Assembly: GCA_964371025.1 (NCBI GenBank)
Contig: CAYJKH010000001.1
Location: 2,077-66,076, forward strand
Length of the DNA: 64,000 bases
Reading direction: 5' to 3'
Source of the DNA: an uncultured Muribaculaceae bacterium
GTDB lineage: Bacteria > Bacillota_I > Bacilli_A > RF39 > UBA660
The notes under the pieces were generated by a model. It saw only the letters and a list, made by a program, of their open reading frames with translations. It ran no database searches and was not told the DNA's origin. Below are positions 1 through 64,000 of this stretch, one piece after another. Positions within the stretch are counted from its first letter, which is position 1, and each line of letters begins with the position of its first letter. Both the position numbers and the translations under genes were made by a program.

Positions 1-12
1 AGGGAGAAAAAT

Positions 13-471
13 ATGGAGTACAAAATAATTACAAATTCGGAGTATGATACTATTGAATTAGCTCAAAACTTTGAATCAGAAAAATTTGAAAATATGATAA
101 TATGCTTGGATGGCGAACTAGGATCTGGTAAAACAGTTTTTTCTAAGGGATTTGCTCAAGCAATGGAAATAAAAGAAGAAATAACTTCACCTACTTTTAA
201 TTTAATAAAAGAATATGAATCTGGAGAAATGGCTCTGTATCATATGGATTTATATAGAATAGGAGATAATATTGAAGAAATAGGATTAGAAGAATACTAT
301 TATAAAAAAGGAGTAGTATTAATTGAATGGTCTGATTTAATCCAAGATTATTTACCAAAGGAAAGATTAGAAATAAAAATTAGAACAACGGATGATTCTG
401 AAAATAAAAGAATTATCACAATTAAAGCCTTTGGAAAAAAATATGAAGAATTGTGTGAGGCAGTTTTATGA
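13..471 (+). CDS. tsaE: tRNA threonylcarbamoyladenosine biosynthesis protein TsaE (P-loop ATPase YjeE)
   Basis: GELGSGKT Walker A and SPTF motif; ~150 aa; first gene of the conserved tsaE-tsaB-rimI-tsaD cluster; TGA stop overlaps the next start (ATGA). Confidence 0.85.
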   Translation: MEYKIITNSEYDTIELAQNFESEKFENMIICLDGELGSGKTVFSKGFAQAMEIKEEITSPTFNLIKEYESGEMALYHMDLYRIGDNIEEIGLEEYYYKKGVVLIEWSDLIQDYLPKERLEIKIRTTDDSENKRIITIKAFGKKYEELCEAVL

Positions 472-1091
472 AAATATTATACTTAGATACATCTTCTGAT
501 TTTTTATACACAGGAATTGTGGAAAGTAATAAATTAATATGTGAAATAAAAAAAGAGTTCGGTCAAAATATTTCAGAGGTATCTATGATAGAAATTTCTG
601 AAATGTTTAAAAAAAATAAAATATTACCAACAGATATTAATAAAATTATTGTTGTTAATGGTCCTGGTTCATTTACTGGTATTAGAGTAGGGGTTACTAT
701 AGCGAAAACTTATGCTTGGAGTTTAAACATTCCTATAATTACAATATCTTCAATGGAAGCAATGGCTATTTCAACGAATACAAATAAATATAAAATTCCA
801 ATACTAGATGCTAGAAGAGATTTTGTTTATGCCGCTATTTTTGATAGTAATGATAACATAGTTTATAATATAAACCACATATTATTATCTAATATATTAG
901 CTATATCAAAAGAGTTAAAAGATTTTGAATTCATTAGTAATGATGTTTTTAATAAAGTTTCTATTACTAAATATAATCCAGATATTTTAAAAATAGTGGA
1001 AAAAGTTAAAAATAAAGAAGAAACTAACCCTCATGCAGTAAATCCTAATTATTATAAAAAAACAGAAGCAGAGGAAAAAGAGAATGCTTAA
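468..1091 (+). CDS. tsaB: tRNA t6A biosynthesis protein TsaB (YeaZ family)
   Basis: Kae1/YeaZ fold motifs LYLDTS, GPGSFTGIRVG; position between tsaE and rimI. Confidence 0.85.
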   Translation: MKILYLDTSSDFLYTGIVESNKLICEIKKEFGQNISEVSMIEISEMFKKNKILPTDINKIIVVNGPGSFTGIRVGVTIAKTYAWSLNIPIITISSMEAMAISTNTNKYKIPILDARRDFVYAAIFDSNDNIVYNINHILLSNILAISKELKDFEFISNDVFNKVSITKYNPDILKIVEKVKNKEETNPHAVNPNYYKKTEAEEKENA

Positions 1092-1470
1092 AGAGGTATT
1101 AAAAGATAATTTTAGTATAGAAAACCATGATGATATGTTAAATAATATTAAAGATGATTTTATAAATAATCCATATGGAAAATTAATAGTATATGAAGAA
1201 GAAACTATTATAGGATATTTATATTATAGTCTTATTTATGATAGAATTGAAATTAATCAGATAGAAGTAAAAGAAAAATTTCGTAACTTGAAAATTGCTT
1301 CTAAGCTAATGGAATACTTAGTTAATTTAAATAGTAGTAATATAACATTAGAAGTAAGAATAGATAATATACCAGCAATTAAACTATATGAAAAATACAA
1401 TTTTAAAAATGTTGCGATTAGAAAGAATTATTATAAGGATTGTGACGGAATTTTAATGATAAGGGAATAA
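1084..1470 (+). CDS. rimI: ribosomal-protein-alanine N-acetyltransferase (GNAT)
   Basis: GNAT-like 128-aa protein in the canonical tsaB-rimI-tsaD position; overlapping start. Confidence 0.7.
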   Translation: MLKEVLKDNFSIENHDDMLNNIKDDFINNPYGKLIVYEEETIIGYLYYSLIYDRIEINQIEVKEKFRNLKIASKLMEYLVNLNSSNITLEVRIDNIPAIKLYEKYNFKNVAIRKNYYKDCDGILMIRE

Positions 1471-1520
1471 TAGTATTATTTTCTTTTTTTTGATATAATA
1501 GAGATAGAAAGAGTGATTTT

Positions 1521-2525
1521 ATGAAAGAAATTTATGTTTTAGGAATTGAAAGTAGTTGTGACGAGACAAGTGTAGCAATAGTTAAAAATGGAAATGAGGA
1601 AATAGCAACAGTTATATCTTCTCAAATAAATATCCATAAAAAATATGGAGGAGTAGTTCCCGAAATTGCTAGTAGACATCATATTCAAAATATTAGTATT
1701 GTAATAGAAGAATGTTTAGAGCAAGCGAATATGTCAATAAGGGATATAGATGCAATAGCTGTAGCTTATGGTCCTGGATTAATTGGATCATTACTAATAG
1801 GATTAGAAGCTGCTAAAACATTAAGTTTTGTTCATAATATTCCATTAATTCCAGTACATCATATTGCTGGACATATATACGCAAACAATTTAGTAAAAGA
1901 AATGGAATTTCCACTTTTAGCGCTTGTTGTAAGTGGGGGACATACTGAAATTATAAAAATGAATAATCATTATAATTTTAAAAAATTAGGGGCAACTTTA
2001 GATGATGCTATTGGAGAATGTTATGATAAAGTGGGAAGAGTTTTAAATTTAGAATATCCAGGAGGTCCTAAAATAGATAAGTTAGCAATACTTGGAGAGC
2101 ATACATATAATTTGCCTGTGCCTCTTCAAGATAATACTTATAATTTTTCTTTTAGTGGATTAAAGAGTGCAGTTATTAATTTAGTTCATAATGAAAAACA
2201 AAAAAATAAAGAAATAAACCAAGCAAATCTAGCAAAATCTTTTCAAGAAGTAGCATTAGCATCTATAATAAATAAAATAAGAAAAGCAATAGTAAATGAA
2301 AATATTACTAACGTGGTAGTAGCAGGAGGTGTAGCTGCTAATAGTGGTTTAAAAAATAAATTAACTAAATTAGCAGAAGAACAAAATGTTAATCTTACAA
2401 TTCCTCCAATTAAGTATTGTACAGATAATGCTACAATGATAGCAGCAGCAGGATACTTTGCTTATAAAAATGATAAAGTTTCAGATTTATCATTAAAAGC
2501 AAAATCAAGTGATATCTTGTGTTAG
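1521..2525 (+). CDS. tsaD: tRNA N6-adenosine threonylcarbamoyltransferase TsaD (Kae1/YgjD)
   Basis: GIESSCDETSVAI N-terminus, HHIAGH metal-binding motif, GGVAAN; 334 aa; RBS AAAGAG upstream. Confidence 0.9.
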   Translation: MKEIYVLGIESSCDETSVAIVKNGNEEIATVISSQINIHKKYGGVVPEIASRHHIQNISIVIEECLEQANMSIRDIDAIAVAYGPGLIGSLLIGLEAAKTLSFVHNIPLIPVHHIAGHIYANNLVKEMEFPLLALVVSGGHTEIIKMNNHYNFKKLGATLDDAIGECYDKVGRVLNLEYPGGPKIDKLAILGEHTYNLPVPLQDNTYNFSFSGLKSAVINLVHNEKQKNKEINQANLAKSFQEVALASIINKIRKAIVNENITNVVVAGGVAANSGLKNKLTKLAEEQNVNLTIPPIKYCTDNATMIAAAGYFAYKNDKVSDLSLKAKSSDILC

Positions 2526-2532
2526 GAGTAAT

Positions 2533-2829
2533 ATGAATCTTATTGATCAGTATAAAATTTTGATTAGTGCATATTATGGGATATTAGAACTGGATGAATA
2601 TGATTTAAAATTATATTTATTGAAGGAAATAGAAGAATATATAAAAGATTATATAAAGCAAAATCCTATACCTAATTTGGATGAGTCATTAATAAAGGCA
2701 GAAGTTGAGAAAAAAGAAATGGATCGTAAACTGCAAGATGCTTTATTAACAGTTCCTAAAGTGACAAATAATATTGAACCAATCATTATCATTAAGCAAA
2801 AGTTAAGCAATTTAAAAAGAACTATTTAA
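2533..2829 (+). CDS. hypothetical small protein (start moved to ATG 2533 behind AGGAG RBS)
   Basis: ORF track 2509-2829; internal ATG at 2533 has RBS AGGAG 7 nt upstream; no recognisable domain; followed by a strong terminator. Confidence 0.4.
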   Translation: MNLIDQYKILISAYYGILELDEYDLKLYLLKEIEEYIKDYIKQNPIPNLDESLIKAEVEKKEMDRKLQDALLTVPKVTNNIEPIIIIKQKLSNLKRTI

Positions 2830-2853
2830 TTTAATTAAATAGTTCTTTTATTT
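2817..2853 (+). terminator. rho-independent terminator
   Basis: perfect 15-bp inverted repeat aagaactatttaatt/aattaaatagttctt followed by TTTTATTT. Confidence 0.7.
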
Positions 2854-2940
2854 ACACTTTTTTCTAAAATAAATGTAAAACTATTGATAGAAAAAAAAAT
2901 ATATGTTATTCTTAATAAGAATAAAGGATAGGTGAAGAGG

Positions 2941-3525
2941 ATGAATATAAGAAAAATGGCTATAGTAGCAGTATTACTTACAGTGTTTACTTTGGGTATA
3001 TCATATGCAAGTTTAAGTGTAATCTTAAACATTAATGGTACAGCTCAAGTAAGAGCAGCAAATTGGGATGTTCATTTTGAAAATTTAAGTGCTCCATTAA
3101 CAGAAGGCTTAGTACTAGTTAATGTTGAACCAACCTTAATTAGCAATTCAACTTCATTTTCAGACTTAAATGTAACATTTAATAGGACTAATTCAAGCAT
3201 TACTTATAATGTTGATTTAGTAAATGATGGAGATATTGATGCTCAAGTAAATAATGTTACTAGTACTACACCTTTATGTAATACAACATCAGTTGTTGCA
3301 GTTCCAAGTAATGCGGAACAAGATAAACAAGATGTTTGTAATGCTATCTCTCACTCTGTAAAGTATACAGCAGATGGGAGTGATGTAGCAATCGGAGATG
3401 ATTTACTTGCCGGTGAATCAAAAGAAGTAGCTATTAAAATCAATTATGCAGGTACTAATTTACCACTTAATGTAATTAGTATAAACAACTTAGAGACAGC
3501 TATAGGTTTTAGTCAAAAACCATAA
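2941..3525 (+). CDS. small exported protein with N-terminal signal anchor, paralog A (possible SipW substrate / TasA-like minor subunit)
   Basis: Lys/Arg N-terminus, hydrophobic segment, then ...SYASLSV...ANWDVHFENL. Shares the WDVHFENL block and overall architecture with the next ORF. Lies directly upstream of a SipW-type peptidase gene. Start placed at ATG 2941 behind AAGGATAGGTGAAGAGG. Confidence 0.55.
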   Translation: MNIRKMAIVAVLLTVFTLGISYASLSVILNINGTAQVRAANWDVHFENLSAPLTEGLVLVNVEPTLISNSTSFSDLNVTFNRTNSSITYNVDLVNDGDIDAQVNNVTSTTPLCNTTSVVAVPSNAEQDKQDVCNAISHSVKYTADGSDVAIGDDLLAGESKEVAIKINYAGTNLPLNVISINNLETAIGFSQKP

Positions 3526-3555
3526 AAATAAATAAAAAAGAGAGGAATTATAATT

Positions 3556-4146
3556 ATGAAAACAGAAAGAAATTTAAAAATATTAGTAATAGCAGCTATT
3601 ACTATAGCAATTGGAGGATTATCAATTGGATTTGCTGCATTTAGTAGAACACTAACAATTACAGGAGCAGAGGCTACAGTTAATAGTTCAAGTTGGGATG
3701 TACACTTTGAAAATTTAGTACCATCAACTACAGGAACAGCTACTACTACTGGAGGGTCTATCACACCAACTAATTCTACTAGTATTACAGGAATTGATAT
3801 GACACTTACATCTCCTGGAGATTCAGTAACTTATACTTTTGATGTAGTAAATGGTGGAGATTTTGATGCAATTGCTACTACTCTTAATATTGATACACCA
3901 ACATGTGTAGGGTCAGGAGTAAACGCAACAGTTGATGCAACAAATGTATGTAATAATTTAGAGTATACGTTAACTTATGCTGACGGATCAGATATTTTAA
4001 CTACACCTAGTTTAACAACAGCAGAAGGTACAAAAAGTATGAAATTAACATTAACTTATTCTAATGCTATAACAGCTGATCAATTACCAGCTTCAGCAGT
4101 TACAGTTTCAGATTTAAATGCATCAATTTTATATTCTCAAAACTAA
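3556..4146 (+). CDS. small exported protein, paralog B, with AAFS motif after the signal h-region (SipW-cognate-like)
   Basis: MKTERNLKILVIAAITIAIGGLSIGFAAFSRTLTITG: h-region followed by AAFS, reminiscent of the TasA/CalY AAF(N/S)D SipW-cognate signal; SSWDVHFENL block shared with paralog A; RBS GAGAGGA. Confidence 0.55.
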   Translation: MKTERNLKILVIAAITIAIGGLSIGFAAFSRTLTITGAEATVNSSSWDVHFENLVPSTTGTATTTGGSITPTNSTSITGIDMTLTSPGDSVTYTFDVVNGGDFDAIATTLNIDTPTCVGSGVNATVDATNVCNNLEYTLTYADGSDILTTPSLTTAEGTKSMKLTLTYSNAITADQLPASAVTVSDLNASILYSQN

Positions 4147-4240
4147 TATAAAATAAAATTAAGTAGGTGATAGTATTAAAAAGAGCTATATAAAAATTTT
4201 TCTACTATTTAGTACATTACTAGGATTAATATTAGCTAAT

Positions 4241-5305
4241 ATGTTTCTTTTTAAAAATGAAAACATATATATAATAGCTTCTGTAATAGCTCTTTTTTTA
4301 CTTTTAACAAAAGTATTAATTGGGATTGAAAGAAATAGAAGTAGATTAAAAAGTGAAGCAGTAATGAATGTATTTATATACGTAATGCTTTATCATATTA
4401 TATTATATATTTTAGGTATTTTTATAGGATTTACTAAATCACCTTATAGTTTTTCTATTATAAATTTAATTAGAAATATTACTCCAGTTTTATTAATAAT
4501 TGGATTAACAGAAGTATTTAGATATGCAAATGTAATTAAGAGTGAAAAAAGTAATAAATTATTATTATTTGTAACTATTGTTTTAATAATGTTAGATATT
4601 ACAGTTAAAACAAGTATGTATAATTTAGATGTAAGTACTAATTTATTAGAAATAGCATCTTTAGTAATATTACCAGCTATTGCAAATAATATTTTTTTAG
4701 GATATTTGGCGCTTTATTTTGGATGGGCTCCAGCTATATTATATAGAGTATTAATGGAAATACCGGAATATATAATTCCTATTTTACCAAATACTAATGA
4801 ATATTTAGATGCAATAGTAACCTTTTTATTTCCACTATTATTATTACTGCTATTTTATAGACTATTAAATAGAGATAAAAAAGATAAAAGTCCACTTAAG
4901 AAAAACTATTTTGGAATAGTAGTTACTAGTGTTTTAGTTATTATTACAGTATTTACAGTTGGTTTAACTAGTGGGTTATTTAAATATTATATGATAAGTA
5001 TAGGTTCAGGCTCGATGGAACCAAATATTTATGTGGGGGATTCAATAATTGTAAAAAAAGAAGATAATTTAAAAAATATTGAAATAGATGATATATTAGT
5101 TTTTAATCATAATAATTCTACAGTTGTTCATAGAGTAACTAGAATTATGGAAAAGAATAGTAGTTATGAATTTATAACAAAAGGAGACAATAACGAAGAA
5201 GAAGATAACTGGGTTGTTTCTGAAAAAGATGTTATAGGGACTGCAGAATTAAAAATAAGATACATTGGATATCCTACCATATGGTTAAATGAAAAGATTA
5301 ATTAG
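4241..5305 (+). CDS. sipW: signal peptidase I, SipW/archaeal-eukaryotic type (S26B), fused to a ~230-aa N-terminal polytopic membrane domain
   Basis: C-terminal ~120 aa carry all SipW boxes: GSGSMEP (catalytic Ser), VGDSIIV, VVHRVTRI (catalytic His), KGDNNEEED. N-terminal two-thirds is very hydrophobic with multiple predicted TM helices. Confidence 0.8.
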   Translation: MFLFKNENIYIIASVIALFLLLTKVLIGIERNRSRLKSEAVMNVFIYVMLYHIILYILGIFIGFTKSPYSFSIINLIRNITPVLLIIGLTEVFRYANVIKSEKSNKLLLFVTIVLIMLDITVKTSMYNLDVSTNLLEIASLVILPAIANNIFLGYLALYFGWAPAILYRVLMEIPEYIIPILPNTNEYLDAIVTFLFPLLLLLLFYRLLNRDKKDKSPLKKNYFGIVVTSVLVIITVFTVGLTSGLFKYYMISIGSGSMEPNIYVGDSIIVKKEDNLKNIEIDDILVFNHNNSTVVHRVTRIMEKNSSYEFITKGDNNEEEDNWVVSEKDVIGTAELKIRYIGYPTIWLNEKIN

Positions 5306-5319
5306 AAAGGGTTTATAAT

Positions 5320-6444
5320 ATGGCAAAAAAGATAACGTATAAAAGTAATGATAAAACATTTCATGTGCATTTGAGTTCAAAAAGAATAAGGAAATCAATT
5401 AAATTTGGATTTTTTCTTGTTGCGTCTATAATTTTTGTTGTATTATTTGCATTTTTCATTCTTAAATTAATTAGCACAAGTAATTCAGTATCAGTAGTTA
5501 CTTTTAATGAAAAAGGAACGGAAACATATAGAGTTTACTTAAAAGAAAATGATGACTATAAATCTGATTATCTAGGAGAAGATATGGAATATATATCATC
5601 TCTAATTGATTATGTTCAGTTTGATTATAATTATCAGTTGCACTCAAAAAATGAATTAACAATGGATTATAATTATAAAATTACAGCGGATTTAATTATT
5701 GCCAATAAAGAAGCTAATGGTAAGTACTTATATAAAGATACTTATGAATTAGAAAAAGGTAGTAAAAAAATAACTGATAAACAACTAATGATTTCAGATA
5801 GTGTTGAAATAGATTATGATAAATTTAATAAAATTTCTGAAGATATAAAAAAAGAACATGGTTTATATGCAGATAGTTATTTAGAAGTTAAATTTGAAAT
5901 GATTAATGACTCTACATCAAATGACGTGGATAATTCATTAAAAACAACTAATTCGTTGCTTGCAACTATCCCTTTAAATGAAATTACAATAGCAATTAGT
6001 ACTGCATCTAATACTTTTGATGAATCAAGAACAATTTCAAGAAAGAACTTAGAAGAGTTAATAAATTTGTATATGATTTTAGCAGGAGCATCATTCTTAT
6101 TAGCAGTAGTAAATGCATCTTTAGCAACTTATGTTTATCAAAAATATTATTCTAAAAAAGATATTTACTTAGCAACAGTAAAAAAATATTTAAGAGAATA
6201 TGATAGATTAATTGTTTCAAGTAAACAACCAGCTATTAATGAAAAACATTTTGAAAATAAAATAAGAGTAATGTCTATAGAGGAGTTAATTGATGCCCAT
6301 GATTCATCAGGAGCACCAATTATATACTATGAAGTAGAACCTAATGAAAAAAGTTACTTTGTTATTATAGATAATACAACATTATATAAATTAACAATTT
6401 CTAGAACATGGTTAGAAAATAATAAAAAAGACCCTATCGTTTAG
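5320..6444 (+). CDS. hypothetical membrane-anchored protein (two predicted TM segments), co-oriented with sipW
   Basis: N-terminal signal-anchor FGFFLVASIIFVVLFAFFIL and a second hydrophobic segment near residue 250; no recognisable domain. Confidence 0.45.
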   Translation: MAKKITYKSNDKTFHVHLSSKRIRKSIKFGFFLVASIIFVVLFAFFILKLISTSNSVSVVTFNEKGTETYRVYLKENDDYKSDYLGEDMEYISSLIDYVQFDYNYQLHSKNELTMDYNYKITADLIIANKEANGKYLYKDTYELEKGSKKITDKQLMISDSVEIDYDKFNKISEDIKKEHGLYADSYLEVKFEMINDSTSNDVDNSLKTTNSLLATIPLNEITIAISTASNTFDESRTISRKNLEELINLYMILAGASFLLAVVNASLATYVYQKYYSKKDIYLATVKKYLREYDRLIVSSKQPAINEKHFENKIRVMSIEELIDAHDSSGAPIIYYEVEPNEKSYFVIIDNTTLYKLTISRTWLENNKKDPIV

Positions 6445-6458
6445 GGCTTTTTTATTTT
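6430..6458 (+). terminator. weak rho-independent terminator
   Basis: CCCTA-tcgtt-TAGGG hairpin followed by CTTTTTTATTTTT; overlaps stop codon. Confidence 0.45.
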
Positions 6459-6500
6459 TGAAAAAATGGTATAATATAGTAGAAATAAAAGGAGTATATT

Positions 6501-7718
6501 ATGTTACATTTAAGAAAAGATTTTCCCGTATTAATAAATAATCCAGAATTAATTTACTTTGATTCAGGAGCAACTACACTAAAACCACTACCAGTAATAG
6601 AAGCAGTTAATAATTTTTATAATTTGTATACTGCCAATGTTAATAGGGCGAGTTATAAGAGTGCTAATATAGTATCAAAAATGTATGAAGATACTAGAGG
6701 AAAAGTTAAAGAATTTATCAATGCTAAAAGTATAAAAGAAATAATTTTTACATCAGGAGCTACTCATAGTTTAAATACAATTATCGATGGATATTTGGAG
6801 GATATAATAAAGGAAAATGATGTAGTACTTACTACTTTTTTTGAACATTCTTCTATGATTTTACCACTGTTTAGATTAAGAGATAATACAAAATGTTATA
6901 TTGAATATATTCCAGTAGATACTAATAATAAAATTAATTTAAATAGTTTAGAAGAAACACTTGAAAAAAGGCAGGTTAAAGCAATATGTTTATCCCATAT
7001 TTCAAATATTTTAGGAGTTATTAATGATATTGAAAAAATTGTGGAAATAGCTCATCGAAATAATGTTATTGTAATATTAGATGCTACACAATCAGCTCCT
7101 CATATAGAGATTGATGTGCAAAAATTAGATATTGATTTTATGGTGTTTTCATCACATAAAATGTTAGGCCCTTCAGGGCTTGGTATACTTTATGGAAAAG
7201 AAACAAAATTACTTGAAGTAAGACCTTTAATAGTAGGTGGTGGAGATAATATTAGATATGATAAAGATTTTAATGTTATATTTAAAGGATTACCACACAA
7301 ATTAGAAGCAGGAACTCCTCCAATTGAACAAGTTTTAGGATTTTCATCAGCTATTGATTATTTATCTAGTATTGGTATGAATAATATAGAAAAGTATGAG
7401 AAAGAATTATCGGAATATTTAATTTTAAAATTAAAAGAACTTAAAAATATAAATATAATAAATGAAAATAGTGAATCAGGAATAGTATCATTTAGTATTA
7501 AAGATATCTATTCTGAAGATGCAGTTAGTTACTTTTCTAAGCATAACATTAATATTAGAGGAGGATCTCATTGCGCAAAACTTATTAATAATATTACAGG
7601 AAATGATGATTATTTAAGAATAAGTTTATATTTTTATAATACATTTGAAGAAATAGATAAGTTTATTTTAATTGCTAAAGATATTACTTTAGAAGATTGT
7701 ATAGAGAGTATAATATGA
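6501..7718 (+). CDS. sufS: cysteine desulfurase (class V aminotransferase, SufS/Csd-like)
   Basis: FDSGATTLKP N-terminus, PLP-lysine region SSHKMLGPSGLG, catalytic-Cys loop RGGSHCA; 405 aa; followed by sufU. Confidence 0.8.
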   Translation: MLHLRKDFPVLINNPELIYFDSGATTLKPLPVIEAVNNFYNLYTANVNRASYKSANIVSKMYEDTRGKVKEFINAKSIKEIIFTSGATHSLNTIIDGYLEDIIKENDVVLTTFFEHSSMILPLFRLRDNTKCYIEYIPVDTNNKINLNSLEETLEKRQVKAICLSHISNILGVINDIEKIVEIAHRNNVIVILDATQSAPHIEIDVQKLDIDFMVFSSHKMLGPSGLGILYGKETKLLEVRPLIVGGGDNIRYDKDFNVIFKGLPHKLEAGTPPIEQVLGFSSAIDYLSSIGMNNIEKYEKELSEYLILKLKELKNINIINENSESGIVSFSIKDIYSEDAVSYFSKHNINIRGGSHCAKLINNITGNDDYLRISLYFYNTFEEIDKFILIAKDITLEDCIESII

Positions 7719-8152
7719 ATGTAGTAGAAAAAAGAGAAATTATTTATAAAAATATAAAAAACAGTGAATTTAGAGGTTTATTAAATAAAGGTGATTACAT
7801 ATTAGTTGAGGAAAATATTGATTCATGTATGGATACAATTTTTTTAGAAGTTAAAATTGAAGATTCTAAAGTAGAAGATATTCATTTTGATGGAAAAGCA
7901 TGTTCTATTGCATTAGCATCAACATCGATACTATGTCAAACAGTAATAAATAAATCATTAGATGAAGTTAATGTAATATTAGAAAATTATAGTAATATGC
8001 TAAATGGGGAAGATTATAAAGAAAGTATTTTAAATGATTTAGTAGTGTTTAGAGATATTTATAGACAAGAAAATAGAGTTAAATGTGCATCTATGGGAAT
8101 GTATGGATTACTAAAAGCTATTAAAATTTATCATGAAAATAAAAGTAATTAA
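7715..8152 (+). CDS. sufU: Fe-S cluster assembly sulfur-transfer/scaffold protein SufU (IscU-like N-domain)
   Basis: Cys ligand pattern (SCMDTIF..., DGKACSIALAS...) typical of SufU/NifU-N; ATGA overlap with sufS stop at 7715-7718. Confidence 0.7.
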   Translation: MNVVEKREIIYKNIKNSEFRGLLNKGDYILVEENIDSCMDTIFLEVKIEDSKVEDIHFDGKACSIALASTSILCQTVINKSLDEVNVILENYSNMLNGEDYKESILNDLVVFRDIYRQENRVKCASMGMYGLLKAIKIYHENKSN

Positions 8153-8226
8153 AATAGTGAATAATATTTGCTATTTTTTTAGTTTTATGTTATTATATAG
8201 ACCAAGTTTATTGCATGGAGGAAATT

Positions 8227-9477
8227 ATGAAAAAAATGTTTAAAATATTATTAATTATCGTTGTTTTTACAACAACTTTTATTGGAGTTATTCCAAGTGT
8301 TAGTGCTAAAGCACCAGCATCAGTTCAAGCAGGGGATGCAGAAAGATTAACACCACATATTGGAGGAGTTTCTTTTTCATATAAAACTTTATCTAATGGA
8401 GAATATGCTTATTGTTTAGAAGTAAAAAAAGGATTAACGCAAAATATAAAAGCAAATTTAGTAGGGGAATTAGATGCTGGATATGCATATATAGTAGCAA
8501 ATGGTTATCCAAATAAAAAAATAACTGGTAACAGAAACTACGATTACTCTATTACTCAAATAGCATTATGGCTTTATATGGACGAAACTAGTGGAACAGA
8601 TAATTTAGCATCTGGTTTTAGAAACAATGCAAGTGATCCTTATAATTTAATGTCACATGTTATCAAATTAACAGATGCAGCAAAAGCAGCAAAAGCAAAA
8701 GGGTATGCTAAACCTAGTATCAGTCTTTCAACACCTACATCTAGTATGAGCATTAGTGAAGATGGTAAATATTTTATTTCTAATCCTATAACACTAGGAG
8801 GAACATCTGTTTCATCGCCTAAAGTATCAATTGTAAGTAGCCCAGAGGGGACTATTATTACAGATGAAGAAGGAACTGAAAAAAAAGAATTTAAAATAGG
8901 GGATAAGTTTCTTTTAAAAACACCAGTAGAAAGTGTTACAGGAGAAGACGTTACCATTAATATTAAAACAAGTGGAACAGGTACAGTATATAAGGCTTAT
9001 GAATATAGCCCGGTAAATAATAATATGCAAAATATTGTACCACAATTAATTCCTGTAAGTACTGCAGTAGCAGATGAGGCTAGTTTTGACTTTTCAACAA
9101 CAACTGTTGTTATAAATAAAACGGATGCCTCAACTAAAAATTATTTAGCTGGAGCTGAATTAGTTATCAAAAAAGACGGGGTTGAAATAGATAGAATAAC
9201 TACAACAGGGGAAAAAATAGAAATTAAAAATTTAGGATATGGTAATTATACTATTGAAGAAGTTAAAGCACCTAATGGATATGAATTAACTACTAAAATA
9301 TATGAGTTTACTTTATCAGAGGAAAATCCTACGGCAGAAGTTACGATTGAAAACTTTCCAACTATAGAAGTACCAAATACTAGCAGTAGTTCAACATTAC
9401 TTCTATCATTAATAGGGTTTTTAATAATTTCATTCTCAGCAGGAATTATTTATAGACATGCAAAAGCAAAAAACTAA
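8227..9477 (+). CDS. cell-wall-anchored adhesin with thioester domain (TED) and CnaB-like domain; non-canonical sorting signal VPNTS
   Basis: Signal peptide. Cys in YAYCLEVKKG paired with the Gln motif SITQIALWLYMDE (TQxA(I/L)W thioester hallmark). C-terminal TIEEVKAPNGYEL (CnaB-like). C-terminus VPNTS + hydrophobic stretch + RHAKAKN. Start at ATG 8227 behind GGAGG. Confidence 0.7.
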   Translation: MKKMFKILLIIVVFTTTFIGVIPSVSAKAPASVQAGDAERLTPHIGGVSFSYKTLSNGEYAYCLEVKKGLTQNIKANLVGELDAGYAYIVANGYPNKKITGNRNYDYSITQIALWLYMDETSGTDNLASGFRNNASDPYNLMSHVIKLTDAAKAAKAKGYAKPSISLSTPTSSMSISEDGKYFISNPITLGGTSVSSPKVSIVSSPEGTIITDEEGTEKKEFKIGDKFLLKTPVESVTGEDVTINIKTSGTGTVYKAYEYSPVNNNMQNIVPQLIPVSTAVADEASFDFSTTTVVINKTDASTKNYLAGAELVIKKDGVEIDRITTTGEKIEIKNLGYGNYTIEEVKAPNGYELTTKIYEFTLSEENPTAEVTIENFPTIEVPNTSSSSTLLLSLIGFLIISFSAGIIYRHAKAKN

Positions 9478-10117
9478 TAAAAGAAAAGAATTCTCCCCAA
9501 ACACTATAGCAATATTTGGTTCAATATTAGCTATTTTAGGAGGATTTTTTCTTTCATATAATTATTTAGAAGAAAAAAAAATATATGCTCATGATCAAAT
9601 GGGGAATTTATTATACAAAGAGGAAGAACCAAAAGAAACTGTTGTAGAAGAAAAAGAAGAGGAAGTAGAACCTGTTCAAGAAGAAGTAAAAGTAGAAACT
9701 ATTGTTAACAAAAATGAATATTTAGGGTATTTAGAGATACCAAAAATTAATTTATTAAAAGGTTTTTATGATAAAACTTCTCCACTAAATGATGTGGAAA
9801 AAAATATTATGGTAATGCCAGAATCGTCATATCCGGATGTTGACCGAGGAAACTTAATTATTTCAGGTCACTCTGGAACAGGGTGGAAAGCATTTTTTGA
9901 CAACTTAGAAAAGCTTAATAAAGGTGATGAGTTAATTGTTAAATATAATAACAAAAAGTATACATACCAACTTACTAATATCTATGAAGTAGAAAAAGAT
10001 GGAACTGTTGCAATATATCGTAATTATAATAAAACAACTTTAACTTTAATCACGTGTACAAATAATATAGACACTTCACAAAGTATTTATATAGCAGAGT
10101 TAATATCTGTAGAATAA
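9458..10117 (+). CDS. sortase (TLxTC catalytic motif)
   Basis: N-terminal TM, YLGYLEIPKINL, active-site His in LIISGHSG, catalytic Cys in TLTLITCTNN; immediately downstream of the TED adhesin. Confidence 0.8.
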   Translation: MQKQKTNKRKEFSPNTIAIFGSILAILGGFFLSYNYLEEKKIYAHDQMGNLLYKEEEPKETVVEEKEEEVEPVQEEVKVETIVNKNEYLGYLEIPKINLLKGFYDKTSPLNDVEKNIMVMPESSYPDVDRGNLIISGHSGTGWKAFFDNLEKLNKGDELIVKYNNKKYTYQLTNIYEVEKDGTVAIYRNYNKTTLTLITCTNNIDTSQSIYIAELISVE

Positions 10118-10141
10118 AATATTTAAAAGGGGGTGAAGGTG

Positions 10142-11074
10142 ATGTCTAATATAAGTTTTTTAGATAAAATAAGAATAATTTTAGATCAAACTTCATCTTC
10201 AATTCTTTTTATTATTATCTTTATTTTAATGTTATTTTTCTGTTATATTATAGGAACTATGAATGAAGAAAAATTCAAAAATAATAAAAAGAAAATATTA
10301 ATTCCATTTTTACTATTACCAATTGGAATTATAATATTTTTCTTTGAACATATTACAAAATTATTTGATTCTATGATGAATAATTTATTTGTAATGATAT
10401 ACTTTCCAAATATTAGCTTATATATTAGTTTTATATTAATAACTAATATTATTGTAATAATATCTTTACTTAATAGTAAAATTTCAAAAGTTCTAAAGAT
10501 GGTTAATATCGGAGTATTCTTATTTTTAAATTTTATATTAATATTAATCCTAAACATAATAAAAACTAATGAATTAGATCCATTTAGTCAAACATCGCTA
10601 TATAGTAGTAATGATATAGTAGGATTAGTGGAAATATCTAGTGTCTTGTTTTTTATCTGGATTTTATTCTTAATAATTTATAAGGTTATTATTCAATATT
10701 TTGATTATAATAAATCTCCTATAAAAGAAGTAGAAGTAGTAGAAAAAATTGTATATGAAACTAAAAAAGAAATTCAAGTAGTAGAAAAAGAAGTATATAA
10801 AGAAGTTAATTTAGAAATGTTTACTCTTGCTGACTATAAAAAAATGCTTGAAATATTAAAAAAAGATAATCAAGTAATAAAACCATTAATTACAAAAACT
10901 TCTATAGAAGAAATAGTAGAAGAAAAAGAATACGAAATAAAAGAAGAAAAAGAATACGAAACAGAACTTGATCGTTTATTAGATTTTTCAAATAATACAG
11001 TATGTGACCCAATTGAGGTAACTACAAATTTAAAATATCTGGAATTACAAGAATTATATAAAAGTGTAAATTAA
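10142..11074 (+). CDS. hypothetical polytopic membrane protein with Lys/Glu-rich coiled-coil C-terminus
   Basis: multiple hydrophobic helices then KEVEVVEKIVYETKKEIQVVEKEVYKEV and tandem EEKEYE(I/T) repeats; ATG 10142 behind AAGGGGGTGAAGG. Confidence 0.45.
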   Translation: MSNISFLDKIRIILDQTSSSILFIIIFILMLFFCYIIGTMNEEKFKNNKKKILIPFLLLPIGIIIFFFEHITKLFDSMMNNLFVMIYFPNISLYISFILITNIIVIISLLNSKISKVLKMVNIGVFLFLNFILILILNIIKTNELDPFSQTSLYSSNDIVGLVEISSVLFFIWILFLIIYKVIIQYFDYNKSPIKEVEVVEKIVYETKKEIQVVEKEVYKEVNLEMFTLADYKKMLEILKKDNQVIKPLITKTSIEEIVEEKEYEIKEEKEYETELDRLLDFSNNTVCDPIEVTTNLKYLELQELYKSVN

Positions 11075-11101
11075 TACAAAAATTTACATGATCAAAAAAA
11101 T

Positions 11102-11135
11102 GCTCTTTACATATAAAAAGAGTATTTTCTTTTTA
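11102..11135 (+). terminator. possible rho-independent terminator
   Basis: CTCTTT-acatata-AAAGAG hairpin followed by TATTTTCTTTTT. Confidence 0.35.
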
Positions 11136-11182
11136 TATTAATAGTAATTTGATATAATGTATATTGTAGATTGGGGAACATT

Positions 11183-12367
11183 ATGAATTTAACAAAAAAA
11201 CATTCAGTAGTATTTTATATATCTTTATTTTTAATAATAACATTTACTACTTTAATTACAATTAGCTTTAATAGTACTTATTTAATTACTTTACCGATAA
11301 GAGTAATATTAATTATTTTAGTAGTTTTATTACTTGCTTATATTATATTTTATATTAAGATTAATAAAAAAATAAAAAAGGTTGCTTTTATTTTATTTAC
11401 AATTTATTTTTTAGGGTGTAGTGGATTTTTGTTTTTGTTATATGGATCTAACGAAACTTTTAGAACATGGTTAATTACTACTGCTATGAAAACTAAAACT
11501 CATCAGTATTATTGTATGTGGTTTTATAGTGATGAAACAATTGAAAAAGTTTTAAGTGAAAACTTCTTAGTAGAGCCAGAAGGAAATACAGATCCTAATT
11601 TAATAAATGGACAAGTTACATATGCTAATGAATATGAAAAGCAAATCCTAGATAGAGATAGTGATGCTTTATATAAAATTATTCGTTTTAAAGTAAATGA
11701 TCAAGATGCTTATTTAGCAGCAATTTATGATCCAGCTGATGTTCATGTTGCAGTTACTAAAGACTTAAATGTTTCAGGACAATTTGTAACCGAGATGGCT
11801 GAAGATCATAAAGCTCCACTAGCAATTAATGGTGGTAACTTTATAGATCCAAATTATAGTAGTACAGGAGGAACACCTAAGGGAATTACTTTCTCAATGG
11901 GGCAAATGTATACAGGAACTGGGCAAATTTCAAATATAGTAGGATTCAATGAAGATAATGTATTAATGTTAATGAGAAATACCTCATCAACTGAAGTTGA
12001 AAATAATAATATTAGAGATTGTGTATATGGATATCCCTTTTTAATAGTAAATGGGGAACCTGCCTTTGCTAGAGGTAATGGTGGATGGGGATATGCGGCA
12101 AGAACAGCGATTGGTCAAAGAAGCGATGGAATTGTTTTAATGTTAGTAGTAGATTCAAATGAGTTTAGAACTAATGGAGCGTCTATGATAGATATGACTG
12201 AAATAATGCAAAGATATGGAGCCGTTAATGCCTCAGCCTTAGATGGTGGAACATCTAGTGTAATGGTTGAAAATTATGAATTAATTAGTGATCCAATTGA
12301 TGGAGGATTAAGACATCAAACAAGACCAGTAGCAACAAGCTTTATTGTAAAAGATCTAGATAAATAA
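11183..12367 (+). CDS. membrane-anchored protein, probable phosphodiester glycosidase (NAGPA-like, DUF2233) family
   Basis: N-terminal TM helices; C-terminal region with LDGGTSSVMV resembling the conserved DGGGSS motif of the phosphodiester glycosidase family; weak call. Confidence 0.4.
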   Translation: MNLTKKHSVVFYISLFLIITFTTLITISFNSTYLITLPIRVILIILVVLLLAYIIFYIKINKKIKKVAFILFTIYFLGCSGFLFLLYGSNETFRTWLITTAMKTKTHQYYCMWFYSDETIEKVLSENFLVEPEGNTDPNLINGQVTYANEYEKQILDRDSDALYKIIRFKVNDQDAYLAAIYDPADVHVAVTKDLNVSGQFVTEMAEDHKAPLAINGGNFIDPNYSSTGGTPKGITFSMGQMYTGTGQISNIVGFNEDNVLMLMRNTSSTEVENNNIRDCVYGYPFLIVNGEPAFARGNGGWGYAARTAIGQRSDGIVLMLVVDSNEFRTNGASMIDMTEIMQRYGAVNASALDGGTSSVMVENYELISDPIDGGLRHQTRPVATSFIVKDLDK

Positions 12368-12383
12368 AATAACAGGAGTAGGT

Positions 12384-14480
12384 ATGAATATAAATGAACT
12401 AAATAATGAACAAAAAGAAGCAGTAATATATAATAGTGGACCATTATTAATAATAGCTGGAGCTGGAGCTGGAAAAACTAAAACTTTAACAACCAAAATT
12501 GCATATCTAATTGAAGAAGAACTAGCAAAGCCAACGGAAATTTTAGCTATTACATTTACAAATAAAGCAGCTAAAGAGATGAAAGATAGATTATATGGAA
12601 TGTTAACAGATATTTCATCAAGAATTCAAGTATCTACATTTCATAGCTTTGGTGTAAAACTATTAAGAGAAAATTATGAAGCTTTAGGATATGATAAAAA
12701 TTTTCTAATTATGGATAGTGATGATTCATTATCAGTAATAAAAAGAATATTAAAAGATTTGAATTATGATCCAAAATATTATAATCCAAGGGCAATTAGA
12801 AATAAAATTAGTAGTTGTAAAAATGAAATGATGACTCCTAATATGTATGAAAAATATGCAGTAGGAGAATATGATAAAGTAGTATTAGAAGTATATCAAA
12901 AATATGAAGAAAAGTTAAAAGCAAATAACTCAGTAGATTTTGATGATTTATTAATCCTACCAATTAAATTATTTGAAGAAAATGAAAGTATCTTAAATAA
13001 ATATCAAGATATTTATAAATATATATTAATAGACGAGTATCAAGATACTAATGAAGCACAGTATATTTTAACAAAAAAATTATCTTTAAAGTATAAAAAT
13101 ATTACGGTAGTAGGAGATGACTCTCAAAGTATATATAGTTTTAGAGGAGCCAATTATAAAAATATTTTAAACTTTGAAAAAGATTATACTAATGCTAAAA
13201 CAATTTTATTAGAAGAAAATTATAGATCAACTTCTAACATACTAGATGCTGCTAATGAAGTTATCAAAAATAATAAACAAAGAAAAGATAAAAAATTATG
13301 GACTTCAAAAACAGGAGGTAGTTTAATTAAGTATTATAGATCTTTTAATGAAAGAGACGAAGCTCAATATGTTATAAGAAAAATAAAAGAATTAATTAAG
13401 CAAGATGTTGAATATAAAGATATGGCAATTTTGTATCGTACTAATGCTCAATCACGTGTTTTAGAAGAAGAATTATTAAAAGAAAATTTTCCATATAAAG
13501 TAGTTGGAAGTTTTTACTTCTATTCCAGAAAAGAAATAAAAGACTTAATTGCATACTTAAGGGTTATTCATAATAGTAAAGATAATGTTTCTTTACTTAG
13601 AACTATAAATACTCCTAAGCGTGGTATTGGACTTAAGACTATTGAAAATTTAACAGTAAAAGCCGATGCAAATAATACAAGTATTTATGATGCAATAACT
13701 TCATCAAAAGAATTTGAATATAAGAAAATAATTGAACAACTAAAGAGTATAAAGGATGAACTAACACTTACTGAGTTAATTGATAAAGTATTAGATGCAA
13801 GTGGAATGAGACAAGAATTAGAAAATGAAAAGACCCTAGAAAGTGAAATTAGATTAGAAAATTTAGAAGAGTTTAAATCAATTACAAAGTCTTTTGAAGA
13901 AAAAGAGGGAGTAGTTTCATTAGAAGAATTTTTACTAGAAATTAGTTTAGTTAGTGATGTAGAAGAATATAAAAATGATCCTAATCGAATTAGTTTAATG
14001 ACGATTCACTCTGTTAAAGGATTAGAATATGATAATGTTTTTGTAGTGGGTATGGAAGAAGGAATATTTCCGCATGTTAATAGTTTAATGGAAAATTCTG
14101 AAATAGAAGAAGAAAGAAGATTATGCTATGTTGCAATAACTAGAGCTAAAAAAGAATTGCATTTAATCAATGCCCGTACCAGAACTTTATTTGGTAAAGA
14201 GCAAGTTAATCCAGTGAGTAGATTTATAGCAGAAATACCAAAAGAACTACTAGAAACTAATGTTAAAGAAGAAGTTTCAATAGCAAGTCAAAAGATTAAT
14301 GTTAGTAAAAACTTTAGAGTTGAAGAAGTAGAATATAAAGTAAATGATTTTGTTTATCATGATACATTTGGAACTGGTAAAGTTATGGAAGTTACTAATA
14401 CTTTAGTTACTGTTGCATTTAAACACCCACATGGTATTAAAAAATTAATGAAAAATCATATGAAATTATCGAAAGTGTAG
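12384..14480 (+). CDS. pcrA: ATP-dependent DNA helicase PcrA (UvrD family)
   Basis: Walker A GAGAGKTKTLT, helicase motifs (DEYQDTN, VVGDDSQSIYSFRGA, YRS, TIHSVKGLEYD..VF); 698 aa; upstream of ligA as is typical in Firmicutes. Confidence 0.9.
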   Translation: MNINELNNEQKEAVIYNSGPLLIIAGAGAGKTKTLTTKIAYLIEEELAKPTEILAITFTNKAAKEMKDRLYGMLTDISSRIQVSTFHSFGVKLLRENYEALGYDKNFLIMDSDDSLSVIKRILKDLNYDPKYYNPRAIRNKISSCKNEMMTPNMYEKYAVGEYDKVVLEVYQKYEEKLKANNSVDFDDLLILPIKLFEENESILNKYQDIYKYILIDEYQDTNEAQYILTKKLSLKYKNITVVGDDSQSIYSFRGANYKNILNFEKDYTNAKTILLEENYRSTSNILDAANEVIKNNKQRKDKKLWTSKTGGSLIKYYRSFNERDEAQYVIRKIKELIKQDVEYKDMAILYRTNAQSRVLEEELLKENFPYKVVGSFYFYSRKEIKDLIAYLRVIHNSKDNVSLLRTINTPKRGIGLKTIENLTVKADANNTSIYDAITSSKEFEYKKIIEQLKSIKDELTLTELIDKVLDASGMRQELENEKTLESEIRLENLEEFKSITKSFEEKEGVVSLEEFLLEISLVSDVEEYKNDPNRISLMTIHSVKGLEYDNVFVVGMEEGIFPHVNSLMENSEIEEERRLCYVAITRAKKELHLINARTRTLFGKEQVNPVSRFIAEIPKELLETNVKEEVSIASQKINVSKNFRVEEVEYKVNDFVYHDTFGTGKVMEVTNTLVTVAFKHPHGIKKLMKNHMKLSKV

Positions 14481-14487
14481 GGAAGAT

Positions 14488-15408
14488 ATGAAAAAAGATA
14501 TAACGCTACTAATATTAGCAGCCGGAATGGGATCACGTTTTGGAGGATTAAAACAAATTGAAGAAATGGGACCAAATAAAGAGTTTATTATCGATTACTC
14601 AATTTATGATGCTAAAAAAGCAGGATTTAATAAAGTAGTATTTCTAATTAAAGAAGAAAATTATGATAAATTTGTAGAAACAATCGGTAAAAGAGTAGAA
14701 CCTCATATTAAGGTTGAATATTGTTTTCAAAAAAATGATAATGTACCATCTAATATTAATATACCAAGTACTAGAATTAAGCCATTAGGAACAGCTCATG
14801 CAATATTATGTTGTAAGGATAAAATAAAAGAAAATTTTGCAATTATAAATGCAGATGATTTTTATGGATTTGATGCATTTTTAAAAGCATATCAATTTTT
14901 ATCAAAAGAAAATAATAAAATTCCTAATTATGGACTAATTGGTTATGAAGCTAGTAAAACAATTACAGAAAATGGTTCGGTAAAAAGAGGAATATGTATC
15001 TTTGATGAGGATAATAATATAGAAGATATAGTAGAAAGCGTTATTAAATATGATAATAATCATAATTTAGTAGCATCTCCTTTAAATAAAGAAGACTTTA
15101 AACCCATATCAAAAGATACTACTGTTTCTATGAATTTGCTATTATTTACGAAAGATATCTTTAAATATTTAGAGAGTGACTTTTCAAACTTTTTAGAGTA
15201 TAATATAAATGACTTAGATACTTGTGAATACCTTATTCCAGAAGTCTTATCAGATGTTGTTAATAAAAAACTTGCAACTGGGAAAGTGATAAAAACTTCT
15301 GCATTATGGTATGGAGTTACTTACAAAGAGGATACACCAATTGTTAAAGAAGCACTTGCCAATTTAATAGAGCAAAAAATATATAAATCTAAGTTATGGG
15401 AGGAATAA
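14488..15408 (+). CDS. sugar-phosphate nucleotidyltransferase family protein
   Basis: LAAGMGSRFGGLK (G-x-G-x-R nucleotide-binding signature of NTP_transferase family); 306 aa. Confidence 0.55.
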   Translation: MKKDITLLILAAGMGSRFGGLKQIEEMGPNKEFIIDYSIYDAKKAGFNKVVFLIKEENYDKFVETIGKRVEPHIKVEYCFQKNDNVPSNINIPSTRIKPLGTAHAILCCKDKIKENFAIINADDFYGFDAFLKAYQFLSKENNKIPNYGLIGYEASKTITENGSVKRGICIFDEDNNIEDIVESVIKYDNNHNLVASPLNKEDFKPISKDTTVSMNLLLFTKDIFKYLESDFSNFLEYNINDLDTCEYLIPEVLSDVVNKKLATGKVIKTSALWYGVTYKEDTPIVKEALANLIEQKIYKSKLWEE

Positions 15409-15409
15409 A

Positions 15410-18069
<2,660 letters not shown>

Positions 18070-18132
18070 AAACTTGCAAAAACAGTAAAAATTTGTTATT
18101 ATATATACCATTCATATGAAGGAGGAATTTAT

Positions 18133-18888
18133 ATGTTTAGTATTTTTAAAAAGAACGAATATTTATATACTGATGAATATTATGAAGAAAAAACTACAGA
18201 TGAAAATAAATTTAAAAACTTATTCAATAAGAAACAAAAAAATAAACATATAGATGATAACTATCAAGAAGAACCTAAAAACTTTAAAAGTAGTATGTTT
18301 AGTAATTTTAACCCAAATAAAAAAGAAGAAAAGAAAAATAGTAATAATATATTAAAATCTATCTTTATTAAGCCCCTAATTATACTAGTAATAATACTAA
18401 TATTAGTTACTATAGTTATTATTGATATATATAGGGTAAGTACTAGTGATAAAAAACCATTATTTGCAATAGAGACTAAAACACACGATGATGGTGGTAC
18501 AAAAGAGTATTTGGGGTTATTTTATAAAGTGATAAAATATAATCAAGATGATGGAAAGAAAAGTAATGAAGTAGGTTTCTGGACTTTAAATTATGATACT
18601 ACTCCTGTAAAAATTGATTTTAATAAAGTAAATAAAGAAAGTGAATTAAAAGAGTTATATAATACATATATTGAATTTACTTCTCCAATTAAATATTTAG
18701 GAATTGAAGATAAGTCATTTGTTTTTGAGTATGAAGTAGAGAATAATAAATATTTAGTATATTGTCAATTATATGACTTAGATATTAATATATCAGACTT
18801 CGCAGTTGATCAAGAAATTAAATTAACGGGAGTTGTATCTGAATATAGTGATAGTGAACTTTTAATTAATAATTGTAATTTAAAATAA
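18133..18888 (+). CDS. hypothetical membrane-anchored protein
   Basis: Lys/Asn-rich N-terminus, one TM (LIILVIILILVTIVIIDIY), extracytoplasmic C-terminus; no known motif. Confidence 0.45.
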   Translation: MFSIFKKNEYLYTDEYYEEKTTDENKFKNLFNKKQKNKHIDDNYQEEPKNFKSSMFSNFNPNKKEEKKNSNNILKSIFIKPLIILVIILILVTIVIIDIYRVSTSDKKPLFAIETKTHDDGGTKEYLGLFYKVIKYNQDDGKKSNEVGFWTLNYDTTPVKIDFNKVNKESELKELYNTYIEFTSPIKYLGIEDKSFVFEYEVENNKYLVYCQLYDLDINISDFAVDQEIKLTGVVSEYSDSELLINNCNLK

Positions 18889-18911
18889 GAAAATTTGTAA
18901 AAAATATACAA

Positions 18912-18940
18912 AAAGAATATTTAAAAATATTCTTTTTTAT
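18912..18940 (+). terminator. rho-independent terminator
   Basis: AAGAATATTT/AAATATTCTT inverted repeat followed by TTTTTT. Confidence 0.6.
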
Positions 18941-18977
18941 TGTATACTAATATTAATAATATAAGAAAGGTAAATAT

Positions 18978-21029
18978 ATGGGTGTATATCAAAAAGCATA
19001 TTTCGCATTTTTAGGATTAATACTAATGACACTAGTATTTTTCAACGTGTCTTATGCTATATATGACTCAACATATGAAGAACTAGGAGTAGTTCAAATG
19101 AGTTTATCTACTTTGGAACCCTTATTAGAAAGTGACTCATTTAATGAGAATAAAGAAATAACAGTTCCTGCTAATTCTACTAAAGAAGTTGTAATCACTT
19201 TAACTAATATATATGAAGATGAGATAAAAGCTAATTTATATTATCAGGCTAATCATGAAGATACAGCAGCATATTATGATAAAACACCTACCCCTCAAGA
19301 GGACGGAAAGTTAATACCAAAATATGGTGATGTTGGTCATGTTGAAACATATACAGTGTATTTAGAAAATAATGATATTTATAGTAGGACTTTCGCTTTT
19401 GGTAGTTCTGGAGGATTAAAGTATAATGATTTAATTTTTCCATCAAAAGAAGATGGATATAGAGTAGTAGAAATGTATCCTAATATAATGATGGAAGGAG
19501 GAGACTTTTTTGATACATTTGAAGGAGTTTATACTTCGGGGGTTGAATTTGAAGATGAAATCAATCCTAATTACAAAGATTATTCAAAATACTATGACTT
19601 ATCAGCTGGTAGAAATGGGCGAGTAATTGGCTATATCGATGAAAATAATATTTTAAAAATTCAAGCAAATGGTAAAATACAAGCTAATAAAAATTCTGCT
19701 TCCCTTTTCTTGAGGTTTCAAGCACCATACGTAAATTTTAATAATAATTTTGATACAAGTAAAGTAACAAGTATGTCTCATATGTTTGAGAGTAGTAAAT
19801 TTACTAATTTAGATTTAAGTTCATTTGATACAAGTAATGTTATAAGTATGTCCCATATGTTTGATGATTCGACAGCACAAAATATTAATATATCATCTTT
19901 TGATACAAGTAAAGTAACAGATATGTCTTATTTATTTTATTATAGTAACGTAACAGAAGTTGATATTAGTAACTTTAATACGAGTCAAGTAATAGATATG
20001 GAAGGTATGTTTAGAAACGCAGAAATTACGACATTAAATATTACTAATTTTGATACAAGTAAAGTAACAAGTATGTCGGGTATGTTTTATCAGACTAAAA
20101 TTACAAATATTGATTTATTAAATTTTAATACAAGCAATGTTATTGAAATGACAGCAATGTTTCGTAATAGTCAATTCCAAGAATTAGATTTAAGTTCATT
20201 TGATACTAGTAATGTAAAATATATGGGAGATATGTTTAGAGGATGTATTGCTACTAGTATGGATATATCTACATTTAACACAAATAATGTTATAACAATG
20301 TCATATATGTTTGGTGGAAATAAATTATCAACATTAGATATTACTCACTTTGATACAAGTCAAGTATTGGATATGTCGGGTATGTTTAGCGGGACACAAG
20401 ATTTAAATTTAGATGTTTCAACTATTGATACAAGTCAAGTGACAAATATGGAGTATATGTTTTCTACAAGTAAAGCTACAATACTAAATTTATCTAATTT
20501 CATCACTACTAATGTGACTAATATGGAAGGGATGTTTTCTAATAGTGATGTTTTAGATTTGAATCTATCTTCCTTTGATACAAGTAAAGTGACTAATATG
20601 GAAAAGATGTTTAATCAAACGAAAATGACGATATTAAACTTATCAAACTTTAATACGAGTAGTGTAACTAATATGAGAGAAATGTTTCTATATGCCAAAA
20701 TAATTAATATGGATTTAACTTCATTTAATACAAGTAAAGTAACAGATATGCATCGCATGTTTTATGGTTGCACTGCTTCCTCAATTAATGTAACCTCATT
20801 TAATACAAGTAAAGTAACTAATATGGGTGATATGTTTGTTTCTGTTAATGTTCCAGTTTTAGACTTGAGTTCATTTGATACTAGTAGTGCATCAGGTACA
20901 TATAGTATGTATAGAATGTTCCAAAATAGTTCAACTACATTAGTTTATGCTAGAACAGAGACTGATAAAGCAAGATTTGATGCAACATATTTAAAACCTG
21001 CTACTTTAAATGTAGAAGTAAAAAATTAA
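18978..21029 (+). CDS. secreted surface protein composed of ~20 tandem DUF285/BspA-type ~26-aa repeats
   Basis: N-terminal signal peptide. Repeated units (I/L)xxFDTS(K/N)V(T/I)xMxxMF... (e.g. FDTSKVTSMSHMF, FNTSQVIDMEGMF) from about residue 255 to 650. Matches the Mycoplasma/Clostridia DUF285 leucine-rich-like repeat pattern. Confidence 0.7.
   Translation: MGVYQKAYFAFLGLILMTLVFFNVSYAIYDSTYEELGVVQMSLSTLEPLLESDSFNENKEITVPANSTKEVVITLTNIYEDEIKANLYYQANHEDTAAYYDKTPTPQEDGKLIPKYGDVGHVETYTVYLENNDIYSRTFAFGSSGGLKYNDLIFPSKEDGYRVVEMYPNIMMEGGDFFDTFEGVYTSGVEFEDEINPNYKDYSKYYDLSAGRNGRVIGYIDENNILKIQANGKIQANKNSASLFLRFQAPYVNFNNNFDTSKVTSMSHMFESSKFTNLDLSSFDTSNVISMSHMFDDSTAQNINISSFDTSKVTDMSYLFYYSNVTEVDISNFNTSQVIDMEGMFRNAEITTLNITNFDTSKVTSMSGMFYQTKITNIDLLNFNTSNVIEMTAMFRNSQFQELDLSSFDTSNVKYMGDMFRGCIATSMDISTFNTNNVITMSYMFGGNKLSTLDITHFDTSQVLDMSGMFSGTQDLNLDVSTIDTSQVTNMEYMFSTSKATILNLSNFITTNVTNMEGMFSNSDVLDLNLSSFDTSKVTNMEKMFNQTKMTILNLSNFNTSSVTNMREMFLYAKIINMDLTSFNTSKVTDMHRMFYGCTASSINVTSFNTSKVTNMGDMFVSVNVPVLDLSSFDTSSASGTYSMYRMFQNSSTTLVYARTETDKARFDATYLKPATLNVEVKN
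19745..20925 (+). repeat. tandem ~78-nt coding repeats (DUF285 units) inside CDS 18978-21029
   Basis: recurring ttt(g/a)atac(a/g)agtaa(a/t)gt(a/t)ac(a/t)...atgt...atgttt units visible at DNA level. Confidence 0.7.
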
Positions 21030-21055
21030 GATAAGTTATTCTTATCTTTTTCTTT
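21027..21055 (+). terminator. rho-independent terminator
   Basis: AAGATAAG-ttatt-CTTATCTT followed by TTTCTTTT; stop codon inside stem. Confidence 0.65.
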
Positions 21056-21115
21056 TGATATTTTGAAAAAAAGTGATTTTATGATATAATATCACTTGAT
21101 AAAGGAGTAATTATT

Positions 21116-21412
21116 ATGAGTGATAAATTAACAAAAGAAGAAGTATTACATGTAGCAAATTTAGCTAAAATAGAGATAAATGATATGGAAATAGAGGAAT
21201 ATCAAATAAAATTAAAAAAACTTATGGATGATATTTCTAAAATAGAAAAAGTAGAAATTGAGGATGATAACATGTTAATAGCACCATTAACACATGTAGC
21301 AGAGTTAAGAGATGATGTTGAGGATAAAATGTTAGAGGCGAAAGAGGTTGTTAATAATGCACCTCGCAAGAGTGGTAATTTTATTGAAGTACCAGCAGTT
21401 ATAAAGGATTAG
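21116..21412 (+). CDS. gatC: Asp-tRNA(Asn)/Glu-tRNA(Gln) amidotransferase subunit C
   Basis: 98-aa protein immediately upstream of gatA/gatB; LTKEEVLHVANLAKIEI start typical of GatC. Confidence 0.85.
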   Translation: MSDKLTKEEVLHVANLAKIEINDMEIEEYQIKLKKLMDDISKIEKVEIEDDNMLIAPLTHVAELRDDVEDKMLEAKEVVNNAPRKSGNFIEVPAVIKD

Positions 21413-21419
21413 GTGAATT

Positions 21420-22862
21420 ATGAAATATTTAAATTTAGATATAGTAACAATAAATAATTTATTAAAAGAAAAAAAGATTACTCCAACTGACTTAGTGTTA
21501 GAATCTTTTGACTTGATAGAAAAAAACAAAGATTTGAATGCATATATTACATTAAATAAAGAAGAGGCGTTAAAAGAAGCAAAACTTTTGGAAGAAAAAG
21601 AAGTAGACTCTCTTACTTTTGGACTTCCAATAGCTATAAAAGATAATATATTAACAAAAAACCTTAAGACAACAGCAGCTTCTAAAATTTTAGAAAACTT
21701 TAATCCAATATATGATGCTGATGTTATTAAACAAATTAAAGATAGTAATATGATAATAATTGGTAAGACTAATATGGATGAATTTGCAATGGGATCATCC
21801 AATCAAACATCATTCTTTGGGGCAGTTAAAAACCCTTGGAATAAAGCATTAGTTCCAGGTGGTTCATCAGGAGGAAGTGCGGCAGCAATCGCATCAAGAA
21901 CAGCTTTTTTTGCTTTAGGTACTGATACTGGTGGTTCAATTCGTCAACCTTCTAGTTTTTGTGGTTTAGTAGGATTAAAACCAACATATGGAAGAATATC
22001 TAGATATGGAATAATTGCCTTTGGATCATCTTTTGACCAAGCAGGTCCAATGACAAAAAATGTTTATGAAAATGCCGTATTATTAAATGTCCTTGCTAAG
22101 AAAAGTGATAAAGATTTAACTACTTTTGAAACAAATGAAGACTTTACAAGACTTATTAATAAAGATGTTAATAATTTAAAAGTAGCAATTCCAAACTTTT
22201 TCATTAGTGATTTAATAGATAAAGAAATACGAGATAAATTTAATAATATAATTAAATTACTAGAAGAAAAAAATGTTCAAGTAGATTATATAGATATAGA
22301 TTATTTAGATAAAGCGGTAATGCTTTATCAAATTCTTGCTCTAGGAGAAGCTAGCTCAAACTTGGCAAGATATGATGGGATTAGATATGGATATAGTTAT
22401 GATAATCCAAAAAATATAGATCAATTATATAAGAAAACTAGAGGAGAAGGTTTTGGTAGTGAAGTAAAGCGTAGAATTATGATTGGAAGTTATGTATTAA
22501 GTGGAAGTAAAGCAATTACTCATTATACAAAGGCTTTAGAAATAAGACATGCTATGCGTGAGAGTTTCTTAGAAAAATTTAGTAATTATGATTTAATTAT
22601 TGGTCCAACTACAACAACATTTGCTTATGAACTTGGAAAAGATTTAGATGATGCGGTTAAATCATTCTTAGATGATATCTTAACAATTCCAGTTAATTTA
22701 GCAGGTTTACCAGGACTTAATTTACCGATTGGTTTTTCTAAAACTAATTTACCAATTGGGATGCAAATAATTGCAGGGCCTAAAAATGAAGCAGTTATAT
22801 ATCAATTAGCAAGTTTCATTGAAAAAGAATTAAATCTAAATTTAGAAATAGAGGTGAAATAA
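21420..22862 (+). CDS. gatA: Asp-tRNA(Asn)/Glu-tRNA(Gln) amidotransferase subunit A (amidase signature)
   Basis: amidase signature GGSSGGSAAAIA...GTDTGGSIRQP; 480 aa. Confidence 0.92.
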   Translation: MKYLNLDIVTINNLLKEKKITPTDLVLESFDLIEKNKDLNAYITLNKEEALKEAKLLEEKEVDSLTFGLPIAIKDNILTKNLKTTAASKILENFNPIYDADVIKQIKDSNMIIIGKTNMDEFAMGSSNQTSFFGAVKNPWNKALVPGGSSGGSAAAIASRTAFFALGTDTGGSIRQPSSFCGLVGLKPTYGRISRYGIIAFGSSFDQAGPMTKNVYENAVLLNVLAKKSDKDLTTFETNEDFTRLINKDVNNLKVAIPNFFISDLIDKEIRDKFNNIIKLLEEKNVQVDYIDIDYLDKAVMLYQILALGEASSNLARYDGIRYGYSYDNPKNIDQLYKKTRGEGFGSEVKRRIMIGSYVLSGSKAITHYTKALEIRHAMRESFLEKFSNYDLIIGPTTTTFAYELGKDLDDAVKSFLDDILTIPVNLAGLPGLNLPIGFSKTNLPIGMQIIAGPKNEAVIYQLASFIEKELNLNLEIEVK

Positions 22863-24292
22863 TGAAGTACATTCCAACTATTGGGATTGAAGTCCATGTT
22901 GAATTAAAAACTAATACTAAGTTATTTTCATCATCTTTAAATGAATATGGGAAAATGGCAAATAGTTTAACAAATGAAATAGATTTAGGATATCCTGGAA
23001 CACTTCCTACTGTTAATAAAGAAGTAATTAATAATGCTATAAAAGCAGCACATATCCTAAATTGTAGTATCCAAGATACTATTCATTTTGATAGAAAAAA
23101 CTATTTTTATCCAGATAATTCTAAGAATTATCAAATTACTCAAAATAAAACTCCAATTGGAACTAATGGATATATAAATATTAATATAGATGGAAATATT
23201 AAAAAAATATATATCAATGAAATGCATATTGAAGAAGATACTTGTAAAAGTACTCATAAAAGTGAAAAAACATTATTAGATTTTAATCGATCAGGAGTTC
23301 CATTAATTGAAATAGTTACAACAGCATGTATGTCATCTAGTAAGGAAGCGGTTCTTTATTTAGAAAAATTAAAAGAATTACTATTTTATAGTGATATAAG
23401 TAACTGTAAAATGGAAGAAGGGTCGATGAGATGTGATGCTAATATATCACTTCGTAAAAATGAAAATGATCCACTTGGAGTAAAATGTGAAGTTAAAAAT
23501 ATAGGATCAATTTCAAATGTCGGACTTGCTATTGAAAAAGAAATTGTTAGACAAACTAAAATGCTTGATAATAATGAAACTTTCAAAGAACAAACGCGTA
23601 GATTTGATGAGAAATTACAAGATACAATATTAATGAGGGTAAAAGAAACAGGAAATGATTATAGATATTTTCCAGAACCAGATATTCCTTATATTAATAT
23701 AACAGAAGAAATGAAAGATAATGCTATTAAAGAAATACCGATGTTACCGGATGAACGAAGAAAACTTTACCTAGATAATGGAGTTAATGAACTTAATAGT
23801 AATAAATTAATTCAAAATAGAGATTTAAGTGACTTCTTTAATAATTTAGTTGATAAAAATATAGATTTAAAAGTAGCTAGTAATCTTTTACTAGGGGATA
23901 TATCAGCATATTTAAATAAAACTAACAAAGAAATTACTGATACAAAATTAACTATTGAAAAAATGGCTGAATTAACAATTAAGATTACATCTAATGAAAT
24001 AACTAATAAGAATGTAAAAGAAATCTTAATAGATGTTATGGAAAGTGATAACAAAATAGAAAAAATTATAAAAGATGCTAATATTTCAAATATTGTTGAT
24101 AATAGTTTTATAAAAGAAATTATTAGTAAAATAATTAATGATAATCCAGAAAGTGTTCAAGATTATCAAATGGGAAAAGATAGAGCAATTAAGTATTTAA
24201 TGGGGCAAGTAATGAAAGAAACAAAAGGTTCTGTTAATCCAAAGGTTGCAAATCAACTTTTATTAGAAGAATTAACAAAACTTGTTGATTGA
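22862..24292 (+). CDS. gatB: Asp-tRNA(Asn)/Glu-tRNA(Gln) amidotransferase subunit B
   Basis: IGIEVHVEL N-terminus, GatB/YqeY C-terminal domain; 476 aa; ATGA overlap with gatA stop. Confidence 0.92.
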   Translation: MKYIPTIGIEVHVELKTNTKLFSSSLNEYGKMANSLTNEIDLGYPGTLPTVNKEVINNAIKAAHILNCSIQDTIHFDRKNYFYPDNSKNYQITQNKTPIGTNGYININIDGNIKKIYINEMHIEEDTCKSTHKSEKTLLDFNRSGVPLIEIVTTACMSSSKEAVLYLEKLKELLFYSDISNCKMEEGSMRCDANISLRKNENDPLGVKCEVKNIGSISNVGLAIEKEIVRQTKMLDNNETFKEQTRRFDEKLQDTILMRVKETGNDYRYFPEPDIPYINITEEMKDNAIKEIPMLPDERRKLYLDNGVNELNSNKLIQNRDLSDFFNNLVDKNIDLKVASNLLLGDISAYLNKTNKEITDTKLTIEKMAELTIKITSNEITNKNVKEILIDVMESDNKIEKIIKDANISNIVDNSFIKEIISKIINDNPESVQDYQMGKDRAIKYLMGQVMKETKGSVNPKVANQLLLEELTKLVD

Positions 24293-24345
24293 AAAAAAAA
24301 CTTTAGTAGTGTATAATAATAGTAATATAATAAGGATGTGAATAT

Positions 24346-24801
24346 ATGAAACAATTTGTAATAAAAAATAAAAAAACTTTTATAATTATCGTGATTTTTC
24401 TTATAGTAATGTTTTTACTAGGATTATTAGTGAGTTCTTTTTTCATTGATGCTACTAATGCAGGATATGGGAATAGATTAGACGGTATAAAAGAAGTAGA
24501 AATAAGTAAAACAGAATTAGAAGGTATTTCTTCTAAATTAGAAGAAGATGACAAAGTTCAAACAGCAGACACACGTATTTCTGGTAAAACAATTAATATT
24601 GTTATGACTTTAGAAGATTCAGTAAGTGTTAAAAATGCAAAAACGCTAGCAACTTTAGTAAAAGAACAATTATCTGAAGAAGAAATGGAATTTTATGATG
24701 TTCAACTATTTGTAGATAAATCAACAGCAGAGGAGGCTTTTCCAATAATAGGATATAAGAGTCATACTAATGCTGATTTTACATGGACACAAGAAAGATA
24801 G
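24346..24801 (+). CDS. hypothetical membrane-anchored protein
   Basis: N-terminal TM (FIIIVIFLIVMFLLGLLVSSFF), acidic extracytoplasmic remainder. Confidence 0.45.
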   Translation: MKQFVIKNKKTFIIIVIFLIVMFLLGLLVSSFFIDATNAGYGNRLDGIKEVEISKTELEGISSKLEEDDKVQTADTRISGKTINIVMTLEDSVSVKNAKTLATLVKEQLSEEEMEFYDVQLFVDKSTAEEAFPIIGYKSHTNADFTWTQER

Positions 24802-24810
24802 GTAAAATTA

Positions 24811-26850
24811 ATGAAAAAAAAATTATTTATAATAATACCAATTTTAATTATAAGTATTACAGTTATTTTTGTTTATAATTATTATTACTCAGAAGATGAG
24901 TTTAGTTCATTAACAATTGGAGAAAAAAGATGGGTAGAAGAAAATAAAGAGAGCATTATTGATATAAATATAGTTAATGATTATCCTTTATATGCTTCTA
25001 ACGGAGAAGGAATATTATTTGACTTTATTGATGATATTGAAAAAAATGTTGGCTTAGAGTTTAATAAAATACCATATTTAAAAAACAGTGAACCAAGTAG
25101 TGAAGGTTTAGGGATAGAAATTTTAGATAATGATAAGAAATTATCTAAAAATGATTTACTAATCTTTGAAGATTATTATATTGCAATTGGTAAAAATTAT
25201 GAAAGACTTAATAAAATAGAGGATATTAAAAATAAAACTTTTGGAGTGTTTGAAAGTGATTTTAATGATATTAGCTATTATTTGAAAAGTGGTACAAATT
25301 TATCGTATAACAAATATACTTCTATTGATCAACTTTATACTGCATTAGAAAAAAATGAAATAGATATGATTATTATTCCAAATATTATGTATTTAAATAA
25401 GACTATTGAAAATGATAAATATTCAATTAATTATTACTTTACAGAAATGAAAAAACAAATAGTATTATCACTTGATGAAAGTCAAACTGAATTAAATAAG
25501 ATTATTACAAAATACTATGATAAATGGAAAACTACAAAATATATTGAAGAATATAATAAAGCCTATTTGGATTACTATTATGAAATGAACAATGTTGAGG
25601 ATAAGGATAGAGCAGAATTATCATCAAAAAGTTATACATATGGTTATATAGATAACCTACCTTATGAAGGTGAAGTAAATGGAATGGTAGCAGGAATTGC
25701 TGGAGAATACATTGATCGAATAGAAAGACTTGCTAATATATCCTTTAAATATGAAAAATATGATTCTTTAGAAGAGTTAGAAAAAGCTATTAAGGATAAT
25801 AAAGTTGATATTTATTTTAATTATTATAATATTAAAAATGATAAATATTTAGATACAGTATCTACTTTTATTGAAGATTATGTTGTTCTTGGTAAACAAG
25901 AAGATAATCATATTGTTAGTTCTTTAGAAAGTTTAAAAGATAAAAATATTATTATGTTAAATAATGATTCCTTATATGACTATTTTAAGACTAATTCACA
26001 AGCATCTATTAAAACAGAAGATTCTATAAGCAATTTAGAAAAAGAAGCTGGAACTAATATGATTGTTATGGATGAAGAAAAATATAACTATTATAAAGAT
26101 AAATACTTTAGAGACTATAATTTATTATATAATAATACAATGATGAATGATTATAACTTCAAAATAAAAGAAGATAATAAAGCATTTTACGATTTATTTA
26201 ATTACATTATAAATACTAATTCATACTATAATTATAGAAATAGTGGAATAGAATCTTTAGATGACTCAATTTTAGAAGATACTACATTTAACCAATTTCT
26301 AACTATTATATTATTATTTGTAACATTGCCTATATTAATACTAGTAGTTATATATGTTTTATTTAAAAGAAAAAGAAGAATTAAAAAAGTTAAAATTGTA
26401 GATAAACATAAATATACCGATATGCTTACATCTTTGAAAAACAGAAATTACTTGAAAGATATGACTAATCAATGGGATGATGCAAAAGTTTATCCTAAAG
26501 CAATTATTATGATAGATTTAAATAACATCAAATATGTTAATGATAATTATGGGCATGAAGAGGGAGATAAATTAATTATAAGTGCAGCAAGTATTTTAGT
26601 TAATTCTCAACTTGAAAATAGTGAAATCATTAGAACTGATGGAAATGAATTTTTAATTTATTTAGTTGGTTATCGTAGAACACAAGTAGTAGCATATTGT
26701 CAAAAATTAACAAAAGCTATGAAAAATTTACCATATGAATTTGGCGCTGCTATTGGATATAGTATGATAGAAGATGATATTACAACATTAGACGATGCTA
26801 TAAATGAAGCGACTTTAGAAATGATTACGGCAAAAGAAGAGAGTAAGTAG
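24811..26850 (+). CDS. membrane sensor protein: N-terminal TM + ~480-aa extracytoplasmic domain + TM + C-terminal degenerate GGDEF domain (RTDGNEF)
   Basis: The C-terminal ~170 aa follow the GGDEF fold pattern (IMIDLNNIKYVNDNYGHEEGDKLI ... RTDGNEFLIYLVG). The signature reads R-T-D-G-N-E-F where R-x-G-G-(D/E)-E-F is expected. Confidence 0.65.
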   Translation: MKKKLFIIIPILIISITVIFVYNYYYSEDEFSSLTIGEKRWVEENKESIIDINIVNDYPLYASNGEGILFDFIDDIEKNVGLEFNKIPYLKNSEPSSEGLGIEILDNDKKLSKNDLLIFEDYYIAIGKNYERLNKIEDIKNKTFGVFESDFNDISYYLKSGTNLSYNKYTSIDQLYTALEKNEIDMIIIPNIMYLNKTIENDKYSINYYFTEMKKQIVLSLDESQTELNKIITKYYDKWKTTKYIEEYNKAYLDYYYEMNNVEDKDRAELSSKSYTYGYIDNLPYEGEVNGMVAGIAGEYIDRIERLANISFKYEKYDSLEELEKAIKDNKVDIYFNYYNIKNDKYLDTVSTFIEDYVVLGKQEDNHIVSSLESLKDKNIIMLNNDSLYDYFKTNSQASIKTEDSISNLEKEAGTNMIVMDEEKYNYYKDKYFRDYNLLYNNTMMNDYNFKIKEDNKAFYDLFNYIINTNSYYNYRNSGIESLDDSILEDTTFNQFLTIILLFVTLPILILVVIYVLFKRKRRIKKVKIVDKHKYTDMLTSLKNRNYLKDMTNQWDDAKVYPKAIIMIDLNNIKYVNDNYGHEEGDKLIISAASILVNSQLENSEIIRTDGNEFLIYLVGYRRTQVVAYCQKLTKAMKNLPYEFGAAIGYSMIEDDITTLDDAINEATLEMITAKEESK

Positions 26851-26858
26851 GGATAAAT

Positions 26859-27698
26859 ATGATAGAGAAAGCTAATCGATATTTTAAAATTATTATTAAT
26901 AAAGTGAAAGATCCAAAGTTAAGAATATTACCAGGACAATTAGCTTTCTTTACTGTTATTTCGCTTGTCCCTTTGTTAACTTTAATCATATTAATAGCGA
27001 GTTCATTATCATTACCATATAATGAAATAGTTGGATTTTCTTTTTTAGAAATTTTTTCTGCTAATACGGAAGAAGTTTTATTGGAAAATTTAGAAGCTGG
27101 ACTTAATTTTAATATGATTATGTTTTTTGTAGTAGCATTTATACTAGCATCTAATGGACCTCATTCAATTATTCTAATATCAAATGAAATATATAATACT
27201 AAGGCTAAATCTTTTATAAAAAGAAGAGCTAAGGCTATATTAATGACCCTTATATTGGTTATGTTAGTCTTAATTTTATTATTAGTTCCATTATTTGGGA
27301 ATTTGATAAAACAGGCATTAATTGAAAATAATTCTAATAACATAGAAACATTTACTAATATATATTTGATGATTAAATATCCAATTACAATTATATTAAT
27401 ATTTATAAACGTAAAGATATTATATTTAATATCAGCAGATGTTAAAATAAAACCATCATCTACAACAAAAGGAGCTATATTTACAACTATTTGCTGGATT
27501 ATAGCTACTGAAATATATTCATTTTATGTAGGAATGTTCTCAGATTATAATTTATTCTATGGGAGTATTTCTAATTTAATTATAGCTTTAATATGGATAT
27601 ATATAATCTCATACATTTTTGTACTAGGCCTTGCATTTAATGCAGCATCTAATAGGAAAGGGGGAAATACATATGAAGCAATTACTAAAAAAAATTAA
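26859..27698 (+). CDS. YihY/virulence factor BrkB family membrane protein
   Basis: N-terminal consensus ...LPGQLAFFTVISLVPLL... and 6 TM helices typical of YihY/BrkB (formerly RNase BN) family. Confidence 0.7.
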   Translation: MIEKANRYFKIIINKVKDPKLRILPGQLAFFTVISLVPLLTLIILIASSLSLPYNEIVGFSFLEIFSANTEEVLLENLEAGLNFNMIMFFVVAFILASNGPHSIILISNEIYNTKAKSFIKRRAKAILMTLILVMLVLILLLVPLFGNLIKQALIENNSNNIETFTNIYLMIKYPITIILIFINVKILYLISADVKIKPSSTTKGAIFTTICWIIATEIYSFYVGMFSDYNLFYGSISNLIIALIWIYIISYIFVLGLAFNAASNRKGGNTYEAITKKN

Positions 27699-29739
27699 AC
27701 GGAAAAGTAAATCATTTATAAAAAAAATAGACTTAAAAAAGAGATTACTAAGTATTAAAGAAGATAAGTTAATTATTAAGTTTATAAAAGAAAATAATTT
27801 ATTTTTAATATTTGTAGGGACTGGGATATTAAACGAAGTATTATTAAGAGTTAATACAATTGGTGGTATTAGTCAGGTATTTTCATTTAGACCTATTTTT
27901 GCAGATTTAACATTACTAATAATTATTGGTTCGATAGGTTTTTTAATAAAAGAGCGTAATAGAATTAATTATTATTTACCAGTATCAATAGTATTAACAG
28001 CATTATGCTTGATTAATGCAATATATTATACTTATTACTCATCATTTGCATCATTTTCAATGTTATCATTAACTCAATATGTTAACGAAGTAGGAGATGC
28101 TGTATCAATTATTTTTTCACCAGTGGATATTATTTATTTGCTAGCACCAGTATTATTAATTATTGTTAATTATCGAAATAAAAAAAGATATAAAAAAGAA
28201 CATGTCATAACTCATATTGAAACTAGAAGAAAATCTATGTTTAAAGTATTAGGAGTAGGAGGAACTTTATTAGTTTTATACTTACTTACTATGTCATCAC
28301 TAGATGTATCAAGATTTAATTCACAATGGAATAAAGAATATATAGTTATGAGATTTGGTACTTATATATATCAAATAAATGATGCTATAGCTTCAATTCA
28401 ACCCCAAGTAAATTCGTTATTTGGGTATGAAGAGGCAAAACGTAATTTTGAAGAATACTTTGAAGATACAGTACCTGAGGTGGATAATGAATATACAGAT
28501 ATGTTTAAAGATAAAAATGTCTTAGTTATTCATGCGGAAAGTATTCAAACAATTTTATTTGATATGAAATTTAATAATCAAGAAGTATTACCTAATTTAA
28601 GTAAGATAGCAAATGAAGGATTATATTTTTCAAACTTTTATGCTCAAGTAAGCGTAGGAACTAGTAGTGATACAGAACTTACATATAATACCTCTTTAAT
28701 GCCTACTCAAAGTGGGACAGCATTTGTTTCTTATCCTGACAAAACGTATATAGCAACTCCCAACTTAATGCAAGATTTAGGATACTATACATTTAGTATG
28801 CATGCTAATAATGCTGATTTTTGGAATAGAAGAACTATGTATCAAACAATTGGATATGAAAGATTTTATAGTAAAACAGATTATGAAGTAACAGAAGAAA
28901 ATACAATTGGTTTAGGTCTTTCAGATAAAGACTTCTTTAAACAGTCTATGCCTTATTTAAAAGATATAAATGAAAATAATGAAAAATGGTATGGGTTAAT
29001 GATTCAATTATCAAATCATACACCTTTTGCAGATGTTGATAAATATGGAGAATTTCCAGTGGATATTAAAGAAACTGTTAATGGAGAAGAAGTTGTTTAT
29101 CCTTATTTAGAAGGGACAACATTTGGTAACTATATTAAATCAGCTCATTATGCAGATGCTGCTTTAGGAGAGTTATTTACTTCATTAGAAAATGAAGCTC
29201 TACTCGAAGATACGGTTATTGTAATTTATGGTGATCATGATGCTAGAATATCAAAAAAAGATTATGATTTATATTATAATTATGATAGGGAAACTAATGA
29301 GTTATATAAGGAAGATGACCCTAGATATGTACCATATGATACTTATATGTTTGAAATGGATAAAAAAGTACCATTTATTATTTGGTCAAAAGATTTAGTA
29401 GAAGAGAATAAAAATAAAGAAATTACTAATGTAATGGGAATGTATGATGTAATGCCTACATTAGGAAATATGGTAGGATTTGATAATAAGTATGCTTTAG
29501 GAAATGATATTTTTAATATTAAAGATAAGAATATTGTAGTATTTCCTGATGGTAATTGGGTAACTAATGACATTTATTATGATAATCAAAAAGGAGAATA
29601 TAGTCCTATCACTAAAAATCCTATAAGCCAAGAGCAAATTGATTATAATAATGAATATGTAACTAATTTATTGAAAGTTTCAAATGATATGATAGTTCAT
29701 GATTTATTAAATGAAGATAATCCAGAAGGAGTTGAATAG
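27673..29739 (+). CDS. ltaS: lipoteichoic acid synthase family protein (LtaS-type sulfatase-domain phosphoglycerol transferase)
   Basis: Five N-terminal TM helices then an extracellular sulfatase-like domain (…HAESIQT…, …MHANNADFWNRR…, …VIYGDHD…). Start chosen at ATG 27673 behind AGGAAAGGGGG; it overlaps the yihY-like gene by 26 nt. Confidence 0.8.
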   Translation: MKQLLKKIKRKSKSFIKKIDLKKRLLSIKEDKLIIKFIKENNLFLIFVGTGILNEVLLRVNTIGGISQVFSFRPIFADLTLLIIIGSIGFLIKERNRINYYLPVSIVLTALCLINAIYYTYYSSFASFSMLSLTQYVNEVGDAVSIIFSPVDIIYLLAPVLLIIVNYRNKKRYKKEHVITHIETRRKSMFKVLGVGGTLLVLYLLTMSSLDVSRFNSQWNKEYIVMRFGTYIYQINDAIASIQPQVNSLFGYEEAKRNFEEYFEDTVPEVDNEYTDMFKDKNVLVIHAESIQTILFDMKFNNQEVLPNLSKIANEGLYFSNFYAQVSVGTSSDTELTYNTSLMPTQSGTAFVSYPDKTYIATPNLMQDLGYYTFSMHANNADFWNRRTMYQTIGYERFYSKTDYEVTEENTIGLGLSDKDFFKQSMPYLKDINENNEKWYGLMIQLSNHTPFADVDKYGEFPVDIKETVNGEEVVYPYLEGTTFGNYIKSAHYADAALGELFTSLENEALLEDTVIVIYGDHDARISKKDYDLYYNYDRETNELYKEDDPRYVPYDTYMFEMDKKVPFIIWSKDLVEENKNKEITNVMGMYDVMPTLGNMVGFDNKYALGNDIFNIKDKNIVVFPDGNWVTNDIYYDNQKGEYSPITKNPISQEQIDYNNEYVTNLLKVSNDMIVHDLLNEDNPEGVE

Positions 29740-29740
29740 T

Positions 29741-30373
29741 ATGAGATTAAAGAAAAAAGCTAAAGTTACAATAGCAGTATCAGTTATTTTAATAGTTCTA
29801 GTTTTAGGAGGATTATTTGTATATAATGTATTCTTTGACAAAAAAGTAGCAAGAGAAGCAAAAATTTTAAAAGAAATTGATGAATACGGATATGAATTAA
29901 AAGATACTAGAAACGATAAATATCATGAACTATTTGCAGAATTAGAAGAAATACTATCTAAAGAAGAAGTAGATGAAAAAGCTTATGTTTCTAAAATAAG
30001 TGAAATGGTTATATATGATTTTTATACATTAGATGATAAGATAGCAAAAACAGATGTTGGAGCAGTAGATTTTTTATATAGTGAAGTAGTAGATAATTTC
30101 TTAATGAATGCAGAAGATACTTACTATAAGTACTTAGAAAGTGATATTTATAGTGATAGAGAACAAATACTACCAATTGTAGAATCTGTAACAATTGGAG
30201 ATATAGAAAATATAAGCTATGATTATTTAGATAAAACAGATGAGAATGCTTACAAAGTACCTGTGACATGGACATATGGAGCAGCAGATTATGCTTCATA
30301 TCAGTCAAGTGCAACTTTAATTTTTATACATAACGAAAATAGATTAGATTTAGTAGAATTAAGCAATGAATAA
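29741..30373 (+). CDS. hypothetical membrane-anchored/secreted protein
   Basis: MRLKKKAKVTIAVSVILIVLVLGGLFVY signal anchor; ATG 29741 behind GGAG; no known motif. Confidence 0.45.
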   Translation: MRLKKKAKVTIAVSVILIVLVLGGLFVYNVFFDKKVAREAKILKEIDEYGYELKDTRNDKYHELFAELEEILSKEEVDEKAYVSKISEMVIYDFYTLDDKIAKTDVGAVDFLYSEVVDNFLMNAEDTYYKYLESDIYSDREQILPIVESVTIGDIENISYDYLDKTDENAYKVPVTWTYGAADYASYQSSATLIFIHNENRLDLVELSNE

Positions 30374-30387
30374 TTGCTTTTTTTATT
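30362..30387 (+). terminator. rho-independent terminator for 29741-30373
   Basis: AGCAAT-gaata-ATTGCT followed by TTTTTTTATT; stop codon in loop. Confidence 0.6.
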
Positions 30388-30389
30388 GC

Positions 30390-30414
30390 AATAAAAAAGA
30401 GTGATTAACACTCT
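30390..30414 (-). terminator. rho-independent terminator for convergent LCP gene
   Basis: AGAGTG-attaa-CACTCT hairpin preceded on + strand by AAAAAA (U-tract on minus strand). Confidence 0.55.
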
Positions 30415-30433
30415 ATATTTATTAGTTTAAATA

Positions 30434-32425
30434 TTAACCGCCAATACCATCAGTAGGGTCAGTTGGTTCTTCAGTACCAGTTGAGCCTTCTTCAGTACCA
30501 GTTGAGCCTTCGTCTTCAGTAGGTCCACCTGTCTGATTTTCATCTTCAGTAGGATCACTTGTAGATTCTTCCTCAACCTCTGGTGTTGGAGTAGGTGCAG
30601 GTTCTGGTTGTGCTTCACCTGACATTGTAATAGTAATAGATCCTCCAATTAAATCAGTTCTTTTACCTGCTGGATAGTTTTGTTTAATAACAGTACCACC
30701 ACTTCCAATAACTGTAACGCTTAAGCCATTTCGACTAGCAATACTTCTTGCAGTTGCTTCGCTATATCCAATTAGATTAGGGACTAAATTATAACTACCT
30801 GATGTATTATATGGTCCTTCTCCAATAACTGTTTTTTCATAAGGTTCATTAATTGAGAATGAGAATTCAGTAATTGGTTCTGCTTCTTCTAGTTCTAAAT
30901 TTACTTTCATTGCTTCTGTAATATCGTCACGACTTTCTTCAATTGGAACATAGTTCCATAAGTTTAATCCGCTTCTTTCATCATAAATAGTTTGGCCACT
31001 TCCTGATAAGTAAAGTTGTTGCATATTTATTAATTCAGAATCTTCATTAGCTAAACTTTTAGTTAATATATCTTTTGCAATATCATAAAATGATAATAAT
31101 TGATCAGTAGTTAAGTTAGTATCTAAGCTATTAGATATAGTATCTAATATATCCATAAATACTGATACATCTGTAATAGTTTTAACTTTTTCAGTTAATG
31201 CCATTACAATTTCTTGTTGATGCTGCGCTCTTCCAAAATCACCATTTGGTAATTGCTTTCTATTTCTTGCAAATACTAATGCTTCTTCACCTGCTAAAGT
31301 TTGAGTACCTTGACTAATACATACTTTACCATTTCTTGAAGAGTTATCAGTACATAATTCATAAGGGACGTCAACTTCAACACCTCCAACGGCATCGATA
31401 AGTTTTACAAATCCTTTAAAGTTAATTTTAGCATAATAATCAATTTCTAAATCAAAATATTCTCCTAAACTATTAATCATGCAGTCATTACCATATGCTG
31501 CAGCATGAGTTATTTTATTTTCTGGTTTTCCACTCCAACATGAAATTGGTATATATGAATCCCTCGGAACAGATAACATTGTTGCATTTAATGTTTTAGG
31601 ATTGAATGTCACTAGTATCAACGTATCTCCAAGGGCTGCTGCATTTGGATCTAATACTTCAGTGGTAGAATCAACTCCCATTAATAACATAGTAAATGGT
31701 TCATTAACATCTTTTCCTTTTGAAGCATTATCAATATCTGAAATATCACTTTTATTAAATTTCTTTGTTTCTGTATGAATTACTTTTGTATCAGTAGCAA
31801 TATTTTGATATCCATCTAATTGATTAAAAGTATCAATATAAGTAGCATTTAAAAATGCTAAATCAATTTCTTCTGCATATAAGTCTGCTACCATTGAATT
31901 ATAATCATCATAAGAAATAACTTCATTAGTGTCATGTAAATCAAATTCTTTTATAATATCTTGCGGAATTAGATATCCATCAGGAGAATCCTCATCACTT
32001 AAAATAGCAATTTTACTATCTTCTACATCTTTAGCAGTTTCAAAGTTACTAGAACTTAAAGCTACTAAGTTAGATGTATATTCAACTTGCTCTTTATTAA
32101 AACTACTTAGTTGACTATAAAAATAAAATATAATCCCTCCAAGTACTCCTGTAATTAAAGAGTATATAATTAAGAAAAATATAAATCCAATTCTTTTTTT
32201 ATTTTTATTTTTATCCTTCTTATTTTTCCATATGACTTTATTTTTTATTAAAATAATTAAATCTATAAAGATAATTAGTCCAATCGCAATCATTCTTAGT
32301 AATGTTTCAATACTACTTAGTTGTAATAATTGATATATTAAAAAACCACTAGCAAGTATTGCTATAATAGTTAGTATTAAAATAAATTTTTGTAGTTTAG
32401 TTTTTCTCTTTTTTTCAAACTCCAT
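30434..32425 (-). CDS. LytR-CpsA-Psr (LCP) family cell-wall polymer transferase with C-terminal PASTA-like domain and acidic low-complexity tail
   Basis: N-terminal TM helices. LCP core: FTMLLMGVDS..., LSVPRDSYIPIS..., AAAYGNDCMINSL.., INFKGFVKLIDAVGGVEVDVP. C-terminal NLIGYSEATARSIASRNGLSVTVIG (PASTA-like), then PTPTPEVEEESTSDPTEDE... with a tandem STGTEEG repeat. Confidence 0.8.
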   Translation of the reverse strand: MEFEKKRKTKLQKFILILTIIAILASGFLIYQLLQLSSIETLLRMIAIGLIIFIDLIILIKNKVIWKNKKDKNKNKKRIGFIFFLIIYSLITGVLGGIIFYFYSQLSSFNKEQVEYTSNLVALSSSNFETAKDVEDSKIAILSDEDSPDGYLIPQDIIKEFDLHDTNEVISYDDYNSMVADLYAEEIDLAFLNATYIDTFNQLDGYQNIATDTKVIHTETKKFNKSDISDIDNASKGKDVNEPFTMLLMGVDSTTEVLDPNAAALGDTLILVTFNPKTLNATMLSVPRDSYIPISCWSGKPENKITHAAAYGNDCMINSLGEYFDLEIDYYAKINFKGFVKLIDAVGGVEVDVPYELCTDNSSRNGKVCISQGTQTLAGEEALVFARNRKQLPNGDFGRAQHQQEIVMALTEKVKTITDVSVFMDILDTISNSLDTNLTTDQLLSFYDIAKDILTKSLANEDSELINMQQLYLSGSGQTIYDERSGLNLWNYVPIEESRDDITEAMKVNLELEEAEPITEFSFSINEPYEKTVIGEGPYNTSGSYNLVPNLIGYSEATARSIASRNGLSVTVIGSGGTVIKQNYPAGKRTDLIGGSITITMSGEAQPEPAPTPTPEVEEESTSDPTEDENQTGGPTEDEGSTGTEEGSTGTEEPTDPTDGIGG

Positions 32426-32605
32426 AAATATACCTCCGTGGTATATATTATACCATATTTCTATATATATTTTTGGATACTAAAAAAAAACATATAGATA
32501 TAAGTGTCTATTTACGTAAAATAGGCTCTTATACTATATAGGGTAAAAACTAAACTTTGTTATTTTTGGTATTTGTTGGTATAATTTAAATGTATAAAAT
32601 CGGAG

Positions 32606-35600
32606 GTGGATATATTGAAAAATAAATTTTTTATGATAATTTTCTTTTTAATGTTTAGTTTTTTAATTTTACCAGAAGATGTTGATGCATTAACTGTTTC
32701 TCAATATAAATCTAGAAATGTTTGTTCTAATTATGAAGTAGCTGAAGCAAAAACAGATGGTAGTGCAGTATATAAAAAATGTTTTACAACATATAGTGAA
32801 GCAGAAACCTATATGAATTCATCTTCAATTACAAATTTAATAATATTTGATTCAACTGCTACTAATACAGTTATAGCAAGTGCTAAATATGCTTTAGTAG
32901 ATTTAACAATTCCATCAGGGTTAACATACTTTTATGAACAAAGAGATTTAACTACAAGAGTATATACTTATATGGATACAGGTTCACTATATGGTGGAGT
33001 AGATGGAGCATTCATTGACGTTTATTATCCTAAATCGGCAAAAGTTATGATCGGTGGATTAGAAGCTTGGATTAAAAAAAGTGATTATGAAATAGTACCA
33101 CTAGCATGGGTTAAATCAAGTAGTTCTTATACAGTAACTGATCACATTAAACATAATTACGTTAGTAAAATTCAAGAAACTTACTCAGGTACCAAAGGAT
33201 CAACGATTGGACCAAAACCAGACCAACTTAATAAAGGAACTTATTATTCATATGATGGACACTATTTTTATACAAGTCGATATACCATGATAAGTGATTA
33301 TAAAAAAGGAGTTAGAACATCATCTGTTAATAAATCATCTCCTTATTATAATTACTATATGTATTTAAGTAATCATTCTAAAACAAATTACTCATCACTC
33401 AATATTGATGAATATATTAGAAATAATATGGGTTTAACAAGGACAACTTATGGTGAGTTGGCAACAAGCAATTCTTCTAAATTGTATGGACAAGGGACAT
33501 TTTTTTATAACTCTCAACAAGTATATGGAGTTAATGCAGTTTTATCACTTTCTTTAAGTCGAAATGAAACTGGTAACGGAAGAAGTTCACTTGCAATTAA
33601 TAATAATAATGGTTTTGGACTTAATGCCGTTGATTCAAGTCCAACTGAATCAGCATATTGGTATCCATCATTTGCATCAAGTATTAATGGATATGCCTCT
33701 AAATGGGTAACTGATGGATATGCTGATCCTGCTGATTGGAGATATTTTGGACCAGCTTTTGGAGATAAATATATTGGAATGAATGTTAAGTATGCATCAG
33801 ACACTTATTGGAGTGAAAAGATGGCTGCTAACTATTATAGCTTAGATTTAGCTAAAGGTTTACAAGATTATAATTATTATCAACTAGGAAAAACAAATGG
33901 AGTGGTAAAAGCCTATTTAAGTGCTTCAACTTCTTCAAAGATTATGTATACATACCCAGAAAAAGATGATAATGTTTTGATAGTTGGAGAATATGGTAAT
34001 TATTATATTTTACAAAGTGATGTGAGTATAACAAACGGAGTAGGATCTACTAATGGAGTTTATAATTGGAACTCTTATGTATATGTTTTAAAATCTAGTA
34101 TAACTAAAATAAATACAGCTAAAAGTGGTTATAAAAAACCTAGTGAAGTGTACCAATATGCTGATGCTACTTATACATATGATTTAATGGATGATAATAC
34201 TACATTAAGTCCAAAAGTAGCAGTTACAACAAAGAATTTATCATATTATTATGATTCAACACTAAGTCAAAAAACAGGTAAGACTCTACTTAGTAATAAG
34301 TATATAATGGTTTATTCAATAGCTAAAAACTCTAAAGGGGAAGCTGTTGCTTATTTAGTAACATCGGATTATAAATTTGATCAAAAACACTGGATACCAG
34401 CAGGAGGAATTACTTTTAAAACATCAAGTTATGGTAAAGTTAAATTAACTAACTTAGATGGATATTTTACAGAAGTATATTCGACTGCTTCTACAAGTTC
34501 AACTATGATAGGAGGTCAATTCTCATATTCATATGTTCCAATACTAGAAACAAAAACAGTATCTGGAAAAACTTGGTATAAAGTACCAGTTAGTTTAACA
34601 TCTACATCAAATGCATATGGATGGACATTGAAATCTTATACAAATGTTGCAATTACACCTTACAGTTATAATGGAACAGCAGATAATAATGCACTAGCTA
34701 AAAATACTGCTCCTGTAATTACAGCAAGTAATAAGGAAGTGACTATCAAAAAATCACTTGATTTAATGAAAGATGTATCAGCTACTGATAAAGAAGACGG
34801 AAATTTAACTACATCAATAAAAATTACAAGTAATAATATAAACTATAACGCTATAGGAACATATTCAGTTACATATTCAGTTACTGATTTAGATAATTTA
34901 ACAACTACTAAAACAATTTCTGTTAAAGTTATAGCAGATGAAGCTCCAGTAATTAATGCGAGTAATCAAAATGTTATAACTAATTCAGAATTTAATCCAC
35001 TAATTGGAGTAACAGCAACAGATAAAGAAGATGGAACTATTACTAAAGTAGAGGTAACATCAAATAATGTTGATGTTACTACTAATGGTAATTATTCTGT
35101 TACTTATAAAGTAGTAGATAGTTATGGTAATATAACTACTAAAACAATAGCGGTAGTAGTTGCAGAAAAATTCTTAACTGAAAAAGATTCTTTATTCTAT
35201 TTTGATTATTTAAAAGAAGTAGATGGTAAATTAGAATTAAAAGGATATCAAACTATTAATGGAATTGATCATTTATTAAATACAAATATTGATTATACTA
35301 TTATTTTTGAAAATAAAGATACAAATGAAATATTTACAGATACTATGACTAGAATTACTAATACGACAGAAATGACTAGACCTATTTTTGGAGTAGATAA
35401 TAAAAATTATACATACTCTTGGTTTAAATATTCAATTGATACAAGTAAGTTTGAAAACGGAAATTATATAATGTATGTTTTAGCAGAAAGTGATGAATAT
35501 TATACAAAAAATTTAGTAAATAATAAATTATTTAGACCTCAAGTAGGAGGTTACACAACTGCTTCAAGTAGTACAATTATTAGAAATGACTATAATGTAA

Positions 35601-36112
35601 AAACAACTCCAGTAGAGTTAATTATAAGAGGTGAAGAATTAGCTAAGAAGACAGCAGATACATATTTTAACCAATTTGATACATATAGAGCATTTGAATT
35701 TACAGAAGATAATAAACTACATTTAATGGGATTAAGCTATTCATATGGAATGGATTTAGGAAAAGACACTAATGTAGAAAGAACAATAATTTTTGAAAAT
35801 AAAGAAACATATGAAACATATAAAATGGATTTAGGAAGTATAACTACTGGTCTATATCCGGCTATGTTACCTGAAGATGATAAATTATCAAAAACAAGGG
35901 CATGGTATGATAAAGAATTAGATATATCTAATATTCCAAAAGGAGAATATATTCTTTATATAACTACCAAATCTAATGTAACTGATATTTATGAGTTTTC
36001 CGAAAAGCTTAGTAGAACACTAGATCATGTTAAAGCTACAATAAATGAAAAGAATTATTCATTTACAATTAATCATGATAAAGGTAGTAGAATAGAAATG
36101 AAAGTAGAATAG
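32606..36112 (+). CDS. secreted cell-wall hydrolase: N-acetylglucosaminidase (LytD/GH73-like) domain followed by Ig-like (DUF5011-type) domains
   Basis: Signal peptide. The segment SRNETGNGRSSLAINNNNGFGLNAVD matches the glucosaminidase family E(T/S)GwG...NN.FGi core. Two consecutive TDKEDG(N/T) Ig-like repeats (residues ~700-850). 1168 aa. Confidence 0.6.
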   Translation: MDILKNKFFMIIFFLMFSFLILPEDVDALTVSQYKSRNVCSNYEVAEAKTDGSAVYKKCFTTYSEAETYMNSSSITNLIIFDSTATNTVIASAKYALVDLTIPSGLTYFYEQRDLTTRVYTYMDTGSLYGGVDGAFIDVYYPKSAKVMIGGLEAWIKKSDYEIVPLAWVKSSSSYTVTDHIKHNYVSKIQETYSGTKGSTIGPKPDQLNKGTYYSYDGHYFYTSRYTMISDYKKGVRTSSVNKSSPYYNYYMYLSNHSKTNYSSLNIDEYIRNNMGLTRTTYGELATSNSSKLYGQGTFFYNSQQVYGVNAVLSLSLSRNETGNGRSSLAINNNNGFGLNAVDSSPTESAYWYPSFASSINGYASKWVTDGYADPADWRYFGPAFGDKYIGMNVKYASDTYWSEKMAANYYSLDLAKGLQDYNYYQLGKTNGVVKAYLSASTSSKIMYTYPEKDDNVLIVGEYGNYYILQSDVSITNGVGSTNGVYNWNSYVYVLKSSITKINTAKSGYKKPSEVYQYADATYTYDLMDDNTTLSPKVAVTTKNLSYYYDSTLSQKTGKTLLSNKYIMVYSIAKNSKGEAVAYLVTSDYKFDQKHWIPAGGITFKTSSYGKVKLTNLDGYFTEVYSTASTSSTMIGGQFSYSYVPILETKTVSGKTWYKVPVSLTSTSNAYGWTLKSYTNVAITPYSYNGTADNNALAKNTAPVITASNKEVTIKKSLDLMKDVSATDKEDGNLTTSIKITSNNINYNAIGTYSVTYSVTDLDNLTTTKTISVKVIADEAPVINASNQNVITNSEFNPLIGVTATDKEDGTITKVEVTSNNVDVTTNGNYSVTYKVVDSYGNITTKTIAVVVAEKFLTEKDSLFYFDYLKEVDGKLELKGYQTINGIDHLLNTNIDYTIIFENKDTNEIFTDTMTRITNTTEMTRPIFGVDNKNYTYSWFKYSIDTSKFENGNYIMYVLAESDEYYTKNLVNNKLFRPQVGGYTTASSSTIIRNDYNVKTTPVELIIRGEELAKKTADTYFNQFDTYRAFEFTEDNKLHLMGLSYSYGMDLGKDTNVERTIIFENKETYETYKMDLGSITTGLYPAMLPEDDKLSKTRAWYDKELDISNIPKGEYILYITTKSNVTDIYEFSEKLSRTLDHVKATINEKNYSFTINHDKGSRIEMKVE

Positions 36113-36132
36113 CATATGCTATTCTTTTTTTT
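36107..36132 (+). terminator. rho-independent terminator
   Basis: perfect palindrome GAATAGCATATGCTATTC followed by T8; stop codon within stem. Confidence 0.8.
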
Positions 36133-36138
36133 ACAATT

Positions 36139-36165
36139 AAAAACATATGCTTAGCATATGTTTTT
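36139..36165 (-). terminator. rho-independent terminator for convergent PASTA-protein gene (hairpin flanked by A5 and T5, potentially bidirectional)
   Basis: AAAAA-CATATGC-tta-GCATATG-TTTTT. Confidence 0.6.
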
Positions 36166-36176
36166 AATTTATATAA

Positions 36177-38027
36177 TTATTTAACAATAGTAACTGTATA
36201 TGTATCACAGTAATTAACTACCATATCTGCTCCATTACATACTGAACCACTATTAGTACTTCCGTTAGAGCAGCTATCAACTAAATTGAAAGCCCATTTT
36301 ATACTACCATAATAGCTTTGTATCATACTTTTAACTTGTGCTCCCGTATTACCAACAGGGAAGTAAACAGTAGTTGTTTTAGTTCTATCACATGTTGGAG
36401 TTGTTGACCCACTACTATTATTATTGCTGCTTCCGCTATTACTATTATTACTACTACTTGAAGAAGAACTAGTTTGTTTATTACTATTTGAACTACTTGC
36501 TGTATATTTACCACTTGAAACAGTTAGTGTGATAGAAGTATCACCACTAACTTTAGAACCACTACTTATAGATTGTGATATAATATTTCCTTCTTTAACA
36601 GTAGAGGAAAAAGCGTAAGTATAAGCTGCTTTAAGACCGGCTTTTTCAATTGATGAAGTGGCGTTAGCTTTACTAAGACCTACAACATTAGGAACACTTA
36701 TTTCTTTACCATCTGATATAGTAATGATAATAACATCTCCGTTTTTTATAACATCACCAATATTATGAGAAATTTTAATTATTTCTCCTTGTTTAACGTC
36801 ATTATTAAATTCATTTTTTTCTTCATATTTAACATTGTTTTCATTTGCCCAGTCATAAAAATCATCAATATTAGAAAATTCAGGCATTTTTAATTTTCCT
36901 TTTGATAATACAAATGAAATAATTGTACCTTCTTCAACAATATCACCAAATTCATAGTTAGCACTAATAAAATTATTTTCTTTAATTGAATCATCATATT
37001 TATAACTAAAAGTTAATTTAAGTCTATTTGTTATTATATAATTTGTTATTTCTTCTAAGTCCATCTTTTCAAAATCAGGTAGTTTAATTTCTTTTCCTTT
37101 ACTTAATGTAACAATAATTTCTTCATCATTAGGTTTAACCATTGTGCCAGATTTAATACTTTGTTTTCCTACTAAACCACGGTCAGTGTTGTTAAAGAAA
37201 TCTTTTTCAAATTTATATTTTAAACCATGTTTTTTCATGTAAAACATAACTTCAAACTCTGTTTTATCTATTAAATTAATTAACTTAGTTTCTACAAATT
37301 CATCTTCTCCTAAAGAGAAAGTTAATTCTAAGGGGTCACTTCTTTTCATATTACCACTTGCATTTTGCTCAATTACAGTGTCTTTTGCTTTAGCATCTTT
37401 TATAAAAGTAACTCCAACATTATTTAAATGATTTTCTAAAACATAATCAATAACTCTTTCATCACTCCAAGTTAACATGTTAGGAACTAAAATTTCTTTA
37501 TCCGGATTAGGTCCTGATGAAACTGCTATTGTTAGAGTTTTAACATCATTAATAGAAGTACCTTCTTTTATATCTTGTCCAATTATATGGTATTCTTCAA
37601 TCATATCACTGTATTCATATACTTGCTCAATTGCAACATTATTTTTACTTGCCCAAGCAACTACTTCAGTTAGATTCTCATTTTCAAAATCTAATACTTT
37701 ATTAAAAGCGGGAATATTAATAATATTAGTAGCAAGTAATATATTAAAGGTGTTAAATAATATTAAAATTATAGCACTAATAAATAGGATTACTTTATTT
37801 CTAATTCTATTAGAGATACAAATAAATGTAAAAAGAATAGAAAAACAAAATAATAATACTAAACTAATTACATTAGCAATGATATCTATATTATTATCAA
37901 ATATTATCGTAGCAGTAATACTACAAATATTAGATAGAATAACCACTAATAATAAGAAATTTATAAATTTATTTTTATCTTTTTTCTTTATTTCCTTTAC
38001 TTTGTCAAAATCTTTATTTATATCCAT
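36177..38027 (-). CDS. membrane protein with ~5 tandem PASTA-like domains, Ser/Asn-rich linker and Cys-containing C-terminal domain; no kinase or PBP domain
   Basis: Two N-terminal TM helices, then repeated ~65-aa units of PASTA type (e.g. VPNVVGLSKANATSSIEKAGLKA...GDTSITLTVSSG, VPNMLTWSDERVIDYVLENH...). Then a poly-S/N tract (SSSSSSSNNSNSGSSNNNSSG) and a final ~90 aa with 6 Cys. Confidence 0.55.
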   Translation of the reverse strand: MDINKDFDKVKEIKKKDKNKFINFLLLVVILSNICSITATIIFDNNIDIIANVISLVLLFCFSILFTFICISNRIRNKVILFISAIILILFNTFNILLATNIINIPAFNKVLDFENENLTEVVAWASKNNVAIEQVYEYSDMIEEYHIIGQDIKEGTSINDVKTLTIAVSSGPNPDKEILVPNMLTWSDERVIDYVLENHLNNVGVTFIKDAKAKDTVIEQNASGNMKRSDPLELTFSLGEDEFVETKLINLIDKTEFEVMFYMKKHGLKYKFEKDFFNNTDRGLVGKQSIKSGTMVKPNDEEIIVTLSKGKEIKLPDFEKMDLEEITNYIITNRLKLTFSYKYDDSIKENNFISANYEFGDIVEEGTIISFVLSKGKLKMPEFSNIDDFYDWANENNVKYEEKNEFNNDVKQGEIIKISHNIGDVIKNGDVIIITISDGKEISVPNVVGLSKANATSSIEKAGLKAAYTYAFSSTVKEGNIISQSISSGSKVSGDTSITLTVSSGKYTASSSNSNKQTSSSSSSSNNSNSGSSNNNSSGSTTPTCDRTKTTTVYFPVGNTGAQVKSMIQSYYGSIKWAFNLVDSCSNGSTNSGSVCNGADMVVNYCDTYTVTIVK

Positions 38028-38166
38028 CTTTTCACCTCATCTATTATAACTATATATAATTATATACTATATTAGTAAAAATAAAAATATATATATTTTT
38101 TGAAACGTAAAGATATGTATATTTTTATGATATATGGTATAATAAATTGATAAAGGAAGTGGTTTA

Positions 38167-39120
38167 ATGAAAAAATGTGTAATTATTATAAATCCTAAGA
38201 GTGGTAGTAATAAAGGTAAATTAGACCCCAAAGTCTTTATTAAAGTATTAAAAAAATATGAATACACAACAGAGTTTATATATACTAAGTATGCAGGACA
38301 TGCTACTGAATTAATGAAAAACTTAGATGATGATATAGATTTAGTTATATCAGCAGGTGGAGATGGGACTTTAAATGAAATAGTTACTGGGAATACTAAA
38401 AGGAAAAAAAGATTATTACTAGCTAACTTACCTCTTGGAACTAGTAATGATGTTGGTAATATGTATGGACTAACTAAAAATAAAATTAAGAATTTGGAAT
38501 TAATTTTAAAAGGTGTTAAAAAAAATATAGATGTTTGTCATATTAATAAAAAAACTTTTATATATGTTGCTTGTTTGGGCGATTATATTGATATGACTTA
38601 TAATACTCCAAGTGATTTAAAGAAAAAATATGGAAGACTAGCTTATATTATGTATGGGTTGAAACAAACTAGAAAAAAGATAAATAGTTATAAAATTGAA
38701 TATAAAATAGATGGTAAAAAATATAGTGGAGAATATTCATTTATATTTATAACTAATGCTACAAGGATTGCCGGAATTAACAATGTTTATTATGATATCA
38801 AACTAGATGATGGAATGTTTGAAGTGGCATTTGCTCATATTAAAACAAAAAAAATGATGTTACAAAAAATAATTCAAATAAATGGGGCAATCGATATAAA
38901 AGATATTCCAGAATTTACTCATTATAAAACGAATAACTTAGAAATAAAATTTATAGATAAACCAAAAACATCTTGGTGTGTTGATGGGGAAGAATATAAA
39001 AGTGATAGTATGAAATTTAAATTTGGAGTCGATGTTGATACTAAAATGATGATGCCTCCAGTTAATATAAATAAATTATTTGAAAAGAGGGATTTAGATG
39101 AAGAAAATAAAAACCACTAA
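38167..39120 (+). CDS. dagK: diacylglycerol kinase-family lipid kinase (YegS/DagK)
   Basis: DAGK catalytic domain motifs: VIIINPKSG, DLVISAGGDGTLNEIVTG, LPLGTSNDV; 317 aa. Confidence 0.8.
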   Translation: MKKCVIIINPKSGSNKGKLDPKVFIKVLKKYEYTTEFIYTKYAGHATELMKNLDDDIDLVISAGGDGTLNEIVTGNTKRKKRLLLANLPLGTSNDVGNMYGLTKNKIKNLELILKGVKKNIDVCHINKKTFIYVACLGDYIDMTYNTPSDLKKKYGRLAYIMYGLKQTRKKINSYKIEYKIDGKKYSGEYSFIFITNATRIAGINNVYYDIKLDDGMFEVAFAHIKTKKMMLQKIIQINGAIDIKDIPEFTHYKTNNLEIKFIDKPKTSWCVDGEEYKSDSMKFKFGVDVDTKMMMPPVNINKLFEKRDLDEENKNH

Positions 39121-39868
39121 AAAAACTAAGTTAACAATATTTATTGTATTAAGATTTTTAGTAGTAATAAGTTTAATTTTACAATTATATAGAGGAGAGT
39201 GGAATAATGCCTTCTTATGTATATTAACGCTTATTCTTTTTACAATACCTACTATTATTAAGAAGAAATTTAAAGTTGAATTACCTTCTGTCTTAGAGGG
39301 AATCATATATTTATTTATCTTTTCAGCTGAGATACTTGGTGAAATAAATAATTTTTATGGAATATTTCCTTATTGGGATAGTATGTTACATACTATAAAT
39401 GGATTCTTAGCAGCAGCTATTGGATTTGCTTTAATTGATTTATTAAATAAAGAGAGTAAGTTAATAGTACTATCACCAATATTTGTAGCCCTTACAGCGT
39501 TTTGTTTTTCGATGACAGTAGGAGTACTTTGGGAATTTTTTGAATATGCAGGAGATCAAAAACTTAATTTAGATATGCAAAAAGATTTTTATACTGATCA
39601 TATTAATACGGTTATATTAGATGAAACCAATACTAATACAGTAGTTAAGATAGAAGATATTAATAAAGTAGAAATAACTTATAATAATGACCAAGTTATA
39701 GTACTAGATAATTATATTGATATAGGTATTAAAGATACTATGAAAGATTTATTTGTAAATTTTATTGGAGCAATTGTATTTTCAATTATTGGACTTTTAT
39801 ATATAAAAAATAGAGATGGATTTAAAATAGCAGAAATGTTCATACCAACAAAAAAGAAGACTACTTAG
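39098..39868 (+). CDS. hypothetical polytopic membrane protein
   Basis: 5-6 predicted TM helices; overlaps dagK end by 23 nt; RBS AGAGGGA; no known motif. Confidence 0.45.
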   Translation: MKKIKTTKKTKLTIFIVLRFLVVISLILQLYRGEWNNAFLCILTLILFTIPTIIKKKFKVELPSVLEGIIYLFIFSAEILGEINNFYGIFPYWDSMLHTINGFLAAAIGFALIDLLNKESKLIVLSPIFVALTAFCFSMTVGVLWEFFEYAGDQKLNLDMQKDFYTDHINTVILDETNTNTVVKIEDINKVEITYNNDQVIVLDNYIDIGIKDTMKDLFVNFIGAIVFSIIGLLYIKNRDGFKIAEMFIPTKKKTT

Positions 39869-39921
39869 TAGTTTTTTTTATATTAATATGATACAATTAA
39901 ACAAGTTTAGAAGGTGATTAT

Positions 39922-40635
39922 ATGGAATTTATTATAGATGAATTTGAAGGGCCATTAGATTTATTACTTCATTTGATTAAAGAATCTAAAATGGATATAT
40001 TTGATATAAAAATTGATTCAATTACAGATCAATATTTAGAATATATTAATAAACAAGAAAGTCTTAATTTAGAAGTATCTAGTGAATACTTAGTCTTAGC
40101 ATCTGAATTAATTGAATTAAAGTCAAAATTATTATTACCCACTGCAAGTAATAATGATGAAGAGGAAGAATATAATCCAGAAGAAGAATTAATTAATCGT
40201 TTACTAGAATATCAAGCTTATCAAGAAGTATCAAAATTACTAAAAGAAAAAGAGGCTAAAAGAAAAGATATTCATACTAAAATTCCAGAAAATTTAAATA
40301 ATTATTTAGAACAAGATAAAAAAATAGAATTAAATGTTGAATTAGATGATTTAGTAAATGCCTTTAAAGATTATTTAGAAAGAAAAGAGTTAGAAAAACC
40401 CTTAAAAACTAAAATAGCTACTAAAGAATTATCAGTTTCATCTAGAAAAAAAGAAATTTTAGATATATTTAAAACTAAAAATAAGGTATCATTTTATGAA
40501 TTATTTAGTGAAAATACAAAACCATATTTAGTAGTAACTTTTTTAGCAGTATTGGAATTAGTAAAAAAGAATAAATTACTTATTACACAAGAACAAGAAT
40601 TTGAAGAAATTATATGTGAGGTATACAATGGATAA
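39922..40635 (+). CDS. scpA: segregation and condensation protein A
   Basis: N-terminus EFEGPLDLLLHLIKESKMDIFDI.I..ITDQYLEYI is the ScpA signature; followed by scpB. Confidence 0.85.
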   Translation: MEFIIDEFEGPLDLLLHLIKESKMDIFDIKIDSITDQYLEYINKQESLNLEVSSEYLVLASELIELKSKLLLPTASNNDEEEEYNPEEELINRLLEYQAYQEVSKLLKEKEAKRKDIHTKIPENLNNYLEQDKKIELNVELDDLVNAFKDYLERKELEKPLKTKIATKELSVSSRKKEILDIFKTKNKVSFYELFSENTKPYLVVTFLAVLELVKKNKLLITQEQEFEEIICEVYNG

Positions 40636-41197
40636 TAAAGCGGTATTAGAAGGCCTTCTTTATGTAGTTGGAGAAGAAGGTTTATCAATAGAACAAATAA
40701 GTGAAGTATTAGATACTGATCATGATGCTTCTAAAGAATTAATTCATTCATTGAAACAAGAATATTTATCAGAAAATCGTGGTCTTAGAATTGAATTTTT
40801 AGGGAATAGATTTAAAGTAACAACTAAATTTGAACATAAAGAATATTATCAAAAATTATTAGTTAATCCTAAAACAAATACCCTAAGTCAAGCGGCTTTA
40901 GAGACTTTAGCAATTATTGCTTATAATGAACCAATAACTAGAGTAGAGATAGATAAAACTCGTGGAGTTGATAGTGTTCATATGATTAGAAAACTATTAG
41001 CAAAAGGATTAATTAAAGAAAAGGGAAGAAGTAATTTACCGGGAAGACCAATTCTTTATAAAACAACAGATGATTTTCTTGATTATTTTGGACTTTCTTG
41101 TATCGAAGATTTACCACCGATGCAAGAAGTAGAACAAGAAGAAGATATTGAAAAAGACTTATATAATTCTAAATATAGAGAAATTGAAAGAGAGTGA
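40628..41197 (+). CDS. scpB: segregation and condensation protein B
   Basis: LEGLLYVVGEEGLSIEQI...; winged-helix ScpB pattern; ATG 40628 behind GAGG, 8-nt overlap with scpA. Confidence 0.85.
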   Translation: MDNKAVLEGLLYVVGEEGLSIEQISEVLDTDHDASKELIHSLKQEYLSENRGLRIEFLGNRFKVTTKFEHKEYYQKLLVNPKTNTLSQAALETLAIIAYNEPITRVEIDKTRGVDSVHMIRKLLAKGLIKEKGRSNLPGRPILYKTTDDFLDYFGLSCIEDLPPMQEVEQEEDIEKDLYNSKYREIERE

Positions 41198-41201
41198 TTA
41201 G

Positions 41202-42509
41202 ATGTTAGAAACATTAGGAGATAGATTGCAAAATGCAATAAAAAATATAAAAGGTTATGGAAAAATAACAGAAGATAATATATCAGAAATGATGCGAGAA
41301 ATAAGACTTGCGCTATTAGAAGCAGATGTAAATTATAAAGTAGTAAAAGAATTTACAAATAATGTACGTGAAAAAGCTTTAGGCGAAGAAGTTAGAAAAA
41401 GTATTAATCCAGGGGATTTATTTGTAAAAATAGTTCAAGATGAATTAACTGACTTACTAGGAGGAGATGCTAAAAGTATTAACTTATTAGGGAACCCTGC
41501 TATTTTAATGTTAGTAGGATTACAAGGATCTGGAAAAACTACTACAATTGGAAAACTTAGTTTATTATTAAGAAAAAAACATGCTAAAAAACCTTTACTA
41601 GTAGCATGCGATATTTATAGACCAGCAGCAATTGAACAATTAATTCAAATAGGAAAGCAATTAGGAATTGAAGTATATTATGAAGAAGGGAATAATCCAG
41701 TTCTAATTAGTCAAAATGCAATTAAATATGCACAAGAAAATAATTTTGATTATGTTTTAATAGATACAGCCGGAAGATTACATATTGATGAAGAATTAAT
41801 GACGGAGTTAATTAATATTAATGAAGAAGTTACTCCAAAAGAGATAATTTTAGTAATAGACTCTATGATGGGACAAGATGCTATAAATGTTATTACAGGG
41901 TTTAATGAAAAATTACCATTAACGGGTGTAATATTAACAAAATTAGATGGAGATACTAGAGGTGGAGTAGCACTGTCAGTAAGACATTTAACAAATATTC
42001 CTATTAAATTTATTGGTGTATCAGAAAAACTAGATGGATTAGAAGAATTTGATCCTAAAAGACTAGCAGGAAGAATTCTTGGAATGGGAGATATTGTTTC
42101 TTTAGTAGAAAAAGCCGAAGCAGCAATAGATAAAAATGAAGCGGAGAAAACCGCTAATAGAATGAAATCAGGTAAGTTTGATTTAGAAGATTTTTTATCT
42201 ACTATGAAGCAAATGAAAAAATTGGGACCTCTTGAAAATTTAATCAAATTAATCCCTGGAGCTTCAAAAATGGGACTTAATAATGTTCAAATAGATCCAA
42301 AACAAATGGCCAGAGTAGAGGCAATTGTATTATCTATGACTATAGAAGAAAGAAGAAATCCTGATATTTTAAAGGCAAGCCGTAAAATAAGAATAGCAAA
42401 AGGTAGTGGAACAACAGTACCTGAAGTTAATAAGTTACTACAACAATTTGAGCAAATGAAAAAAATGATGAAACAAATGAGTAATGGTAATATGAAAATG
42501 CCTTTTTAA
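41202..42509 (+). CDS. ffh: signal recognition particle protein Ffh (SRP54)
   Basis: N domain, G domain with LLVGLQGSGKTTT, DTAGRLH, TKLDGDTRGG, and Met-rich M domain ending MKKMMKQMSNGNMKMPF. Confidence 0.92.
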   Translation: MLETLGDRLQNAIKNIKGYGKITEDNISEMMREIRLALLEADVNYKVVKEFTNNVREKALGEEVRKSINPGDLFVKIVQDELTDLLGGDAKSINLLGNPAILMLVGLQGSGKTTTIGKLSLLLRKKHAKKPLLVACDIYRPAAIEQLIQIGKQLGIEVYYEEGNNPVLISQNAIKYAQENNFDYVLIDTAGRLHIDEELMTELININEEVTPKEIILVIDSMMGQDAINVITGFNEKLPLTGVILTKLDGDTRGGVALSVRHLTNIPIKFIGVSEKLDGLEEFDPKRLAGRILGMGDIVSLVEKAEAAIDKNEAEKTANRMKSGKFDLEDFLSTMKQMKKLGPLENLIKLIPGASKMGLNNVQIDPKQMARVEAIVLSMTIEERRNPDILKASRKIRIAKGSGTTVPEVNKLLQQFEQMKKMMKQMSNGNMKMPF

Positions 42510-42597
42510 AAAAATGTATAATACTGTATAATTATCTTAGATTTATTGCACATATTAAAAAATTCATATATTCTAATAATATAGGGAGAGTGATAGT

Positions 42598-42804
42598 GTG
42601 ATTTATCCGTCAATTGATAAGCTATTAAACATAATTGATTCTAAATACGAACTTGTTCATATAGCAGCAAAAAGAAGTAGAGAAATTTCAGAATATAACA
42701 ATTTACAGTTACCAAATGATAATTATAAATGTTATAAAAATATTGGAAGAGCTTTAGAAGAAATTAGTGAAGGTAAATTAACAATAAGAAAGAACCAAGA
42801 TTAA
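42598..42804 (+). CDS. rpoZ: DNA-directed RNA polymerase subunit omega
   Basis: IYPSIDKLLNIIDSKYELVHIAAKRSREI matches RpoZ N-terminal consensus (PSID.LL...SKY.LV..AAKRAR); GTG start behind GGGAGAG. Confidence 0.7.
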   Translation: MIYPSIDKLLNIIDSKYELVHIAAKRSREISEYNNLQLPNDNYKCYKNIGRALEEISEGKLTIRKNQD

Positions 42805-42819
42805 GTTCTTTTTTATTTT
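42790..42819 (+). terminator. rho-independent terminator
   Basis: AAGAAC-caagattaa-GTTCTT followed by TTTTTATTTT; stop codon in loop. Confidence 0.6.
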
Positions 42820-42863
42820 GAGGATATTTATATGATATACTTAATATATAAGTAGGTGATAAA

Positions 42864-43607
42864 ATGAAAATAGTTAAATATAAAAAAGAAAAAGATCAAA
42901 ATTATAAAATATTTTTAGATAATTTAGATGAGGTTATCTTAAATGAAGAAGTAATTTTAGAATATAATCTCCTAATAAAAAAAGAAATAGATAATGGAGA
43001 ATTAAATCAAATAAAAAAAAGAAATGAATTTTATATTATATACTATGATGGATTAAAATTATTAAAAAATAATATAAAAAGCATTAATGAAGTATCAAGT
43101 TACTTACAAAAAAAAGATTATGATAAAGAAGAAATTAACAAAGTAATAGAAAAGTTAATTAAACAAGGTTATTTAGATGATTTAGATTATTCAATAAGAT
43201 ATACAAGAACTATTATTAATACTACTAATAAAGGACCAAGTAAAGTAAGAGATAAATTGAAATCATTAAAAATTAAAGATGAATATATAGAAGAGTCCTT
43301 AAAGCTATATACTAAAGAGAAAGAATCAGAAAAATTAGAAAAAATTATTCCTAAGCTTTTAAAAAGTGAAAAGAAAGTTTATGGGAATGTATTAAAGCAA
43401 AAGATTATGTTAAAACTATTACTTGAAGGATTTAATAGGGAACTAATAACAATTTATTTGGATAATTATTCTTTTAATATAGATAATAATATATATGAAA
43501 AAGAATATACTAAATTATTAAAAAAATATGAAAGAAAATATCAAGATAAAGAATTAGAATTAAAAATAAAAAGTGCTTTATATAAAAAAGGAATTAGTAA
43601 AAACTAA
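42864..43607 (+). CDS. recX: regulatory protein RecX (putative)
   Basis: ~247-aa all-helical Lys/Glu-rich protein with RecX-like N-terminus (IT.I....K....Y.I.LD..........V....L..G); tentative. Confidence 0.5.
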   Translation: MKIVKYKKEKDQNYKIFLDNLDEVILNEEVILEYNLLIKKEIDNGELNQIKKRNEFYIIYYDGLKLLKNNIKSINEVSSYLQKKDYDKEEINKVIEKLIKQGYLDDLDYSIRYTRTIINTTNKGPSKVRDKLKSLKIKDEYIEESLKLYTKEKESEKLEKIIPKLLKSEKKVYGNVLKQKIMLKLLLEGFNRELITIYLDNYSFNIDNNIYEKEYTKLLKKYERKYQDKELELKIKSALYKKGISKN

Positions 43608-43619
43608 TTCCTTTTATTT
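43585..43619. terminator. bidirectional rho-independent terminator between convergent recX and prsA
   Basis: GGAATTAGT-aaaa-ACTAATTCC flanked by AAAAAA upstream and TTTTATTT downstream. Confidence 0.7.
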
Positions 43620-43627
43620 ATATTTAA

Positions 43628-44623
43628 TTAAGTTGTTGGTGTGTTAGCACTACTAATTAATGAATCCATGAAGTCTTCATATTCTTTTTTTAATTCATCA
43701 TCTTCAAATTTAACATCGTGTTCATCTCTAATAGCCATAAGAGTTGTATAAACAAGAGATGGATCTGTTAATAATTTTGATTGTGCAATTGATGATTTAA
43801 TATTATCTTCTTCATCTTCTAAAGAAGGTTTTTCTTTTTCATCAACTTTTAAAATAATATGATATCCAAATTGTGACTTAACTGGTTCACTACTATATTT
43901 ACCTTTTTTTAGTTCTAAAGCCGCTTCTGAGAAGTTATCATCCATTTCATCAGGTGAAAAGAATCCTAAATCTCCACCATTAGTAGCAGTACCTTCATCA
44001 TCAGAATATTTTTTAGCAAGGTCTTCAAAATCCTCACCATCATCTAACTTTTTAATAAGGTCTTTTGCTTCTTCTTCCGCTTTTTCTTCTGCTTTTGTTT
44101 TTTCTTCAGCAGATGCATCATCTTCTACATCTGGAATAATTAAAATATGTTTAGCACTTAATTCACCATGAATATTATCTTCATAATATTGTTCAATTTC
44201 TTTTTCATCAATATTATCAGAGATATGTTTTTCAACAGCTTCATTTCTTTTATACTCTAATCTTAAAACTTCTTCTAATTCTTTTTCATTACTTGCACCA
44301 AAGTATTGACTAATAGCAGTTTCAAATGCTGCTTGATCATTTTCGTAACTAGCTTTAATTTGTTCTATTTGATTAGCTACATATTCATCTTCTTCTTCAG
44401 TAGATTCGATATCTTTTAATATATCAGCATCAATTAGATCTACTAATTTAGCGATTTGACTATATTTAATACTATCATAATATGAGTCAGCACTAATCCC
44501 ATCTTTATCTCCAATTGATACAACTTTTTCTTCACCATTTTTTAAAGTAGCAACTTCACCACAACCTGTTGCAGTTAAACTAATACTTAATAAGGCAATT
44601 ATTAATAAATTCTTTTTCTTCAT
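43628..44623 (-). CDS. prsA: foldase lipoprotein PrsA-like (parvulin-type peptidyl-prolyl isomerase)
   Basis: lipoprotein signal MKKKNLLIIALLSISLTATGCGE (lipobox LTATG-C); parvulin motifs SAKHILI, FGYHIILKV; 331 aa. Confidence 0.75.
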   Translation of the reverse strand: MKKKNLLIIALLSISLTATGCGEVATLKNGEEKVVSIGDKDGISADSYYDSIKYSQIAKLVDLIDADILKDIESTEEEDEYVANQIEQIKASYENDQAAFETAISQYFGASNEKELEEVLRLEYKRNEAVEKHISDNIDEKEIEQYYEDNIHGELSAKHILIIPDVEDDASAEEKTKAEEKAEEEAKDLIKKLDDGEDFEDLAKKYSDDEGTATNGGDLGFFSPDEMDDNFSEAALELKKGKYSSEPVKSQFGYHIILKVDEKEKPSLEDEEDNIKSSIAQSKLLTDPSLVYTTLMAIRDEHDVKFEDDELKKEYEDFMDSLISSANTPTT

Positions 44624-44689
44624 TCTTTCCTATCCTCCTAGTTCCTTTATATCATAACAAAAAAAACTATTCTTGCAAACAGTTTTTAA

Positions 44690-45085
44690 TTATTTAGTTA
44701 ACTTAGTATAAATATCATCTACTGAAACTAGTAGGTCACTATTATAAGTGAAATCAACTAAATCATTTTTATATCTAGGAGTTAAGTGAAAATGAAAATG
44801 TCTTATTTCTTGTCCTAAAAAGTTATTTTCAGAAATAGTTAGTCCTTCACAACCTAGCTTTTCTTTTAAAAGTGGGTATAAAATTTCTTTAGTTATTTTA
44901 AAGCTATTGCTTATAAAATTTTCATCAATATCATTAATATTCACTTGGTGTAATTTAGGAATTATTAATAAATGACCATTAGTAGTTGGGTTAATATTCA
45001 TAATAGTTAAGGATATATCATCTTCATAAACTACCTTAGAAGGAAGTTCTCCTTTAATTATTTTACAAAATATACAATCTTCCAT
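44690..45085 (-). CDS. HIT family (histidine triad) hydrolase
   Basis: C-terminal HFHFHL histidine triad (HxHxHxx), N-terminal CIFCKI; 131 aa. Confidence 0.75.
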   Translation of the reverse strand: MEDCIFCKIIKGELPSKVVYEDDISLTIMNINPTTNGHLLIIPKLHQVNINDIDENFISNSFKITKEILYPLLKEKLGCEGLTISENNFLGQEIRHFHFHLTPRYKNDLVDFTYNSDLLVSVDDIYTKLTK

Positions 45086-45196
45086 AAATCCTCCTTATAA
45101 ATATAGTATACCATTAAAAATAAAAATAATAATAAATAGTTGTCATAATAAAAAAAATATGCTATTATTTAAATGAATAATAGGTGGTGTATAGTT

Positions 45197-46375
45197 ATGA
45201 AAATAGAAAAAGGTATAGTAAGAGATCAAGGTTATCCTGATTATGAATTAACTTATGGTGTATTAGAGGATAATACACAGTATTTTTTCGTGGCAAATGG
45301 GACTTTATATAATGGTAATATTATTGCAAGTACTGTTTTAAAAGAAGCGATTGGTCATGCTAAAAATACTTCATTAGGGTTAATAGATAGTGAAGGTAAA
45401 GTTATAATACCATTTATTAATAAAATCTTAAAAGTAGTAAATGAAGATTACTTATTAGTGGAAAAAGAAAAACCAGAAAGTCCTAAAGTATTAGAAGCAT
45501 TAGGATTAAGAGGAGATCCACTAGCAGCAACTAGATTAGTGGGAAATGCTGCTGCTATTAAAGAAAAAGTAGTAGCAAATATGGAACCAACTGGAAGATT
45601 TATTTTTAATGATCAATTCTCAGAGGCTGCTATTTATGATTTAGCAGGGAATAATATTATGGGTGATGAATATTTTAGTTTTATTGGACTAGATGAAAAA
45701 GGATTCTATTTCTTTAAAAATGATTCTGAAACAGATATTGTTACATATAAATTTAATAACGAAGAAGAAACTATTGAAGAGCCGGTAGTACCAGAAATTG
45801 ATGTTGCTAATTTACCAAGTGATTTAAATATAGTAGAAGATGCTATTTCTGAAATAACAACTGAAGAAGAACCTAGTGAAGTAGATATTAGTTTTGAACC
45901 AGAAGAAATAAAAGAAATCATTGAAGAACCTATAGAAAATTCAAATCTAAAAGAAGAAAAAATAATTGATGAAGAATATACTCCATTAATGAATATGCAA
46001 ATAAAAGATTCTATAATGGAAGATGTTGCTGGAACTATGAAAAGACTAATTCAACAAAATAAAACACAAAGAGAAACGCTAATAGATTCAAAAGAAGAGA
46101 TTAGTACTTTACGTGAAGAAAGCAAAATGATGCAAGATAAAAACTTAGATCAAACTAGAGAAATTAGTTCTTTAAAAGATAAGTTAGAAAAATATGAAAG
46201 TATGTTAATGAAGTTAGAGGGAAAAACAGAGACATTATCTACTCAATTAACAGACATGTCAAAAGATAAAGAAAAATTACTTGAAGAAGTAAAAATATTA
46301 AGACCACAAGTTGCTGGTAAAGAGCAATTGGCAAACTTACTAGAAGTAGCAAATGAAACTTTAGAAAAGTATTAA
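45197..46375 (+). CDS. hypothetical protein with acidic middle region and C-terminal coiled coil
   Basis: no TM; heptad-like region LREESKMMQDKNLDQTREISSLKDKLEKYESMLMKLEGKTETL; ATG 45197 behind AGGTGGTG. Confidence 0.4.
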   Translation: MKIEKGIVRDQGYPDYELTYGVLEDNTQYFFVANGTLYNGNIIASTVLKEAIGHAKNTSLGLIDSEGKVIIPFINKILKVVNEDYLLVEKEKPESPKVLEALGLRGDPLAATRLVGNAAAIKEKVVANMEPTGRFIFNDQFSEAAIYDLAGNNIMGDEYFSFIGLDEKGFYFFKNDSETDIVTYKFNNEEETIEEPVVPEIDVANLPSDLNIVEDAISEITTEEEPSEVDISFEPEEIKEIIEEPIENSNLKEEKIIDEEYTPLMNMQIKDSIMEDVAGTMKRLIQQNKTQRETLIDSKEEISTLREESKMMQDKNLDQTREISSLKDKLEKYESMLMKLEGKTETLSTQLTDMSKDKEKLLEEVKILRPQVAGKEQLANLLEVANETLEKY

Positions 46376-46406
46376 ACTTGCATAAATAAAATAATAATAA
46401 TACTAA

Positions 46407-46442
46407 AAAGATATTTTCTTATAAGAAATATCTTTTTTTAAT
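46407..46442 (+). terminator. rho-independent terminator
   Basis: AAGATATTTTCTTA/TAAGAAATATCTT inverted repeat followed by T7. Confidence 0.65.
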
Positions 46443-46527
46443 TAAAAAAAGTATACCAATTAATCAAAATAGCCTTTTGTATTAATTGGTAATATAATAT
46501 AAAATCACATTGTGAGGAGGTGATTTA

Positions 46528-46869
46528 GTGTTAAATCAAGTAGTTTTAGTAGGGCGACTAGTAAGAGATATAGTTGTTAATAAAACAGAAAATGGTAAAA
46601 AAGTCACAACAGTATCTCTAGCAATTCCCAGAAGTTTTAAAAATATAGAAGGGAATTATGAAACAGATTTTATTGATTGTATATTATGGGAAGCAGTTGC
46701 TCAAAATACAGCTGATTACTGTAAAAAAGGGGATATAGTGGGAATAAAAGGAAGAATTCAATCAAGAATAATAGAGAAAAACAAAGAAGAAAAAGAACAT
46801 TTAATGGAAGTTATAGCAGAAAAAGTAACATTTTTATCAAGTAAAAAAGAAGAAGTAAATCCTAAGTAA
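46528..46869 (+). CDS. ssb: single-stranded DNA-binding protein (short OB-fold SSB lacking acidic C-terminal tail)
   Basis: MLNQVVLVGRLVRD..., ...TDFIDCILWEAVAQNTADYCKKGDIVGIKGRIQSR: SSB OB-fold pattern. Only 113 aa and ends ...KKEEVNPK, without the DDD(I/L)PF tip. GTG start behind GGAGG. Confidence 0.7.
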   Translation: MLNQVVLVGRLVRDIVVNKTENGKKVTTVSLAIPRSFKNIEGNYETDFIDCILWEAVAQNTADYCKKGDIVGIKGRIQSRIIEKNKEEKEHLMEVIAEKVTFLSSKKEEVNPK

Positions 46870-46875
46870 TATAAA

Positions 46876-46904
46876 TAGTCTTATAAAAGACTATTTTTTA
46901 TTTT
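46876..46904 (+). terminator. rho-independent terminator
   Basis: TAGTCTT-ataa-AAGACTA followed by TTTTTTATTTT. Confidence 0.6.
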
Positions 46905-46969
46905 AATATATACATATAGTTATAGACATGATATAATTTTATAGAATAAAAGAATAGTAAGGAGCATAT

Positions 46970-48196
46970 ATGGTTATAGATATTATAGATAAGAAAAGAT
47001 TAGGGAAAAGTCTTTCTTATAATGAATTAAGTTATATATTTAATGGTTATAAAGAAAAAAGTATTAAAGATTATCAAATGTCAGCATTATTAATGGCAAT
47101 TTGTATAAATGGAATGAAAGAAAAGGAAATATTTGATTTAACAAAAGTATTCTTAGAAACAAGTGGTAGATTAGATTTTTCTGATATAGTTGATAATAAA
47201 GTAGATAAACACTCAACTGGAGGAGTTGGAGATAAGACAACTTTAATAGTAGCTCCAATTGTAGCATCACTTGGAATTCCTGTTATAAAAATGAGTGGAA
47301 AAGGACTTGGAATAACAGGGGGAACTATTGATAAATTAGATTCAATTCCAGGATTTCAAACTAATTTAAGTATTTCTAATATCAAAAAACAAGTAAAAGA
47401 GATAGGAATAGCGATAACTTCCCAAACTTCTAATTTAGTTCCGCTTGATAAAATGATTTATAGTTTAAGAGATGTTAGTGGTACAACTAATTCAATTCCT
47501 TTAATTGCAGTTAGTATTATGAGTAAAAAAATAGCAAGTGGTGCTAATAAATTAGTTCTTGATATTAAGTATGGTAAAGGAGCTTTAATTAGTACTAAAA
47601 AAGAAGCAAAACAACTTAGTGATATTATGATTAAATTAGGGGAAAAATATAATATTGAGACAGTTTCTATTTTAAGTAATATGGACATTCCTCTAGGGAA
47701 AACAATTGGTAATTCACTAGAAGTAAAAGAAGCTATCGATATTTTAAGTGGAAAAGAAGAAGATAATAACTTAACAAAATTATGTGTTGAACTAGCAACA
47801 GAAATGGTAATGTTAGGAAAATCTATAAGTTATAACTCGGCAAAGTTATTAGTAAAAAATGCAATAGAAGATAAAAGTGCATATAATAAATTTATGGAAT
47901 TAGTTGCTTATCAAGGTGGTAACACGAAAAAATTAAAAACTACAAGAAAGTCTATTTTTATTAAATCCTCTGTTAAAGGAGAAATTAAAAGTATTAATGC
48001 TCATACTTTAGGAAAATTATCATTAAAACTTGGAGCAGGACGTATTAATAAAGATGATTTAATTAATTATGGAGTAGGTATTAAATTAAATAAATTAGTA
48101 GGAGATAAAGTAACTAAAGGAGAAACTTTATGTGAAATATTTGTAGAAGATGTTATTAATTTAGATGAAGTAAAAGAAATATTTGAAATTAAATAA
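46970..48196 (+). CDS. pdp: pyrimidine-nucleoside (thymidine) phosphorylase
   Basis: glycosyl-transferase family 3 motifs incl. KHSTGGVGDKTTL and SGRGLGITGGTIDKLDSIPGF; 408 aa. Confidence 0.88.
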   Translation: MVIDIIDKKRLGKSLSYNELSYIFNGYKEKSIKDYQMSALLMAICINGMKEKEIFDLTKVFLETSGRLDFSDIVDNKVDKHSTGGVGDKTTLIVAPIVASLGIPVIKMSGKGLGITGGTIDKLDSIPGFQTNLSISNIKKQVKEIGIAITSQTSNLVPLDKMIYSLRDVSGTTNSIPLIAVSIMSKKIASGANKLVLDIKYGKGALISTKKEAKQLSDIMIKLGEKYNIETVSILSNMDIPLGKTIGNSLEVKEAIDILSGKEEDNNLTKLCVELATEMVMLGKSISYNSAKLLVKNAIEDKSAYNKFMELVAYQGGNTKKLKTTRKSIFIKSSVKGEIKSINAHTLGKLSLKLGAGRINKDDLINYGVGIKLNKLVGDKVTKGETLCEIFVEDVINLDEVKEIFEIK

Positions 48197-48244
48197 ATAT
48201 TGTAAATATAATAATATTATTATATTATTATATTAAAGGAAGGT

Positions 48245-49411
48245 ATGAAAATGGAAAAAATATATATTGAAAACAATAAAAACGGAGATAAAAAACATAA
48301 AAATTATATTAATTTGTCAACTATTTCATCATTTATATTAGCATTTACAGCAATTGCATTAGTGGGAACTTCTTATTTTCTGGGAAATTCATATGCTTTA
48401 CCAGAAGTAAAAGAAAGTCTCCCGGATAATTTTACAACTTCAGTTCCATCTGCTAAAGTTAATGGTAACTCACCAAGTGGAGCATTTCCAATTATGGTTT
48501 ATAAAACTACTGGAGGAGAACTTGTATATTGCTTAGAAAGAGATATTAACTATACTGGTAATACTAACTATTCCAAAGATGGTTTAATTGAGGATTATGG
48601 TTTATTATATGTAATGGCGAATTCATATCCCCATAAAACTTTTAAAGATAAAGCAGGAGTAGCTTACCCTGAAGAAATCCAAGTATGGATAACACAAGCT
48701 ATGATATGGGAATATTTACATGATATAGGAGCGGCTAACAATACATCTGATACTGCTATGACTCTAGATTTATTAGAGAGTATAAGAGAATTAGATATAG
48801 ATGATGGGAATATTGCAAATGCAATTGATTTAGATGACTCTGTTTATAATTTATATATGAAAGATATTATAAATGTTGCCAAAACTTTAAAAACTCCACA
48901 AGGTAATTTATCTATAACAGCACAAAATGATAAAATGACTTTAACAAATGAAGGTAAATATTATCAAAGTTCATTAATTACAGTAACAGGAAGTCCTTCT
49001 GATAATTTCATTGGACATAAAATATCATTTACTGGTCCAAAAGATACGGTATTAATATCAGAAAATGGAGATATTATTACCAATCTTGATTTTGTTACAC
49101 CAAATACAAAATTTTATGTAAGAGTTCCAGTTGAGTCGGTTGATGAAAATAATAAAGTTATTAAATTAAGTACAACAGGATCTTTTAGATTATATGAAGG
49201 TTATTACTACAAATCACCAGGAGCTCAGACAATATCTTCAGTACATACTGTAGATAAACAATTAAGTCAAGGATTAGAAATTCCGATTAACTTAGAAATT
49301 AAAGCTCCAGATACGAAAGTAGATACTTCAATTATTATATACATTGTAGCAGGAGTAATCTTTGTTGCCGGAGTAATAATTATTGTAAGAAGTTCAAAGC
49401 CTAGAAAATAA
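48245..49411 (+). CDS. cell-wall-anchored thioester-domain (TED) pilin/adhesin paralog 1; sorting signal APDTK
   Basis: N-terminal signal/TM. Cys in GELVYCLERDIN paired with QVWITQAMIWEYL (TQxxIW thioester Gln motif). C-terminal KAPDTKVDTS + hydrophobic segment + RSSKPRK. Confidence 0.7.
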   Translation: MKMEKIYIENNKNGDKKHKNYINLSTISSFILAFTAIALVGTSYFLGNSYALPEVKESLPDNFTTSVPSAKVNGNSPSGAFPIMVYKTTGGELVYCLERDINYTGNTNYSKDGLIEDYGLLYVMANSYPHKTFKDKAGVAYPEEIQVWITQAMIWEYLHDIGAANNTSDTAMTLDLLESIRELDIDDGNIANAIDLDDSVYNLYMKDIINVAKTLKTPQGNLSITAQNDKMTLTNEGKYYQSSLITVTGSPSDNFIGHKISFTGPKDTVLISENGDIITNLDFVTPNTKFYVRVPVESVDENNKVIKLSTTGSFRLYEGYYYKSPGAQTISSVHTVDKQLSQGLEIPINLEIKAPDTKVDTSIIIYIVAGVIFVAGVIIIVRSSKPRK

Positions 49412-49530
49412 AAAGAGTAAAATCTTTTTATTTTTTTGTAAACTTTTTGTCAACGAAGTCAATTTACTTGTAAAACGCTTGATAATGTGTAAAGAAGAGT
49501 GTAATATAACATTAAAGGAAGGTGTATTAT

Positions 49531-50595
49531 ATGAAAAATAATATTAAAAAAATTACAAAACTTACTATGATAATAGCAGTATTTGCTACTATGATCTTTA
49601 GTAGTATTGCCCCTGTAAAGGCAACATCATTTTTAGATAAGTTTACAACAGCAACAATTGGTGCTAAAACAACAGGATCAGGCGGAACTACTCCAATTGC
49701 AGTATTTGAATACACTACTACTAGTGGTCAAATAGTTTATTGTTTGGAAAGGGATATTAACTTTGTAGCAGGAAGAGAATTTAATAAAAGTGAATTAATT
49801 AATGATTATGGATTAATGCATGTTATGTCAAATGTTTATCCACATAAAAAATTCACTGATTCAACTGGGGCTGAATTACCAAAAGGGCACCAAGTTTGGA
49901 TATCTCAAGTAATGATTTGGGAATATTTATACCAAACAAAAGCAGCTAATAATACTTCAACAACTTCTAATTCATTAGAATCTATTAAAGATATTAATAA
50001 ATTATTAACAGGAGATACAATAACGGACGAAGTAACTTATTCTAAATCTTTATATGAATTATATATGAAAGAAATTTTAGAAAAAGCTTATACTATAAAA
50101 GAACCAAATCCAAGTGTAAATATGGAAACTACAAGTAAATATATGACTTTATCGAGTGATGGTAAATATTATATGAGTAGTGCCATTAATATTACAACTT
50201 CAGATAGTGGAACTTACGGGCTAAAAGTAGAAGGTCCAACTGGAACACAAATAGTAGATAAAGATGGGAAAGTTGTAACAACAGGAATGCCGTCACAAGT
50301 ATTTATTAAAATACCAGTTGATTCAGTTACAGAAACTAATAAAAAAATAACACTAACTGCAACAGGAGATGCTAAAGCTTATGAAGGATATTATTATAAA
50401 GCGACTGGAGCACAAACTATTGCCTTTGTTGATACAAAAGATATCGGAGTAGATATTCCAATTACTTTAGAAATAAAAGCGCCAGATACAGCTATAGATG
50501 TTTCGAATTCAACTTATGTAATTGGAGCATTAATAATAGCAATAGGAGCATTTGCAGTAATTAATAGTAATAGAAAAAAAACAAGTCGTAGATAA
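49531..50595 (+). CDS. TED pilin/adhesin paralog 2 (SQxxIW variant); sorting signal APDTA
   Basis: GQIVYCLERDINF + QVWISQVMIWEYL; C-terminal KAPDTAIDVS + hydrophobic + NSNRKKTSRR; ATG 49531 behind AAAGGAAGGTG. Confidence 0.65.
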   Translation: MKNNIKKITKLTMIIAVFATMIFSSIAPVKATSFLDKFTTATIGAKTTGSGGTTPIAVFEYTTTSGQIVYCLERDINFVAGREFNKSELINDYGLMHVMSNVYPHKKFTDSTGAELPKGHQVWISQVMIWEYLYQTKAANNTSTTSNSLESIKDINKLLTGDTITDEVTYSKSLYELYMKEILEKAYTIKEPNPSVNMETTSKYMTLSSDGKYYMSSAINITTSDSGTYGLKVEGPTGTQIVDKDGKVVTTGMPSQVFIKIPVDSVTETNKKITLTATGDAKAYEGYYYKATGAQTIAFVDTKDIGVDIPITLEIKAPDTAIDVSNSTYVIGALIIAIGAFAVINSNRKKTSRR

Positions 50596-50600
50596 ATTTA

Positions 50601-50626
50601 AAAGAACTTAACAGTTCTTTTTTTCT
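50601..50626 (+). terminator. rho-independent terminator (partial read-through to paralog 3 possible)
   Basis: AAAGAACT-taac-AGTTCTTT followed by T-run. Confidence 0.6.
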
Positions 50627-50678
50627 TGATAAAATGTTTTTTTTAAGTTATTATATATATAGTAAAGAAGGTAGAATT

Positions 50679-51842
50679 ATGGGTAAAATAAATACTAAAA
50701 ATTTAATACTTATTGTAAGTAGTTTATTATTAATAATAGGAATAGGAATATATTATTTTAATCAACCATCATCTGCTCAAAAAGACTCTATTAGTCTAAA
50801 AGAATATAGTGAATATTTTGCAGTTACTATATTTAATAATGATTCAAAATATTATTCGGATCGTAATAATAGAATTAAAATAACACCTTATATAGATGAA
50901 AACAATAATTTTGTTTATACTCCATACATTTATGATGATTCATCTAGTGCTACGCTTAATACATTTTTACAAGAACAATTGATTACTGATCCAGGATATA
51001 AATATCTATTAGAAAATATATTTCCTAAAGTGGAGTGGGATAATAAATATTACTCTCCAGAACTAAAAGAAATTGATTTAAATGATTATGAAGATCCTAT
51101 AACTAAGGAACCAGATTATGTGATGTCACAATTAATTATATGGGCATATTACTACACTAAATACCCTGAAGAAGATAAAAATGAATATCTTAATAAAATA
51201 AAAGAAACTAAGTATATATTTTTTCAAGATGATGAGGTAAATGTAGATATTTATGGCGATTTATATGATGAAGTTATTAAGGATTTGGTTGATGAAGCCC
51301 TTCGTCAAAATGAACAGCCAGTTATAGACCCAGTTGTTAATGTTGTTAATACTGACAAAAATATAGCAGTAACTACAGATGAAGAATATTATCAAACAGG
51401 TGCTATAAATATAAGTAAGAGTAATATAGAAAATTATATTGATCATGAATTTATAATTAATGGACCAAAAGGAACTTATTTAATAGATGGTGATGGTAAT
51501 AAAATAGAAGGAAAAACTACAGCTACCGAAGTTTATGCAAGAATTCCAATTGATAATGTTACCGATGAAAATAAAGTAGTAGTATTAAATATGATATCTT
51601 ATTATGAGACAGATGAATTAGTTACATATGTTGATTCTAATGGAAATAGTTTAATATCTGTAAAACCAGTTATAAAAACGTTAAATAGTACTATTAATGT
51701 TCCTTTATTATTAAAAATAAATGTGCCAGATACTAATATATTTGTATCTAATAGTATTTATTTTATTGGAGCAATATTTTTATTATTAGGAGCAGGAGTG
51801 ATTTATTTATATGAGAGAAGAAAAAAGAAAATTAAAGAATAG
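50679..51842 (+). CDS. pilin-like paralog 3, TED-related but lacking the thioester Cys; sorting signal VPDTN
   Basis: Signal anchor MGKINTKNLILIVSSLLLIIGIGIYYF. SQLIIWAYYY block present, but no Cys in the preceding ~100 aa. C-terminal VPDTNIFVS + hydrophobic + YERRKKKIKE. Start at ATG 50679 behind AAGAAGG. Confidence 0.5.
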   Translation: MGKINTKNLILIVSSLLLIIGIGIYYFNQPSSAQKDSISLKEYSEYFAVTIFNNDSKYYSDRNNRIKITPYIDENNNFVYTPYIYDDSSSATLNTFLQEQLITDPGYKYLLENIFPKVEWDNKYYSPELKEIDLNDYEDPITKEPDYVMSQLIIWAYYYTKYPEEDKNEYLNKIKETKYIFFQDDEVNVDIYGDLYDEVIKDLVDEALRQNEQPVIDPVVNVVNTDKNIAVTTDEEYYQTGAINISKSNIENYIDHEFIINGPKGTYLIDGDGNKIEGKTTATEVYARIPIDNVTDENKVVVLNMISYYETDELVTYVDSNGNSLISVKPVIKTLNSTINVPLLLKINVPDTNIFVSNSIYFIGAIFLLLGAGVIYLYERRKKKIKE

Positions 51843-52458
51843 TCACTTAATAATCATTGGAGTTATTTTAATGTTAATAGGAGTTACAATATTATCTTCT
51901 AATTACATTTTAAAATTAAAAAATGAAGTTTTTACTGATGCCCTTATTATGATTTATAACGATAAAGGTGAAGTTGTAAATGAAATATTAAATGATGTTC
52001 CGGAAGTGGATGTCGTTAATGATATACCTAATGCTCCTAAAGCAAAAAAAATAGATTATTCTAAGTACTTGGGAGTTTTAGAAATACCTAAAATTAGTTT
52101 GAAGAGTGGCTTTTATGATTTAGATTCTAAATATAATAACATTGAAAAAAATGTTACACTTTCACTAGGGTCAAGAATGCCAGATGTTGAAAATGGTAAC
52201 TTAATATTAATGGCACATTCTGGTAATGCTTACATTGCTTATTTTGCCTATTTATATAAATTAAAAGTAAATGATAAAATGTATGTTACTTATAATAATA
52301 TAAAATATGAATATGAATTAGTAGATATTTACGATGTTGAAAAAACAGGAACGGTTGAAATAAAGAGAAATTATAGTAAAAAAACACTAACTTTAATTAC
52401 ATGTACAAAAGATAGTGATACTAAACAAACTGTATATATAGCAGAAATGGTAGAATAG
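51811..52458 (+). CDS. sortase (TLxTC catalytic motif), paralog of 9458-10117
   Basis: N-terminal TM, YLGVLEIPKISL, LILMAHSGNA (His), TLTLITCTKDS (Cys); ends ...YIAEMVE like the first sortase (...YIAELISVE). Confidence 0.8.
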   Translation: MREEKRKLKNSHLIIIGVILMLIGVTILSSNYILKLKNEVFTDALIMIYNDKGEVVNEILNDVPEVDVVNDIPNAPKAKKIDYSKYLGVLEIPKISLKSGFYDLDSKYNNIEKNVTLSLGSRMPDVENGNLILMAHSGNAYIAYFAYLYKLKVNDKMYVTYNNIKYEYELVDIYDVEKTGTVEIKRNYSKKTLTLITCTKDSDTKQTVYIAEMVE

Positions 52459-52466
52459 GAGGAAAT

Positions 52467-53042
52467 ATGACATTTAATTTAATTGATCAACTTCAAATAA
52501 TATTTAATTATATATTTTCATCTTTTTTAGGATTAGAATTATTTATATTTGTTATTTTATTTACAGCAGTTTTAATTTTAAATATATTTTATGATTATAA
52601 AATAATTAAAGTTTGTTCATTATCTCTTATGATAGCTTTTATAATTGGAATATTTATATTTAATAGAGATTATGTGATAGATAGCATTTCTTTATTTATT
52701 AAATTTATAATAGAATATATATATTTTCCTTCTATATTAATGTATTTTTTAATCATAGTAGCAGTAACTATATATATGATTATTAATATGTATTCAACTA
52801 AAATATCAAAAAGAAAGAAAATTTTTAATTATTCTGTATTTTCAATTCTATACTTTTGCTTTTTTTCATTCTTAGCTATTTCTATAATAGGGGAATTTGA
52901 TTTATCAAATGAAAGCATTTTATACCAAGATGAGGTTATATTAGCCTTAATTCAAGTAAGTAATTTATTTTTATTTTCTTTTATTATATTTGATCTTATA
53001 TATCATTTATATAAGTTTCTACAAAAAAAAGATAAAGAATAG
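52467..53042 (+). CDS. hypothetical polytopic membrane protein
   Basis: 5 predicted TM helices; RBS AGGAGG; no known motif. Confidence 0.4.
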   Translation: MTFNLIDQLQIIFNYIFSSFLGLELFIFVILFTAVLILNIFYDYKIIKVCSLSLMIAFIIGIFIFNRDYVIDSISLFIKFIIEYIYFPSILMYFLIIVAVTIYMIINMYSTKISKRKKIFNYSVFSILYFCFFSFLAISIIGEFDLSNESILYQDEVILALIQVSNLFLFSFIIFDLIYHLYKFLQKKDKE

Positions 53043-53090
53043 TGCTATTTTAAAAAGGTAGTGTTAATATAAAGAGGAAAGGAGTAAATC

Positions 53091-53504
53091 ATGAATAATA
53101 AAATGTTAAAAGTAGTAGGAGTTCTTATGATAATTTTTGGGGGACTTGGAGTATTACTTAGTGGTTTTGCTTTTTTAGGATTATCTATGTTTATGGATAC
53201 TATAAAGGCATCTGGAGAAATTGTTGATGAAACAATAGTTTATGGAAGTTTAGCAATTGGAATTGTTTATGCAATATTACAACTAGCAACAGGAATTATT
53301 GCAGTTATAAATTATCAAGAACCTGAAAAAGCTAAATTAATTATTATCTTAGGTTTTATATTAGTGGCTATAAATATTATTTCTACAATAATGGTATTAT
53401 CATATGAAGAAACTAATATTTTAAGTATATTAATTAGTTTTGTATTACCAACTTTATTGATAATTGCAGGATTTAATGGTAAAAAAGCATTGAATAGTAA
53501 ATAA
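53091..53504 (+). CDS. hypothetical small polytopic membrane protein
   Basis: 4 predicted TM helices; RBS AGGAG. Confidence 0.4.
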   Translation: MNNKMLKVVGVLMIIFGGLGVLLSGFAFLGLSMFMDTIKASGEIVDETIVYGSLAIGIVYAILQLATGIIAVINYQEPEKAKLIIILGFILVAINIISTIMVLSYEETNILSILISFVLPTLLIIAGFNGKKALNSK

Positions 53505-53521
53505 ATAATATATATTTTAAT

Positions 53522-53551
53522 ACTTATACATTTTATGTATAAGTTTTTTTG
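53522..53551 (+). terminator. rho-independent terminator
   Basis: ACTTATACA-tttta-TGTATAAGT followed by T7. Confidence 0.7.
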
Positions 53552-53679
53552 TACAAATTTTTACTGTAAAGTTTACTGTTTGATAAATTATAAATCTATT
53601 GAGTATATAGTGATTTCAAAATTGATTTACACTCTATTTAGAACTTTTTCAAAAAAAGAAAACAATAAATCAATCCTTA

Positions 53680-53708
53680 TTGACATCCATTAAAATAATA
53701 GATACAAT
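53680..53708 (+). promoter_or_regulatory. consensus sigma-A-type promoter (TTGACA-17 nt-TACAAT) driving the 53829-58329 cluster through a ~115-nt leader
   Basis: TTGACA at 53680-53685, 17-nt spacer, TACAAT at 53703-53708; no ORF between promoter and 53829. Confidence 0.6.
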
Positions 53709-53828
53709 ATATTTGTATATTATAGAGAGAGTAGCAAAGTCAGATAGACTACTATAATCTAAATGCTATATATTATTATATTGTCTATACTAATATACTA
53801 AAAATCTTTAAACAAAGGATATAAGTGT

Positions 53829-54527
53829 ATGAATGAAAAAATTAACGTAAAAGCAACTAAAGTAGGAACAAGAAAAAAAATTGTTAAAATTGTAAAGATA
53901 ATATTATTAATAATAGTGTTTATATTGTTAGTATTGTATTTGGTAATGGGAGTCATCTATAATAGTGGCAATTTCAGTATAACACTTGATAAGAACTTGT
54001 ATTTTGATAAAGGAATAATCATTTATGATGATCCTGATTACAAAGTATATCGTTCTGAATTGTTTGCAGAAACTATTCCAACATTTGATAATATATCAGG
54101 TAAGTGGATTCCAGAAGATGTTTGGGCTGGTAATGGTTCGAATAACGGAAAGAATTATATGGCTTATTCATTTTATATGGAAAATGAAGGTAAAGATCCT
54201 GCGAATATTTGGGCGGAAGTAATTATTGATGATGTTATAAAAAATCTAGATGAGGCAGTTAGAGTCCGTGTGTATAAGGATGGGGAGTACAATACTTATG
54301 CTAAATTGGGCGCTAATGGGGAAGCGGAACCTGAAACAGAATCTTTTTATAATGACAAGTATATTATGCTTGAAGAAGTAAAAGATTTTAAACCAGGAGA
54401 TATAATCAAATATACGGTAGTTGTTTGGTTAGAAGGTGCTGACCCAGAATGTACTGATAACATTTTAGGTGGAGAGATTAAATTTCATATGAACTTTAAC
54501 TCAGAATTTGTCGAAGAAGAAAAATAA
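53829..54527 (+). CDS. hypothetical membrane-anchored protein, first gene of exported-paralog cluster
   Basis: Basic N-terminus (KATKVGTRKKIVKIVK) + TM (IILLIIVFILLVLYLVMGVIY), then a ~190-aa extracytoplasmic domain with an acidic tail; RBS AAGGA. Confidence 0.45.
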   Translation: MNEKINVKATKVGTRKKIVKIVKIILLIIVFILLVLYLVMGVIYNSGNFSITLDKNLYFDKGIIIYDDPDYKVYRSELFAETIPTFDNISGKWIPEDVWAGNGSNNGKNYMAYSFYMENEGKDPANIWAEVIIDDVIKNLDEAVRVRVYKDGEYNTYAKLGANGEAEPETESFYNDKYIMLEEVKDFKPGDIIKYTVVVWLEGADPECTDNILGGEIKFHMNFNSEFVEEEK

Positions 54528-54541
54528 AAGGAGAGAGTGTT

Positions 54542-55789
54542 ATGAACAAACATAGTCAAAAACGTAGTCGTAAGATTAAAAAATTAGTTTTAGTTACTGT
54601 TTTATGTGCTGTTTTACTTGGTGTATCTACATATGCATGGTTTATCGGTATGAAAAAAGTAAATGTTACTAGTTTTGATATCAAAATCGCTACAACTGAA
54701 AGCTTACAATTATCATTAAATGGTACGGCTTTCGCGCAAGATATTGCAATATCTGAAACAACTTACAATGTTGAAACAGATACTACAAATCCACAAAATG
54801 CTGTTTATGCAGGGCATACAAACAGTTGGGGAGATTTAGTACCTGTATCTACTGTTGGAGTTATTGATACAACAGCATCAAGACTTACAATGTATGAAAA
54901 AGGAAGTTTAACAACTTCACCAGGTGGTTATAGAATTATGGCCAGTGAAGTAACAAATAAGGGAGCAGCTGAAGCTAAAGGTTATGTTGCATTTGATTTA
55001 TTTGTTAAAAACTTGTCTGGAGAAGAATATTATGTTGAAAACAATCAACTTAATGAAGAAGCAATTTATTTAAATATTGATTCTAAAGTTGAAGGAAGTG
55101 GAACTACAACAGGAGCTGAAAACAGTGGGATTGAAAACTCAATTAGAGTTGCATTTGCACAAATTGGTCGTGTAGAAGCTACTACAACTACAGCATCAAC
55201 TATTACAGGAATTAGCTGTTCTACAGCTGGAGAAGTTACTGGAATTTGTAGAAATGCTACAATCTGGGAACCAAATGATACTAAACATGTACAAAATGCT
55301 ATTAACTGGTATGATACTTCATGTGCATCAAGAACAGGAGCAGATATTACTGCGGCAGCTTCATACGGAGCATTCGGATCTTGTGCAGAGGTTACTACAA
55401 CAGGAGCAGTGCCAACTTATGCAGTAGCTCAAGAAATTGATTATACTGATCAAGTTGATGCTTATGATGGAGCAGCATTAAATGGATATACTGGAAGTAC
55501 TACTTCTGGACATTTACAAGCTATGGATTACTTTACTGATACTGAAAGAGATTTATCAGGAACTGCACGTCCAACATTCATGACGTTAGCGCCAAATAGT
55601 ATTACTAAAGTAAGAGTTTATATTTACTTAGAAGGTCAAGATATTGATAATTATGATTTTGCTTCATTAGGAGAAAAAATCACTATGAACTTCGGATTTA
55701 CTAAAGAAAGATTCTTCGGTGAAGATATTGGATATACAGGAACACCTACATTACCAGATGATGTAGTAGAAGCTGAACAAAATCCATAA
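54542..55789 (+). CDS. large exported protein with SipW-cognate-like signal peptide (TasA/camelysin-like candidate fibre subunit), paralog 1
   Basis: Basic N-terminus, h-region LVLVTVLCAVLLGVSTYAWFIGMKK with YAWF right after it (compare TasA TWAAFND, CalY TFAYFSD). Conserved C-terminal block GTARPTFMTLAPNSITKVRVYIYLEGQDIDNYDFASLG...NFGFTKERF. Conserved Cys pairs; acidic C-terminal tail. Confidence 0.6.
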   Translation: MNKHSQKRSRKIKKLVLVTVLCAVLLGVSTYAWFIGMKKVNVTSFDIKIATTESLQLSLNGTAFAQDIAISETTYNVETDTTNPQNAVYAGHTNSWGDLVPVSTVGVIDTTASRLTMYEKGSLTTSPGGYRIMASEVTNKGAAEAKGYVAFDLFVKNLSGEEYYVENNQLNEEAIYLNIDSKVEGSGTTTGAENSGIENSIRVAFAQIGRVEATTTTASTITGISCSTAGEVTGICRNATIWEPNDTKHVQNAINWYDTSCASRTGADITAAASYGAFGSCAEVTTTGAVPTYAVAQEIDYTDQVDAYDGAALNGYTGSTTSGHLQAMDYFTDTERDLSGTARPTFMTLAPNSITKVRVYIYLEGQDIDNYDFASLGEKITMNFGFTKERFFGEDIGYTGTPTLPDDVVEAEQNP

Positions 55790-55883
55790 TATAAATTATA
55801 GATTAAAGTTAATATTATATATAAATATACTATAAGTTACTTATTATAAGTAGCTTATAGATATAAATTTGAAAGGGAATAAT

Positions 55884-57170
55884 ATGAAAAAAAGAACAAA
55901 CACTAAAAAATTAAGAAGAACTATTATGGTATTCTTATTATGTGCTGTTGTATTAGGTGTATCTACGTATGCATGGTTCATCGGTATGAAAAAAGTAAAT
56001 GTTAGTAGTTTCGATATTAATATTGCTACTACTGAAGGTTTATTCTTATCAATGACTGGTGAAGAAGATTCATGGAAATATACTTTAGATGCAGCGGGTG
56101 CTGATGTTACAGCTTACCCAAATAATTCTAATACATGGGCAACAGATGGTTTAATTCCAATGTCATCAATTGGTGATATGGATTCTACATCTTCAACTAT
56201 GATGATGTATGAAAAAGGAAGTTTAACAGCTTCACCTGGTGGGTACCGTTTACTTGCTAGTAGAGTAGAAAATTATGCAGCAACTGCAGATGGTTTTGAA
56301 GTAGGAAAAGGTTATGTAGCTTTTGACTTATTCATTAAAAACTTATCTGGAGAAGAATATTATACAGATAATGAGCCTCTAAATGAAGAAGCAATTTACT
56401 TAAATACTAACTCATCTGTAGGAGTAGCTACAACTGGTGGAGTTGCTAATACAGGAATTGAAAATTCAGTTAGAGTTGCATTTGCACAAATTGGTCGTGT
56501 TGAAGCTACAACTACAAATGAAACAAATATTCAAGATATTGAATGTTCTGATGTGGCAGCTGATACTGATCAAGCTCAAGTAACTGGTATTTGTAGAAAT
56601 GCAGCAATTTGGGAGCCAAATGATACTGCACATAATGCAAATGCAATTGGTTGGTACAACACTGCGTGTGATCCAAGAAATACTGATGGAACAGATGTAA
56701 CTGATCCTTCATCATTTGATGAATCTGGAACTTGTGGAACTGTAGCAAATGGAACAGCTAATAAAACTTATGCAATTAGTAGAGAAATCAATATTGCTGA
56801 TAATGTAGATGTATATGATGGATTAGAATATAATACATATGAAGCTAATACTAATACATATGATGAATATCTTGCAGCTGATGCAGCAGCAAAAGCTGAT
56901 ATGAAATTAGTAGATTTCGATGCATTTACTGATACAGAAAAAAATCTTACAGGAACTGCACGTCCAACATTTATGACGTTAGCTCCAAACAGTATTACTA
57001 AAGTAAGAGTATATGTATACTTAGAAGGACAAGATGTTGATAACTATGATTTTGCATCATTAGGAGCAGCAATCTCTGTTAACTTTGGATTTACTAAAGA
57101 AAGATTTGAAACAAGTGATATTACTGATTACGATGGACCAGCTCCAGTTGTGGGTACTGACACTCCTTAA
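55884..57170 (+). CDS. large exported SipW-cognate-like protein, paralog 2
   Basis: The N-terminal 45 aa and the C-terminal ~70 aa are near-identical to paralog 1 (VLGVSTYAWFIGMKKVNV...; GTARPTFMTLAPNSITKVRVYVYLEGQDVDNYDFASLG). The central region has diverged. Start at ATG 55884 behind AAGGGA. Confidence 0.6.
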   Translation: MKKRTNTKKLRRTIMVFLLCAVVLGVSTYAWFIGMKKVNVSSFDINIATTEGLFLSMTGEEDSWKYTLDAAGADVTAYPNNSNTWATDGLIPMSSIGDMDSTSSTMMMYEKGSLTASPGGYRLLASRVENYAATADGFEVGKGYVAFDLFIKNLSGEEYYTDNEPLNEEAIYLNTNSSVGVATTGGVANTGIENSVRVAFAQIGRVEATTTNETNIQDIECSDVAADTDQAQVTGICRNAAIWEPNDTAHNANAIGWYNTACDPRNTDGTDVTDPSSFDESGTCGTVANGTANKTYAISREINIADNVDVYDGLEYNTYEANTNTYDEYLAADAAAKADMKLVDFDAFTDTEKNLTGTARPTFMTLAPNSITKVRVYVYLEGQDVDNYDFASLGAAISVNFGFTKERFETSDITDYDGPAPVVGTDTP

Positions 57171-57199
57171 TCAATAATAAAGAAAACTATATATTGGAT

Positions 57200-57228
57200 A
57201 AAGAGTAATCAAATTACTCTTTATTTAT
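57200..57228 (+). terminator. possible rho-independent terminator/attenuator
   Basis: AAGAGTAAT-caa-ATTACTCTT followed by TTATTTAT (weak U-tract). Confidence 0.45.
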
Positions 57229-57249
57229 ATATATATAATAGGTGGTATT

Positions 57250-58329
57250 ATGGAAGAAAATAAAAATGAAGAGCAAGTAATTGTTATTAAGAAAATAAGG
57301 AAAAGAATGTCAAAGAAAAAGAAATATTTAACAATATTTTATATCTTTTTGCTTACTGTTTTACTAATTGTTACTACTTATGCATGGTTTTCTACAGCAT
57401 TAAATGTTCAAATTAGGGATTTTAATGTAGTAGCAGCCAAAAATAGTGGACTTTCGATATCGTTTGATGCTATTAATTATGATACTTTCCTAGAAATATC
57501 TCGAGAAAATATAATTGAAGATTTAGGAGCTAGATACCCAACTCATACTAATCATTGGTCTGATAATGGACTTGTACCAGTATCTACAAACGGAATAGGA
57601 TCTATTCCAGATAAATTTGATTTTTATTTTACAGATGGAATATATTATTTAAATAATGATAAAGAACAACCATTCTTAAGAACTTTAAAATCAAAAGAAG
57701 ATGATCCTAATCCATATTCATACTTCACGTCATTTGATATATTTTTGAAAAATGAAACAGGTTCTCCTGTACCAGATAATTTATATTTAACAAATGAAAC
57801 AAAAGCTATTTTTAATGGTGAATATTCAGAAGAAATGGATAGTTTATTAAATACTATGCGATTTGGTTTTGTTAAAATAGGATCAGTAGACCATGATACT
57901 CCAGCTACAACAGTTCAAAATATGACATGTATTGGAACTTGTGAGGATGTTATTTATGAACCATATCATACGACACATACTGATTTATCAATTGAAAGAG
58001 CTAAAAAATATGGAATTAATTTAAGAGATGGTTCGGCATTTCCAACATTTGGAATGATTAAAGCAGGTGGTCCAATTATGATGAAAAATGCAGTAAGTGG
58101 TTCCACTAGTTTAGAACCAGAGTATTTTAGATTACAAGAAACATTTAATTCACAAGAATTAAGTCAATCTTTATTTGAAGTGCCAGATGGTGTTACTAAG
58201 GTGAGAGTTTATGCTTGGTTAGAAGCACAAGATATTGACAGTTTAGAGACTAACTCAACAGGGGCAGAGTTGACATTATCAATTGATTTTGAGAAAGATA
58301 CTGCTGGTTGGGAAGCATTTAATTATTAA
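57250..58329 (+). CDS. exported SipW-cognate-like protein, divergent paralog 3
   Basis: Signal LTIFYIFLLTVLLIVTTYAWFSTALNV (YAWF). The C-terminal VTKVRVYAWLEAQDIDSLE...LSIDFEKD parallels the paralog 1/2 C-block. CxxxC pair (CIGTC). RBS AGGTGG. Confidence 0.55.
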   Translation: MEENKNEEQVIVIKKIRKRMSKKKKYLTIFYIFLLTVLLIVTTYAWFSTALNVQIRDFNVVAAKNSGLSISFDAINYDTFLEISRENIIEDLGARYPTHTNHWSDNGLVPVSTNGIGSIPDKFDFYFTDGIYYLNNDKEQPFLRTLKSKEDDPNPYSYFTSFDIFLKNETGSPVPDNLYLTNETKAIFNGEYSEEMDSLLNTMRFGFVKIGSVDHDTPATTVQNMTCIGTCEDVIYEPYHTTHTDLSIERAKKYGINLRDGSAFPTFGMIKAGGPIMMKNAVSGSTSLEPEYFRLQETFNSQELSQSLFEVPDGVTKVRVYAWLEAQDIDSLETNSTGAELTLSIDFEKDTAGWEAFNY

Positions 58330-58497
58330 AATAAAAGAATAAATAGAGTGAAAAGGTGGTTATTATGGATAAAGATTCAAGACAAGTTGACTTTGATTTG
58401 TCATTACTAAAATTAGATGAATTAATTAAGTTACATAATGAAATATCGCAGTTTAAGGTATTTCTTAGTGATAAATTAATAGAAGATAAGGAGAGTG

Positions 58498-60120
58498 ATG
58501 ATAATGAATAGTAATTTTTTAAACTATATTTTAGATGATATAGATACAAAAAAGAAAACTCTAGCATCAATGCCTATTAAGACTAAAACAAATATAAAAA
58601 AATATAATGATTTAGTGGATAGTATTTTAAAGTCATATGATGAATATGAAAATAATGTTACTAAATATATAACAGCAAAGAGTAATTCATTTCAAGTTCC
58701 AACAGTTGTTAAAAATAATGATATAGATAATATTAATAACCAAATTAAAGAATTAGAAGAAGCAAAGTTTCTGATTAATCCTTTTAATACTTTTTACGAA
58801 AAGTTAAAATTTGATGAAATGTTATATGAATTAGATTTTTATGGTGATTATGATTTTAGTAATATATATGTTGTATTAGATAAGTTGTTAGATAAATTTG
58901 AAGCTATTGGAGTAAGACTTACTTCAACAGAATTTAATTATACACCATATGTTTATGATTTTATGAGAGCTTTTTTAGAAGTAAGAATAAGCAATAGTTC
59001 GAATTTTGAAAGAGTTACTAAAATATTTGAAGAAATATACTGGACAAACCCTGATTTAGTAAGGCATATCGTATTTAACTTTAAAAAGCTAATTAGAAAA
59101 CATGCTAAAAAATTTGATGCGTATTTAACTGTGTTACAAAAAAAAGTAATTGCTTCTAATAGACTGTCAAGTTATGGTGATTGTATTAGTCGATTAGAGG
59201 ATTTATATATAAGTAAAAATAATATAGATAAAGAAACAATTGAAGATATAGTTAATAAATCATTAAATGGAGAAATTAATATTGCTCTATATTTAGAAGG
59301 CTCTAAATACAGAGATAGTGTAGCAAAAGAATTTAAAGATGACTTAGATTTAAATAATTTAGAAGACTTTAAATTAGTTTGTGATAATTTAGAAAAACTT
59401 AAAATTAATATAGAAGAATTTGCTTATTATAAGAAATTATTACCATTAATTGATTATATTAAAGTTGAGTTTGACAAAACTAGTGAAAATATTACTAAGT
59501 TTGATTCTAAAAGAGTTAAACAAATTGAAAACTTAATTATAGAAAAAGAAAATAAAATGGATAAACTTAATAAAAAAGTTGTTAATCCATCTCGTTTATT
59601 TGGAAAACCAAATGAACTTGAAGTTTCTAAAATTAAAGCAGAATCTTTAAATGTTGCTAAAGAGTTAACTAAAATGTATGAAAAATATGATGAAACATAT
59701 TTTATTGATAAGTTAATAAGAGTTTATTCTACATCAATGACAGTTTCTGACTTTTTGACAGTTTTAAATAGTTTTGAAGCCTTTAAAAGAATTTTACTGA
59801 AAAAAGTATTTAATTTAAAATCAAAAGCAGAGGTAGAAGAGTATGTAGATTGTTTTAATTATTATGTAGGTAATCCTCTTAATATTATTTCAAAAGGGAT
59901 TTTAATATTTGATACTAATGATATTGCTAGAATTATTATTAATAAGTATAGATTAAATAATATTAATATTAATGAAGCAAGTTTAATTAATAGTGATTTG
60001 GAAGACTTTCTAGGAAAAATAAACTTAATGTTAAGAGTATTTATTATTAAAAATAGTGAAATTACAGAAGAGCAAATTTGGTTTAAATCAGAAGTTAAAA
60101 ATAAAATAAAGGGAAATTAA
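58498..60120 (+). CDS. hypothetical cytoplasmic all-helical protein (541 aa), unknown function
   Basis: no TM or signal peptide; no recognisable catalytic motif. Start ambiguous: GTG 58495, ATG 58498 or ATG 58504 behind AAGGAGAG. Confidence 0.5.
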   Translation: MIMNSNFLNYILDDIDTKKKTLASMPIKTKTNIKKYNDLVDSILKSYDEYENNVTKYITAKSNSFQVPTVVKNNDIDNINNQIKELEEAKFLINPFNTFYEKLKFDEMLYELDFYGDYDFSNIYVVLDKLLDKFEAIGVRLTSTEFNYTPYVYDFMRAFLEVRISNSSNFERVTKIFEEIYWTNPDLVRHIVFNFKKLIRKHAKKFDAYLTVLQKKVIASNRLSSYGDCISRLEDLYISKNNIDKETIEDIVNKSLNGEINIALYLEGSKYRDSVAKEFKDDLDLNNLEDFKLVCDNLEKLKINIEEFAYYKKLLPLIDYIKVEFDKTSENITKFDSKRVKQIENLIIEKENKMDKLNKKVVNPSRLFGKPNELEVSKIKAESLNVAKELTKMYEKYDETYFIDKLIRVYSTSMTVSDFLTVLNSFEAFKRILLKKVFNLKSKAEVEEYVDCFNYYVGNPLNIISKGILIFDTNDIARIIINKYRLNNININEASLINSDLEDFLGKINLMLRVFIIKNSEITEEQIWFKSEVKNKIKGN

Positions 60121-60133
60121 TTCCCTTTTTTTA
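60111..60133 (+). terminator. rho-independent terminator
   Basis: GGGAA-attaa-TTCCC followed by T7; stop codon in loop. Confidence 0.7.
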
Positions 60134-60237
60134 GTGTGTAAAATATATTCTAATTTTAATAATATATATGTTATTTTTATTTTGAATATGTTATAATTAC
60201 TATTGTATAATAAAGTGAATAATAAGAGGATATAAAT

Positions 60238-63200
60238 ATGATGAAAATTGTTAAAACTTATAAAAACTTACCAATAAATAAAAAAATGATTTTAATCGGA
60301 TCATTTATAATTATATGTACATTATTAGTAGTAGCTATTCCCTCGCTTGCTCGCTTTGATAATAGAAATACTTTGTATTCATCATCAGTGTGGGATGGGA
60401 CAACAGCTTCTAAATATAGAAGTGGAACTGGTACCATTAGTGATCCTTATGTTATAGCTAACGGATCGGAGCTTGCTTTCTTTGGGGAAGAGTTGAAAAC
60501 AAAAACTTATCAAGATACATATTTTGTTTTAAATAATGATATAGTTTTAAATGATGGTTTATTTAATTATTCCAAGGAAGAAGGAATTACTTATACATAT
60601 GAAGGAAAAAAATATTTTGTTGATGATAAAACGGGAAAATACTACACTAGTATAAATAAGAGTGGAAGTTATAGTGGTATAGTTAATTTATTTAGTTCTC
60701 TTGACAATTTTAAAGGACACTTAGATGGTAAACATCATAGAATATATGGAACAATGATTAGTAATTTAAAATCTCAAAAAGTAGGATTATTTACTAATTT
60801 AAATGCTGATATAAATGATTTATATGTAGAAAATTCAATAATTAATGGGGGTATTGTTACTGGGGGTATTGCTAGTAATATGAATAATACCAATATTGAT
60901 AATGTTATGTTTGAAGGTAATGTTATTAACAATCAAACTCTTGCTAGTAAAGAAGTAACTACAACGGTAGCTGATAAAGCAATTGAAATTAATGATTATA
61001 ATGTAATAGATACAACAACTTTAACACCTCCTGAAATACCAGAAAATGCTACTTTAGTTAGTGCTAAATTAACAGGTAAATATAAAGTTATTGATAATGA
61101 TGCAGTATTTGTATCATCAGATACTGGAATATTAGAAAACGGAGAATTCACTTTTGATTTGACAAATGATGATTTGTACTCTTTAAACTTAACAATAAGT
61201 TCCCTAGAAACTATAGGAACTGTTGAGTTAACAGATGTTGTTTATACAAAAGTGTATGATGAGAGTGTAGTAGGTGGAATTAGTGGTACTGCTAGTAATA
61301 CTAATTTATTGAATACAATTGTAAAAGGTGGTATATATTCTTCGAATATAGCAGGAGGAATGTTTGGTAACTTTGAAAATCTAATTAATATTGATAGTTC
61401 TTATAATAATGCTTATGTAAGCACTGTTATTGGAGGGGGAATAGTAGGGCTTAATATAAATGATACTTATACCATTGATGTAGTGGATAGTTATAATACT
61501 GGATTAATTAATGGAGGTAAAACTGGAGGAATAGCTGCTAGTTTAACTGGAGTTAATAGTACTGCTAGTTTTGAAAAAGTATTTGATACAAGTGATACTA
61601 ACTTTGCTTTTAATACTGTAGAATTAGAAAATTCATCATTTATAAATGTATTTTATACATCAGGAAGAGCACATGATACATCAGTTGCAACAACAACACC
61701 TGTATTAATTAGCAAAAGTAATTTGATTGATAAAGATTATATGACTACAACATTATTATTTAATGAATTCATATCGTATGATGATGTTAATAATGATGCT
61801 AAAAATAAATGGATATTTGATGGAGAAAATTTACCAGTAATATATATTGATGATGTAATATCTCCAATTGCTTCTATCCATGCAGGATATTATAAATGGA
61901 ATAACTTTGCAAAAAATTTAGACACAATTACAACTAGTAAAGAATTTTCATTTACAATTAAACCAACTGACGAATTAGAAGTTTTAAAAGAAATTAGTTA
62001 TTATGTATCTACTACAGAATTAACAACAGAAGAATTAGAACCATTATTAATTCCTTATGTTGATGTAGTAACATTATCTGAAGAAGGCGAATATATAATA
62101 TATGCTAAAGTAGTAGATAATAATGATCAAGTAACATATATTAATTCTGATATTTTACAAATTGATTTTATGAATAAATCTCATGAAATAAAAGTAGGTA
62201 ATTATTCATATGATGAGTATGTTGAAAGTAATAAATATCAATATTTTGATGATATTATAAATGTTAATATAAGAACAGATGATCAATTATCAAATAACGG
62301 GGATATTAAATACTATATTTCTAATACAATGATGACTTTAGAAGAATTGAAAAATTTAGAAGATTCAAATTTTGCAACATATACTGATACAATTACATTA
62401 GATACAATGGGAACATATGTAGTTTATGCAAGAATTGGAAATGATGCCTCTAATTATATATATATGAATACAGACTACTTAGTATATGATGGATACACAA
62501 CTAATGTAAGTCTTGGAAGAAATAAGAATAGTTATTCAAAAACTTATTCAAAAGTTAGTAATGATTCAATTATAAGAGTAGATTTAGCTTATAATAATGA
62601 AAAAGAAGTAGATAATACTGATATTCATAATTTTGTAAGTAATATTTTGTTACCAGTCGATACTAAAATTACAATGATTGATAACATTACTGGCAAAGTA
62701 TACACGTATGAAGTATCTACTGATGAAGATTTATACGGTTATACAAGTAGTTGTAAAAATATGGGTCCTAGTTGTGAAAATGTAGCAAAATATCCACTAA
62801 CTTTATTTAAAGAAATTGGTACTGCAGTTATGAGTATTCCATATGAAGAACAAACTTATTATACTGATGGAATAGTTAATGAAGATTTTACATTTTTAGT
62901 GGATTTTAAAAATACTAATATTACTGATAATTACGATGAAACTAAATTTTATATGGATTTAACAAATAAAGATGATAAAACTGTTAGACCAGCATTAAAT
63001 ACTAGTTTGAAAACAATAGATATTAAAATGGGTAATAATGAAAGTAGTGTTATTTTAGAAACTCAAAATATAAATCAAGAAATTGTAATTAATAGTGAAA
63101 GTACTACAACAATTCCATTAAGTATTAATACAAATTATAAAGAAGATATATTAAATACAAATTTAGAAGATAAGAAATATGGAATTGCTATTAAAGTAGT

Positions 63201-63897
63201 TGATAGTAATAATAAAATAGTTAGCAAAGAACACTTAAAAGAAATTAAATTTACTTTTAATAATAATTCTTTTGGAATAGCAAATGATAATATAGCAAGA
63301 ATAAATCTTGGGAGTGGATTAAATCAAATAAATGGTAATTTGGTAATTAATACAACGGGAGTAAATACTAATTTAAGTGATGGTAGTTATAAGTTTATAA
63401 TTTCAACTTATACTTCAAGTGATGGATTCTTTTATACTAAAACTAATAATGAAGAAATAACTATTCAAGCACGTGTTAGTAATAATTACTCTAATATAAA
63501 TTACAGTTTTGATTGCTTAACAAATGATTCTATAATTAATAAAACAAGTGAAAATGACAATATATTTAATTATGATATTATTCAAAAAACAGAACTTGCT
63601 AATTCAACATTAAGAGTATCACTTTATAAGAAAGATCAGTTAACTGCATATAATCAGGATTATTCAGTAATTGATTTAAATAAATATATAACCAATGACT
63701 TAGTAAAACATAGCGATAATGTTTATATAGGACTGGATAATTTACTTGAGTATGATGAGACAGATAAATCAATAAATAAGTTTAGCTTAAATTTTGATAA
63801 AAATACACTAGATAAAGGGGGATACAAAGTAGTATTTGATCTTTATAGTGATAATAAAAAGATAGGGACTATTAATAAGTATTTTATAGTTAAATAG
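60238..63897 (+). CDS. very large (1219 aa) membrane-anchored surface protein with GLUG-like beta-helix repeats
   Basis: N-terminal signal anchor (MILIGSFIIICTLLVVAIPSLA). Gly-rich motifs INGGIVTGGIASN, GGISGTASN, GGIYSSNIAGGMFGN, GGGIVGLNIN, GGKTGGIAASLTG, spaced as in GLUG-motif parallel beta-helix proteins. RBS AAGAGGA. Confidence 0.5.
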   Translation: MMKIVKTYKNLPINKKMILIGSFIIICTLLVVAIPSLARFDNRNTLYSSSVWDGTTASKYRSGTGTISDPYVIANGSELAFFGEELKTKTYQDTYFVLNNDIVLNDGLFNYSKEEGITYTYEGKKYFVDDKTGKYYTSINKSGSYSGIVNLFSSLDNFKGHLDGKHHRIYGTMISNLKSQKVGLFTNLNADINDLYVENSIINGGIVTGGIASNMNNTNIDNVMFEGNVINNQTLASKEVTTTVADKAIEINDYNVIDTTTLTPPEIPENATLVSAKLTGKYKVIDNDAVFVSSDTGILENGEFTFDLTNDDLYSLNLTISSLETIGTVELTDVVYTKVYDESVVGGISGTASNTNLLNTIVKGGIYSSNIAGGMFGNFENLINIDSSYNNAYVSTVIGGGIVGLNINDTYTIDVVDSYNTGLINGGKTGGIAASLTGVNSTASFEKVFDTSDTNFAFNTVELENSSFINVFYTSGRAHDTSVATTTPVLISKSNLIDKDYMTTTLLFNEFISYDDVNNDAKNKWIFDGENLPVIYIDDVISPIASIHAGYYKWNNFAKNLDTITTSKEFSFTIKPTDELEVLKEISYYVSTTELTTEELEPLLIPYVDVVTLSEEGEYIIYAKVVDNNDQVTYINSDILQIDFMNKSHEIKVGNYSYDEYVESNKYQYFDDIINVNIRTDDQLSNNGDIKYYISNTMMTLEELKNLEDSNFATYTDTITLDTMGTYVVYARIGNDASNYIYMNTDYLVYDGYTTNVSLGRNKNSYSKTYSKVSNDSIIRVDLAYNNEKEVDNTDIHNFVSNILLPVDTKITMIDNITGKVYTYEVSTDEDLYGYTSSCKNMGPSCENVAKYPLTLFKEIGTAVMSIPYEEQTYYTDGIVNEDFTFLVDFKNTNITDNYDETKFYMDLTNKDDKTVRPALNTSLKTIDIKMGNNESSVILETQNINQEIVINSESTTTIPLSINTNYKEDILNTNLEDKKYGIAIKVVDSNNKIVSKEHLKEIKFTFNNNSFGIANDNIARINLGSGLNQINGNLVINTTGVNTNLSDGSYKFIISTYTSSDGFFYTKTNNEEITIQARVSNNYSNINYSFDCLTNDSIINKTSENDNIFNYDIIQKTELANSTLRVSLYKKDQLTAYNQDYSVIDLNKYITNDLVKHSDNVYIGLDNLLEYDETDKSINKFSLNFDKNTLDKGGYKVVFDLYSDNKKIGTINKYFIVK

Positions 63898-63906
63898 GGA
63901 ATAATA

Positions 63907-64000
63907 TGAAGAAAAGATTAATAATTTTTATGGGTATAGCAACGTTCATCATTTTTGGATTTGGTCTTACATACTCTATGTTTATATCAGATGGTAATTT
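63907..64000 (+). CDS. hypothetical membrane-anchored protein, 5' fragment (runs off window end)
   Basis: MKKRLIIFMGIATFIIFGFGLTYSMFISDGN...; RBS TAGGGA; truncated. Confidence 0.35.

Follow-up and report, generated by a model that had tools for sequence, protein, structure and literature searches.

A probable AbpX-type fibre operon with a polytopic signal peptidase and a DUF5305 protein in uncultured gut Bacilli

The window, by which we mean the whole stretch of 64,000 nucleotides (64 kb) analysed here, contains four genes between two terminator-like hairpins, and its sequence and open reading frames define two exported proteins (subunits A and B), a signal peptidase and a 374-aa membrane protein. 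It comes from an uncultured member of the gut Bacilli; MAG records label such Bacilli as Bacilli, 'Tenericutes' or 'Mycoplasma sp. CAG'. The features are as follows (a slash in a cleavage site marks the bond that would be cut).

2815..2849, + strand: AT-rich inverted repeat, 15-nt arms (2815-2829 and 2835-2849) around the loop TTTAA, then TTTTATTT; read from the sequence
2884..2912, + strand: promoter-like site by consensus match, TTGATA, 17-nt spacer, TATTCT, with TG ahead of the -10 hexamer
2941-3525, + strand: subunit A, AbpX-like exported protein, 194 aa from ATG (profile E 1e-56); an in-frame GTG lies at 2932
2941-3009, + strand: signal peptide of subunit A, predicted cleavage SYA/SLS
3010-3051, + strand: donor-strand-like segment of subunit A, SLSVILNINGTAQV
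3556-4146, + strand: subunit B, AbpX-like exported protein, 196 aa
3556-3636, + strand: signal peptide of subunit B, predicted cleavage GFA/AFS (A27/A28)
3637-3681, + strand: proposed donor strand of subunit B, AFSRTLTITGAEATV
4175..4885, + strand: N-terminal polytopic domain of the peptidase, residues 1-237 (376-aa numbering), eight predicted helices
4907..5305, + strand: anchor helix (residues 245-266) and ER/archaeal-type SPase I catalytic domain
5320..6444, + strand: DUF5305 membrane protein, 374 aa (PF17231, E 4.2e-11, 43 bits vs cut-off 29)
6432..6446, + strand: terminator-like hairpin, then CTTTTTTATT; terminator scan

The inverted repeat at 2815..2849 is terminator-like, closes the upstream gene and forms the 5' boundary of the operon; it is missing from the terminator scan because that scan demands at least three G-C pairs. 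The 3' boundary is the hairpin at 6432..6446, which shares nucleotides with the DUF5305 stop codon, and terminator-like sites were observed three times against 0.5 expected. Promoter-consensus matches across the region did not exceed shuffled sequence in total. The order claimed in the original prediction, namely two paralogous exported proteins followed by a peptidase and a 374-aa membrane protein, is present, and its ATG at 2941 is the better start for subunit A because A-like orthologues begin with MN[VI]K... there. The peptidase very probably starts at ATT 4175, 22 codons upstream of the first ATG (4241): the Shine-Dalgarno sequence AGGTGAT lies ahead of it at 4165-4171, and the in-frame residues IKKSYIKIFLLF upstream of ATG 4241 align with homologue N-termini (MKKSYIKI...).

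Subunits A and B are 33% identical when aligned along their entire length (BLASTP, E 1e-28). The motifs previously pointed out, WDVHFENL in both paralogues and AAFS in B, were found as described, the latter as GFAAFS following the hydrophobic region. In the closest relatives, an A-like gene likewise lies upstream of a B-like gene, and B is probably the major fibre subunit, with A as a minor or accessory one. Neither protein has a twin-arginine motif, their signals being of Sec type, and the two mature proteins have pI values of 4.05 and 4.16 and D+E contents of 9.5% and 11.1%. No model in Pfam and NCBIfam matched A or B, including TIGR04088 and Peptidase_M73 (E <= 1), the two checks that had been suggested for them; TIGR04088 was not reported for the 49 relatives either (E <= 1), the TapA model (TIGR04087) reached 12.8 bits vs a cut-off of 80, and Pfam Peptidase_M73/TasA gave weak, below-threshold matches in 19 of the 49 relatives (best 1.3e-4). 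Consistent with the earlier remark that the substrates lack obvious TasA similarity, hhalign assigned only 9.5% probability to the alignment of the family with Bacillus subtilis TasA. Membership of A and B in the TasA/camelysin family (Peptidase_M73, NF046066) is thus ruled out, its models being unmatched. Two other kinds of pili were also rejected: type IV pilins or pseudopilins, since the hydrophobic segment of A and B precedes the conserved motif and Glu is absent at +5, and sortase-assembled pili, since the proteins end in ...GFSQKP and ...LYSQN without LPXTG or a C-terminal anchor. A sortase encoded at 9458-10117 in the window pairs with another protein.

A profile built from 49 family members retrieved the AbpX chain 9sj2_C from PDB sequences (E 4.4e-4), and hhalign aligned the family with AbpX over 163 columns (95.9% probability, E 6e-9). 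In this alignment, A27/A28 of B falls on A54/Q55 of AbpX and F29, L33, and I35 fall on W56, L60, and L62, so that GFA/A-F-S-R-T-L-T-I and TYA/Q-W-S-E-T-L-S-L are in the same register. Judged from these alignments, AbpX, an archaeal fibre protein, is a homologue of the subunit family, cleavage site and N-terminal donor strand included. The profile matches 1,108 clusters (50% identity) at E <= 1e-30. Among 133 subunits, the cleavage site has G, A, or S at -3, A at -1 in 124, and F, L, M, or Y at +2, with F or Y at this last position in 79; subunit A has L at +2 and thus no aromatic P2' residue, which counts against the AbpX-type reading. Conservation in the family is strongest in the N-terminal strand A-F-S-x-T-L-x-I-x-G; only four family columns are invariant, two of them being L33 and I35 in the proposed donor strand. 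At mature position 4, B has R31 and A has V, and an acidic residue (E) occurs in only 14 of the 133 relatives.

In the AlphaFold2 (AF2) monomer model of B (pLDDT 91.6), a signal helix and an N-terminal segment that is free precede a beta-sandwich spanning residues 49-195, in which Cys117 and Cys132 form a conserved pair. Foldseek ranks the TasA fibre first among the PDB matches of this model (probability 0.99, E 2e-3). It is conceivable, though distinctly unlikely, that A and B are processed by a dedicated peptidase but stay monomeric and act as secreted or surface proteins, for instance as adhesins, as coat proteins associated with the wall, or as binding proteins with an Ig-like sandwich for a scaffold. 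Such a role would suit the core motif PGDxxxYxFxxxNxG, which is common to non-filament DUF11/CARDB-type repeats, as well as the matches of TIGR01451 to 20 of the 49 relatives and of the profile to giant repeat proteins. It would also suit the lack of a large tip- or anchor-like subunit, frequent in related loci, in the window, whose operon has no tip, anchor, or regulator gene. However, conservation peaks in the strand that cleavage would release and not in the core, this strand is aligned to the AbpX donor strand, which was established by experiment, and the monomer model places the N-terminal segment outside the sandwich. Moreover, 27 related loci add a larger protein that has the same signal and donor-strand N-terminus and shares only this region with the small subunits, which is what subunits entering a common polymer should show. 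Polymerisation of A and B remains our preferred reading.

The peptidase is a two-domain fusion in which the N-terminal ~240 residues form a polytopic membrane domain, an arrangement that the original prediction had missed, together with the DUF5305 identity of the fourth gene. The boxes it had listed (SGSMEP, HRV, and KGDNN) are present in the open reading frame, where they read GSGSMEP, VHRV, and TKGDNN in the catalytic domain; S280, H319-R320, D338, and D344 are invariant, with S280, H319, D338, and D344 checked over 55 sequences. TIGR02228 scored above its cut-off (82 vs 51.85 bits) and the bacterial-type TIGR02227 below it (33.7 vs 47 bits), and the domain matched SEC11C with E 3.8e-18 vs E 3.6e-3 or weaker for bacterial (E. 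coli-type) SPase I. The enzyme is thus of the ER/archaeal type (S26B; SipW/SEC11 class). The SipW-type assignment made earlier holds in that the class is SEC11/ER and not LepB-like, but the SipW equivalog NF046067 reached 77.8 bits vs a cut-off of 190, indicating a member of the same class and not an orthologue. A 380-aa enzyme adjoining an archaeal AbpX homologue aligns with the window peptidase (hhalign, 99.5%, E 2e-22) over most of the membrane domain as well, including the ExxR motif.

The same organisation recurs across species. The order of subunit(s), fused peptidase, and DUF5305 gene was found in 58 of 80 species-level loci from uncultured gut Bacilli with varied flanking contexts, so that the arrangement is not due to chance, and the co-occurrence of subunits and peptidase that was to be checked was found to extend to DUF5305. 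In principle, the enzyme might be a housekeeping signal peptidase lying by chance beside two abundant exported proteins; A and B would in that case be Sec substrates of the ordinary kind or membrane proteins with an uncleaved signal anchor. We consider this very improbable: although no other S26 peptidase is encoded within the 64-kb window and these gut Bacilli probably have small genomes, the fused peptidase adjoins AbpX-like genes in 59 of the 80 species loci regardless of the flanking genes, the same pairing occurs beside the archaeal AbpX homologue, and the cleavage motif is conserved and class-specific. In addition, one locus (L072) carries two complete subunit-peptidase-DUF5305 sets on one stretch, an arrangement that the shorter L073 also shows in part.

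The AF2 model gives the peptidase 8 + 1 membrane helices and, in addition, a short helix at the C-terminus. Its membrane domain has an eight-helix CPBP/Rce1/SpdC-like fold, a relationship that rests on the predicted structure, and its invariant residues are G81, G85, E113, R116, P202, Y210, and P220. PF02517 (CPBP) matched none of the 55 homologues. The CPBP motifs EExxxR, FxxxH, and HxxxN, with a catalytic Glu and two His, were not found as such; ExxR (E113, R116) is invariant and no histidine is. CPBP proteases require two histidines. This bears on the idea that the domain is an active second protease (for signal-peptide degradation, trimming, or immunity to a secreted peptide) in a two-protease maturation system. 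E113 and R116 do lie in helix 4 at the position of CPBP motif 1 (EExxxR), and D141 and N172 in the following two helices are nearly invariant, but the domain has no invariant histidine, PF02517 is undetected, and the best structural match, SpdC, acts as a non-catalytic partner of the hydrolase SagB (PDB entry 6u0o). A second protease thus appears unlikely, and because the two catalytic histidines are absent, we suppose that the CPBP-like domain would, together with DUF5305, serve for docking or as a scaffold.

The DUF5305 gene lies directly 3' of the peptidase gene and accompanies the fused peptidase in 58 of 59 loci. Hydropathy predicts two hydrophobic segments in its product, TM1 at about residues 30-48 and TM2 at about residues 250-270, which would put the domain between them outside the cytoplasm and the C-terminal domain inside it. 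DUF5305 has been proposed as a signal-peptidase accessory protein at AbpX and Tafi loci, and we regard the product as a putative accessory subunit of the signal peptidase.

Considering these results together, we suggest with a probability of roughly 75% that the four genes form an operon for a TasA-superfamily fibre of the AbpX type, most likely building a TasA-like surface or matrix fibre. The dedicated SipW-class peptidase with TasA-like fibre substrates envisaged by the original prediction is supported by the AbpX homology, the Foldseek match, the ER-type domain, and the synteny. Both subunits would be exported via Sec by their N-terminal signal peptides, and the operon's own peptidase would cut behind [G/A/S]-[F/Y]-A, that is, at A27/A28 in B and at SYA/SLS in A. 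The new N-terminus A-F-S-x-T-L-x-I-x-G would then be free as an amphipathic strand and may enter the incomplete beta-sandwich of a neighbouring subunit (donor-strand complementation), giving rise to an extracellular fibre. A dedicated peptidase would be needed because proteins with a bulky or aromatic P2' residue make poor substrates for bacterial LepB-type enzymes. For TasA, the aromatic P2' residue is reported to block LepB, and the protein is cleaved by SipW (PMC10269814). The CPBP-fold domain and DUF5305 may hold the hydrophobic helix of the substrate and position the catalytic domain. A bolder and doubtful version is that the CPBP-SPase fusion and DUF5305 form a pilin 'polymerase' platform, in which the E113/R116 cavity captures the signal helix and cleavage is coupled to donor-strand hand-over; if true, such a platform would correspond in function to an usher or a pilus sortase and would be widespread in uncultured gut Bacilli.

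In Bacillus biofilms, and in several archaeal ones, the protein scaffold consists of TasA-superfamily fibres. The AbpX branch, with a polytopic signal peptidase and DUF5305, is present and apparently common in uncultured host-associated Bacilli, for which we know of no characterised surface structures. The locus thus offers concrete candidates for gut attachment or matrix building by these organisms, in a compact four-gene version that could be reconstituted. The CPBP/SpdC-like fold also provides a testable idea of what DUF5305 assists and of why a peptidase of their own is required by these fibre systems.

Among known systems, loci encoding Pyrodictium abyssi AbpX or one of its homologues in archaea and bacteria are similar to the window in subunit homology, cleavage site, N-terminal strand register, a pI of about 4, paralogous minor subunits, the DUF5305 accessory gene, and a dedicated SPase I of the TIGR02228 type whose membrane domain is large and polytopic. 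Polymerisation of AbpX proceeds by donor-strand complementation, and loci with AbpX-like subunits, a ten-TM or otherwise polytopic SPase I, and DUF5305 have already been described, Bacillota included (bioRxiv 10.64898/2026.01.04.697558). Because such loci were first described in 2026, the operon is a new member and not a new kind; of the new SipW-dependent fibre system predicted originally, the fibre-type operon logic stands but the novelty does not. P. abyssi AbpX and the window family are very divergent (23% identity in the profile alignment), and nine TM helices are predicted in the window peptidase vs ten reported at AbpX loci. The acidic content of the window subunits is 9.5-11% vs about 15% in AbpX. 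The hosts are uncultured gut Bacilli on one side and thermophiles or Clostridia on the other. In AbpX, an acidic residue at mature position 4 ligates calcium in the donor strand and polymerisation is calcium-triggered; this ligand is not conserved in the window family, and therefore the assembly trigger is predicted to differ from that of P. abyssi AbpX in this clade.

The B. subtilis tapA-sipW-tasA operon similarly encodes a dedicated ER/archaeal-type peptidase with its fibre subunits. The A/AF cleavage has the same form in TasA (TWA/AFND, verified against 8aur) and B (GFA/AFSR), both have a beta-sandwich core with a PGD...N.G motif, and the N-terminal strand donation of the TasA fibre is the assembly proposed for the window subunits. 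However, the window operon lacks TapA and its similarity to TasA is not significant (hhalign as above). To our knowledge, SipW has no fused CPBP-like domain and the tapA-sipW-tasA operon has no DUF5305 gene. The haloarchaeal Tat-fimbriae system Tafi (TafA/TafE pilins, TafD peptidase, and TafG, a DUF5305 protein) also combines TasA-superfamily donor-strand pilins with a multi-TM S26 peptidase and DUF5305, but its subunits are exported by Tat, in contrast to the Sec-type signals of A and B, and TafD has four TM segments with the catalytic domain N-terminal, unlike the domain order of the window peptidase. Compared with Staphylococcus aureus SpdC (LyrA)-SagB and Rce1 (CPBP/Abi), the window protein fuses both parts in one polypeptide, its hydrolase is a signal peptidase, PF02517 similarity is undetectable, and the CPBP histidines are absent. 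Streptococcus pyogenes SipA/LepA is required for pilus polymerisation, lacks catalytic residues, and serves sortase-assembled pili; in contrast, Ser/His/Asp are retained in the window enzyme, whose substrates lack an LPXTG motif.

The two paralogous exported proteins (subunits A and B, 194 and 196 aa), the signal peptidase and the 374-aa membrane protein of the original prediction were all found, in that order, in the window (G+C ~25 %), with a hairpin-type element at either end:

2815-2849, + strand: AT-rich inverted repeat followed by a T-run, read from the sequence; closes the preceding gene
2932/2941-3525, + strand: subunit A (ORF translation)
3556-4146, + strand: subunit B (ORF translation)
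4241-5305 as listed, start probably 4175, + strand: signal-peptidase gene (ORF translation)
5320-6444, + strand: membrane protein of 374 aa, DUF5305 (ORF translation)
6432-6446, + strand: hairpin with T-run, overlapping the last stop codon (that of the DUF5305 gene)

The four genes are co-directional and, given a peptidase start at 4175, are separated by gaps of 14-30 nt. Translations inspected by eye identify housekeeping genes on both sides, namely tsaE/tsaB/rimI/tsaD-like genes upstream and cysteine desulfurase and SufU-like genes downstream. Because they are bounded by the hairpin elements and these flanks, the four genes form a self-contained unit. An Rfam scan of the whole 64-kb window returned no family at gathering score, with no tRNA, rRNA, riboswitch or T-box; upstream of the operon, for instance, there is no c-di-GMP riboswitch. 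At 8215-10117, 1.8 kb beyond the operon's 3' end, is a separate pair of surface-protein genes. The first encodes a protein of 420 aa that combines a thioester domain (TED) with a SpaA-type domain and a weak anchor of LPXTG type, and the second a class C/D-like sortase. LPXTG anchors and sortases have been found near bacterial loci of abpX, the gene for the AbpX fibre protein (bioRxiv 10.64898/2026.01.04.697558). Since the signal peptide of the 420-aa protein is of the ordinary kind and its N-terminus is not AbpX-like, this pair is probably unrelated to the fibre operon.

A full-length alignment of subunits A and B shows 33 % identity (E 1e-28); the WDVHFENL block is present in both and GFAAFS in B, as predicted. 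Neither matched any Pfam or NCBIfam model, and TIGR04088 and Peptidase_M73, the models proposed for checking them, were absent or far below threshold, as was TapA. A word-indexed search recovered 55 relatives, all without Pfam domains. A 49-member profile matched 9,590 cluster representatives at E <= 1e-3, a total inflated by giant repeat proteins that share the sandwich core, and 1,108 at E <= 1e-30. Among the matches listed, the top ones are mostly ~200-aa proteins aligned end to end, and the lower tail contains giant proteins with 16-48 core repeats, DUF11/CARDB-type relatives. Five of these (database entries P0056, P0061, P0121, P0146 and P0191; 2,500-6,400 aa) each contain 16-48 matches to the profile core (positions ~55-171). 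The subunits and the DUF11/CARDB-type repeat proteins thus have the sandwich core and its PGD...N.G motif in common. The large size of this un-annotated subunit family in gut Bacilli is a modest new point.

When the family profile was compared with all PDB sequences, the best match was AbpX of Pyrodictium abyssi (9sj2_C, E 4.4e-4; 9rhp, E 0.025). AbpX polymerises by donor-strand complementation and has been placed in the TasA superfamily (bioRxiv 10.64898/2026.01.04.697558). A search with an AbpX fragment yielded five close homologues, all archaeal, and no others. Against an archaeal alignment of full-length AbpX and four homologues, hhalign gave the family a probability of 95.9 % (E 6e-9) over 163 columns, from the signal peptide to near the C-terminus. 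In this register, the AbpX cleavage site A54|Q55 falls on A27|A28 of B and the AbpX donor strand Q-W-S-E-T-L-S-L on A-F-S-R-T-L-T-I. Membership in the TasA family proper was considered and rejected: 19 of the 49 relatives match Pfam Peptidase_M73 (TasA/camelysin) below threshold and a few touch SipW-dependent NCBIfam families weakly, but the probability with Bacillus subtilis TasA (sequence identical to 8aur) was 9.5 %, with only the PGD...N.G motif aligned. Considering these contrasting probabilities, A and B are AbpX-like members of the TasA superfamily outside the TasA family proper. Type IV pilins and sortase pili were also considered as identities of A and B and rejected, as was a camelysin-type metalloprotease, no HExxH motif being seen in either translation.

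Only four columns of the family alignment are invariant (M1, L33, I35 and N99), and L33 and I35 sit directly after the hydrophobic region. The consensus of 133 subunits, taken from 86 loci, reads [G/A/S]-[F/Y]-A | [A/S]-[F/L/M/Y]-[S/T]-x-T-L-x-I-x-G, in which small residues at -3 and -1 match the requirement of type I signal peptidases. AF2 predicts B (pLDDT 91.6) as a helix (2-29), a segment outside any sheet (30-48) and a beta-sandwich (49-195). A Cys pair flanking the sole helix of the core (C117/C132 of B, window 3904-3951, with an equivalent in A) is kept in 111 of the 133 subunits and probably forms an extracellular disulfide, which is worth noting given that the hosts are assumed to be strict gut anaerobes.

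The peptidase ORF contains the predicted GSGSMEP, VHRV and TKGDNN boxes, and S280, H319, D338 and D344 (376-aa numbering) are invariant in 55 homologues. It scored 82 bits with TIGR02228 (cut-off 51.85), fell below the cut-off of the bacterial-type TIGR02227 and reached 78 bits with the SipW equivalog model, under its cut-off of 190; in a profile search of PDB sequences, SEC11C (E 3.8e-18) was far stronger than bacterial SPase I (E 3.6e-3 or weaker). The catalytic domain can thus be assigned by these profile scores to the ER/archaeal type, in agreement with the dedicated SipW-class peptidase originally proposed. What had gone unnoticed is that the gene encodes a fusion: the homologues are uniformly 370-395 aa long, with ~240 N-terminal residues forming a polytopic membrane protein ahead of the catalytic domain.

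The listed peptidase ORF appears 22 residues short of its homologues. Upstream of it, however, the reading frame stays open as far as 4163, translation from 4175 (IKKSYIKIFLLF...) lines up with the MKKSYIKI... of the homologues, and a Shine-Dalgarno sequence (AGGTGAT) lies at 4165-4171; the gene therefore most likely initiates at a non-canonical ATT at 4175. The database entry P0199 (354 aa, identical over 94 % of the query) begins at ATG 4241 instead, without the first membrane helix that all homologues have; such a start would remove helix 1, change the number of membrane crossings and presumably leave the catalytic domain on the opposite, wrong membrane face. In the AF2 model of the peptidase (pLDDT 89), eight helices are followed by a basic loop, then an anchor helix (245-266) and lastly the catalytic beta-domain; the membrane domain is predicted to have a CPBP fold, resembling SpdC. 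PF02517 matched none of the 55 homologues, and the search of PDB sequences returned nothing for this domain. ExxR in helix 4 is invariant and D141 and N172 are nearly so; since no histidine is invariant in the membrane domain, it more likely serves for docking without catalysis, as SpdC does, than as a second protease. When the family was compared with the peptidase adjoining an archaeal AbpX homologue (L087), the alignment extended across most of the membrane domain, ExxR included (hhalign 99.5 %), which makes the fusion a feature common to AbpX loci. Ten transmembrane helices are given for the AbpX-locus peptidase in the preprint, in which the terms CPBP, Rce1, CAAX and SpdC are absent (bioRxiv 10.64898/2026.01.04.697558); the predicted CPBP/SpdC-like fold is a second modest new point.

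The fourth gene encodes a DUF5305 protein (PF17231, E 4e-11) with, by hydropathy, two hydrophobic segments around an extracytoplasmic domain and a cytoplasmic tail. Work on Tafi and AbpX loci has proposed that DUF5305 assists SPase I as an accessory protein, and in some cases it is fused to the peptidase (literature including bioRxiv 10.64898/2026.01.04.697558). A and B are probably exported via Sec and cleaved by the operon's own ER-type peptidase, B at A27|A28 and A at SYA|SLS, which would set free the conserved amphipathic N-terminal strand and allow a fibre to grow through donor-strand complementation; the CPBP-like domain and DUF5305 would hold the helix of the substrate in place and orient the catalytic domain. 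The need for a dedicated peptidase is understandable, since LepB-type enzymes cleave poorly where P2' is aromatic, as it is in TasA (A|AF) (PMC10269814). AbpX also has an aromatic P2' residue (A|QW).

Scanning one genome per species gave 80 loci, nearly all from MAGs of uncultured gut Bacilli of human, ruminant, rabbit and chicken origin, several of which plainly carry a wrong label. The fused peptidase is present in 59, with DUF5305 directly downstream in 58 of those, and the neighbouring genes vary between genomes, so the module moves as a unit. Many of the MAGs with a Bacilli-type module (within L007-L086) are labelled 'uncultured Muribaculaceae', 'Paludibacteraceae', 'Bacteroidaceae', 'Acidaminococcus fermentans' or 'Saccharibacteria', probably through labelling or binning errors rather than as true hosts. 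The number of small subunits in a complete locus ranges from one to five, the commonest counts being one (26 loci) and two (21 loci). The closest relatives keep an A-like gene upstream of a B-like gene, and B is probably the major subunit because the gene present in single-subunit loci is B-like. An extra protein of 330-1,200 aa was found in 27 of the 80 loci. These larger proteins, encoded downstream of DUF5305 (L001 8956-10338, L004 10016-13603, L059 9037-12051, L074 9074-11974 and ~20 others), have in common only a signal and donor-strand N-terminus (...[GS]-[YF]-[SA]-A-[FL]-x-x-x-L-x-I..., also written IG[FY]SA[FL]xxxLxI) and then diverge, making them candidate tip adhesins or anchors that could join the same polymer; the window has no large protein of this kind. 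Two complete subunit-peptidase-DUF5305 modules occur on one stretch in L072 (626-3450 and 6001-9351), a second copy is cut by the locus end in L073, and L025 and L026 each have just one peptidase-DUF5305 pair but two groups of subunit genes. Six loci (L021, L034, L039, L040, L055 and L058) carry orphan AbpX-like subunit genes with no peptidase or DUF5305 within ~6 kb on either side, which presumably rely on a module located in another part of the genome.

At mature position 4, where AbpX has an acidic residue, B has R and A has V, and only 14 of 133 relatives have an acidic residue there. The pI values of the mature subunits (4.05 and 4.16) are close to the ~4 of AbpX, but their acidic content (D+E 9.5 % and 11.1 %) is below its ~15 %. 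Calcium-triggered assembly should therefore not be assumed for them. The underlying observation of the original prediction is confirmed and its interpretation supported in substance, although the proposed new SipW-dependent fibre system is not a new kind: AbpX-type systems were first described in January 2026 (bioRxiv 10.64898/2026.01.04.697558), and the operon is a compact, divergent bacterial member of these systems within the TasA superfamily.

Follow-up and report, generated by a model that had tools for sequence, protein, structure and literature searches.

A fused signal peptidase with a predicted eight-helix membrane module, encoded with AbpX-like fibre subunits and a DUF5305 protein in a gut-type Bacillota genome

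Fibres built from subunits of the TasA superfamily (TasA, AbpA, AbpX and the tafi) give bacterial and archaeal biofilms their cohesion, and the release and polymerisation of their subunits at the membrane are poorly understood. The SipW peptidase of Bacillus subtilis is a protein of about 190 residues with one N-terminal and one C-terminal anchor. In Haloarcula hispanica, deletion and complementation have established that the peptidase TafD is required for the processing of TafA, and TafD co-occurs with a DUF5305 protein, TafG (PMC11821415). AbpX loci in Bacillota carry a signal peptidase I, described as having "ten TM helices", together with a DUF5305 protein proposed as an accessory subunit, often with genes for LPXTG proteins and sortases nearby; by the preprint's definition, the subunits of such a locus polymerise by calcium-assisted donor-strand complementation (bioRxiv 10.64898/2026.01.04.697558). 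The many-helix peptidase of AbpX loci is therefore already known from this preprint of January 2026 and is not new; the preprint gives it one sentence, without an analysis of the extra domain, a family definition or a function (bioRxiv 10.64898/2026.01.04.697558).

The window analysed here, a 64,000-nucleotide stretch of a low-GC, gut-type Bacillota genome, contains a compact set of four genes in the order AbpX-like subunit 1, AbpX-like subunit 2, signal peptidase and DUF5305 protein (Table 1). The intergenic gaps between the four genes are only 14–30 nt, the DUF5305 gene beginning 14 nt 3' of the peptidase gene, and a terminator-like site lies 3' of DUF5305, so we take the four to be one operon. 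The region has three such terminator-like sites, where shuffled sequences would lead one to expect 0.5. Scans of the encoded proteins with family models detected no TapA-like gene in the operon, and an Rfam scan of the whole window gave no match at the gathering thresholds. A protein with an LPXTG motif and its sortase are encoded near the operon.

Table 1 Features of the four-gene locus (positions in the window; residue numbers of the peptidase refer to its 376-residue form unless stated)
Feature	Position	Strand	Basis and details
AbpX-like (TasA-superfamily) fibre subunit 1	2932..3525	+	197 aa; profile match to AbpX structures
AbpX-like fibre subunit 2	3556..4146	+	196 aa; profile match to AbpX structures
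Shine-Dalgarno-like AGGTGAT (4165-4171), 3-nt spacer, probable near-cognate start ATT (4175-4177)	4165..4177	+	Read from sequence
Predicted eight-helix membrane module, aa 1-236	4175..4882	+	AF2 model
Predicted module helices (aa)			3-26, 31-48, 59-84, 95-122, 127-146, 155-182, 185-205, 209-236
Module hallmark residues			E113 (4511-4513), R116 (4520-4522), D141, N172, P202, P205, Y210, P220
Fused signal peptidase, annotated ORF	4241..5305	+	354 aa
Lys-rich linker, predicted cytoplasmic, aa 237-244	4883..4906	+	Low-confidence part of model
Predicted TM anchor of the peptidase itself, aa 245-266, inside to outside	4907..4972	+	SEC11A TM-helix alignment; AF2 helix 245-266
Predicted extracytoplasmic S26B catalytic domain, aa 267-376, and stop codon	4973..5305	+	TIGR02228, SEC11A, Foldseek
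Catalytic-domain residues			Ser280 TCG 5012-5014; His319 CAT 5129-5131; Asp338 5186-5188; Asp344 5204-5206
DUF5305 protein	5320..6444	+	374 aa; PF17231 43.2 bits vs cutoff 29
Terminator-like hairpin and T-run closing the four-gene operon	6432..6456	+	

The open reading frame of the third gene is present as originally predicted, with its true start probably lying further upstream. From 4163 on the frame is free of stop codons, with no ATG, GTG or TTG ahead of ATG 4241, and the 22 codons 5' of this ATG align with the N-termini of homologues; a protein of 376 residues is therefore probable. Translation most likely starts at ATT 4175, 22 codons upstream of the annotated ATG. At the aligned position after AGGTG, one related locus (L001) has ATC and two others (L002 and L003) have ATA. 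A programmed frameshift from the out-of-frame GTG 4167 was considered and rejected, as L001 has the same ATY arrangement and lacks a slippery A-run. With its start probably 22 codons late, the 354-residue annotation lacks the first membrane helix.

The C-terminal ~130 residues correspond, to judge from sequence comparison, to a complete signal peptidase I of the ER/archaeal type (S26B, Ser–His), bearing out the SipW-like catalytic core of the original prediction. The TIGR02228 model (sigpep_I_arch) matches aa 225–353 of the 354-residue form with 82.2 bits (cutoff 51.85), and the Pfam cutoffs are passed for both S24 (26.6 vs 23.3) and S26 (26.2 vs 22.9). Human SEC11A matches with an E-value of 3.3e-12 and 32% identity, the SGSMEP, VHRV and TKGDNN segments being aligned, and a Foldseek search with the peptidase model finds the structures 7p2p and 7p2q at E 5e-6. 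The S26B signature is present: the nucleophile Ser in SGSMxP, a His rather than a Lys as general base in the HR motif and the Asp in the GDNN box. Residues S280, H319, R320, D338 and D344 are invariant in an alignment of 65 family members. The predicted anchor directly precedes the catalytic domain, which is predicted to lie outside the cytoplasm, and a C-terminal TM anchor is absent, there being no hydrophobic segment at the C-terminus. The score against NF046067 (SigPepSipWBacil, the SipW equivalog) is 77.8 bits, below the cutoff of 190, and thus the protein is not a SipW orthologue.

The ~230 residues ahead of the catalytic domain are strongly hydrophobic and are predicted as TM helices, which disposes of the objection that this region might not be membrane-spanning. 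The original prediction of an in-frame polytopic module holds, but its count of six to seven helices does not: AlphaFold2 (AF2) gives eight helical membrane segments in the module, and the anchor brings the predicted total for the whole protein to nine. The model of the module alone has a pLDDT of 92.8 and a pTM of 0.89; for the full-length protein the values are 88.2 and 0.62, and this low pTM leaves the modelled module–peptidase contact uncertain. The linker is modelled with pLDDT < 50 at residues 239–242, and the loop 232–246 contains 6 K/R. In total, there are 16 K/R in the predicted cytoplasmic loops vs 2 in the predicted outer loops, a positive-inside bias which places the catalytic domain outside in the predicted topology; the module itself is predicted to be an N-in/C-in bundle. 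Its predicted outer loops are short (8–13 residues), and a group of conserved residues (G81, G85, F86, Y91, N101, P202, P205 and Y210) lies at or near the predicted outer face, beside the catalytic domain. Within the predicted membrane helices, E113 and R116 do not vary across the family, and D141, with 94% conservation, gives way to N, K, T or S in several of the more distant members. The module has no conserved His (top column frequency 23%). An exosortase/archaeosortase-like identity was rejected, there being no conserved Cys (top column frequency 34%).

With few exceptions, the 120 best homologues measure 360–395 residues, 87–100% of the query being aligned, and more than 100 independent homologues of ~380 residues align end to end and continuously through the linker. 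A profile of the module only finds 1365 clusters (50% identity) at E ≤ 1e-3; among the best 150 of these, almost all are fused and nearly all are ~375–385 residues long. Enzymes of this fused build are common in gut Bacillota and form a large family, and the domain combination, originally described as unusual, is so only by comparison with Bacillus SipW. Cultivable carriers include Oribacterium sp. oral taxon 078 F0262, Stomatobaculum longum ACC2 and Phosphitispora sp. TUW77. The module is a permanent and conserved part of the enzyme. A frameshift, a sequencing error or a mis-assembly that ran the gene of a membrane protein into an ordinary sipW gene could also have produced such a reading frame; the wrong start of the 354-residue database annotation indicates that annotation here is imperfect, and one homologue (L084) looks split. 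Against this, hundreds of assemblies, independent of one another and drawn from many Bacillota lineages, encode the same single ORF of ~380 residues, continuous across the linker, the split in L084 coincides with a run of N in the scaffold (a gap) and was rejected as a two-gene version, and most of the short matches to the module stop inside the anchor helix, as expected of genes cut at contig ends. On these conservation data, the artefact is already refuted and we give it practically no credence. As for the question whether the two parts exist as separate genes elsewhere, one genuine stand-alone module gene (P0174) was found, on three independent contigs, but no peptidase gene adjoins it. As this gene lies away from any peptidase, the module might have a function of its own.

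An alignment of 23 members of the family to which the upstream genes belong was used as a profile against the PDB. The best matches are to AbpX (9sj2_C, E 9e-5; 9rhp_A, E 6e-4), and the match spans residues 5–160 of the 163-residue chain, that is, nearly the whole of the mature chain; five of the 23 members also weakly match Peptidase_M73/camelysin. In subunit 1, the predicted SipW-type signal ends at GISYA/SLSVILNINGT, where the slash marks a site placed by alignment to mature AbpX, and in subunit 2 cleavage is predicted at GFA27/A28FSRTLTITG. Position −1 of the predicted site is Ala throughout the family, and a conserved strand follows. Subunit 2 carries the motif PGDxxxYxFxVxNxGxxDA, and its residues A27, L33, N99, G101 and A105 are invariant in the 23 homologues.

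The gene neighbourhood is also conserved. Among the 73 related loci that encode a long peptidase, DUF5305 lies close by in 57 (directly downstream in 39), and AbpX-like genes precede the peptidase gene in 44. In loci with a short canonical peptidase, by comparison, neither DUF5305 (0/7) nor an AbpX-like gene (0/7) was found. The DUF5305 protein has two helices and a large extracellular domain and is, following the proposal in the literature, a candidate accessory subunit of the signal peptidase. The proposal that the N-terminal module is itself a fused accessory protein with a TapA-like role is unlikely, as TapA is secreted and the module is predicted to be an integral membrane bundle; the downstream DUF5305 protein is a separate candidate.

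Relatives of the module were sought by sequence and by structure. No Pfam or NCBIfam model matches the first 220 residues. When 13 module sequences were compared with Pfam at E ≤ 10, only scattered chance matches appeared, with PF02517 in none of the 13; as a positive control, a genuine CPBP protein from a related locus (L038) scored 59.4 bits in the same test, and a search by regular expression and jackhmmer found no further CPBP gene in the fetched related loci. A sequence search of the PDB with the module profile produced no match at E ≤ 10. With Foldseek, matches across the full length of the module are confined, among PDB chains, to SpdC (6u0o), Rce1 (4cad) and APH-1 (8oqy, 5a63). The TM scores are 0.55/0.55 for SpdC in the SagB–SpdC complex, 0.48/0.47 for Rce1 and 0.36/0.38 for APH-1, the remaining polytopic helical proteins in the same structural comparison reaching at most 0.26; the E-values of these CPBP-fold matches are weak (1.2–2.7). 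Like the module in its predicted form, these CPBP/Abi-fold proteins are eight-helix, N-in/C-in bundles of ~240 residues, but there is no significant sequence or profile similarity between them and the module. An hhalign comparison with a CPBP subfamily alignment, built from a genuine PF02517 protein, gave a probability of 1% with each of two query alignments, and the aligned regions were inconsistent. The placing of E113/R116 on the CPBP motif EExxxR, and of D141 on the His of FxxxH, was consequently dropped as evidence of homology and kept as a lead. The motifs EExxxR, FxxxH and HxxxN/D are not kept in the module: ExxR is invariant there, a conserved His is missing, and the candidate position for motif 2 is occupied by Asp or other residues. 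Both SpdC and APH-1 work as partners alongside other membrane hydrolases, APH-1 within gamma-secretase. The predicted resemblance to these scaffold proteins is compatible with the plausible idea of a substrate dock or assembly platform put forward in the original prediction.

We consider it fairly probable that the fused enzyme is the dedicated signal peptidase of the two upstream AbpX-like subunits and that its module is a non-catalytic scaffold or dock. The domain identities, the conserved fusion, the gene order and the family of the subunits come directly from the comparisons above; which proteins the enzyme cuts, where it cuts them and everything that the module does we infer, in the following scheme. 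The AbpX-like subunits would be exported with a SipW-type signal, and the extracytoplasmic domain (Ser280/His319/Asp338) would cut after the invariant small residue (GFA/AFS). This cut would free an N-terminal strand, AFSxxLTINGTA, which could then enter the next subunit by donor-strand complementation, as in AbpX and TasA fibres. The module may fix the peptidase's single anchor helix in a set place within the membrane, and may also offer a membrane-embedded docking surface for the signal peptides of the subunits, for the two-helix DUF5305 partner, or for both. The complex would then correspond, as a single chain, to the eukaryotic signal peptidase complex with its several subunits, or to the SpdC–SagB pair. 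The invariant E113 and R116 within the membrane, and the nearly invariant D141, are also a pattern that a site for catalysis or for ion binding might show, which leaves the non-catalytic status of the module provisional.

These same residues are an argument for an active intramembrane protease derived from CPBP/Rce1, using Glu113 (with Arg116 and Asp141) in place of the usual Glu/His set; the enzyme would then contain two proteases, of which the outer domain would remove the signal peptide and the membrane domain would degrade or trim the remainder as a signal-peptide peptidase. The resemblance of the module fold to Rce1 points the same way, as do the one hhalign run that superposed the charged residues on the CPBP motifs and the Arg-to-Phe spacing of 21 residues, which is alike in the module family and in CPBP. 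That alignment has, however, a P-value of 0.054 with its probability of 1% and is lost with a more diverse query alignment, and the missing His and the substitutions of D141 among distant members speak against an active site. The closest structural match, SpdC, reportedly acts as the partner of another hydrolase and not as a protease. Taken together, we regard an active protease as unlikely. A broader form of the argument, that the module is a diverged CPBP-type domain which still uses the invariant Glu113/Arg116 for chemistry or for specific binding within the membrane, is likewise an improbable reading in our estimate; the task of such a domain might be to dispose of the signal peptide after cleavage, or to bind the AbpX signal by its positively charged start. 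If true, the enzyme would be a single-chain "cut-and-clear" or "dock-and-cut" complex, a bacterial counterpart of the eukaryotic one, and would open a new branch of function within the CPBP fold.

The module could also serve the fibre rather than the peptidase, as an assembly or anchoring platform that holds the first or last subunit and promotes donor-strand exchange, taking on the job ascribed to TapA or AbpB in other systems. The fusion is tied to fibre-subunit operons, many of the conserved residues lie at or near the predicted outer face beside the catalytic domain, and the operon lacks a TapA-like gene, all of which would suit such a role. The outer loops, on the other hand, offer little surface to hold a folded subunit, and better candidates for an anchor are DUF5305, whose extracellular domain is large, and the LPXTG protein encoded nearby together with its sortase; we think a platform of this kind quite unlikely. 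A scaffold or dock for the peptidase remains the reading we prefer. If the extra domain is a CPBP-fold scaffold or dock, it would be a further case of this fold partnering a membrane hydrolase, as in SpdC–SagB and in APH-1 of gamma-secretase, and it would explain how a signal peptidase becomes specific for one substrate family. The many-helix peptidase is in any case no curiosity, with more than 1000 sequence clusters and a fixed gene order beside DUF5305, and its annotation can be improved: the family is named "signal peptidase I", two thirds of the protein have no assigned domain, and the start is misplaced here.

The closest described systems are the AbpX loci, and the same set of genes is found here: AbpX-like subunits with a signal for signal peptidase I, an adjacent many-TM peptidase of the TIGR02228 type with about ten TM helices, and a DUF5305 gene (bioRxiv 10.64898/2026.01.04.697558); membership is judged by these matching features. 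The AbpX-locus peptidase is given ten TM helices, as against the nine predicted here without a C-terminal anchor, a difference which may be one of counting or of lineage. With B. subtilis SipW (tapA-sipW-tasA), the enzyme shares the S26B Ser–His subfamily and the SGSM, HR and GDNN motifs, and it is likewise encoded beside the TasA-superfamily subunit that it would serve; it differs in its 376 residues, its 236-residue module, its nine predicted membrane helices and its lack of a C-terminal anchor, and the operon has DUF5305 where that of B. subtilis has TapA. The TafD/TafG pair of the tat-fimbriae is similar in that a dedicated SipW-like peptidase is paired with a DUF5305 protein, but TafD is predicted to have four TM helices and carries another extracellular domain at its C-terminal end instead of an eight-helix module at the N-terminus, and its substrates use the Tat pathway (PMC11821415). 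The closest solved relative of the catalytic domain is SEC11A/C of the human signal peptidase complex (7p2p, 7p2q), which works with extra membrane subunits; in the eukaryotic complex the accessory helices are separate proteins, SPCS1–3, whereas here they are fused to the peptidase and unrelated to these in sequence.

The ORF 4241..5305 (+) encodes 354 aa as annotated, and its C-terminal part is a signal peptidase I of the ER/archaeal type. It matches the NCBIfam model TIGR02228 over aa 225–353 of the 354-aa form with 82.2 bits (cutoff 51.85), Pfam Peptidase_S24 and S26 both exceed their cutoffs in the C-terminal part, and the Bacillus SipW equivalog model gives 77.8 bits, below its cutoff of 190. 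In a search of solved structures, human SEC11A aligned with the last 144 residues (E 3.3e-12), spanning the TM anchor and the SGSMEP, VHRV and TKGDNN motifs, and the AlphaFold2 model matched 7p2p and 7p2q (E 5e-6). S280, H319, R320, D338 and D344 are invariant in 65 sequences. Hydrophobic stretches recur through the first ~225 residues of the 354-aa ORF, and the original prediction of a SipW-type catalytic domain behind a polytopic module is borne out.

Homologues are ~380 aa long, and their N-termini match the 22 codons 5' of ATG 4241 (for example, IKKSYIKIFLLFSTLLGLILAN aligned with MKISYIKICVVNITLLVLALLN). The reading frame is open from 4163, past TAA 4160–4162, with no ATG, GTG or TTG between 4163 and ATG 4241, and a Shine–Dalgarno-like AGGTGAT (4165–4171) is followed after 3 bases by ATT 4175. 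The start region is alike in the nearest relatives, with ATC in locus L001 and ATA, or GTG three codons earlier, in L002 and L003. Together these features make a protein of 376 aa with a near-cognate start most likely (annotated numbering is minus 22); the public annotation of 354 aa would then begin 22 codons too late and leave almost nothing of the first membrane helix. In more distant relatives the start is ATG; in the closest clade it appears to be a near-cognate codon, which might hold the enzyme at a low level compared with the fibre subunits.

AlphaFold2 gave a confident model, with a pLDDT of 88.2 and pTM of 0.62 for the full-length peptidase and 92.8 and 0.89 for the module alone. The ORF and membrane module were correctly called, but the start moves to ATT 4175 and the module has eight helices rather than 6–7. 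The 376-aa peptidase has no C-terminal anchor. Predicted loops carry 16 K/R on the cytoplasmic side versus 2 outside, as expected of nine spans with the N-terminus inside and the catalytic domain outside. In the same 65 sequences G81, G85, E113, R116, P202, Y210 and P220 of the module are invariant, and N101, P104, D141, N172, Y177, Y190 and P205 are at least 90% conserved. Distant Clostridial members keep ExxR and P202/P205, with D141 sometimes N, K, T or S. The module has no conserved His or Cys.

Positions of the features of the peptidase, its operon and related loci (residues in 376-aa numbering)
Feature	Position	Remarks
AbpX-like subunit 1	2932-3525	same strand as peptidase
AbpX-like subunit 2	3556-4146	same strand as peptidase
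Peptidase with module	4175-5305	(+)
DUF5305	5320-6444	same strand as peptidase; 43.2 bits, cutoff 29
Terminator-like hairpin	6432-6446	3' of DUF5305
Putative near-cognate starts after AGGTG(AT)	window 4165-4177; L001:5989-6003; L002, L003 around 5992-6003	
Module helices	3-26, 31-48, 59-84, 95-122, 127-146, 155-182, 185-205, 209-236	185-205 kinked, Pro-rich
Lys-rich linker	residues 237-244	
Peptidase anchor	residues 245-266	
Beta-rich catalytic domain	residues 267-376	
Stand-alone module P0174	L081:1982-2689	also L082, L083; metagenome contigs

Among 5.8 billion proteins searched there were 512 relatives, and the best 120 of these are nearly all 360–395 aa long (87–100% query coverage) with alignments unbroken across the linker. 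The fusion is therefore real, and it sets the protein apart from SipW; we give almost no credence to its being an artefact. Against 1.84 billion cluster representatives, a module-only profile matched 1365 proteins at E ≤ 1e-3 (846 at ≤ 1e-10); the best 150 of the 1365 are nearly all fused (~375–385 aa), and most shorter matches stop within the anchor helix, as in contig-end truncations. Among species-representative genomes, the 297 confirmed relatives belong to uncultured Bacilli (often labelled Tenericutes/Mollicutes), Clostridia (including Tissierella, Sedimentibacter, Oribacterium, Stomatobaculum and Phosphitispora) and one Chloroflexi MAG. The combination, which had been called unusual, is thus that of a widespread family, and one mentioned before in the literature. 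As for separate genes, a genuine stand-alone module does exist (P0174, 235 aa with a stop codon, on three independent contigs), keeping the ExxR, D and PSISKN motifs; its neighbours are Coat_F and Cu_amine_oxidN1 genes, and no signal peptidase gene lies near it on the three contigs. An apparent module/peptidase split in L084 falls on a scaffold gap. One cluster representative, P0129 (812 aa), continues from the module into the first part of the peptidase domain and then into ~500 residues that by eye resemble a 5'-nucleotidase/metallophosphoesterase, and is probably an assembly chimera or read-through. The MAGs of L001, L002, L003, L010, L037 and L065, in which close relatives of this low-GC Bacillota-type operon occur, are labelled 'uncultured Muribaculaceae' (Bacteroidota); these labels look like binning or naming errors.

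Four genes on one strand, separated by gaps of 30, 28 and 14 nt, form a cluster in which the peptidase comes third. Scanned individually, neither upstream subunit matches Pfam. In their family a conserved signal ends in GFA|AFS and leads into a strand xxLTINGTAxV, with PGDxxxYxFxVxNxGxxDA and a C-terminal YxQ as further motifs; the family profile finds AbpX as the best PDB matches (9sj2_C, E 9e-5; 9rhp_A, 6e-4) over almost the whole mature chain, and 5/23 members match camelysin/Peptidase_M73 weakly. Alignment to the mature AbpX chain would place cleavage after the invariant Ala27. We fetched 80 loci, 73 with the long peptidase ORF and 7 with a short canonical peptidase. DUF5305 lies close by on the same strand in 57 of the 73 (immediately downstream in 39) and one to seven BLASTP-detectable AbpX-like genes lie upstream in 44, whereas neither occurs in any of the 7. 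Four to seven tandem AbpX-like paralogues precede the peptidase at L069:514-5611, L028:3234-5757 and L041:2876-5601, compared with two in the window, which points to a larger repertoire of major and minor subunits. The window also contains, 1.8 kb downstream of the operon past sufS/sufU-like genes, two overlapping genes (8215-10117), the first for an LPXTG-type surface protein of 420 aa that has thioester (TED) and SpaA prealbumin-like domains, the second for a sortase. A homologous pair lies directly 5' of the AbpX-like genes at L003:2555-4589. The pair may serve to attach the fibre system to the cell wall, an anchor type suggested for bacterial loci in the AbpX preprint (bioRxiv 10.64898/2026.01.04.697558). 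Just past the sortase gene, 10133-11074 encodes 313 aa that form several hydrophobic helices and end in a Glu/Lys-rich tail; this protein has no Pfam match, and its one NCBIfam match, to the Mbov_0395 family of pilin-like conjugal transfer proteins, is sub-threshold (19.4 bits, cutoff 40). Further downstream, 11171-12367 encodes a membrane-anchored protein of 398 aa in which a phosphodiester glycosidase domain (NAGPA, PF09992) is recognised at E 6e-34.

By sequence the module is an orphan: neither Pfam, even at E ≤ 10, nor a sequence search of the PDB gave a match. The only whole-length PDB matches to its model were three CPBP/Abi-fold proteins, at weak E-values (1.2–2.7): SpdC of the SagB–SpdC complex (6u0o_A, TM 0.55/0.55, rmsd 5.9, prob 0.75), Rce1 (4cad, TM 0.41–0.48), which the full-length model also matched, and APH-1 of gamma-secretase (8oqy_C, 5a63_C, TM 0.29–0.38). 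Rhodopsins, GPCRs, MATE, TMEM63, MotA and TolQ in the list had TM ≤ 0.26. A first hhalign run placed E113/R116 on EExxxR and D141 on the FxxxH histidine with identical spacing; with a more diverse query alignment this gave way to a different, meaningless one. Against a genuine CPBP subfamily hhalign gave 1% probability, and the module lacks the histidines that CPBP proteases use for catalysis. Given the weak E-values, the failed homology tests and the missing histidines, we speak of a resemblance at the level of fold and not of family membership; despite the invariant ExxR pair we consider it unlikely that the module is itself a protease that cuts within the membrane through a Glu-based active site. 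In one locus a genuine CPBP/Rce1-like protease (PF02517, 59 bits) is encoded at L038:2520-3629, 2.2 kb 5' of the long peptidase gene; a strict motif search and a jackhmmer seeded with it found no other across the fetched loci (~860 kb) and the window, so its proximity is probably coincidental.

The gene between the AbpX-like subunits and DUF5305 encodes an intact S26B peptidase with a conserved bundle of eight helices as a permanent part of the same chain. The peptidase would remove the SipW-type signal of the two subunits at GFA|AFS, an assignment in which we have good confidence, and the cut would free a strand for donor-strand complementation. More tentatively, the bundle may be a scaffold or dock that positions the active site and the anchor helix with respect to the membrane and that also binds the DUF5305 helices, the subunit signal peptide or both. 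Similar partnerships are those of SpdC with SagB and of APH-1 within gamma-secretase. An AbpX-subunit signal peptidase with a scaffold or dock module is, overall, the explanation we think probable. The company of fibre subunits would also suit a platform for fibre assembly or anchoring, which we rate as improbable. The module's function is worth pursuing, and concrete experiments can start from its resemblance to the CPBP fold and from the invariant ExxR residues.

In tafi, the SipW-like peptidase TafD is needed for processing of the TafA subunit, as determined by deletion and complementation, and SipW-like peptidases occur together with DUF5305 proteins (TafG) or as fusions with them (PMC11821415). 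A text search of the literature found nothing relevant tying CPBP or Rce1 to SipW, AbpX or SPase I. AbpX has been assigned to the TasA superfamily, with homologues in Bacillota and Chloroflexota, and DUF5305 proposed as an SPase I accessory subunit (bioRxiv 10.64898/2026.01.04.697558, 4 January 2026). That preprint does not analyse the peptidase's extra helices; with its AbpX loci the window agrees feature by feature.

Follow-up and report, generated by a model that had tools for sequence, protein, structure and literature searches.

A putative sortase with glutamine in place of the catalytic arginine, encoded with a thioester adhesin and a membrane protein in the genome of an uncultured bacterium

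The present study examined a 64-kb stretch of DNA (64,000 nucleotides, hereafter the window) from an uncultured bacterium, in which we found a three-gene locus that we read, with a probability of about 0.72, as a surface-display module consisting of a thioester adhesin, a sortase that would anchor it through a V-P-x-T signal despite having no catalytic Arg, and a membrane protein (Table 1). By alignment, the most unusual feature of the locus, and one absent from the original prediction, is a Gln in the position of the catalytic Arg of the sortase. In textbooks, sortases are His-Cys-Arg enzymes, and they serve as standard tools of protein ligation; the clade to which the window enzyme belongs appears from its alignments to depart from the known members, the supposedly universal catalytic Arg being replaced by Gln.

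Table 1. Features of the two loci in the window; position 1 is the first nucleotide of the window.
Feature	Coordinates	Strand	Details and basis
TIE-type adhesin gene (predicted)	8227..9477	+	416 aa; ORF call, Pfam, AF2, Foldseek
Sec-type signal peptide MKKMFKILLIIVVFTTTFIGVIPSVSA	8227..8307	+	Read from the sequence; probable cleavage after SVSA
Cys63 codon, putative thioester Cys in YAYCLE (aa 60-65)	8413..8415	+	Homologue alignment
Gln111 codon, putative thioester Gln in TQIALW (aa 110-115)	8557..8559	+	Homologue alignment
CnaB/SpaA (prealbumin-like) stalk domain	9103..9354	+	Pfam PF17802, 67.9 bits (cut-off 23.1)
Sorting pentapeptide VPNTS (aa 382-386)	9370..9384	+	Sequence; 5 residues beyond the last CnaB strand
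Hydrophobic membrane-retention segment and basic tail (SSSTLLLSLIGFLIISFSAGIIYRHAKAKN), then stop	9385..9477	+	Sequence
Sortase (219 aa)	9458..10117	+	N-terminal membrane anchor, acidic linker, catalytic domain; Pfam
His138 codon, catalytic His (invariant HSG)	9869..9871	+	Invariant in both sortase alignments
Cys200 codon, catalytic Cys of TLITC	10055..10057	+	Invariant in both sortase alignments
Gln208 codon, column of the canonical catalytic Arg (SaSrtA R197, BaSrtA R196)	10079..10081	+	Alignments
Polytopic membrane protein, third module gene	10133..11074	+	No Pfam match; NCBI start ATG 10142 (310 aa)
Second module, TED protein 1	48245..49411	+	VYCLE, TQAMIW; anchor APDTK 49304-49318; Pfam TED 36.2 bits
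Second module, TED protein 2	49522..50595	+	VYCLE, SQVMIW; anchor APDTA 50479-50493; Pfam TED 32.8 bits
Second module, degenerate TED-like paralogue without the Cys	50634..51842	+	SQLIIW; anchor VPDTN 51723-51737; no Pfam match
Second module, sortase paralogue (215 aa)	51811..52458	+	TLITC Cys198, Gln206; 41% identity to the first sortase
Second module, polytopic membrane partner (191 aa)	52467..53042	+	28% identity to 10133..11074; hmmsearch E 6e-75

The Arg column was occupied by Gln in all 82 locus sortases, in 120 of 120 close homologues, and in 144 of the 146 representatives of clusters formed at 50% identity. Gln208 aligned with the Arg of 8t28, BaSrtA, a class D sortase from a C. perfringens plasmid, and SaSrtA; the window sortase lacks the Arg that completes the His-Cys-Arg triad on strand beta8, and its sequence contains no Arg or Lys between Cys200 and the C-terminus. 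Other residues in this column were Asn in clade member P0137, which is paired with an EVPNTA substrate and represents the sole other substitution paired with an anchored substrate, and Tyr in clade member P0229, which has no anchor-bearing substrate adjoining it. For the Gln clade, at least 144 clusters at 50% identity were directly observed, and the number of clusters matching at E ≤ 1e-30 is 401. Arg188 of the beta6/beta7 loop, an invariant residue in close homologues, was considered as a compensating arginine and rejected owing to its lack of conservation in the wider clade (IFKDPNK, LHNINN, ISELEQ). The idea that Asp or Asn at signal position 3 makes up for the missing Arg in a substrate-assisted manner was weakened by the occurrence of VPKTG, VPKTA, and VPYTY with Gln-type enzymes and of VPFT or VPIT in some homologues. 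Nothing relevant on Arg-less sortases or on Arg197 and citrulline was found in the literature searched.

The adhesin open reading frame as listed spans 8215..9477; it probably starts with the ATG at 8227, which follows a GGAGG Shine-Dalgarno sequence and gives a 416-aa product in agreement with the NCBI protein (P0309). The product is composed of a signal peptide, a thioester domain (TED) of class II type, a beta-sandwich, a CnaB/SpaA domain, and a C-terminal sorting signal, and its homologues bear the NCBI name 'Cys-Gln thioester bond-forming surface protein'. The original prediction had singled out the Cys of YAYCLE and the Gln of TQIALW as hallmarks of an internal thioester, and both are present, with Cys in 57 of 59 adhesin homologues at the Cys63 column, Gln in 57 of 59 at the Gln111 column, and Trp115 in all 59. 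The Pfam TED family (PF08341) matched at 32.9 bits, above its cut-off of 22, and a weak NCBIfam TQXA_dom match covered residues 93-124. The AF2 model (pLDDT 90.4), in which an N-terminal helix spans residues 2-19, found its best Foldseek matches against the PDB in two TIE proteins with class II TEDs (PMC8092201), namely 6fwv from B. anthracis (E 2e-24) and 6fwy, the thioester domain of E. faecium TIE86 (E 9e-15; TM(target) 0.64); the segment bearing the TQ motif accordingly models as a TED fold, as the original prediction had supposed. On these sequence and model comparisons, the product is predicted to be a TIE-type adhesin with a TED fold, in which Cys63 and Gln111 would form the thioester. 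The CnaB-like domain that had also been proposed was recovered far above the Pfam cut-off (Table 1), and its residues Lys298, Glu345, and Asn376, which are kept in those adhesin homologues that have the domain, may form an isopeptide bond.

The C-terminus of the adhesin reads TIE-VPNTS-SSSTLLLSLIGFLIISFSAGIIY-RHAKAKN, which is the tripartite layout of pentapeptide, hydrophobic stretch, and basic tail, and the AF2 model has a C-terminal helix at residues 391-415. The pentapeptide has neither the Leu at position 1 nor the Gly at position 5 of LPXTG, and the LPXTG anchor model TIGR01167 scored 16.7 bits (cut-off 15.9; E 0.009). A chance origin of VPNTS is contradicted by the near-invariance of V382, P383, and T385 among the 59 adhesin homologues and by the recurrence of this type of signal in 81 anchors, which were taken from beside orthologous sortases in the window and in 80 other genomes of uncultured gut Bacilli. 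Among these 81 anchors, position 1 was Val in 76, positions 2 and 4 were always Pro and Thr, position 3 was Asp (41) or Asn (40), and position 5 was most often Ala (32), Ser (18), Asn (12), or Gly (12, i.e., 15%). As read from these alignments, VP[DN]T[A/S/N/G] appears to be a family rule beside this type of sortase in about 80 species, and its co-conservation with the enzyme supports the non-standard specificity that had been proposed. The description of the sortase as dedicated stood only in part: in related genomes, signals of this type (IPDTG, IPNTG, VPNTG) are also borne by surface proteins without a TED that lie a few kb away. The signal is retained with more distant clade members, as EVPDTS, EVPKTG, KVPNTG, EVPNTK, EVPKTA, EVPNTA, and DVPYTY, and nothing relevant was found in the literature searched on VPNTG, VPDTA, VPNTA, VPDTS, VPNTS, or VPKTG as sortase signals.

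A conserved third gene, which the original prediction did not include, always follows the sortase in the chromosomal loci compared: a homologue of the membrane protein was directly downstream in 80 of 80 genome loci, in L085 and L086, and at both window loci, such that signal, sortase, and membrane partner are conserved together. A homologue search with this protein returned only unnamed proteins without a Pfam domain, and its only NCBIfam match, to a Mycoplasma ICE pilin-like protein, was sub-threshold (19.4 bits against 40). The protein may have a role in the module, and its invariable presence means that the acceptor or the mechanism may depart from classical anchoring on lipid II. Within the window, the entire module is found a second time at 48245-53042, where one sortase and one membrane partner follow three tandem paralogous substrates, the first two being 41% identical to each other and the third, degenerate paralogue 25-27% identical to them.

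The sortase gene overlaps the 3' end of the adhesin gene by 20 nt, and this arrangement recurs in 80 genomes. The presence of a sortase with a TLITC active site was confirmed by matches to the Pfam family that defines the superfamily (MEROPS C60, PF04203; 69.7 bits against a cut-off of 26.6) and to TIGR01076 (71 against 39.35), with Cys200 lying in the TLITC motif; all 3243 homologues came from uncultured gut Bacilli. Classification set the enzyme apart from LPXTG-specific class A or C sortases, as had been anticipated. No NCBIfam class A model matched it or 10 diverse members of the clade, and the best class model, class C NF033745, reached 82.8 bits against a cut-off of 160, with 61.2 bits for the second window sortase and 54-82 bits for nine diverse relatives. 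The class D models NF058671 (72.4 against 140) and NF033746 (60.1 against 165) fell short as well, as they did on the relatives (37-79 and 29-59 bits, respectively). The best PDB sequence matches included Ebp SrtC and other class C enzymes, class D enzymes were also among the best sequence matches, and C. perfringens plasmids supply the nearest sortases from cultured organisms, which belong to class D. Set against the LPNTA-type signal of class D, the 81 anchors all have Asp or Asn at position 3, with Ala as the commonest residue at position 5 (32 of 81) and Val rather than Leu at position 1. A tblastn search of a plasmid collection with the window sortase gave no match, and a query with a clade member of the conjugative-element type returned only class C/D sortases of at most 33% identity. 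The AF2 model of the sortase, built from a 13-sequence alignment, was too poor for a view of the active site or a fold search (pLDDT 57.7). From sequence comparison, we assign the enzyme to a large unclassified clade that is probably related to classes C and D.

The top score of class C among the class models and the presence of class C enzymes among the best PDB matches raise the possibility, which we consider unlikely, that the enzyme is a class C-like pilin polymerase that would join TED subunits through a Lys of another subunit instead of attaching them to the wall, especially at the second locus with its three substrates and single sortase. As in pilins, the sorting signal comes directly after the last Ig-like domain, the adhesin model matches many pilins through its CnaB part, and the S. 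pneumoniae pilin RrgC has a known signal of the same kind, VPDTG (PMC11231552). Against polymerization, the class C score is half of the cut-off, the sortase sequence has neither the DP[FWY] motif of a lid nor a membrane anchor at the C-terminus, its chain ending 19 residues past Cys200, and the adhesin contains no YPKN-type pilin motif. Of the 80 genome loci, moreover, all except one have just one TED substrate with a VP[DN]T anchor next to the sortase. A conserved NGYPNK was considered as a pilin motif, but it belongs to the TQXA domain and is therefore no evidence for polymerization.

Slightly less probable still is the reading in which loss of the Arg has left an inactive or non-transpeptidase homologue, such that the adhesin would stay in the membrane by its C-terminal helix and the sortase-like protein would form a chaperone or retention complex with its membrane partner. 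According to SaSrtA work, in which the citrulline-197 enzyme reportedly stayed active, hydrogen bonding rather than charge may be what matters at this position, which favours an active Gln enzyme. The His, the Cys of TLxTC, and the Gln are invariant or nearly so in over 140 representatives of 50%-identity clusters, the V-P-x-T substrate signal is co-conserved with the enzyme, and the Asn of P0137, also a carboxamide, goes with an anchored substrate; these observations argue against inactivity. In its favour are the lack of an anchored substrate beside the Tyr-bearing P0229 and the presence of an obligatory membrane partner. Reviews further hold that all sortases use His-Cys-Arg (PMC11231552, PMC8225981), and Arg197 is described as needed for efficient SaSrtA catalysis (Marraffini 2004, as cited in PMC11231552), such that an Arg-less enzyme could be weak or inactive.

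Both window loci lie among housekeeping genes, with sufS/sufU upstream, as judged from translations, and a pcrA-like gene and ligA downstream. A promoter and terminator scan returned no more sites than in shuffled sequence; the element TTGCTA-17-TG-TATTAT at 8168-8196 is well placed as a promoter, yet is no evidence by itself. Distant members of the sortase clade are found in conjugative elements with ParA/ParB, a relaxase, a coupling protein, a TrbL/VirB6-like protein, and an SNF2 helicase. A role of the adhesin and sortase in mating-pair formation for DNA transfer, as opposed to adhesion to host or substrate, would be in keeping with these contexts, with the C. perfringens plasmid sortases, and with the requirement for a class II TED adhesin in pLS20 conjugation (PMC8092201), but is very improbable here, as no conjugation genes were found near either window locus and the membrane partner of the chromosomal form is missing from the conjugative-element forms. 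Such a role would concern only the biological function and would not conflict with the main mechanism.

In the anchoring mechanism that we favour, the adhesin would be exported via Sec, and its VPNTS signal, hydrophobic segment, and basic tail would keep the precursor in the membrane, where the co-translated, membrane-anchored sortase would cut after Thr385 using Cys200 together with His138. The enzyme would then pass the adhesin to an amine acceptor, for which lipid II, the precursor of peptidoglycan, is the most probable candidate. The organism likely has a peptidoglycan wall, since genes for an LCP-PASTA protein, an LtaS-like sulfatase, a glucosaminidase, and a 4xPASTA protein are also present in the window. 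Once displayed on its short CnaB stalk, the class II-type TED could react through the internal Cys63-Gln111 thioester with a target amine, resulting in covalent adhesion. The clade would read V-P-x-T, with x mostly Asp or Asn and with no need for Gly at P1', and the carboxamide of Gln in a His-Cys-Gln arrangement would presumably supply the hydrogen bond that normally comes from Arg. We extend this only tentatively, at a little under even odds, to a distinct and undescribed sortase class, defined by His-Cys-Gln, by V-P-x-T recognition without a requirement for Gly, and by an obligatory membrane partner on chromosomes, which would be active via the carboxamide hydrogen bond, possibly with another acceptor or with assistance from the partner, and would serve general surface display in uncultured gut Bacilli of a widespread lineage and in their conjugative elements.

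A natural His-Cys-Gln clade would bear on the debated role of the Arg, i.e., charge versus hydrogen bonding and oxyanion stabilization versus substrate positioning, and could yield ligases orthogonal to the LPXTG enzymes, reading VPDT/VPNT with a relaxed P1'. Covalently binding thioester adhesins appear to be displayed in this way by abundant but uncultured gut Bacilli, which are known from human, ruminant, rabbit, and chicken MAGs. Annotation pipelines label the clade enzymes simply as 'sortase', and scans for LPXTG would miss their substrates.

Among known systems, the adhesin resembles the class II TIE proteins BaTIE (6FWV) and TIE86 (6FWY) in its signal peptide, its TED with a YC Cys and a TQxA(I/V/L)W Gln, its extra beta-sandwich, its CnaB-type stalk, and its C-terminal sortase signal, but it shares only 17-19% sequence identity with them, is much shorter at 416 aa with one CnaB domain, and carries VPNTS rather than LPXTG, placed 5 residues past the last domain. 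The TIE adhesin of pLS20 (p34) likewise combines a class II TED with a CnaB stalk, and distant relatives of the module occur in conjugative elements; the pLS20 protein, however, has no sorting signal and is sortase-independent (PMC8092201), and the window loci, unlike pLS20, are chromosomal with no transfer genes nearby. With the class C system of S. pneumoniae SrtC-3 and RrgC, the clade shares the top class HMM, the VPDT core, and substrates that end in CnaB-type domains, whereas it differs from class C pilus sortases in lacking the lid, the C-terminal anchor, and the pilin motif, in the rarity of Gly at position 5, and in having Gln for Arg. Class D enzymes (B. anthracis SrtC, C. perfringens SrtD 4D70, and plasmid-borne members) are similarly small, lidless, and anchored at the N-terminus, their Cys lies in almost the same TLITCTN context as that of the window sortase, and their LPNTA signal shares with VPNTA/S both the Asn at position 3 and a residue other than Gly at position 5. 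The window sortase nonetheless scores far below both class D cut-offs, and the clade is distinguished from class D by Val instead of Leu at position 1 of the signal, by Gln in place of the catalytic Arg, by the invariant HSG at the catalytic His, and by constant partners, namely a TED adhesin and, in chromosomal loci, also a polytopic membrane protein.

The original prediction, for positions 8227 to 10117, named an adhesin with YAYCLE and TQIALW motifs, a CnaB-like domain, and a VPNTS anchor beside a TLITC sortase, all of which are present there. The window is low in GC (about 25%), nearly all of its genes lie on the + strand, and both copies of the module (locus A, with the adhesin, and locus B) are placed among housekeeping genes.

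Positions in the window of the genes and clusters discussed in the text
Feature	Position (strand where recorded)	Remarks
Four-gene cluster	2932..6444	upstream of locus A
Adhesin gene	8215..9477 (ORF listing)	ATG 8227 most likely start, preceded by GGAGG; 416-aa NCBI protein P0309
Sortase gene	9458..10117	219 aa; 20-nt overlap with adhesin gene
Membrane protein gene	10133..11074	directly 3' of sortase gene; polytopic
DUF285-repeat protein	18978..21029	683 aa
LCP-PASTA protein	30434..32425 (-)	
Four-PASTA protein	36177..38027 (-)	616 aa
Locus B	48245..53042	three TED-like paralogues, sortase, membrane protein
Third locus B paralogue	50634..51842	
Three tandem proteins	54542..58329 (also 53829..54527)	just downstream of locus B; GC locally raised, 0.31-0.33

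The adhesin begins with a predicted Sec-type signal peptide, matches the Pfam thioester domain (TED) at 32.9 bits (cut-off 22) and a SpaA/CnaB-type domain at 67.9 bits, and ends in VPNTS, 23 mainly hydrophobic residues, and RHAKAKN. In an alignment of 59 homologues, Tyr62-Cys63 (YAYCLE), Thr110-Gln111 (TQIALW), and Trp115 are invariant or almost so, and the AlphaFold2 model made from this alignment is confident (mean pLDDT 90.4). Its top Foldseek matches among solved structures are a Bacillus anthracis thioester/isopeptide/ester (TIE) protein (6fwv, E 2e-24) and the thioester domain of Enterococcus faecium TIE86 (6fwy, E 9e-15, TM 0.64 on the target); the thioester domains of both are class II (PMC8092201). 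The TQ segment does model as a TED fold, and in this respect the predicted reading therefore stands. Given the conserved motifs, the model, the TIE matches, the NCBI label of the homologues ('Cys-Gln thioester bond-forming surface protein'), and the retention in the CnaB domain of a Lys298/Glu345/Asn376 set that fits an isopeptide bond, the protein is a small TIE-type adhesin, a new representative of an established type, in which the thioester and, judging from these residues, the isopeptide bond would be expected to form.

Sampling one genome per species recovered 80 loci with sortase relatives, all from MAGs of uncultured gut 'Bacilli', 'Mycoplasmatota', or 'Erysipelotrichaceae', including Candidatus Faecimonas. 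The TED protein terminates right at the sortase gene start in nearly all of them, and a homologue of the membrane protein, sought with a profile built from three copies, directly follows the sortase in 80 of 80, as well as at two further loci (L085 and L086) and at both window loci; the module is co-conserved, in this gene order, across about 80 species. The membrane protein has no Pfam family, matches NCBIfam below threshold only, and has unnamed homologues; no other part of the module is so poorly explained. Across 81 anchors, the sorting signal reads V (76), I (3), or A (2) at position 1, P (81) at position 2, D (41) or N (40) at position 3, T (81) at position 4, and A (32), S (18), N (12), G (12), K (4), or D (3) at position 5, and remoter clade members carry EVPDTS, EVPKTG, KVPNTG, EVPNTK, EVPKTA, EVPNTA, or DVPYTY beside the enzyme. 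A V-P-x-T-type signal is the rule across this sortase family, which supports the predicted non-standard specificity; no protein of the 64-kb window contains LPXTG, and a search of the available papers found none of the family pentapeptides as sortase signals. The enzyme had also been called dedicated; a TED protein does adjoin it, but related genomes also encode, within a few kb, surface proteins without a TED (one has a discoidin domain) that end in IPDTG, IPNTG, or VPNTG, so the sortase type is probably not limited to the TED adhesin.

The conserved N-x-x-E-V-x upstream of the signal still belongs to the CnaB domain, at its very end; the distance from this last domain to the signal is thus only ~5 residues, as in pilins. 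Polymerisation of the pilus type is the first rival to wall anchoring. The window also encodes a glucosaminidase, an LtaS-like enzyme, and two PASTA proteins, of which one is an LCP (LytR-CpsA-Psr) fusion and the other has four PASTA domains; these genes make a peptidoglycan wall very probable and classical wall anchoring therefore feasible. The four-PASTA protein has no kinase or transpeptidase domain at E ≤ 0.001. In another protein, DUF285 ('Mycoplasma protein of unknown function'; 297.8 bits) is repeated four times over, consistent with a Mollicutes-like affinity of the lineage.

In the sortase, a membrane anchor at the N-terminus and an acidic linker precede the Pfam Sortase domain (69.7 bits), which carries His138 and Cys200 of TLITC. 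The sole NCBIfam model passed was the generic TIGR01076 (71 bits, cut-off 39.35); scores were below cut-off for class C (82.8 against 160), LPxTATN-type class D (72.4 against 140), class D (60.1 against 165), class E (43 against 160), and class F (34 against 166), and the class A model gave no match, in keeping with an enzyme of neither standard class A nor class C. The locus B sortase (41% identical) and nine diverse relatives gave the same outcome. The locus A enzyme has neither a DP(F/W/Y) lid nor a C-terminal anchor, and is, on its sequence, unclassified.

The segment past the catalytic Cys, TCTNNIDTSQSIYIAELISVE, is free of Arg and Lys. Gln208 stands opposite the catalytic Arg of the class C enzyme 8t28 and Arg196 of B. 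anthracis SrtA (HMMER alignments), and in the Arg column of a Clostridium perfringens plasmid class D sortase, ITLITCTNRAKQRLILKGELI (MAFFT alignment), where it is also opposite Arg197 of Staphylococcus aureus SrtA. For clade members whose loop has 6 residues, the alignment to the C. perfringens enzyme needs no gap and sets Q against R; one profile alignment, to 4d70, is off by one residue because no gap was placed. Gln fills this column in 82 of 82 locus sortases, 120 of 120 close homologues, and 144 of the 146 best 50%-identity representatives covering the region, the exceptions being Asn (substrate EVPNTA) and Tyr (no anchored substrate adjoining); a profile search returned 401 representative clusters at E ≤ 1e-30. 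Two reviews describe His-Cys-Arg as common to all sortase classes (PMC11231552; PMC8225981), and a literature search of incomplete coverage turned up no description of a sortase of the Gln type. The putative His-Cys-Gln active site is the feature likeliest to surprise a specialist, and sortase, signal, and partner gene together form a new variant. In the proposed mechanism, Gln208 would give the hydrogen bond that Arg normally donates; the predicted sortase structure is poor. The second rival is an inactive sortase homologue with the adhesin retained in the membrane.

The Tyr-bearing sortase (P0229; L092, 4001..5787, in a spore-former context) has HNG for HSG, with no anchor-bearing protein upstream at that locus and the polytopic membrane partner still downstream. 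The single Asn-type sortase adjoins an adhesin (L093, 1906..4023) with a TED, a SpaA domain, two T-Q ester-bond domains, and an EVPNTA anchor, by its domains a full 'TIE' protein.

In the proposed wall-anchoring mechanism, Sec would export the adhesin, the C-terminal segment of which would keep it in the membrane, Cys200 would cut VPNTS after Thr385, and an amine, most likely lipid II, would resolve the acyl-enzyme, yielding a wall-linked stalk that displays a reactive thioester for covalent adhesion; the membrane protein may also have a role.

The three locus B paralogues have APDTK, APDTA, and VPDTN anchors, in order; in the third, the thioester Cys is gone while the SQLIIW region remains, and this paralogue is a degenerate, presumably non-reactive TED. 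The tandem proteins downstream, for which no Pfam or NCBIfam family was found, begin with a basic hydrophobic stretch and 'TYAWF', akin to a TasA/SipW-cognate signal, and at a conjugative-element-type relative (L091, 973..1572) the gene after the sortase begins ..GGTLAYFTTSD, which may point to a recurrent association of these sortase loci with secreted proteins of the SipW type. Upstream of locus A, two paralogous ~196-aa secreted proteins (32% identical; N-termini akin to SipW-type signals, ..GISYASLS and ..GFAAFS), a SipW-like signal peptidase (TIGR02228, 82 bits) that carries a polytopic domain of ~220 aa at its N-terminus, and a DUF5305 protein together resemble a fibre or matrix locus of the TasA/SipW type.

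Among known systems, the pneumococcal pilin RrgC has VPDTG as its sorting signal (PMC11231552). Among cultured bacteria, the nearest sortases belong to classes D and C (≤33% identity) and lie mostly on C. perfringens and Enterococcus plasmids; for the window sortase, no plasmid match was obtained. The class D sortase of C. perfringens plasmid NZ_CP102305.1 (L089, 4782..5378 region) has the normal Arg, and the SpaA-type adhesin upstream (1..3748) ends in KKFEIVKTGSNFDF and a hydrophobic tail, an anchor motif therefore without Pro. That the module serves conjugation is the last rival: remoter Gln-type sortases adjoin TED/SpaA adhesins in conjugative-element contexts that encode ParA/ParB, a relaxase, a coupling protein, a TrbL-like protein, and a giant SNF2 helicase and are without the membrane partner, and these loci echo pLS20, on which a class II TED adhesin acts in conjugation (PMC8092201).

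Follow-up and report, generated by a model that had tools for sequence, protein, structure and literature searches.

Three tandem paralogous open reading frames (ORFs) and a following sortase ORF lie, where the preliminary description had placed them, between positions 48,245 and 52,458 of the 64,000-nucleotide stretch of DNA analyzed here (herein referred to as the window). The question they raise is whether they encode the tip, backbone and base of a sortase-assembled pilus, as that description proposed, or surface proteins that act singly. We consider it probable that the three paralogs are surface adhesins anchored as monomers by a sortase, two of them thioester-forming (TED1 and TED2) and one non-covalent (TED3), and that SRT2 is their dedicated sortase (table 1).

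Gene layout and predicted thioester domains

The paralogy of TED1, TED2 and TED3 lies far above chance and is confirmed by sequence comparison: TED1 and TED2 share 41–43% identity and are paired in an NJ tree, and TED3 matches TED1 over 299 residues (BLASTP, E = 6e-22). The likely translation starts were corrected to 48251 (MEKIY...), 49531 (MKNNIKK...) and 50679 (MGKINTK...), each lying 7–8 nt behind a ribosome-binding site (AGGAAGG or AGAAGG) and agreeing with the database proteins P0004, P0009 and P0001, respectively; an alternative TED3 start upstream, at 50634, is less likely. The 3' end of TED3 and the start of the sortase gene share 32 nt. The hairpin and U-tract 3' of TED1 is probably a leaky, terminator-like element, and the promoter-like sites are consensus matches only, no commoner in this region than in shuffled sequence.

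Table 1. Features of the locus and of the second cassette in the window (positions in the window).
Feature	Position	Strand	Description	Motifs
Promoter-like site	48183–48212	+	TTGAAA-18-TATAAT upstream of TED1; 11/12 matches, to consensus only
TED1	48251–49411	+	386 aa; signal peptide, single predicted class II thioester domain, sorting signal	Cys94 48530–48532; TQAMIW 48692–48709; GAQTI (predicted bond-forming Gln326) 49220–49234; APDTK 49304–49318
Hairpin + U-tract	49405–49437	+	AT-rich, after TED1; -8.6 kcal/mol, z = -3.1 vs shuffles
TED2	49531–50595	+	354-aa paralog	VYCLE (Cys71) 49735–49749; SQVMIW 49903–49920; GAQTI (Gln295) 50407–50421; APDTA 50479–50493
Hairpin + U-tract	50600–50624	+	Terminator-like, after TED2; -6.9 kcal/mol, z = -2.0
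Promoter-like site	50626–50654	+	TTGATA-17-TATTAT upstream of TED3; 10/12 matches, to consensus only
TED3	50679–51842	+	387-aa thioester-less paralog	Thr81 (ACT) 50919–50921; SQLIIW 51126–51143; Asn323 (AAT) 51645–51647; VPDTN 51723–51737
SRT2	51811–52458	+	Sortase, 215 aa; N-terminal TM anchor, no C-terminal TM	AHSG (His136) 52213–52224; IKRNY (Arg186) 52360–52374; LITCT (Cys198) 52393–52407; Gln206 52426–52428
MEM2	52467–53042	+	191-aa polytopic membrane protein; at least 5 hydrophobic segments (hydropathy)
Second, parallel cassette	8215–11074	+	TED0, SRT1, MEM1
TED0	8215–9477	+	TED + one SpaA/CnaB-type domain	Cys67; TQIALW; NMQNI; VPNTS
SRT1	9458–10117	+	Sortase	Gln208 at Arg position
MEM1	10133–11074	+	Third gene of second cassette

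Both TED1 (36.2 bits) and TED2 (32.8 bits) exceed the gathering cut-off of 22 bits of the Pfam TED model (PF08341). The AF2 model of TED1 (pLDDT 83) retrieves the class II TEDs 6fwy (E = 5e-14) and 6fwv (E = 3e-13) with Foldseek, which are the only significant PDB matches of the TED1 and TED3 models, and its predicted secondary structure fits the published class II topology of barrel, three helices, sandwich and P/Q hairpin (PMC6194298), with a sandwich of ~75 residues (219–293) and Gln326 at the tip of a long P/Q hairpin. Each paralog is predicted to be one class II thioester domain (TED) without a stalk. The description of the three products as TED proteins with non-canonical xPDTx anchors holds: each motif (APDTK, APDTA and VPDTN) precedes a hydrophobic helix with a basic tail, and the residue after the Thr is K, A or N, never Gly, which is outside canonical sortase specificity; in the signals of the wider sortase subfamily this position is occupied by G, S, K, E, Q or D. 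A stalk-free TED ectodomain of ~300 residues may scarcely clear a thick wall.

Miller et al. 2018 (PMC6194298) show for class II TEDs that the (T/S)QxMIW-type motif only flanks the thioester and that the Gln entering the bond sits on strand Q, towards the C-terminus of the domain. The Cys–Gln pairs first proposed for TED1 and TED2 stand as to the Cys, which 36 of 37 aligned family members retain; the Gln of (T/S)QxMIW was rejected as its partner, and the alignment points instead to the Gln of a GAQT[IV] block close to the C-terminus, shared by 35 of the 37. The two exceptions are TED3 and one member, probably misaligned, with a Gln two residues later. The predicted pairs are Cys94–Gln326 in TED1 and Cys71–Gln295 in TED2.

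A paralog lacking both bond-forming residues

TED3 has no in-frame Cys codon; Thr81 aligns with the thioester Cys and Asn323 stands at the position of the bond-forming Gln, each loss requiring two substitutions in its codon, and the SQLIIW block is kept. The Thr81 codon, ACT, lies two substitutions from TGY. The preliminary description had called TED3 probably non-reactive for lack of an upstream Cys, and the case is stronger here, since the Gln partner is gone as well as the Cys; judging by its sequence, TED3 cannot form a thioester, so its action would be non-covalent.

The differences of TED3 might reflect relaxed selection only, in a decaying, functionless duplicate on its way to becoming a pseudogene. 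TED3 is the longest branch of the family, with 21–29% identity to all other members, it has no match to the Pfam TED model, 35 of its 76 family-conserved columns are lost, including the active-site neighborhood, and a search of 5.8 billion proteins gave no ortholog. Set against this is a frame that stays open for 387 codons although its composition predicts a stop roughly once in 10 codons (chance probability 6e-18) and that has its own ribosome-binding site and a translational overlap with the sortase gene. The signal peptide, sorting signal, TM helix and basic tail are likewise preserved, with 8 of 14 ortholog-type residues in the C-terminal TM helix versus 4 of 14 in TED1 or TED2, as is the predicted fold, which is confident (pLDDT 81.5; Foldseek 6fwy, E = 5e-11) in a model whose underlying alignment consists mostly of Cys-containing homologs. 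Decay is hence highly improbable, and the intact frame, the ribosome-binding site and the 41 of 76 retained columns, sorting signal included, indicate that TED3 is under selection.

The sortase, the conserved cassette and the question of a pilus

SRT2 matches the Pfam Sortase family (PF04203, 58.6 bits) and, in line with the earlier remark that the array is followed by a sortase very similar to the one at 9458, shares 54% identity with SRT1 over the 134-residue catalytic domain. Its best sequence matches are class D and C sortases (Clostridium perfringens SrtD, 4d70; Ebp SrtC, 24rr) and Bacillus anthracis SrtA (2kw8), with which it has in common the sortase fold, an N-terminal membrane anchor, the xHSG His and the TLITC Cys motif. 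Unlike these enzymes, it falls far below the cut-off of every sortase class model (scores of at most 83 bits against 140–166; 61 against 160 for class C) and carries Gln206 in place of the catalytic Arg. This Gln, present in 148 of 150 subfamily representatives, aligns with the Arg of 2kw8 and apparently also with the Arg of SaSrtA. The subfamily is further distinguished by a conserved Arg or Lys 12 residues before the catalytic Cys (Arg186 in SRT2), an end 15–26 residues after it, and substrates that are TED adhesins with VPxT-x signals. SRT2 lacks a C-terminal anchor because its chain ends 17 residues past the catalytic Cys, and the DP[FWY] lid motif is absent from SRT2 and from all 150 representatives. 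We assign SRT2 to an unclassified sortase subfamily with an invariant Gln at the canonical Arg position; an enzyme lacking this Arg might have no activity or another mechanism. The subfamily is genetically coupled to TED adhesins with (E)VPxT-x signals: five of five distant members sampled lie directly behind a gene for a surface protein that bears a VPxT-x signal, and this protein is a TED adhesin in all four cases with enough sequence.

The order pynp-TED-sortase-MEM is syntenic in 15 related genomes. A single TED gene, overlapping the sortase gene, is found in 14 of these loci and two TED genes in the other, and a MEM gene follows the sortase in all 15. The conserved unit, read from these gene orders, is a TED adhesin, a sortase and a membrane protein, and because 14 of the 15 loci hold one TED gene, the three-gene array represents a lineage-specific duplication and not a conserved multi-subunit operon. 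MEM2 has no match in Pfam or NCBIfam and is homologous to MEM1 (35% over 97 aa, E = 1e-6). Wall-related genes in the organism include LCP, PASTA and glucosaminidase, and the cassette locus of one relative adjoins VanY and PBP5.

In a sortase-polymerized pilus with TED1–3 as tip, backbone and base (TED3 being the base), SRT2 would link each subunit through its Thr to a Lys in the following subunit. Such an arrangement would suit a dedicated sortase encoded beside its substrates, the presence of three paralogs, and sorting signals that resemble VPxTG, a type typical of pilins in the literature (VPDTG in RrgC). A Lys in the EENK block is, moreover, common to all three paralogs and 30 of 34 orthologs; in the TED1 model, however, it would lie at the start of strand P beside the C-terminal end of strand Q, which is poor for head-to-tail stacking. 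The SYPHK and VYPHKK blocks were rejected as a pilin motif, as their Lys is not conserved among orthologs and lies inside the TED 'NGYP...TQxxIW' block, which aligns to the solved TED 5dcq. CnaA/CnaB pilin domains are absent from the TED1–3 ectodomains, terminator-like hairpins stand behind TED1 and TED2, and SRT2 shows none of the class C features sought (score, lid motif, C-terminal anchor). Together with the single TED gene of nearly all syntenic loci, this leaves the proposed pilus operon unsupported; polymerization of the TED proteins is unlikely, and we give a tip–backbone–base pilus very little credence.

Alternatively, the cassette could itself be a conjugative element's module for mating-pair or aggregation adhesins, or descend from one, and serve chiefly in cell–cell attachment for DNA transfer and not in host adhesion. 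Distant subfamily members, with their TED adhesins, do occur in T4SS regions (L020 and L021, with T4SS_pilin, TraG/VirB4-like, SSB and DUF3846), a further sortase–TED pair (L019) adjoins ParA/ParB, a short SSB lacking the acidic tail is encoded just upstream of the cassette, and MEM1 has a weak match (19.4 bits; cut-off 40) to an ICE pilin-like conjugal transfer protein. Transfer of pLS20 in Bacillus subtilis requires the class II TED adhesin TIE(pLS20), which carries no sorting signal and does not depend on a sortase (PMC8092201). The locus resembles this system in its class II TED surface adhesins and in the conjugative surroundings of relatives of its sortase–adhesin pair, but TED1–3 carry sorting signals beside an adjacent sortase, and the locus is chromosomal, set between housekeeping genes in synteny conserved across the 15 genomes. 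Neither the window nor the 10-kb flanks contain T4SS genes, PLSDB plasmids gave no close homolog of the sortase, and we regard a conjugative role as unlikely.

Proposed working and relation to known adhesins

We hypothesize that TED1–3 act as monomeric adhesins, being minimal TIE-type proteins that comprise a signal peptide, one class II TED and an [AV]PDT-x signal with TM helix and basic tail. After Sec export and cleavage behind a conserved SYA-type site, the thioesters of TED1 and TED2 would form autocatalytically; SRT2 would cut after the Thr of xPDT, the putative cleavage site, and transfer the adhesin to peptidoglycan as the likely acceptor; and the thioester would covalently capture a nucleophile on a target surface, possibly that of the host, mucus or another cell. 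TED1 and TED2, presumably products of a lineage-specific tandem duplication, may have different targets because their variable N-terminal loop regions differ. TED3, translationally overlapping the sortase, would hold the ancestral position and could serve, for example, as a lectin-like binder, spacer or competitor, and MEM2 would be the third component of the cassette in this clade.

The Cpa/FCT pilus of Streptococcus pyogenes has a TED-bearing tip pilin, the adhesin Cpa, whose class I TEDs are inserted in isopeptide domains and which is joined through a VPPTG sorting signal, by a pilus-specific sortase, to the backbone pilin FctA with its pilin Lys. The locus is like Cpa in pairing a TED protein that bears a VPxT-type signal with a dedicated sortase, and unlike it in lacking a backbone pilin, a pilin motif and pilus-type sortase features.

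The nearest kin are the class II TIE adhesins BaTIE (6fwv), EfmTIE86 (6fwy) and SaTIE (PMC6194298; Walden et al. 2015, PMC4450167). TED1–3 differ from these in having no isopeptide or ester stalk, the ectodomain being one TED throughout, in an [AV]PDT-x signal in place of LPxTG, in a sortase that is dedicated and adjacent and not the housekeeping enzyme, and, in TED3, in the loss of Cys and Gln, in the literature on these adhesins the only universally conserved TED residues. Shared with them are the predicted fold, with its barrel and three-helix head, inserted ~75-residue sandwich and P/Q hairpin; the [YFL]C-hydrophobic-hydrophilic Cys motif, TQxxΦW and the ΦQζΦΦ Gln near the domain end; and the combination of an N-terminal signal peptide with a sortase-type C-terminal anchor. 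The locus belongs with the already known sortase-anchored thioester adhesins.

Layout of the array and its relatives

Between the pyrimidine-nucleoside phosphorylase gene (pynp) and genes for membrane/surface proteins, the window (G+C ~25%) holds five co-oriented open reading frames: three paralogous genes for proteins built on a thioester domain (TED1, TED2 and TED3), the gene of their sortase (SRT2) and a gene for a membrane protein (MEM2). This agrees with the preliminary description, which had read three tandem paralogs followed by a sortase here, and the paralogy is confirmed by similarity (TED1 and TED2 share 41–43% identity; TED3 matches TED1 by BLASTP with E=6e-22 over 299 residues). 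The TED starts (table) lie downstream of the mechanically listed ORF starts and were chosen by a ribosome binding site (AGGAAGG or AGAAGG, 7–8 nt 5′ of the ATG) together with a match to the database proteins P0004 (TED1), P0009 (TED2) and P0001 (TED3). Position 50634 was rejected as the start of TED3, having no ribosome binding site and lying upstream of a promoter-like site that is specific to this gene. A weak AT-rich hairpin with a U-tract follows TED1 and likewise TED2, and the last 32 nt of TED3 overlap the start of SRT2.

Coordinates of features in the window and of sortase–substrate pairs in the distant loci L018–L022
Feature	Coordinates	Description
Small secreted proteins	2932-4146	two genes
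SipW-like signal peptidase I	4241-5305	within 2932-5305
Second cassette	8215-11074	TED0, SRT1, MEM1
TED0		TED plus one SpaA/CnaB-type domain; VPNTS motif
SRT1	9458-10117	sortase of the second cassette
MEM1		313-aa polytopic protein, homologous to MEM2
PARCEL-repeat protein	18978-21029	683 aa
Wall gene cluster	27631-38027
Short SSB	46528-46869	113 aa
pynp	46970-48196	upstream neighbour of the array
TED1	start 48251
TED2	start 49531
TED3	start 50679
SRT2	51811-52458	sortase, co-oriented with TED1-3
MEM2	52467-53042	polytopic membrane protein, co-oriented with TED1-3
TYAWF protein cluster	54542-58329	three paralogous genes
L018		sortase and upstream (E)VPxT-x gene
L019	3276-6657	sortase and upstream (E)VPxT-x gene
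L020	3555-6642	sortase and upstream (E)VPxT-x gene
L021	3261-6624	sortase and upstream (E)VPxT-x gene
L022	4061-6612	sortase and upstream (E)VPxT-x gene

Fifteen related genomes, all uncultured gut Bacilli, 'Tenericutes' or Mycoplasmatota MAGs and Ca. Faecimonas intestinavium among them, have the gene order ssb ... pynp, TED, sortase, MEM in common, with one TED gene in 14 of the loci and two in the remaining one; in each of them the sortase-proximal TED gene overlaps the sortase gene. Neighbour-joining groups TED1 with TED2 and gives TED3 a very long branch. The single-TED relatives and the tree thus identify the array as a lineage-specific expansion of a cassette with a single substrate, and the conserved multi-pilin operon expected from the preliminary description was not found. 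In every syntenic locus (L001–L014, L017) the gene after the sortase encodes a MEM-type polytopic protein of ~190–200 aa that contains no known domain and is a conserved third component of the cassette. The window carries a second copy of the three-part cassette, in which MEM1 weakly matches a family of ICE pilin-like conjugal transfer proteins. The short SSB encoded upstream of pynp, in conserved synteny, lacks the usual acidic C-terminal tip.

Thioester domains and the disarmed third copy

TED1 and TED2 score above the Pfam TED gathering threshold and TED3 below it. The Cys motif of strand C ([YFL]C-hydrophobic-hydrophilic) reads VYCLE in both TED1 (Cys94) and TED2 (Cys71), and the bond-forming position is Cys in 36 of 37 aligned family members. 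The preliminary description had paired this Cys with the Gln of (T/S)QxMIW, which is the wrong residue: the Gln and Trp of TQxxΦW only flank the thioester, which can form without them, and it is a Gln on strand Q that makes the bond (Cys71–Gln266 in BaTIE and Cys88–Gln292 in EfmTIE86; Miller et al., PMC6194298). Here the candidate (ΦQζΦΦ) is the GAQT[IV] block (GAQTI in both proteins; Gln326 in TED1, Gln295 in TED2), whose Gln stands at the predicted P/Q hairpin's tip, towards the C-terminus of the domain, and is kept in 35 of the 37 sequences, one of the two exceptions having a Gln two residues later and being probably misaligned. The predicted bond partners, assigned from alignment and topology rather than from coordinates, are Cys94–Gln326 in TED1 and Cys71–Gln295 in TED2. 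The TQxxΦW block (helix α2) is itself strictly kept, reading TQAMIW, SQVMIW and SQLIIW in TED1, TED2 and TED3, with Gln and Trp invariant in 37/37.

Sequence searches of the PDB with TED1 and with the family profile gave only a weak match, to the TED 5dcq, and a comparison of folds was therefore used. AlphaFold2 models of TED1 and TED3, built on the 37 family sequences (pLDDT 83 and 81.5), returned 6fwy and 6fwv as top Foldseek matches with probability 1.00 (E=5e-14 for TED1, 5e-11 for TED3); these two class II TEDs, of Enterococcus faecium TIE86 and Bacillus anthracis BaTIE, are the sole significant PDB matches of the models. Structure prediction thus places both proteins in the class II TED fold, in line with the TED-like character first ascribed to them. 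The predicted order of elements (N-terminal strands, three helices, a ~75-residue sandwich at 219–293 and a β-hairpin of 303–321 and 328–345) agrees with that published for class II (PMC6194298), and the models place the ~75-residue β-sandwich between α3 and strand P, the mark of the class II slipknot. The sorting motif follows hairpin strand Q within ~10 residues, and the whole ectodomain is therefore a single TED without a stalk; Pfam matched no SpaA/CnaB domain between TED and anchor in TED1–3, such as would form the stalk of a thioester-domain adhesin (TIE). TED1 and TED2 show the testable sequence and fold characters of class II TED adhesins, the thioester itself being predicted.

The claim that the third paralog has lost its thioester Cys stands: TED3 contains no Cys at all, and the place in the alignment is taken by Thr81, whose codon (ACT) is two substitutions from one for Cys. 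The column of the bond-forming Gln holds Asn323 (AAT), likewise two substitutions from a Gln codon. Both thioester partners have therefore been lost, which upholds, at the level of sequence, the proposal that this paralog is non-reactive. Several conserved residues nearby are gone as well (Glu96, Leu118/119, Gln144, Trp146, Tyr315, Gly317 and Tyr319 in TED1 numbering). Still in place are the SQLIIW block, the invariant Asp, Gly and Tyr residues, and both the signal peptide and the anchor. An open frame of 387 codons has a chance probability of P=6e-18 at this composition, indicating that TED3 is maintained rather than decaying. Since the Thr81 codon is two substitutions from Cys, a sequencing error concealing the Cys is untenable; two double substitutions would be needed, and the gene has no in-frame TGY anywhere. 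An ester cross-link between Thr81 and Asn323 in place of the thioester is chemically conceivable, has no precedent and is only remotely likely. The homolog search with TED3 returned only TED3 itself. Cys and Gln are the sole residues described as universally conserved in TEDs; judged by these two residues, both absent, TED3 does not deserve the name of thioester domain where function is meant.

Sorting signals, the sortase subfamily and the pilus question

The anchors APDTK, APDTA and VPDTN noted at the C-termini of TED1, TED2 and TED3 each precede a predicted helix and a basic tail, giving the tripartite layout of a sorting signal with the pentapeptide [AV]PDT[KAN]; scores against the Pfam and TIGR anchor models fall short of the cut-off. 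The C-terminal membrane segment of orthologous TEDs (L001–L014), AQTVYFIGLIVLLCGVGIIYANAKP, is strikingly conserved; the window paralogs have diverged from it, TED3 the least. This conservation suggests specific recognition within the membrane by the sortase or the MEM protein. A conserved N-terminal MEKIYMENN also precedes the signal-peptide core of orthologous TEDs (window 48251–48280; L001–L014).

SRT2 is, as first described, much like SRT1 (54% identity over the catalytic domain), and its place in the sortase superfamily is secure (PF04203 58.6 bits against a cut-off of 26.6; TIGR01076 57.8 against 39.35). A full-library search with SRT2 found at least 110 clusters (50% identity) at E<1e-30, mostly from gut metagenomes, and 856 at E<1e-10; a plasmid search yielded nothing closer than class D and class C sortases, distant at ~30% identity. 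In an alignment of 150 representatives (P0040–P0189; SRT2 numbering), the catalytic His136 is present in 150/150 and the catalytic Cys198 (TLxTC) in 149/150. The canonical Arg column, eight residues past the Cys, holds Gln206 in 148 of the 150, so that the strand β8 Arg of the His-Cys-Arg triad is replaced, and no conserved Arg or Lys occurs downstream of the catalytic Cys among these representatives; Arg186, at Cys-12, is Arg or Lys in 139/150. In profile alignments to PDB sequences, Gln206 falls on the Arg that is catalytic in B. anthracis SrtA and one residue past the Arg of Clostridium perfringens SrtD; the column also aligns with Arg197 of Staphylococcus aureus SrtA. None of the 150 members reaches an NCBIfam cut-off for sortase classes A–F (140–166 bits), the best class score being ~83 bits (E=2.8e-23). 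By these sequence measures the subfamily is in the sortase superfamily and outside the described classes. All sortases are said to contain the His-Cys-Arg triad (PMC13257024), and our literature search on Arg-less sortases found no described exception; a parallel search for TED–sortase pairs on conjugative elements found no description, and a megaplasmid preprint proved unrelated on checking.

The coupling of sortase and substrate extends beyond the syntenic loci. In all five of the more distant subfamily loci sampled (L018–L022), the sortase gene comes immediately after a surface-protein gene and overlaps it, and the C-terminal signals of these proteins are EVPITG, EVPDTK, EVPNTQ, VPKTD and VPDTE; the residue after Thr thus varies, which places the K, A and N of TED1–3 within the normal range of the system. 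In the four of these loci that offer enough sequence, the surface protein begins with a TED (called by a YC[ILV][EQ] Cys motif plus TQxxIW, with Pfam TED above cut-off where tested) and continues with SpaA domains. L020 and L021 are T4SS/conjugative regions (T4SS_pilin, TraG/VirB4-like, SSB, DUF3846), and L019 carries ParA/ParB. Short SSBs similar to that of the window adjoin the sortase in L020 and L021.

The preliminary description likened the array to a sortase-assembled pilus operon of tip, backbone and base, and motifs resembling VPxTG do occur in pilins, such as VPDTG in RrgC. Polymerisation of TED1–3 into a pilus is nevertheless improbable, the strongest argument against it being the comparative genomics, with its one-substrate loci. 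The SYPHK and VYPHKK blocks, suggested to hold a pilin-motif Lys, belong to a TED-internal NGYP...TQxxIW block that the family profile aligns to the streptococcal TED 5dcq, and their Lys is replaced in most orthologs (PHV, PNS, PHY...), so SYPHK was rejected as a pilin motif; Pfam matched no CnaA or CnaB pilin domain in TED1–3. Nor do the sortases show class C features: SRT2 and SRT1 score 61 and 83 bits against a class C cut-off of 160, matching generic sortase models only, and the DP[FWY] lid motif occurs in 0/150 subfamily members. SRT2 ends 17 residues after its Cys and subfamily members 15–26, which leaves no C-terminal anchor.

Proposed display pathway and comparison with known adhesins

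We hypothesize that TED1–3 would be exported by Sec, lose their signal peptides and adopt the predicted class II TED fold, with a thioester forming autocatalytically in TED1 and TED2. The C-terminal helix would retain each protein until SRT2 cuts after the Thr of xPDT and transfers it to peptidoglycan. Wall-related genes are present in the organism, and one relative's locus adjoins VanY and PBP5. Although its relatives are 'Tenericutes-like', the organism possesses a peptidoglycan wall, as shown by the predicted products of the wall cluster: an LtaS-like sulfatase, an LCP plus PASTA protein, a glucosaminidase of 1168 aa bearing Ig-like domains, and a further PASTA protein. Other genes of the window touch on export and the cell surface: an archaeal-type (SipW-like) signal peptidase I has a polytopic domain fused at its N-terminus and is adjoined by the two small secreted proteins, a surface protein consists of ~14 PARCEL repeats of the kind seen in surface lipoproteins of Mycoplasma and Listeria, and a separate cluster encodes secreted proteins with TYAWF N-terminal segments and no family matches.

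Once displayed, the thioester would capture a nucleophile of its target covalently; thioester adhesins are, to our knowledge, alone among bacterial proteins in binding targets this way. TED3 would be displayed like TED1 and TED2 yet be chemically inert, and is probably the copy coupled to the sortase transcriptionally and translationally; it may serve as a non-covalent binder, a spacer or a competitor. A bolder reading, offered tentatively and with less than even confidence, is that SRT1 and SRT2 stand for a sortase class not yet described, in which an invariant Gln, possibly with an Arg relocated to Cys-12, replaces the supposedly universal Arg; that this class is the co-evolved, dedicated partner of (E)VPxT-x thioester adhesins, both chromosomally in uncultured gut Bacilli and on conjugative elements; and that TED3 is a naturally disarmed TED kept for a non-covalent or regulatory role.

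The array itself is of moderate interest, which would rise should His-Cys-Gln sortases prove active and undescribed. A Gln-bearing subfamily runs counter to the claim of a universal His-Cys-Arg triad and, if active, would give protein engineering a sortase of novel specificity (VPxT-x, tolerant at +1) and explain the display of covalent adhesins by reduced-genome gut Bacilli and some conjugative elements. TED3, with fold and anchor kept and both bond residues lost, provides a natural negative control for covalent versus non-covalent adhesion, and the stalk-less, single-TED architecture a minimal model for the study of class II TEDs. Compared with known class II TED adhesins, TED1–3 differ in having no stalk, a non-LPxTG sorting signal and a dedicated sortase.
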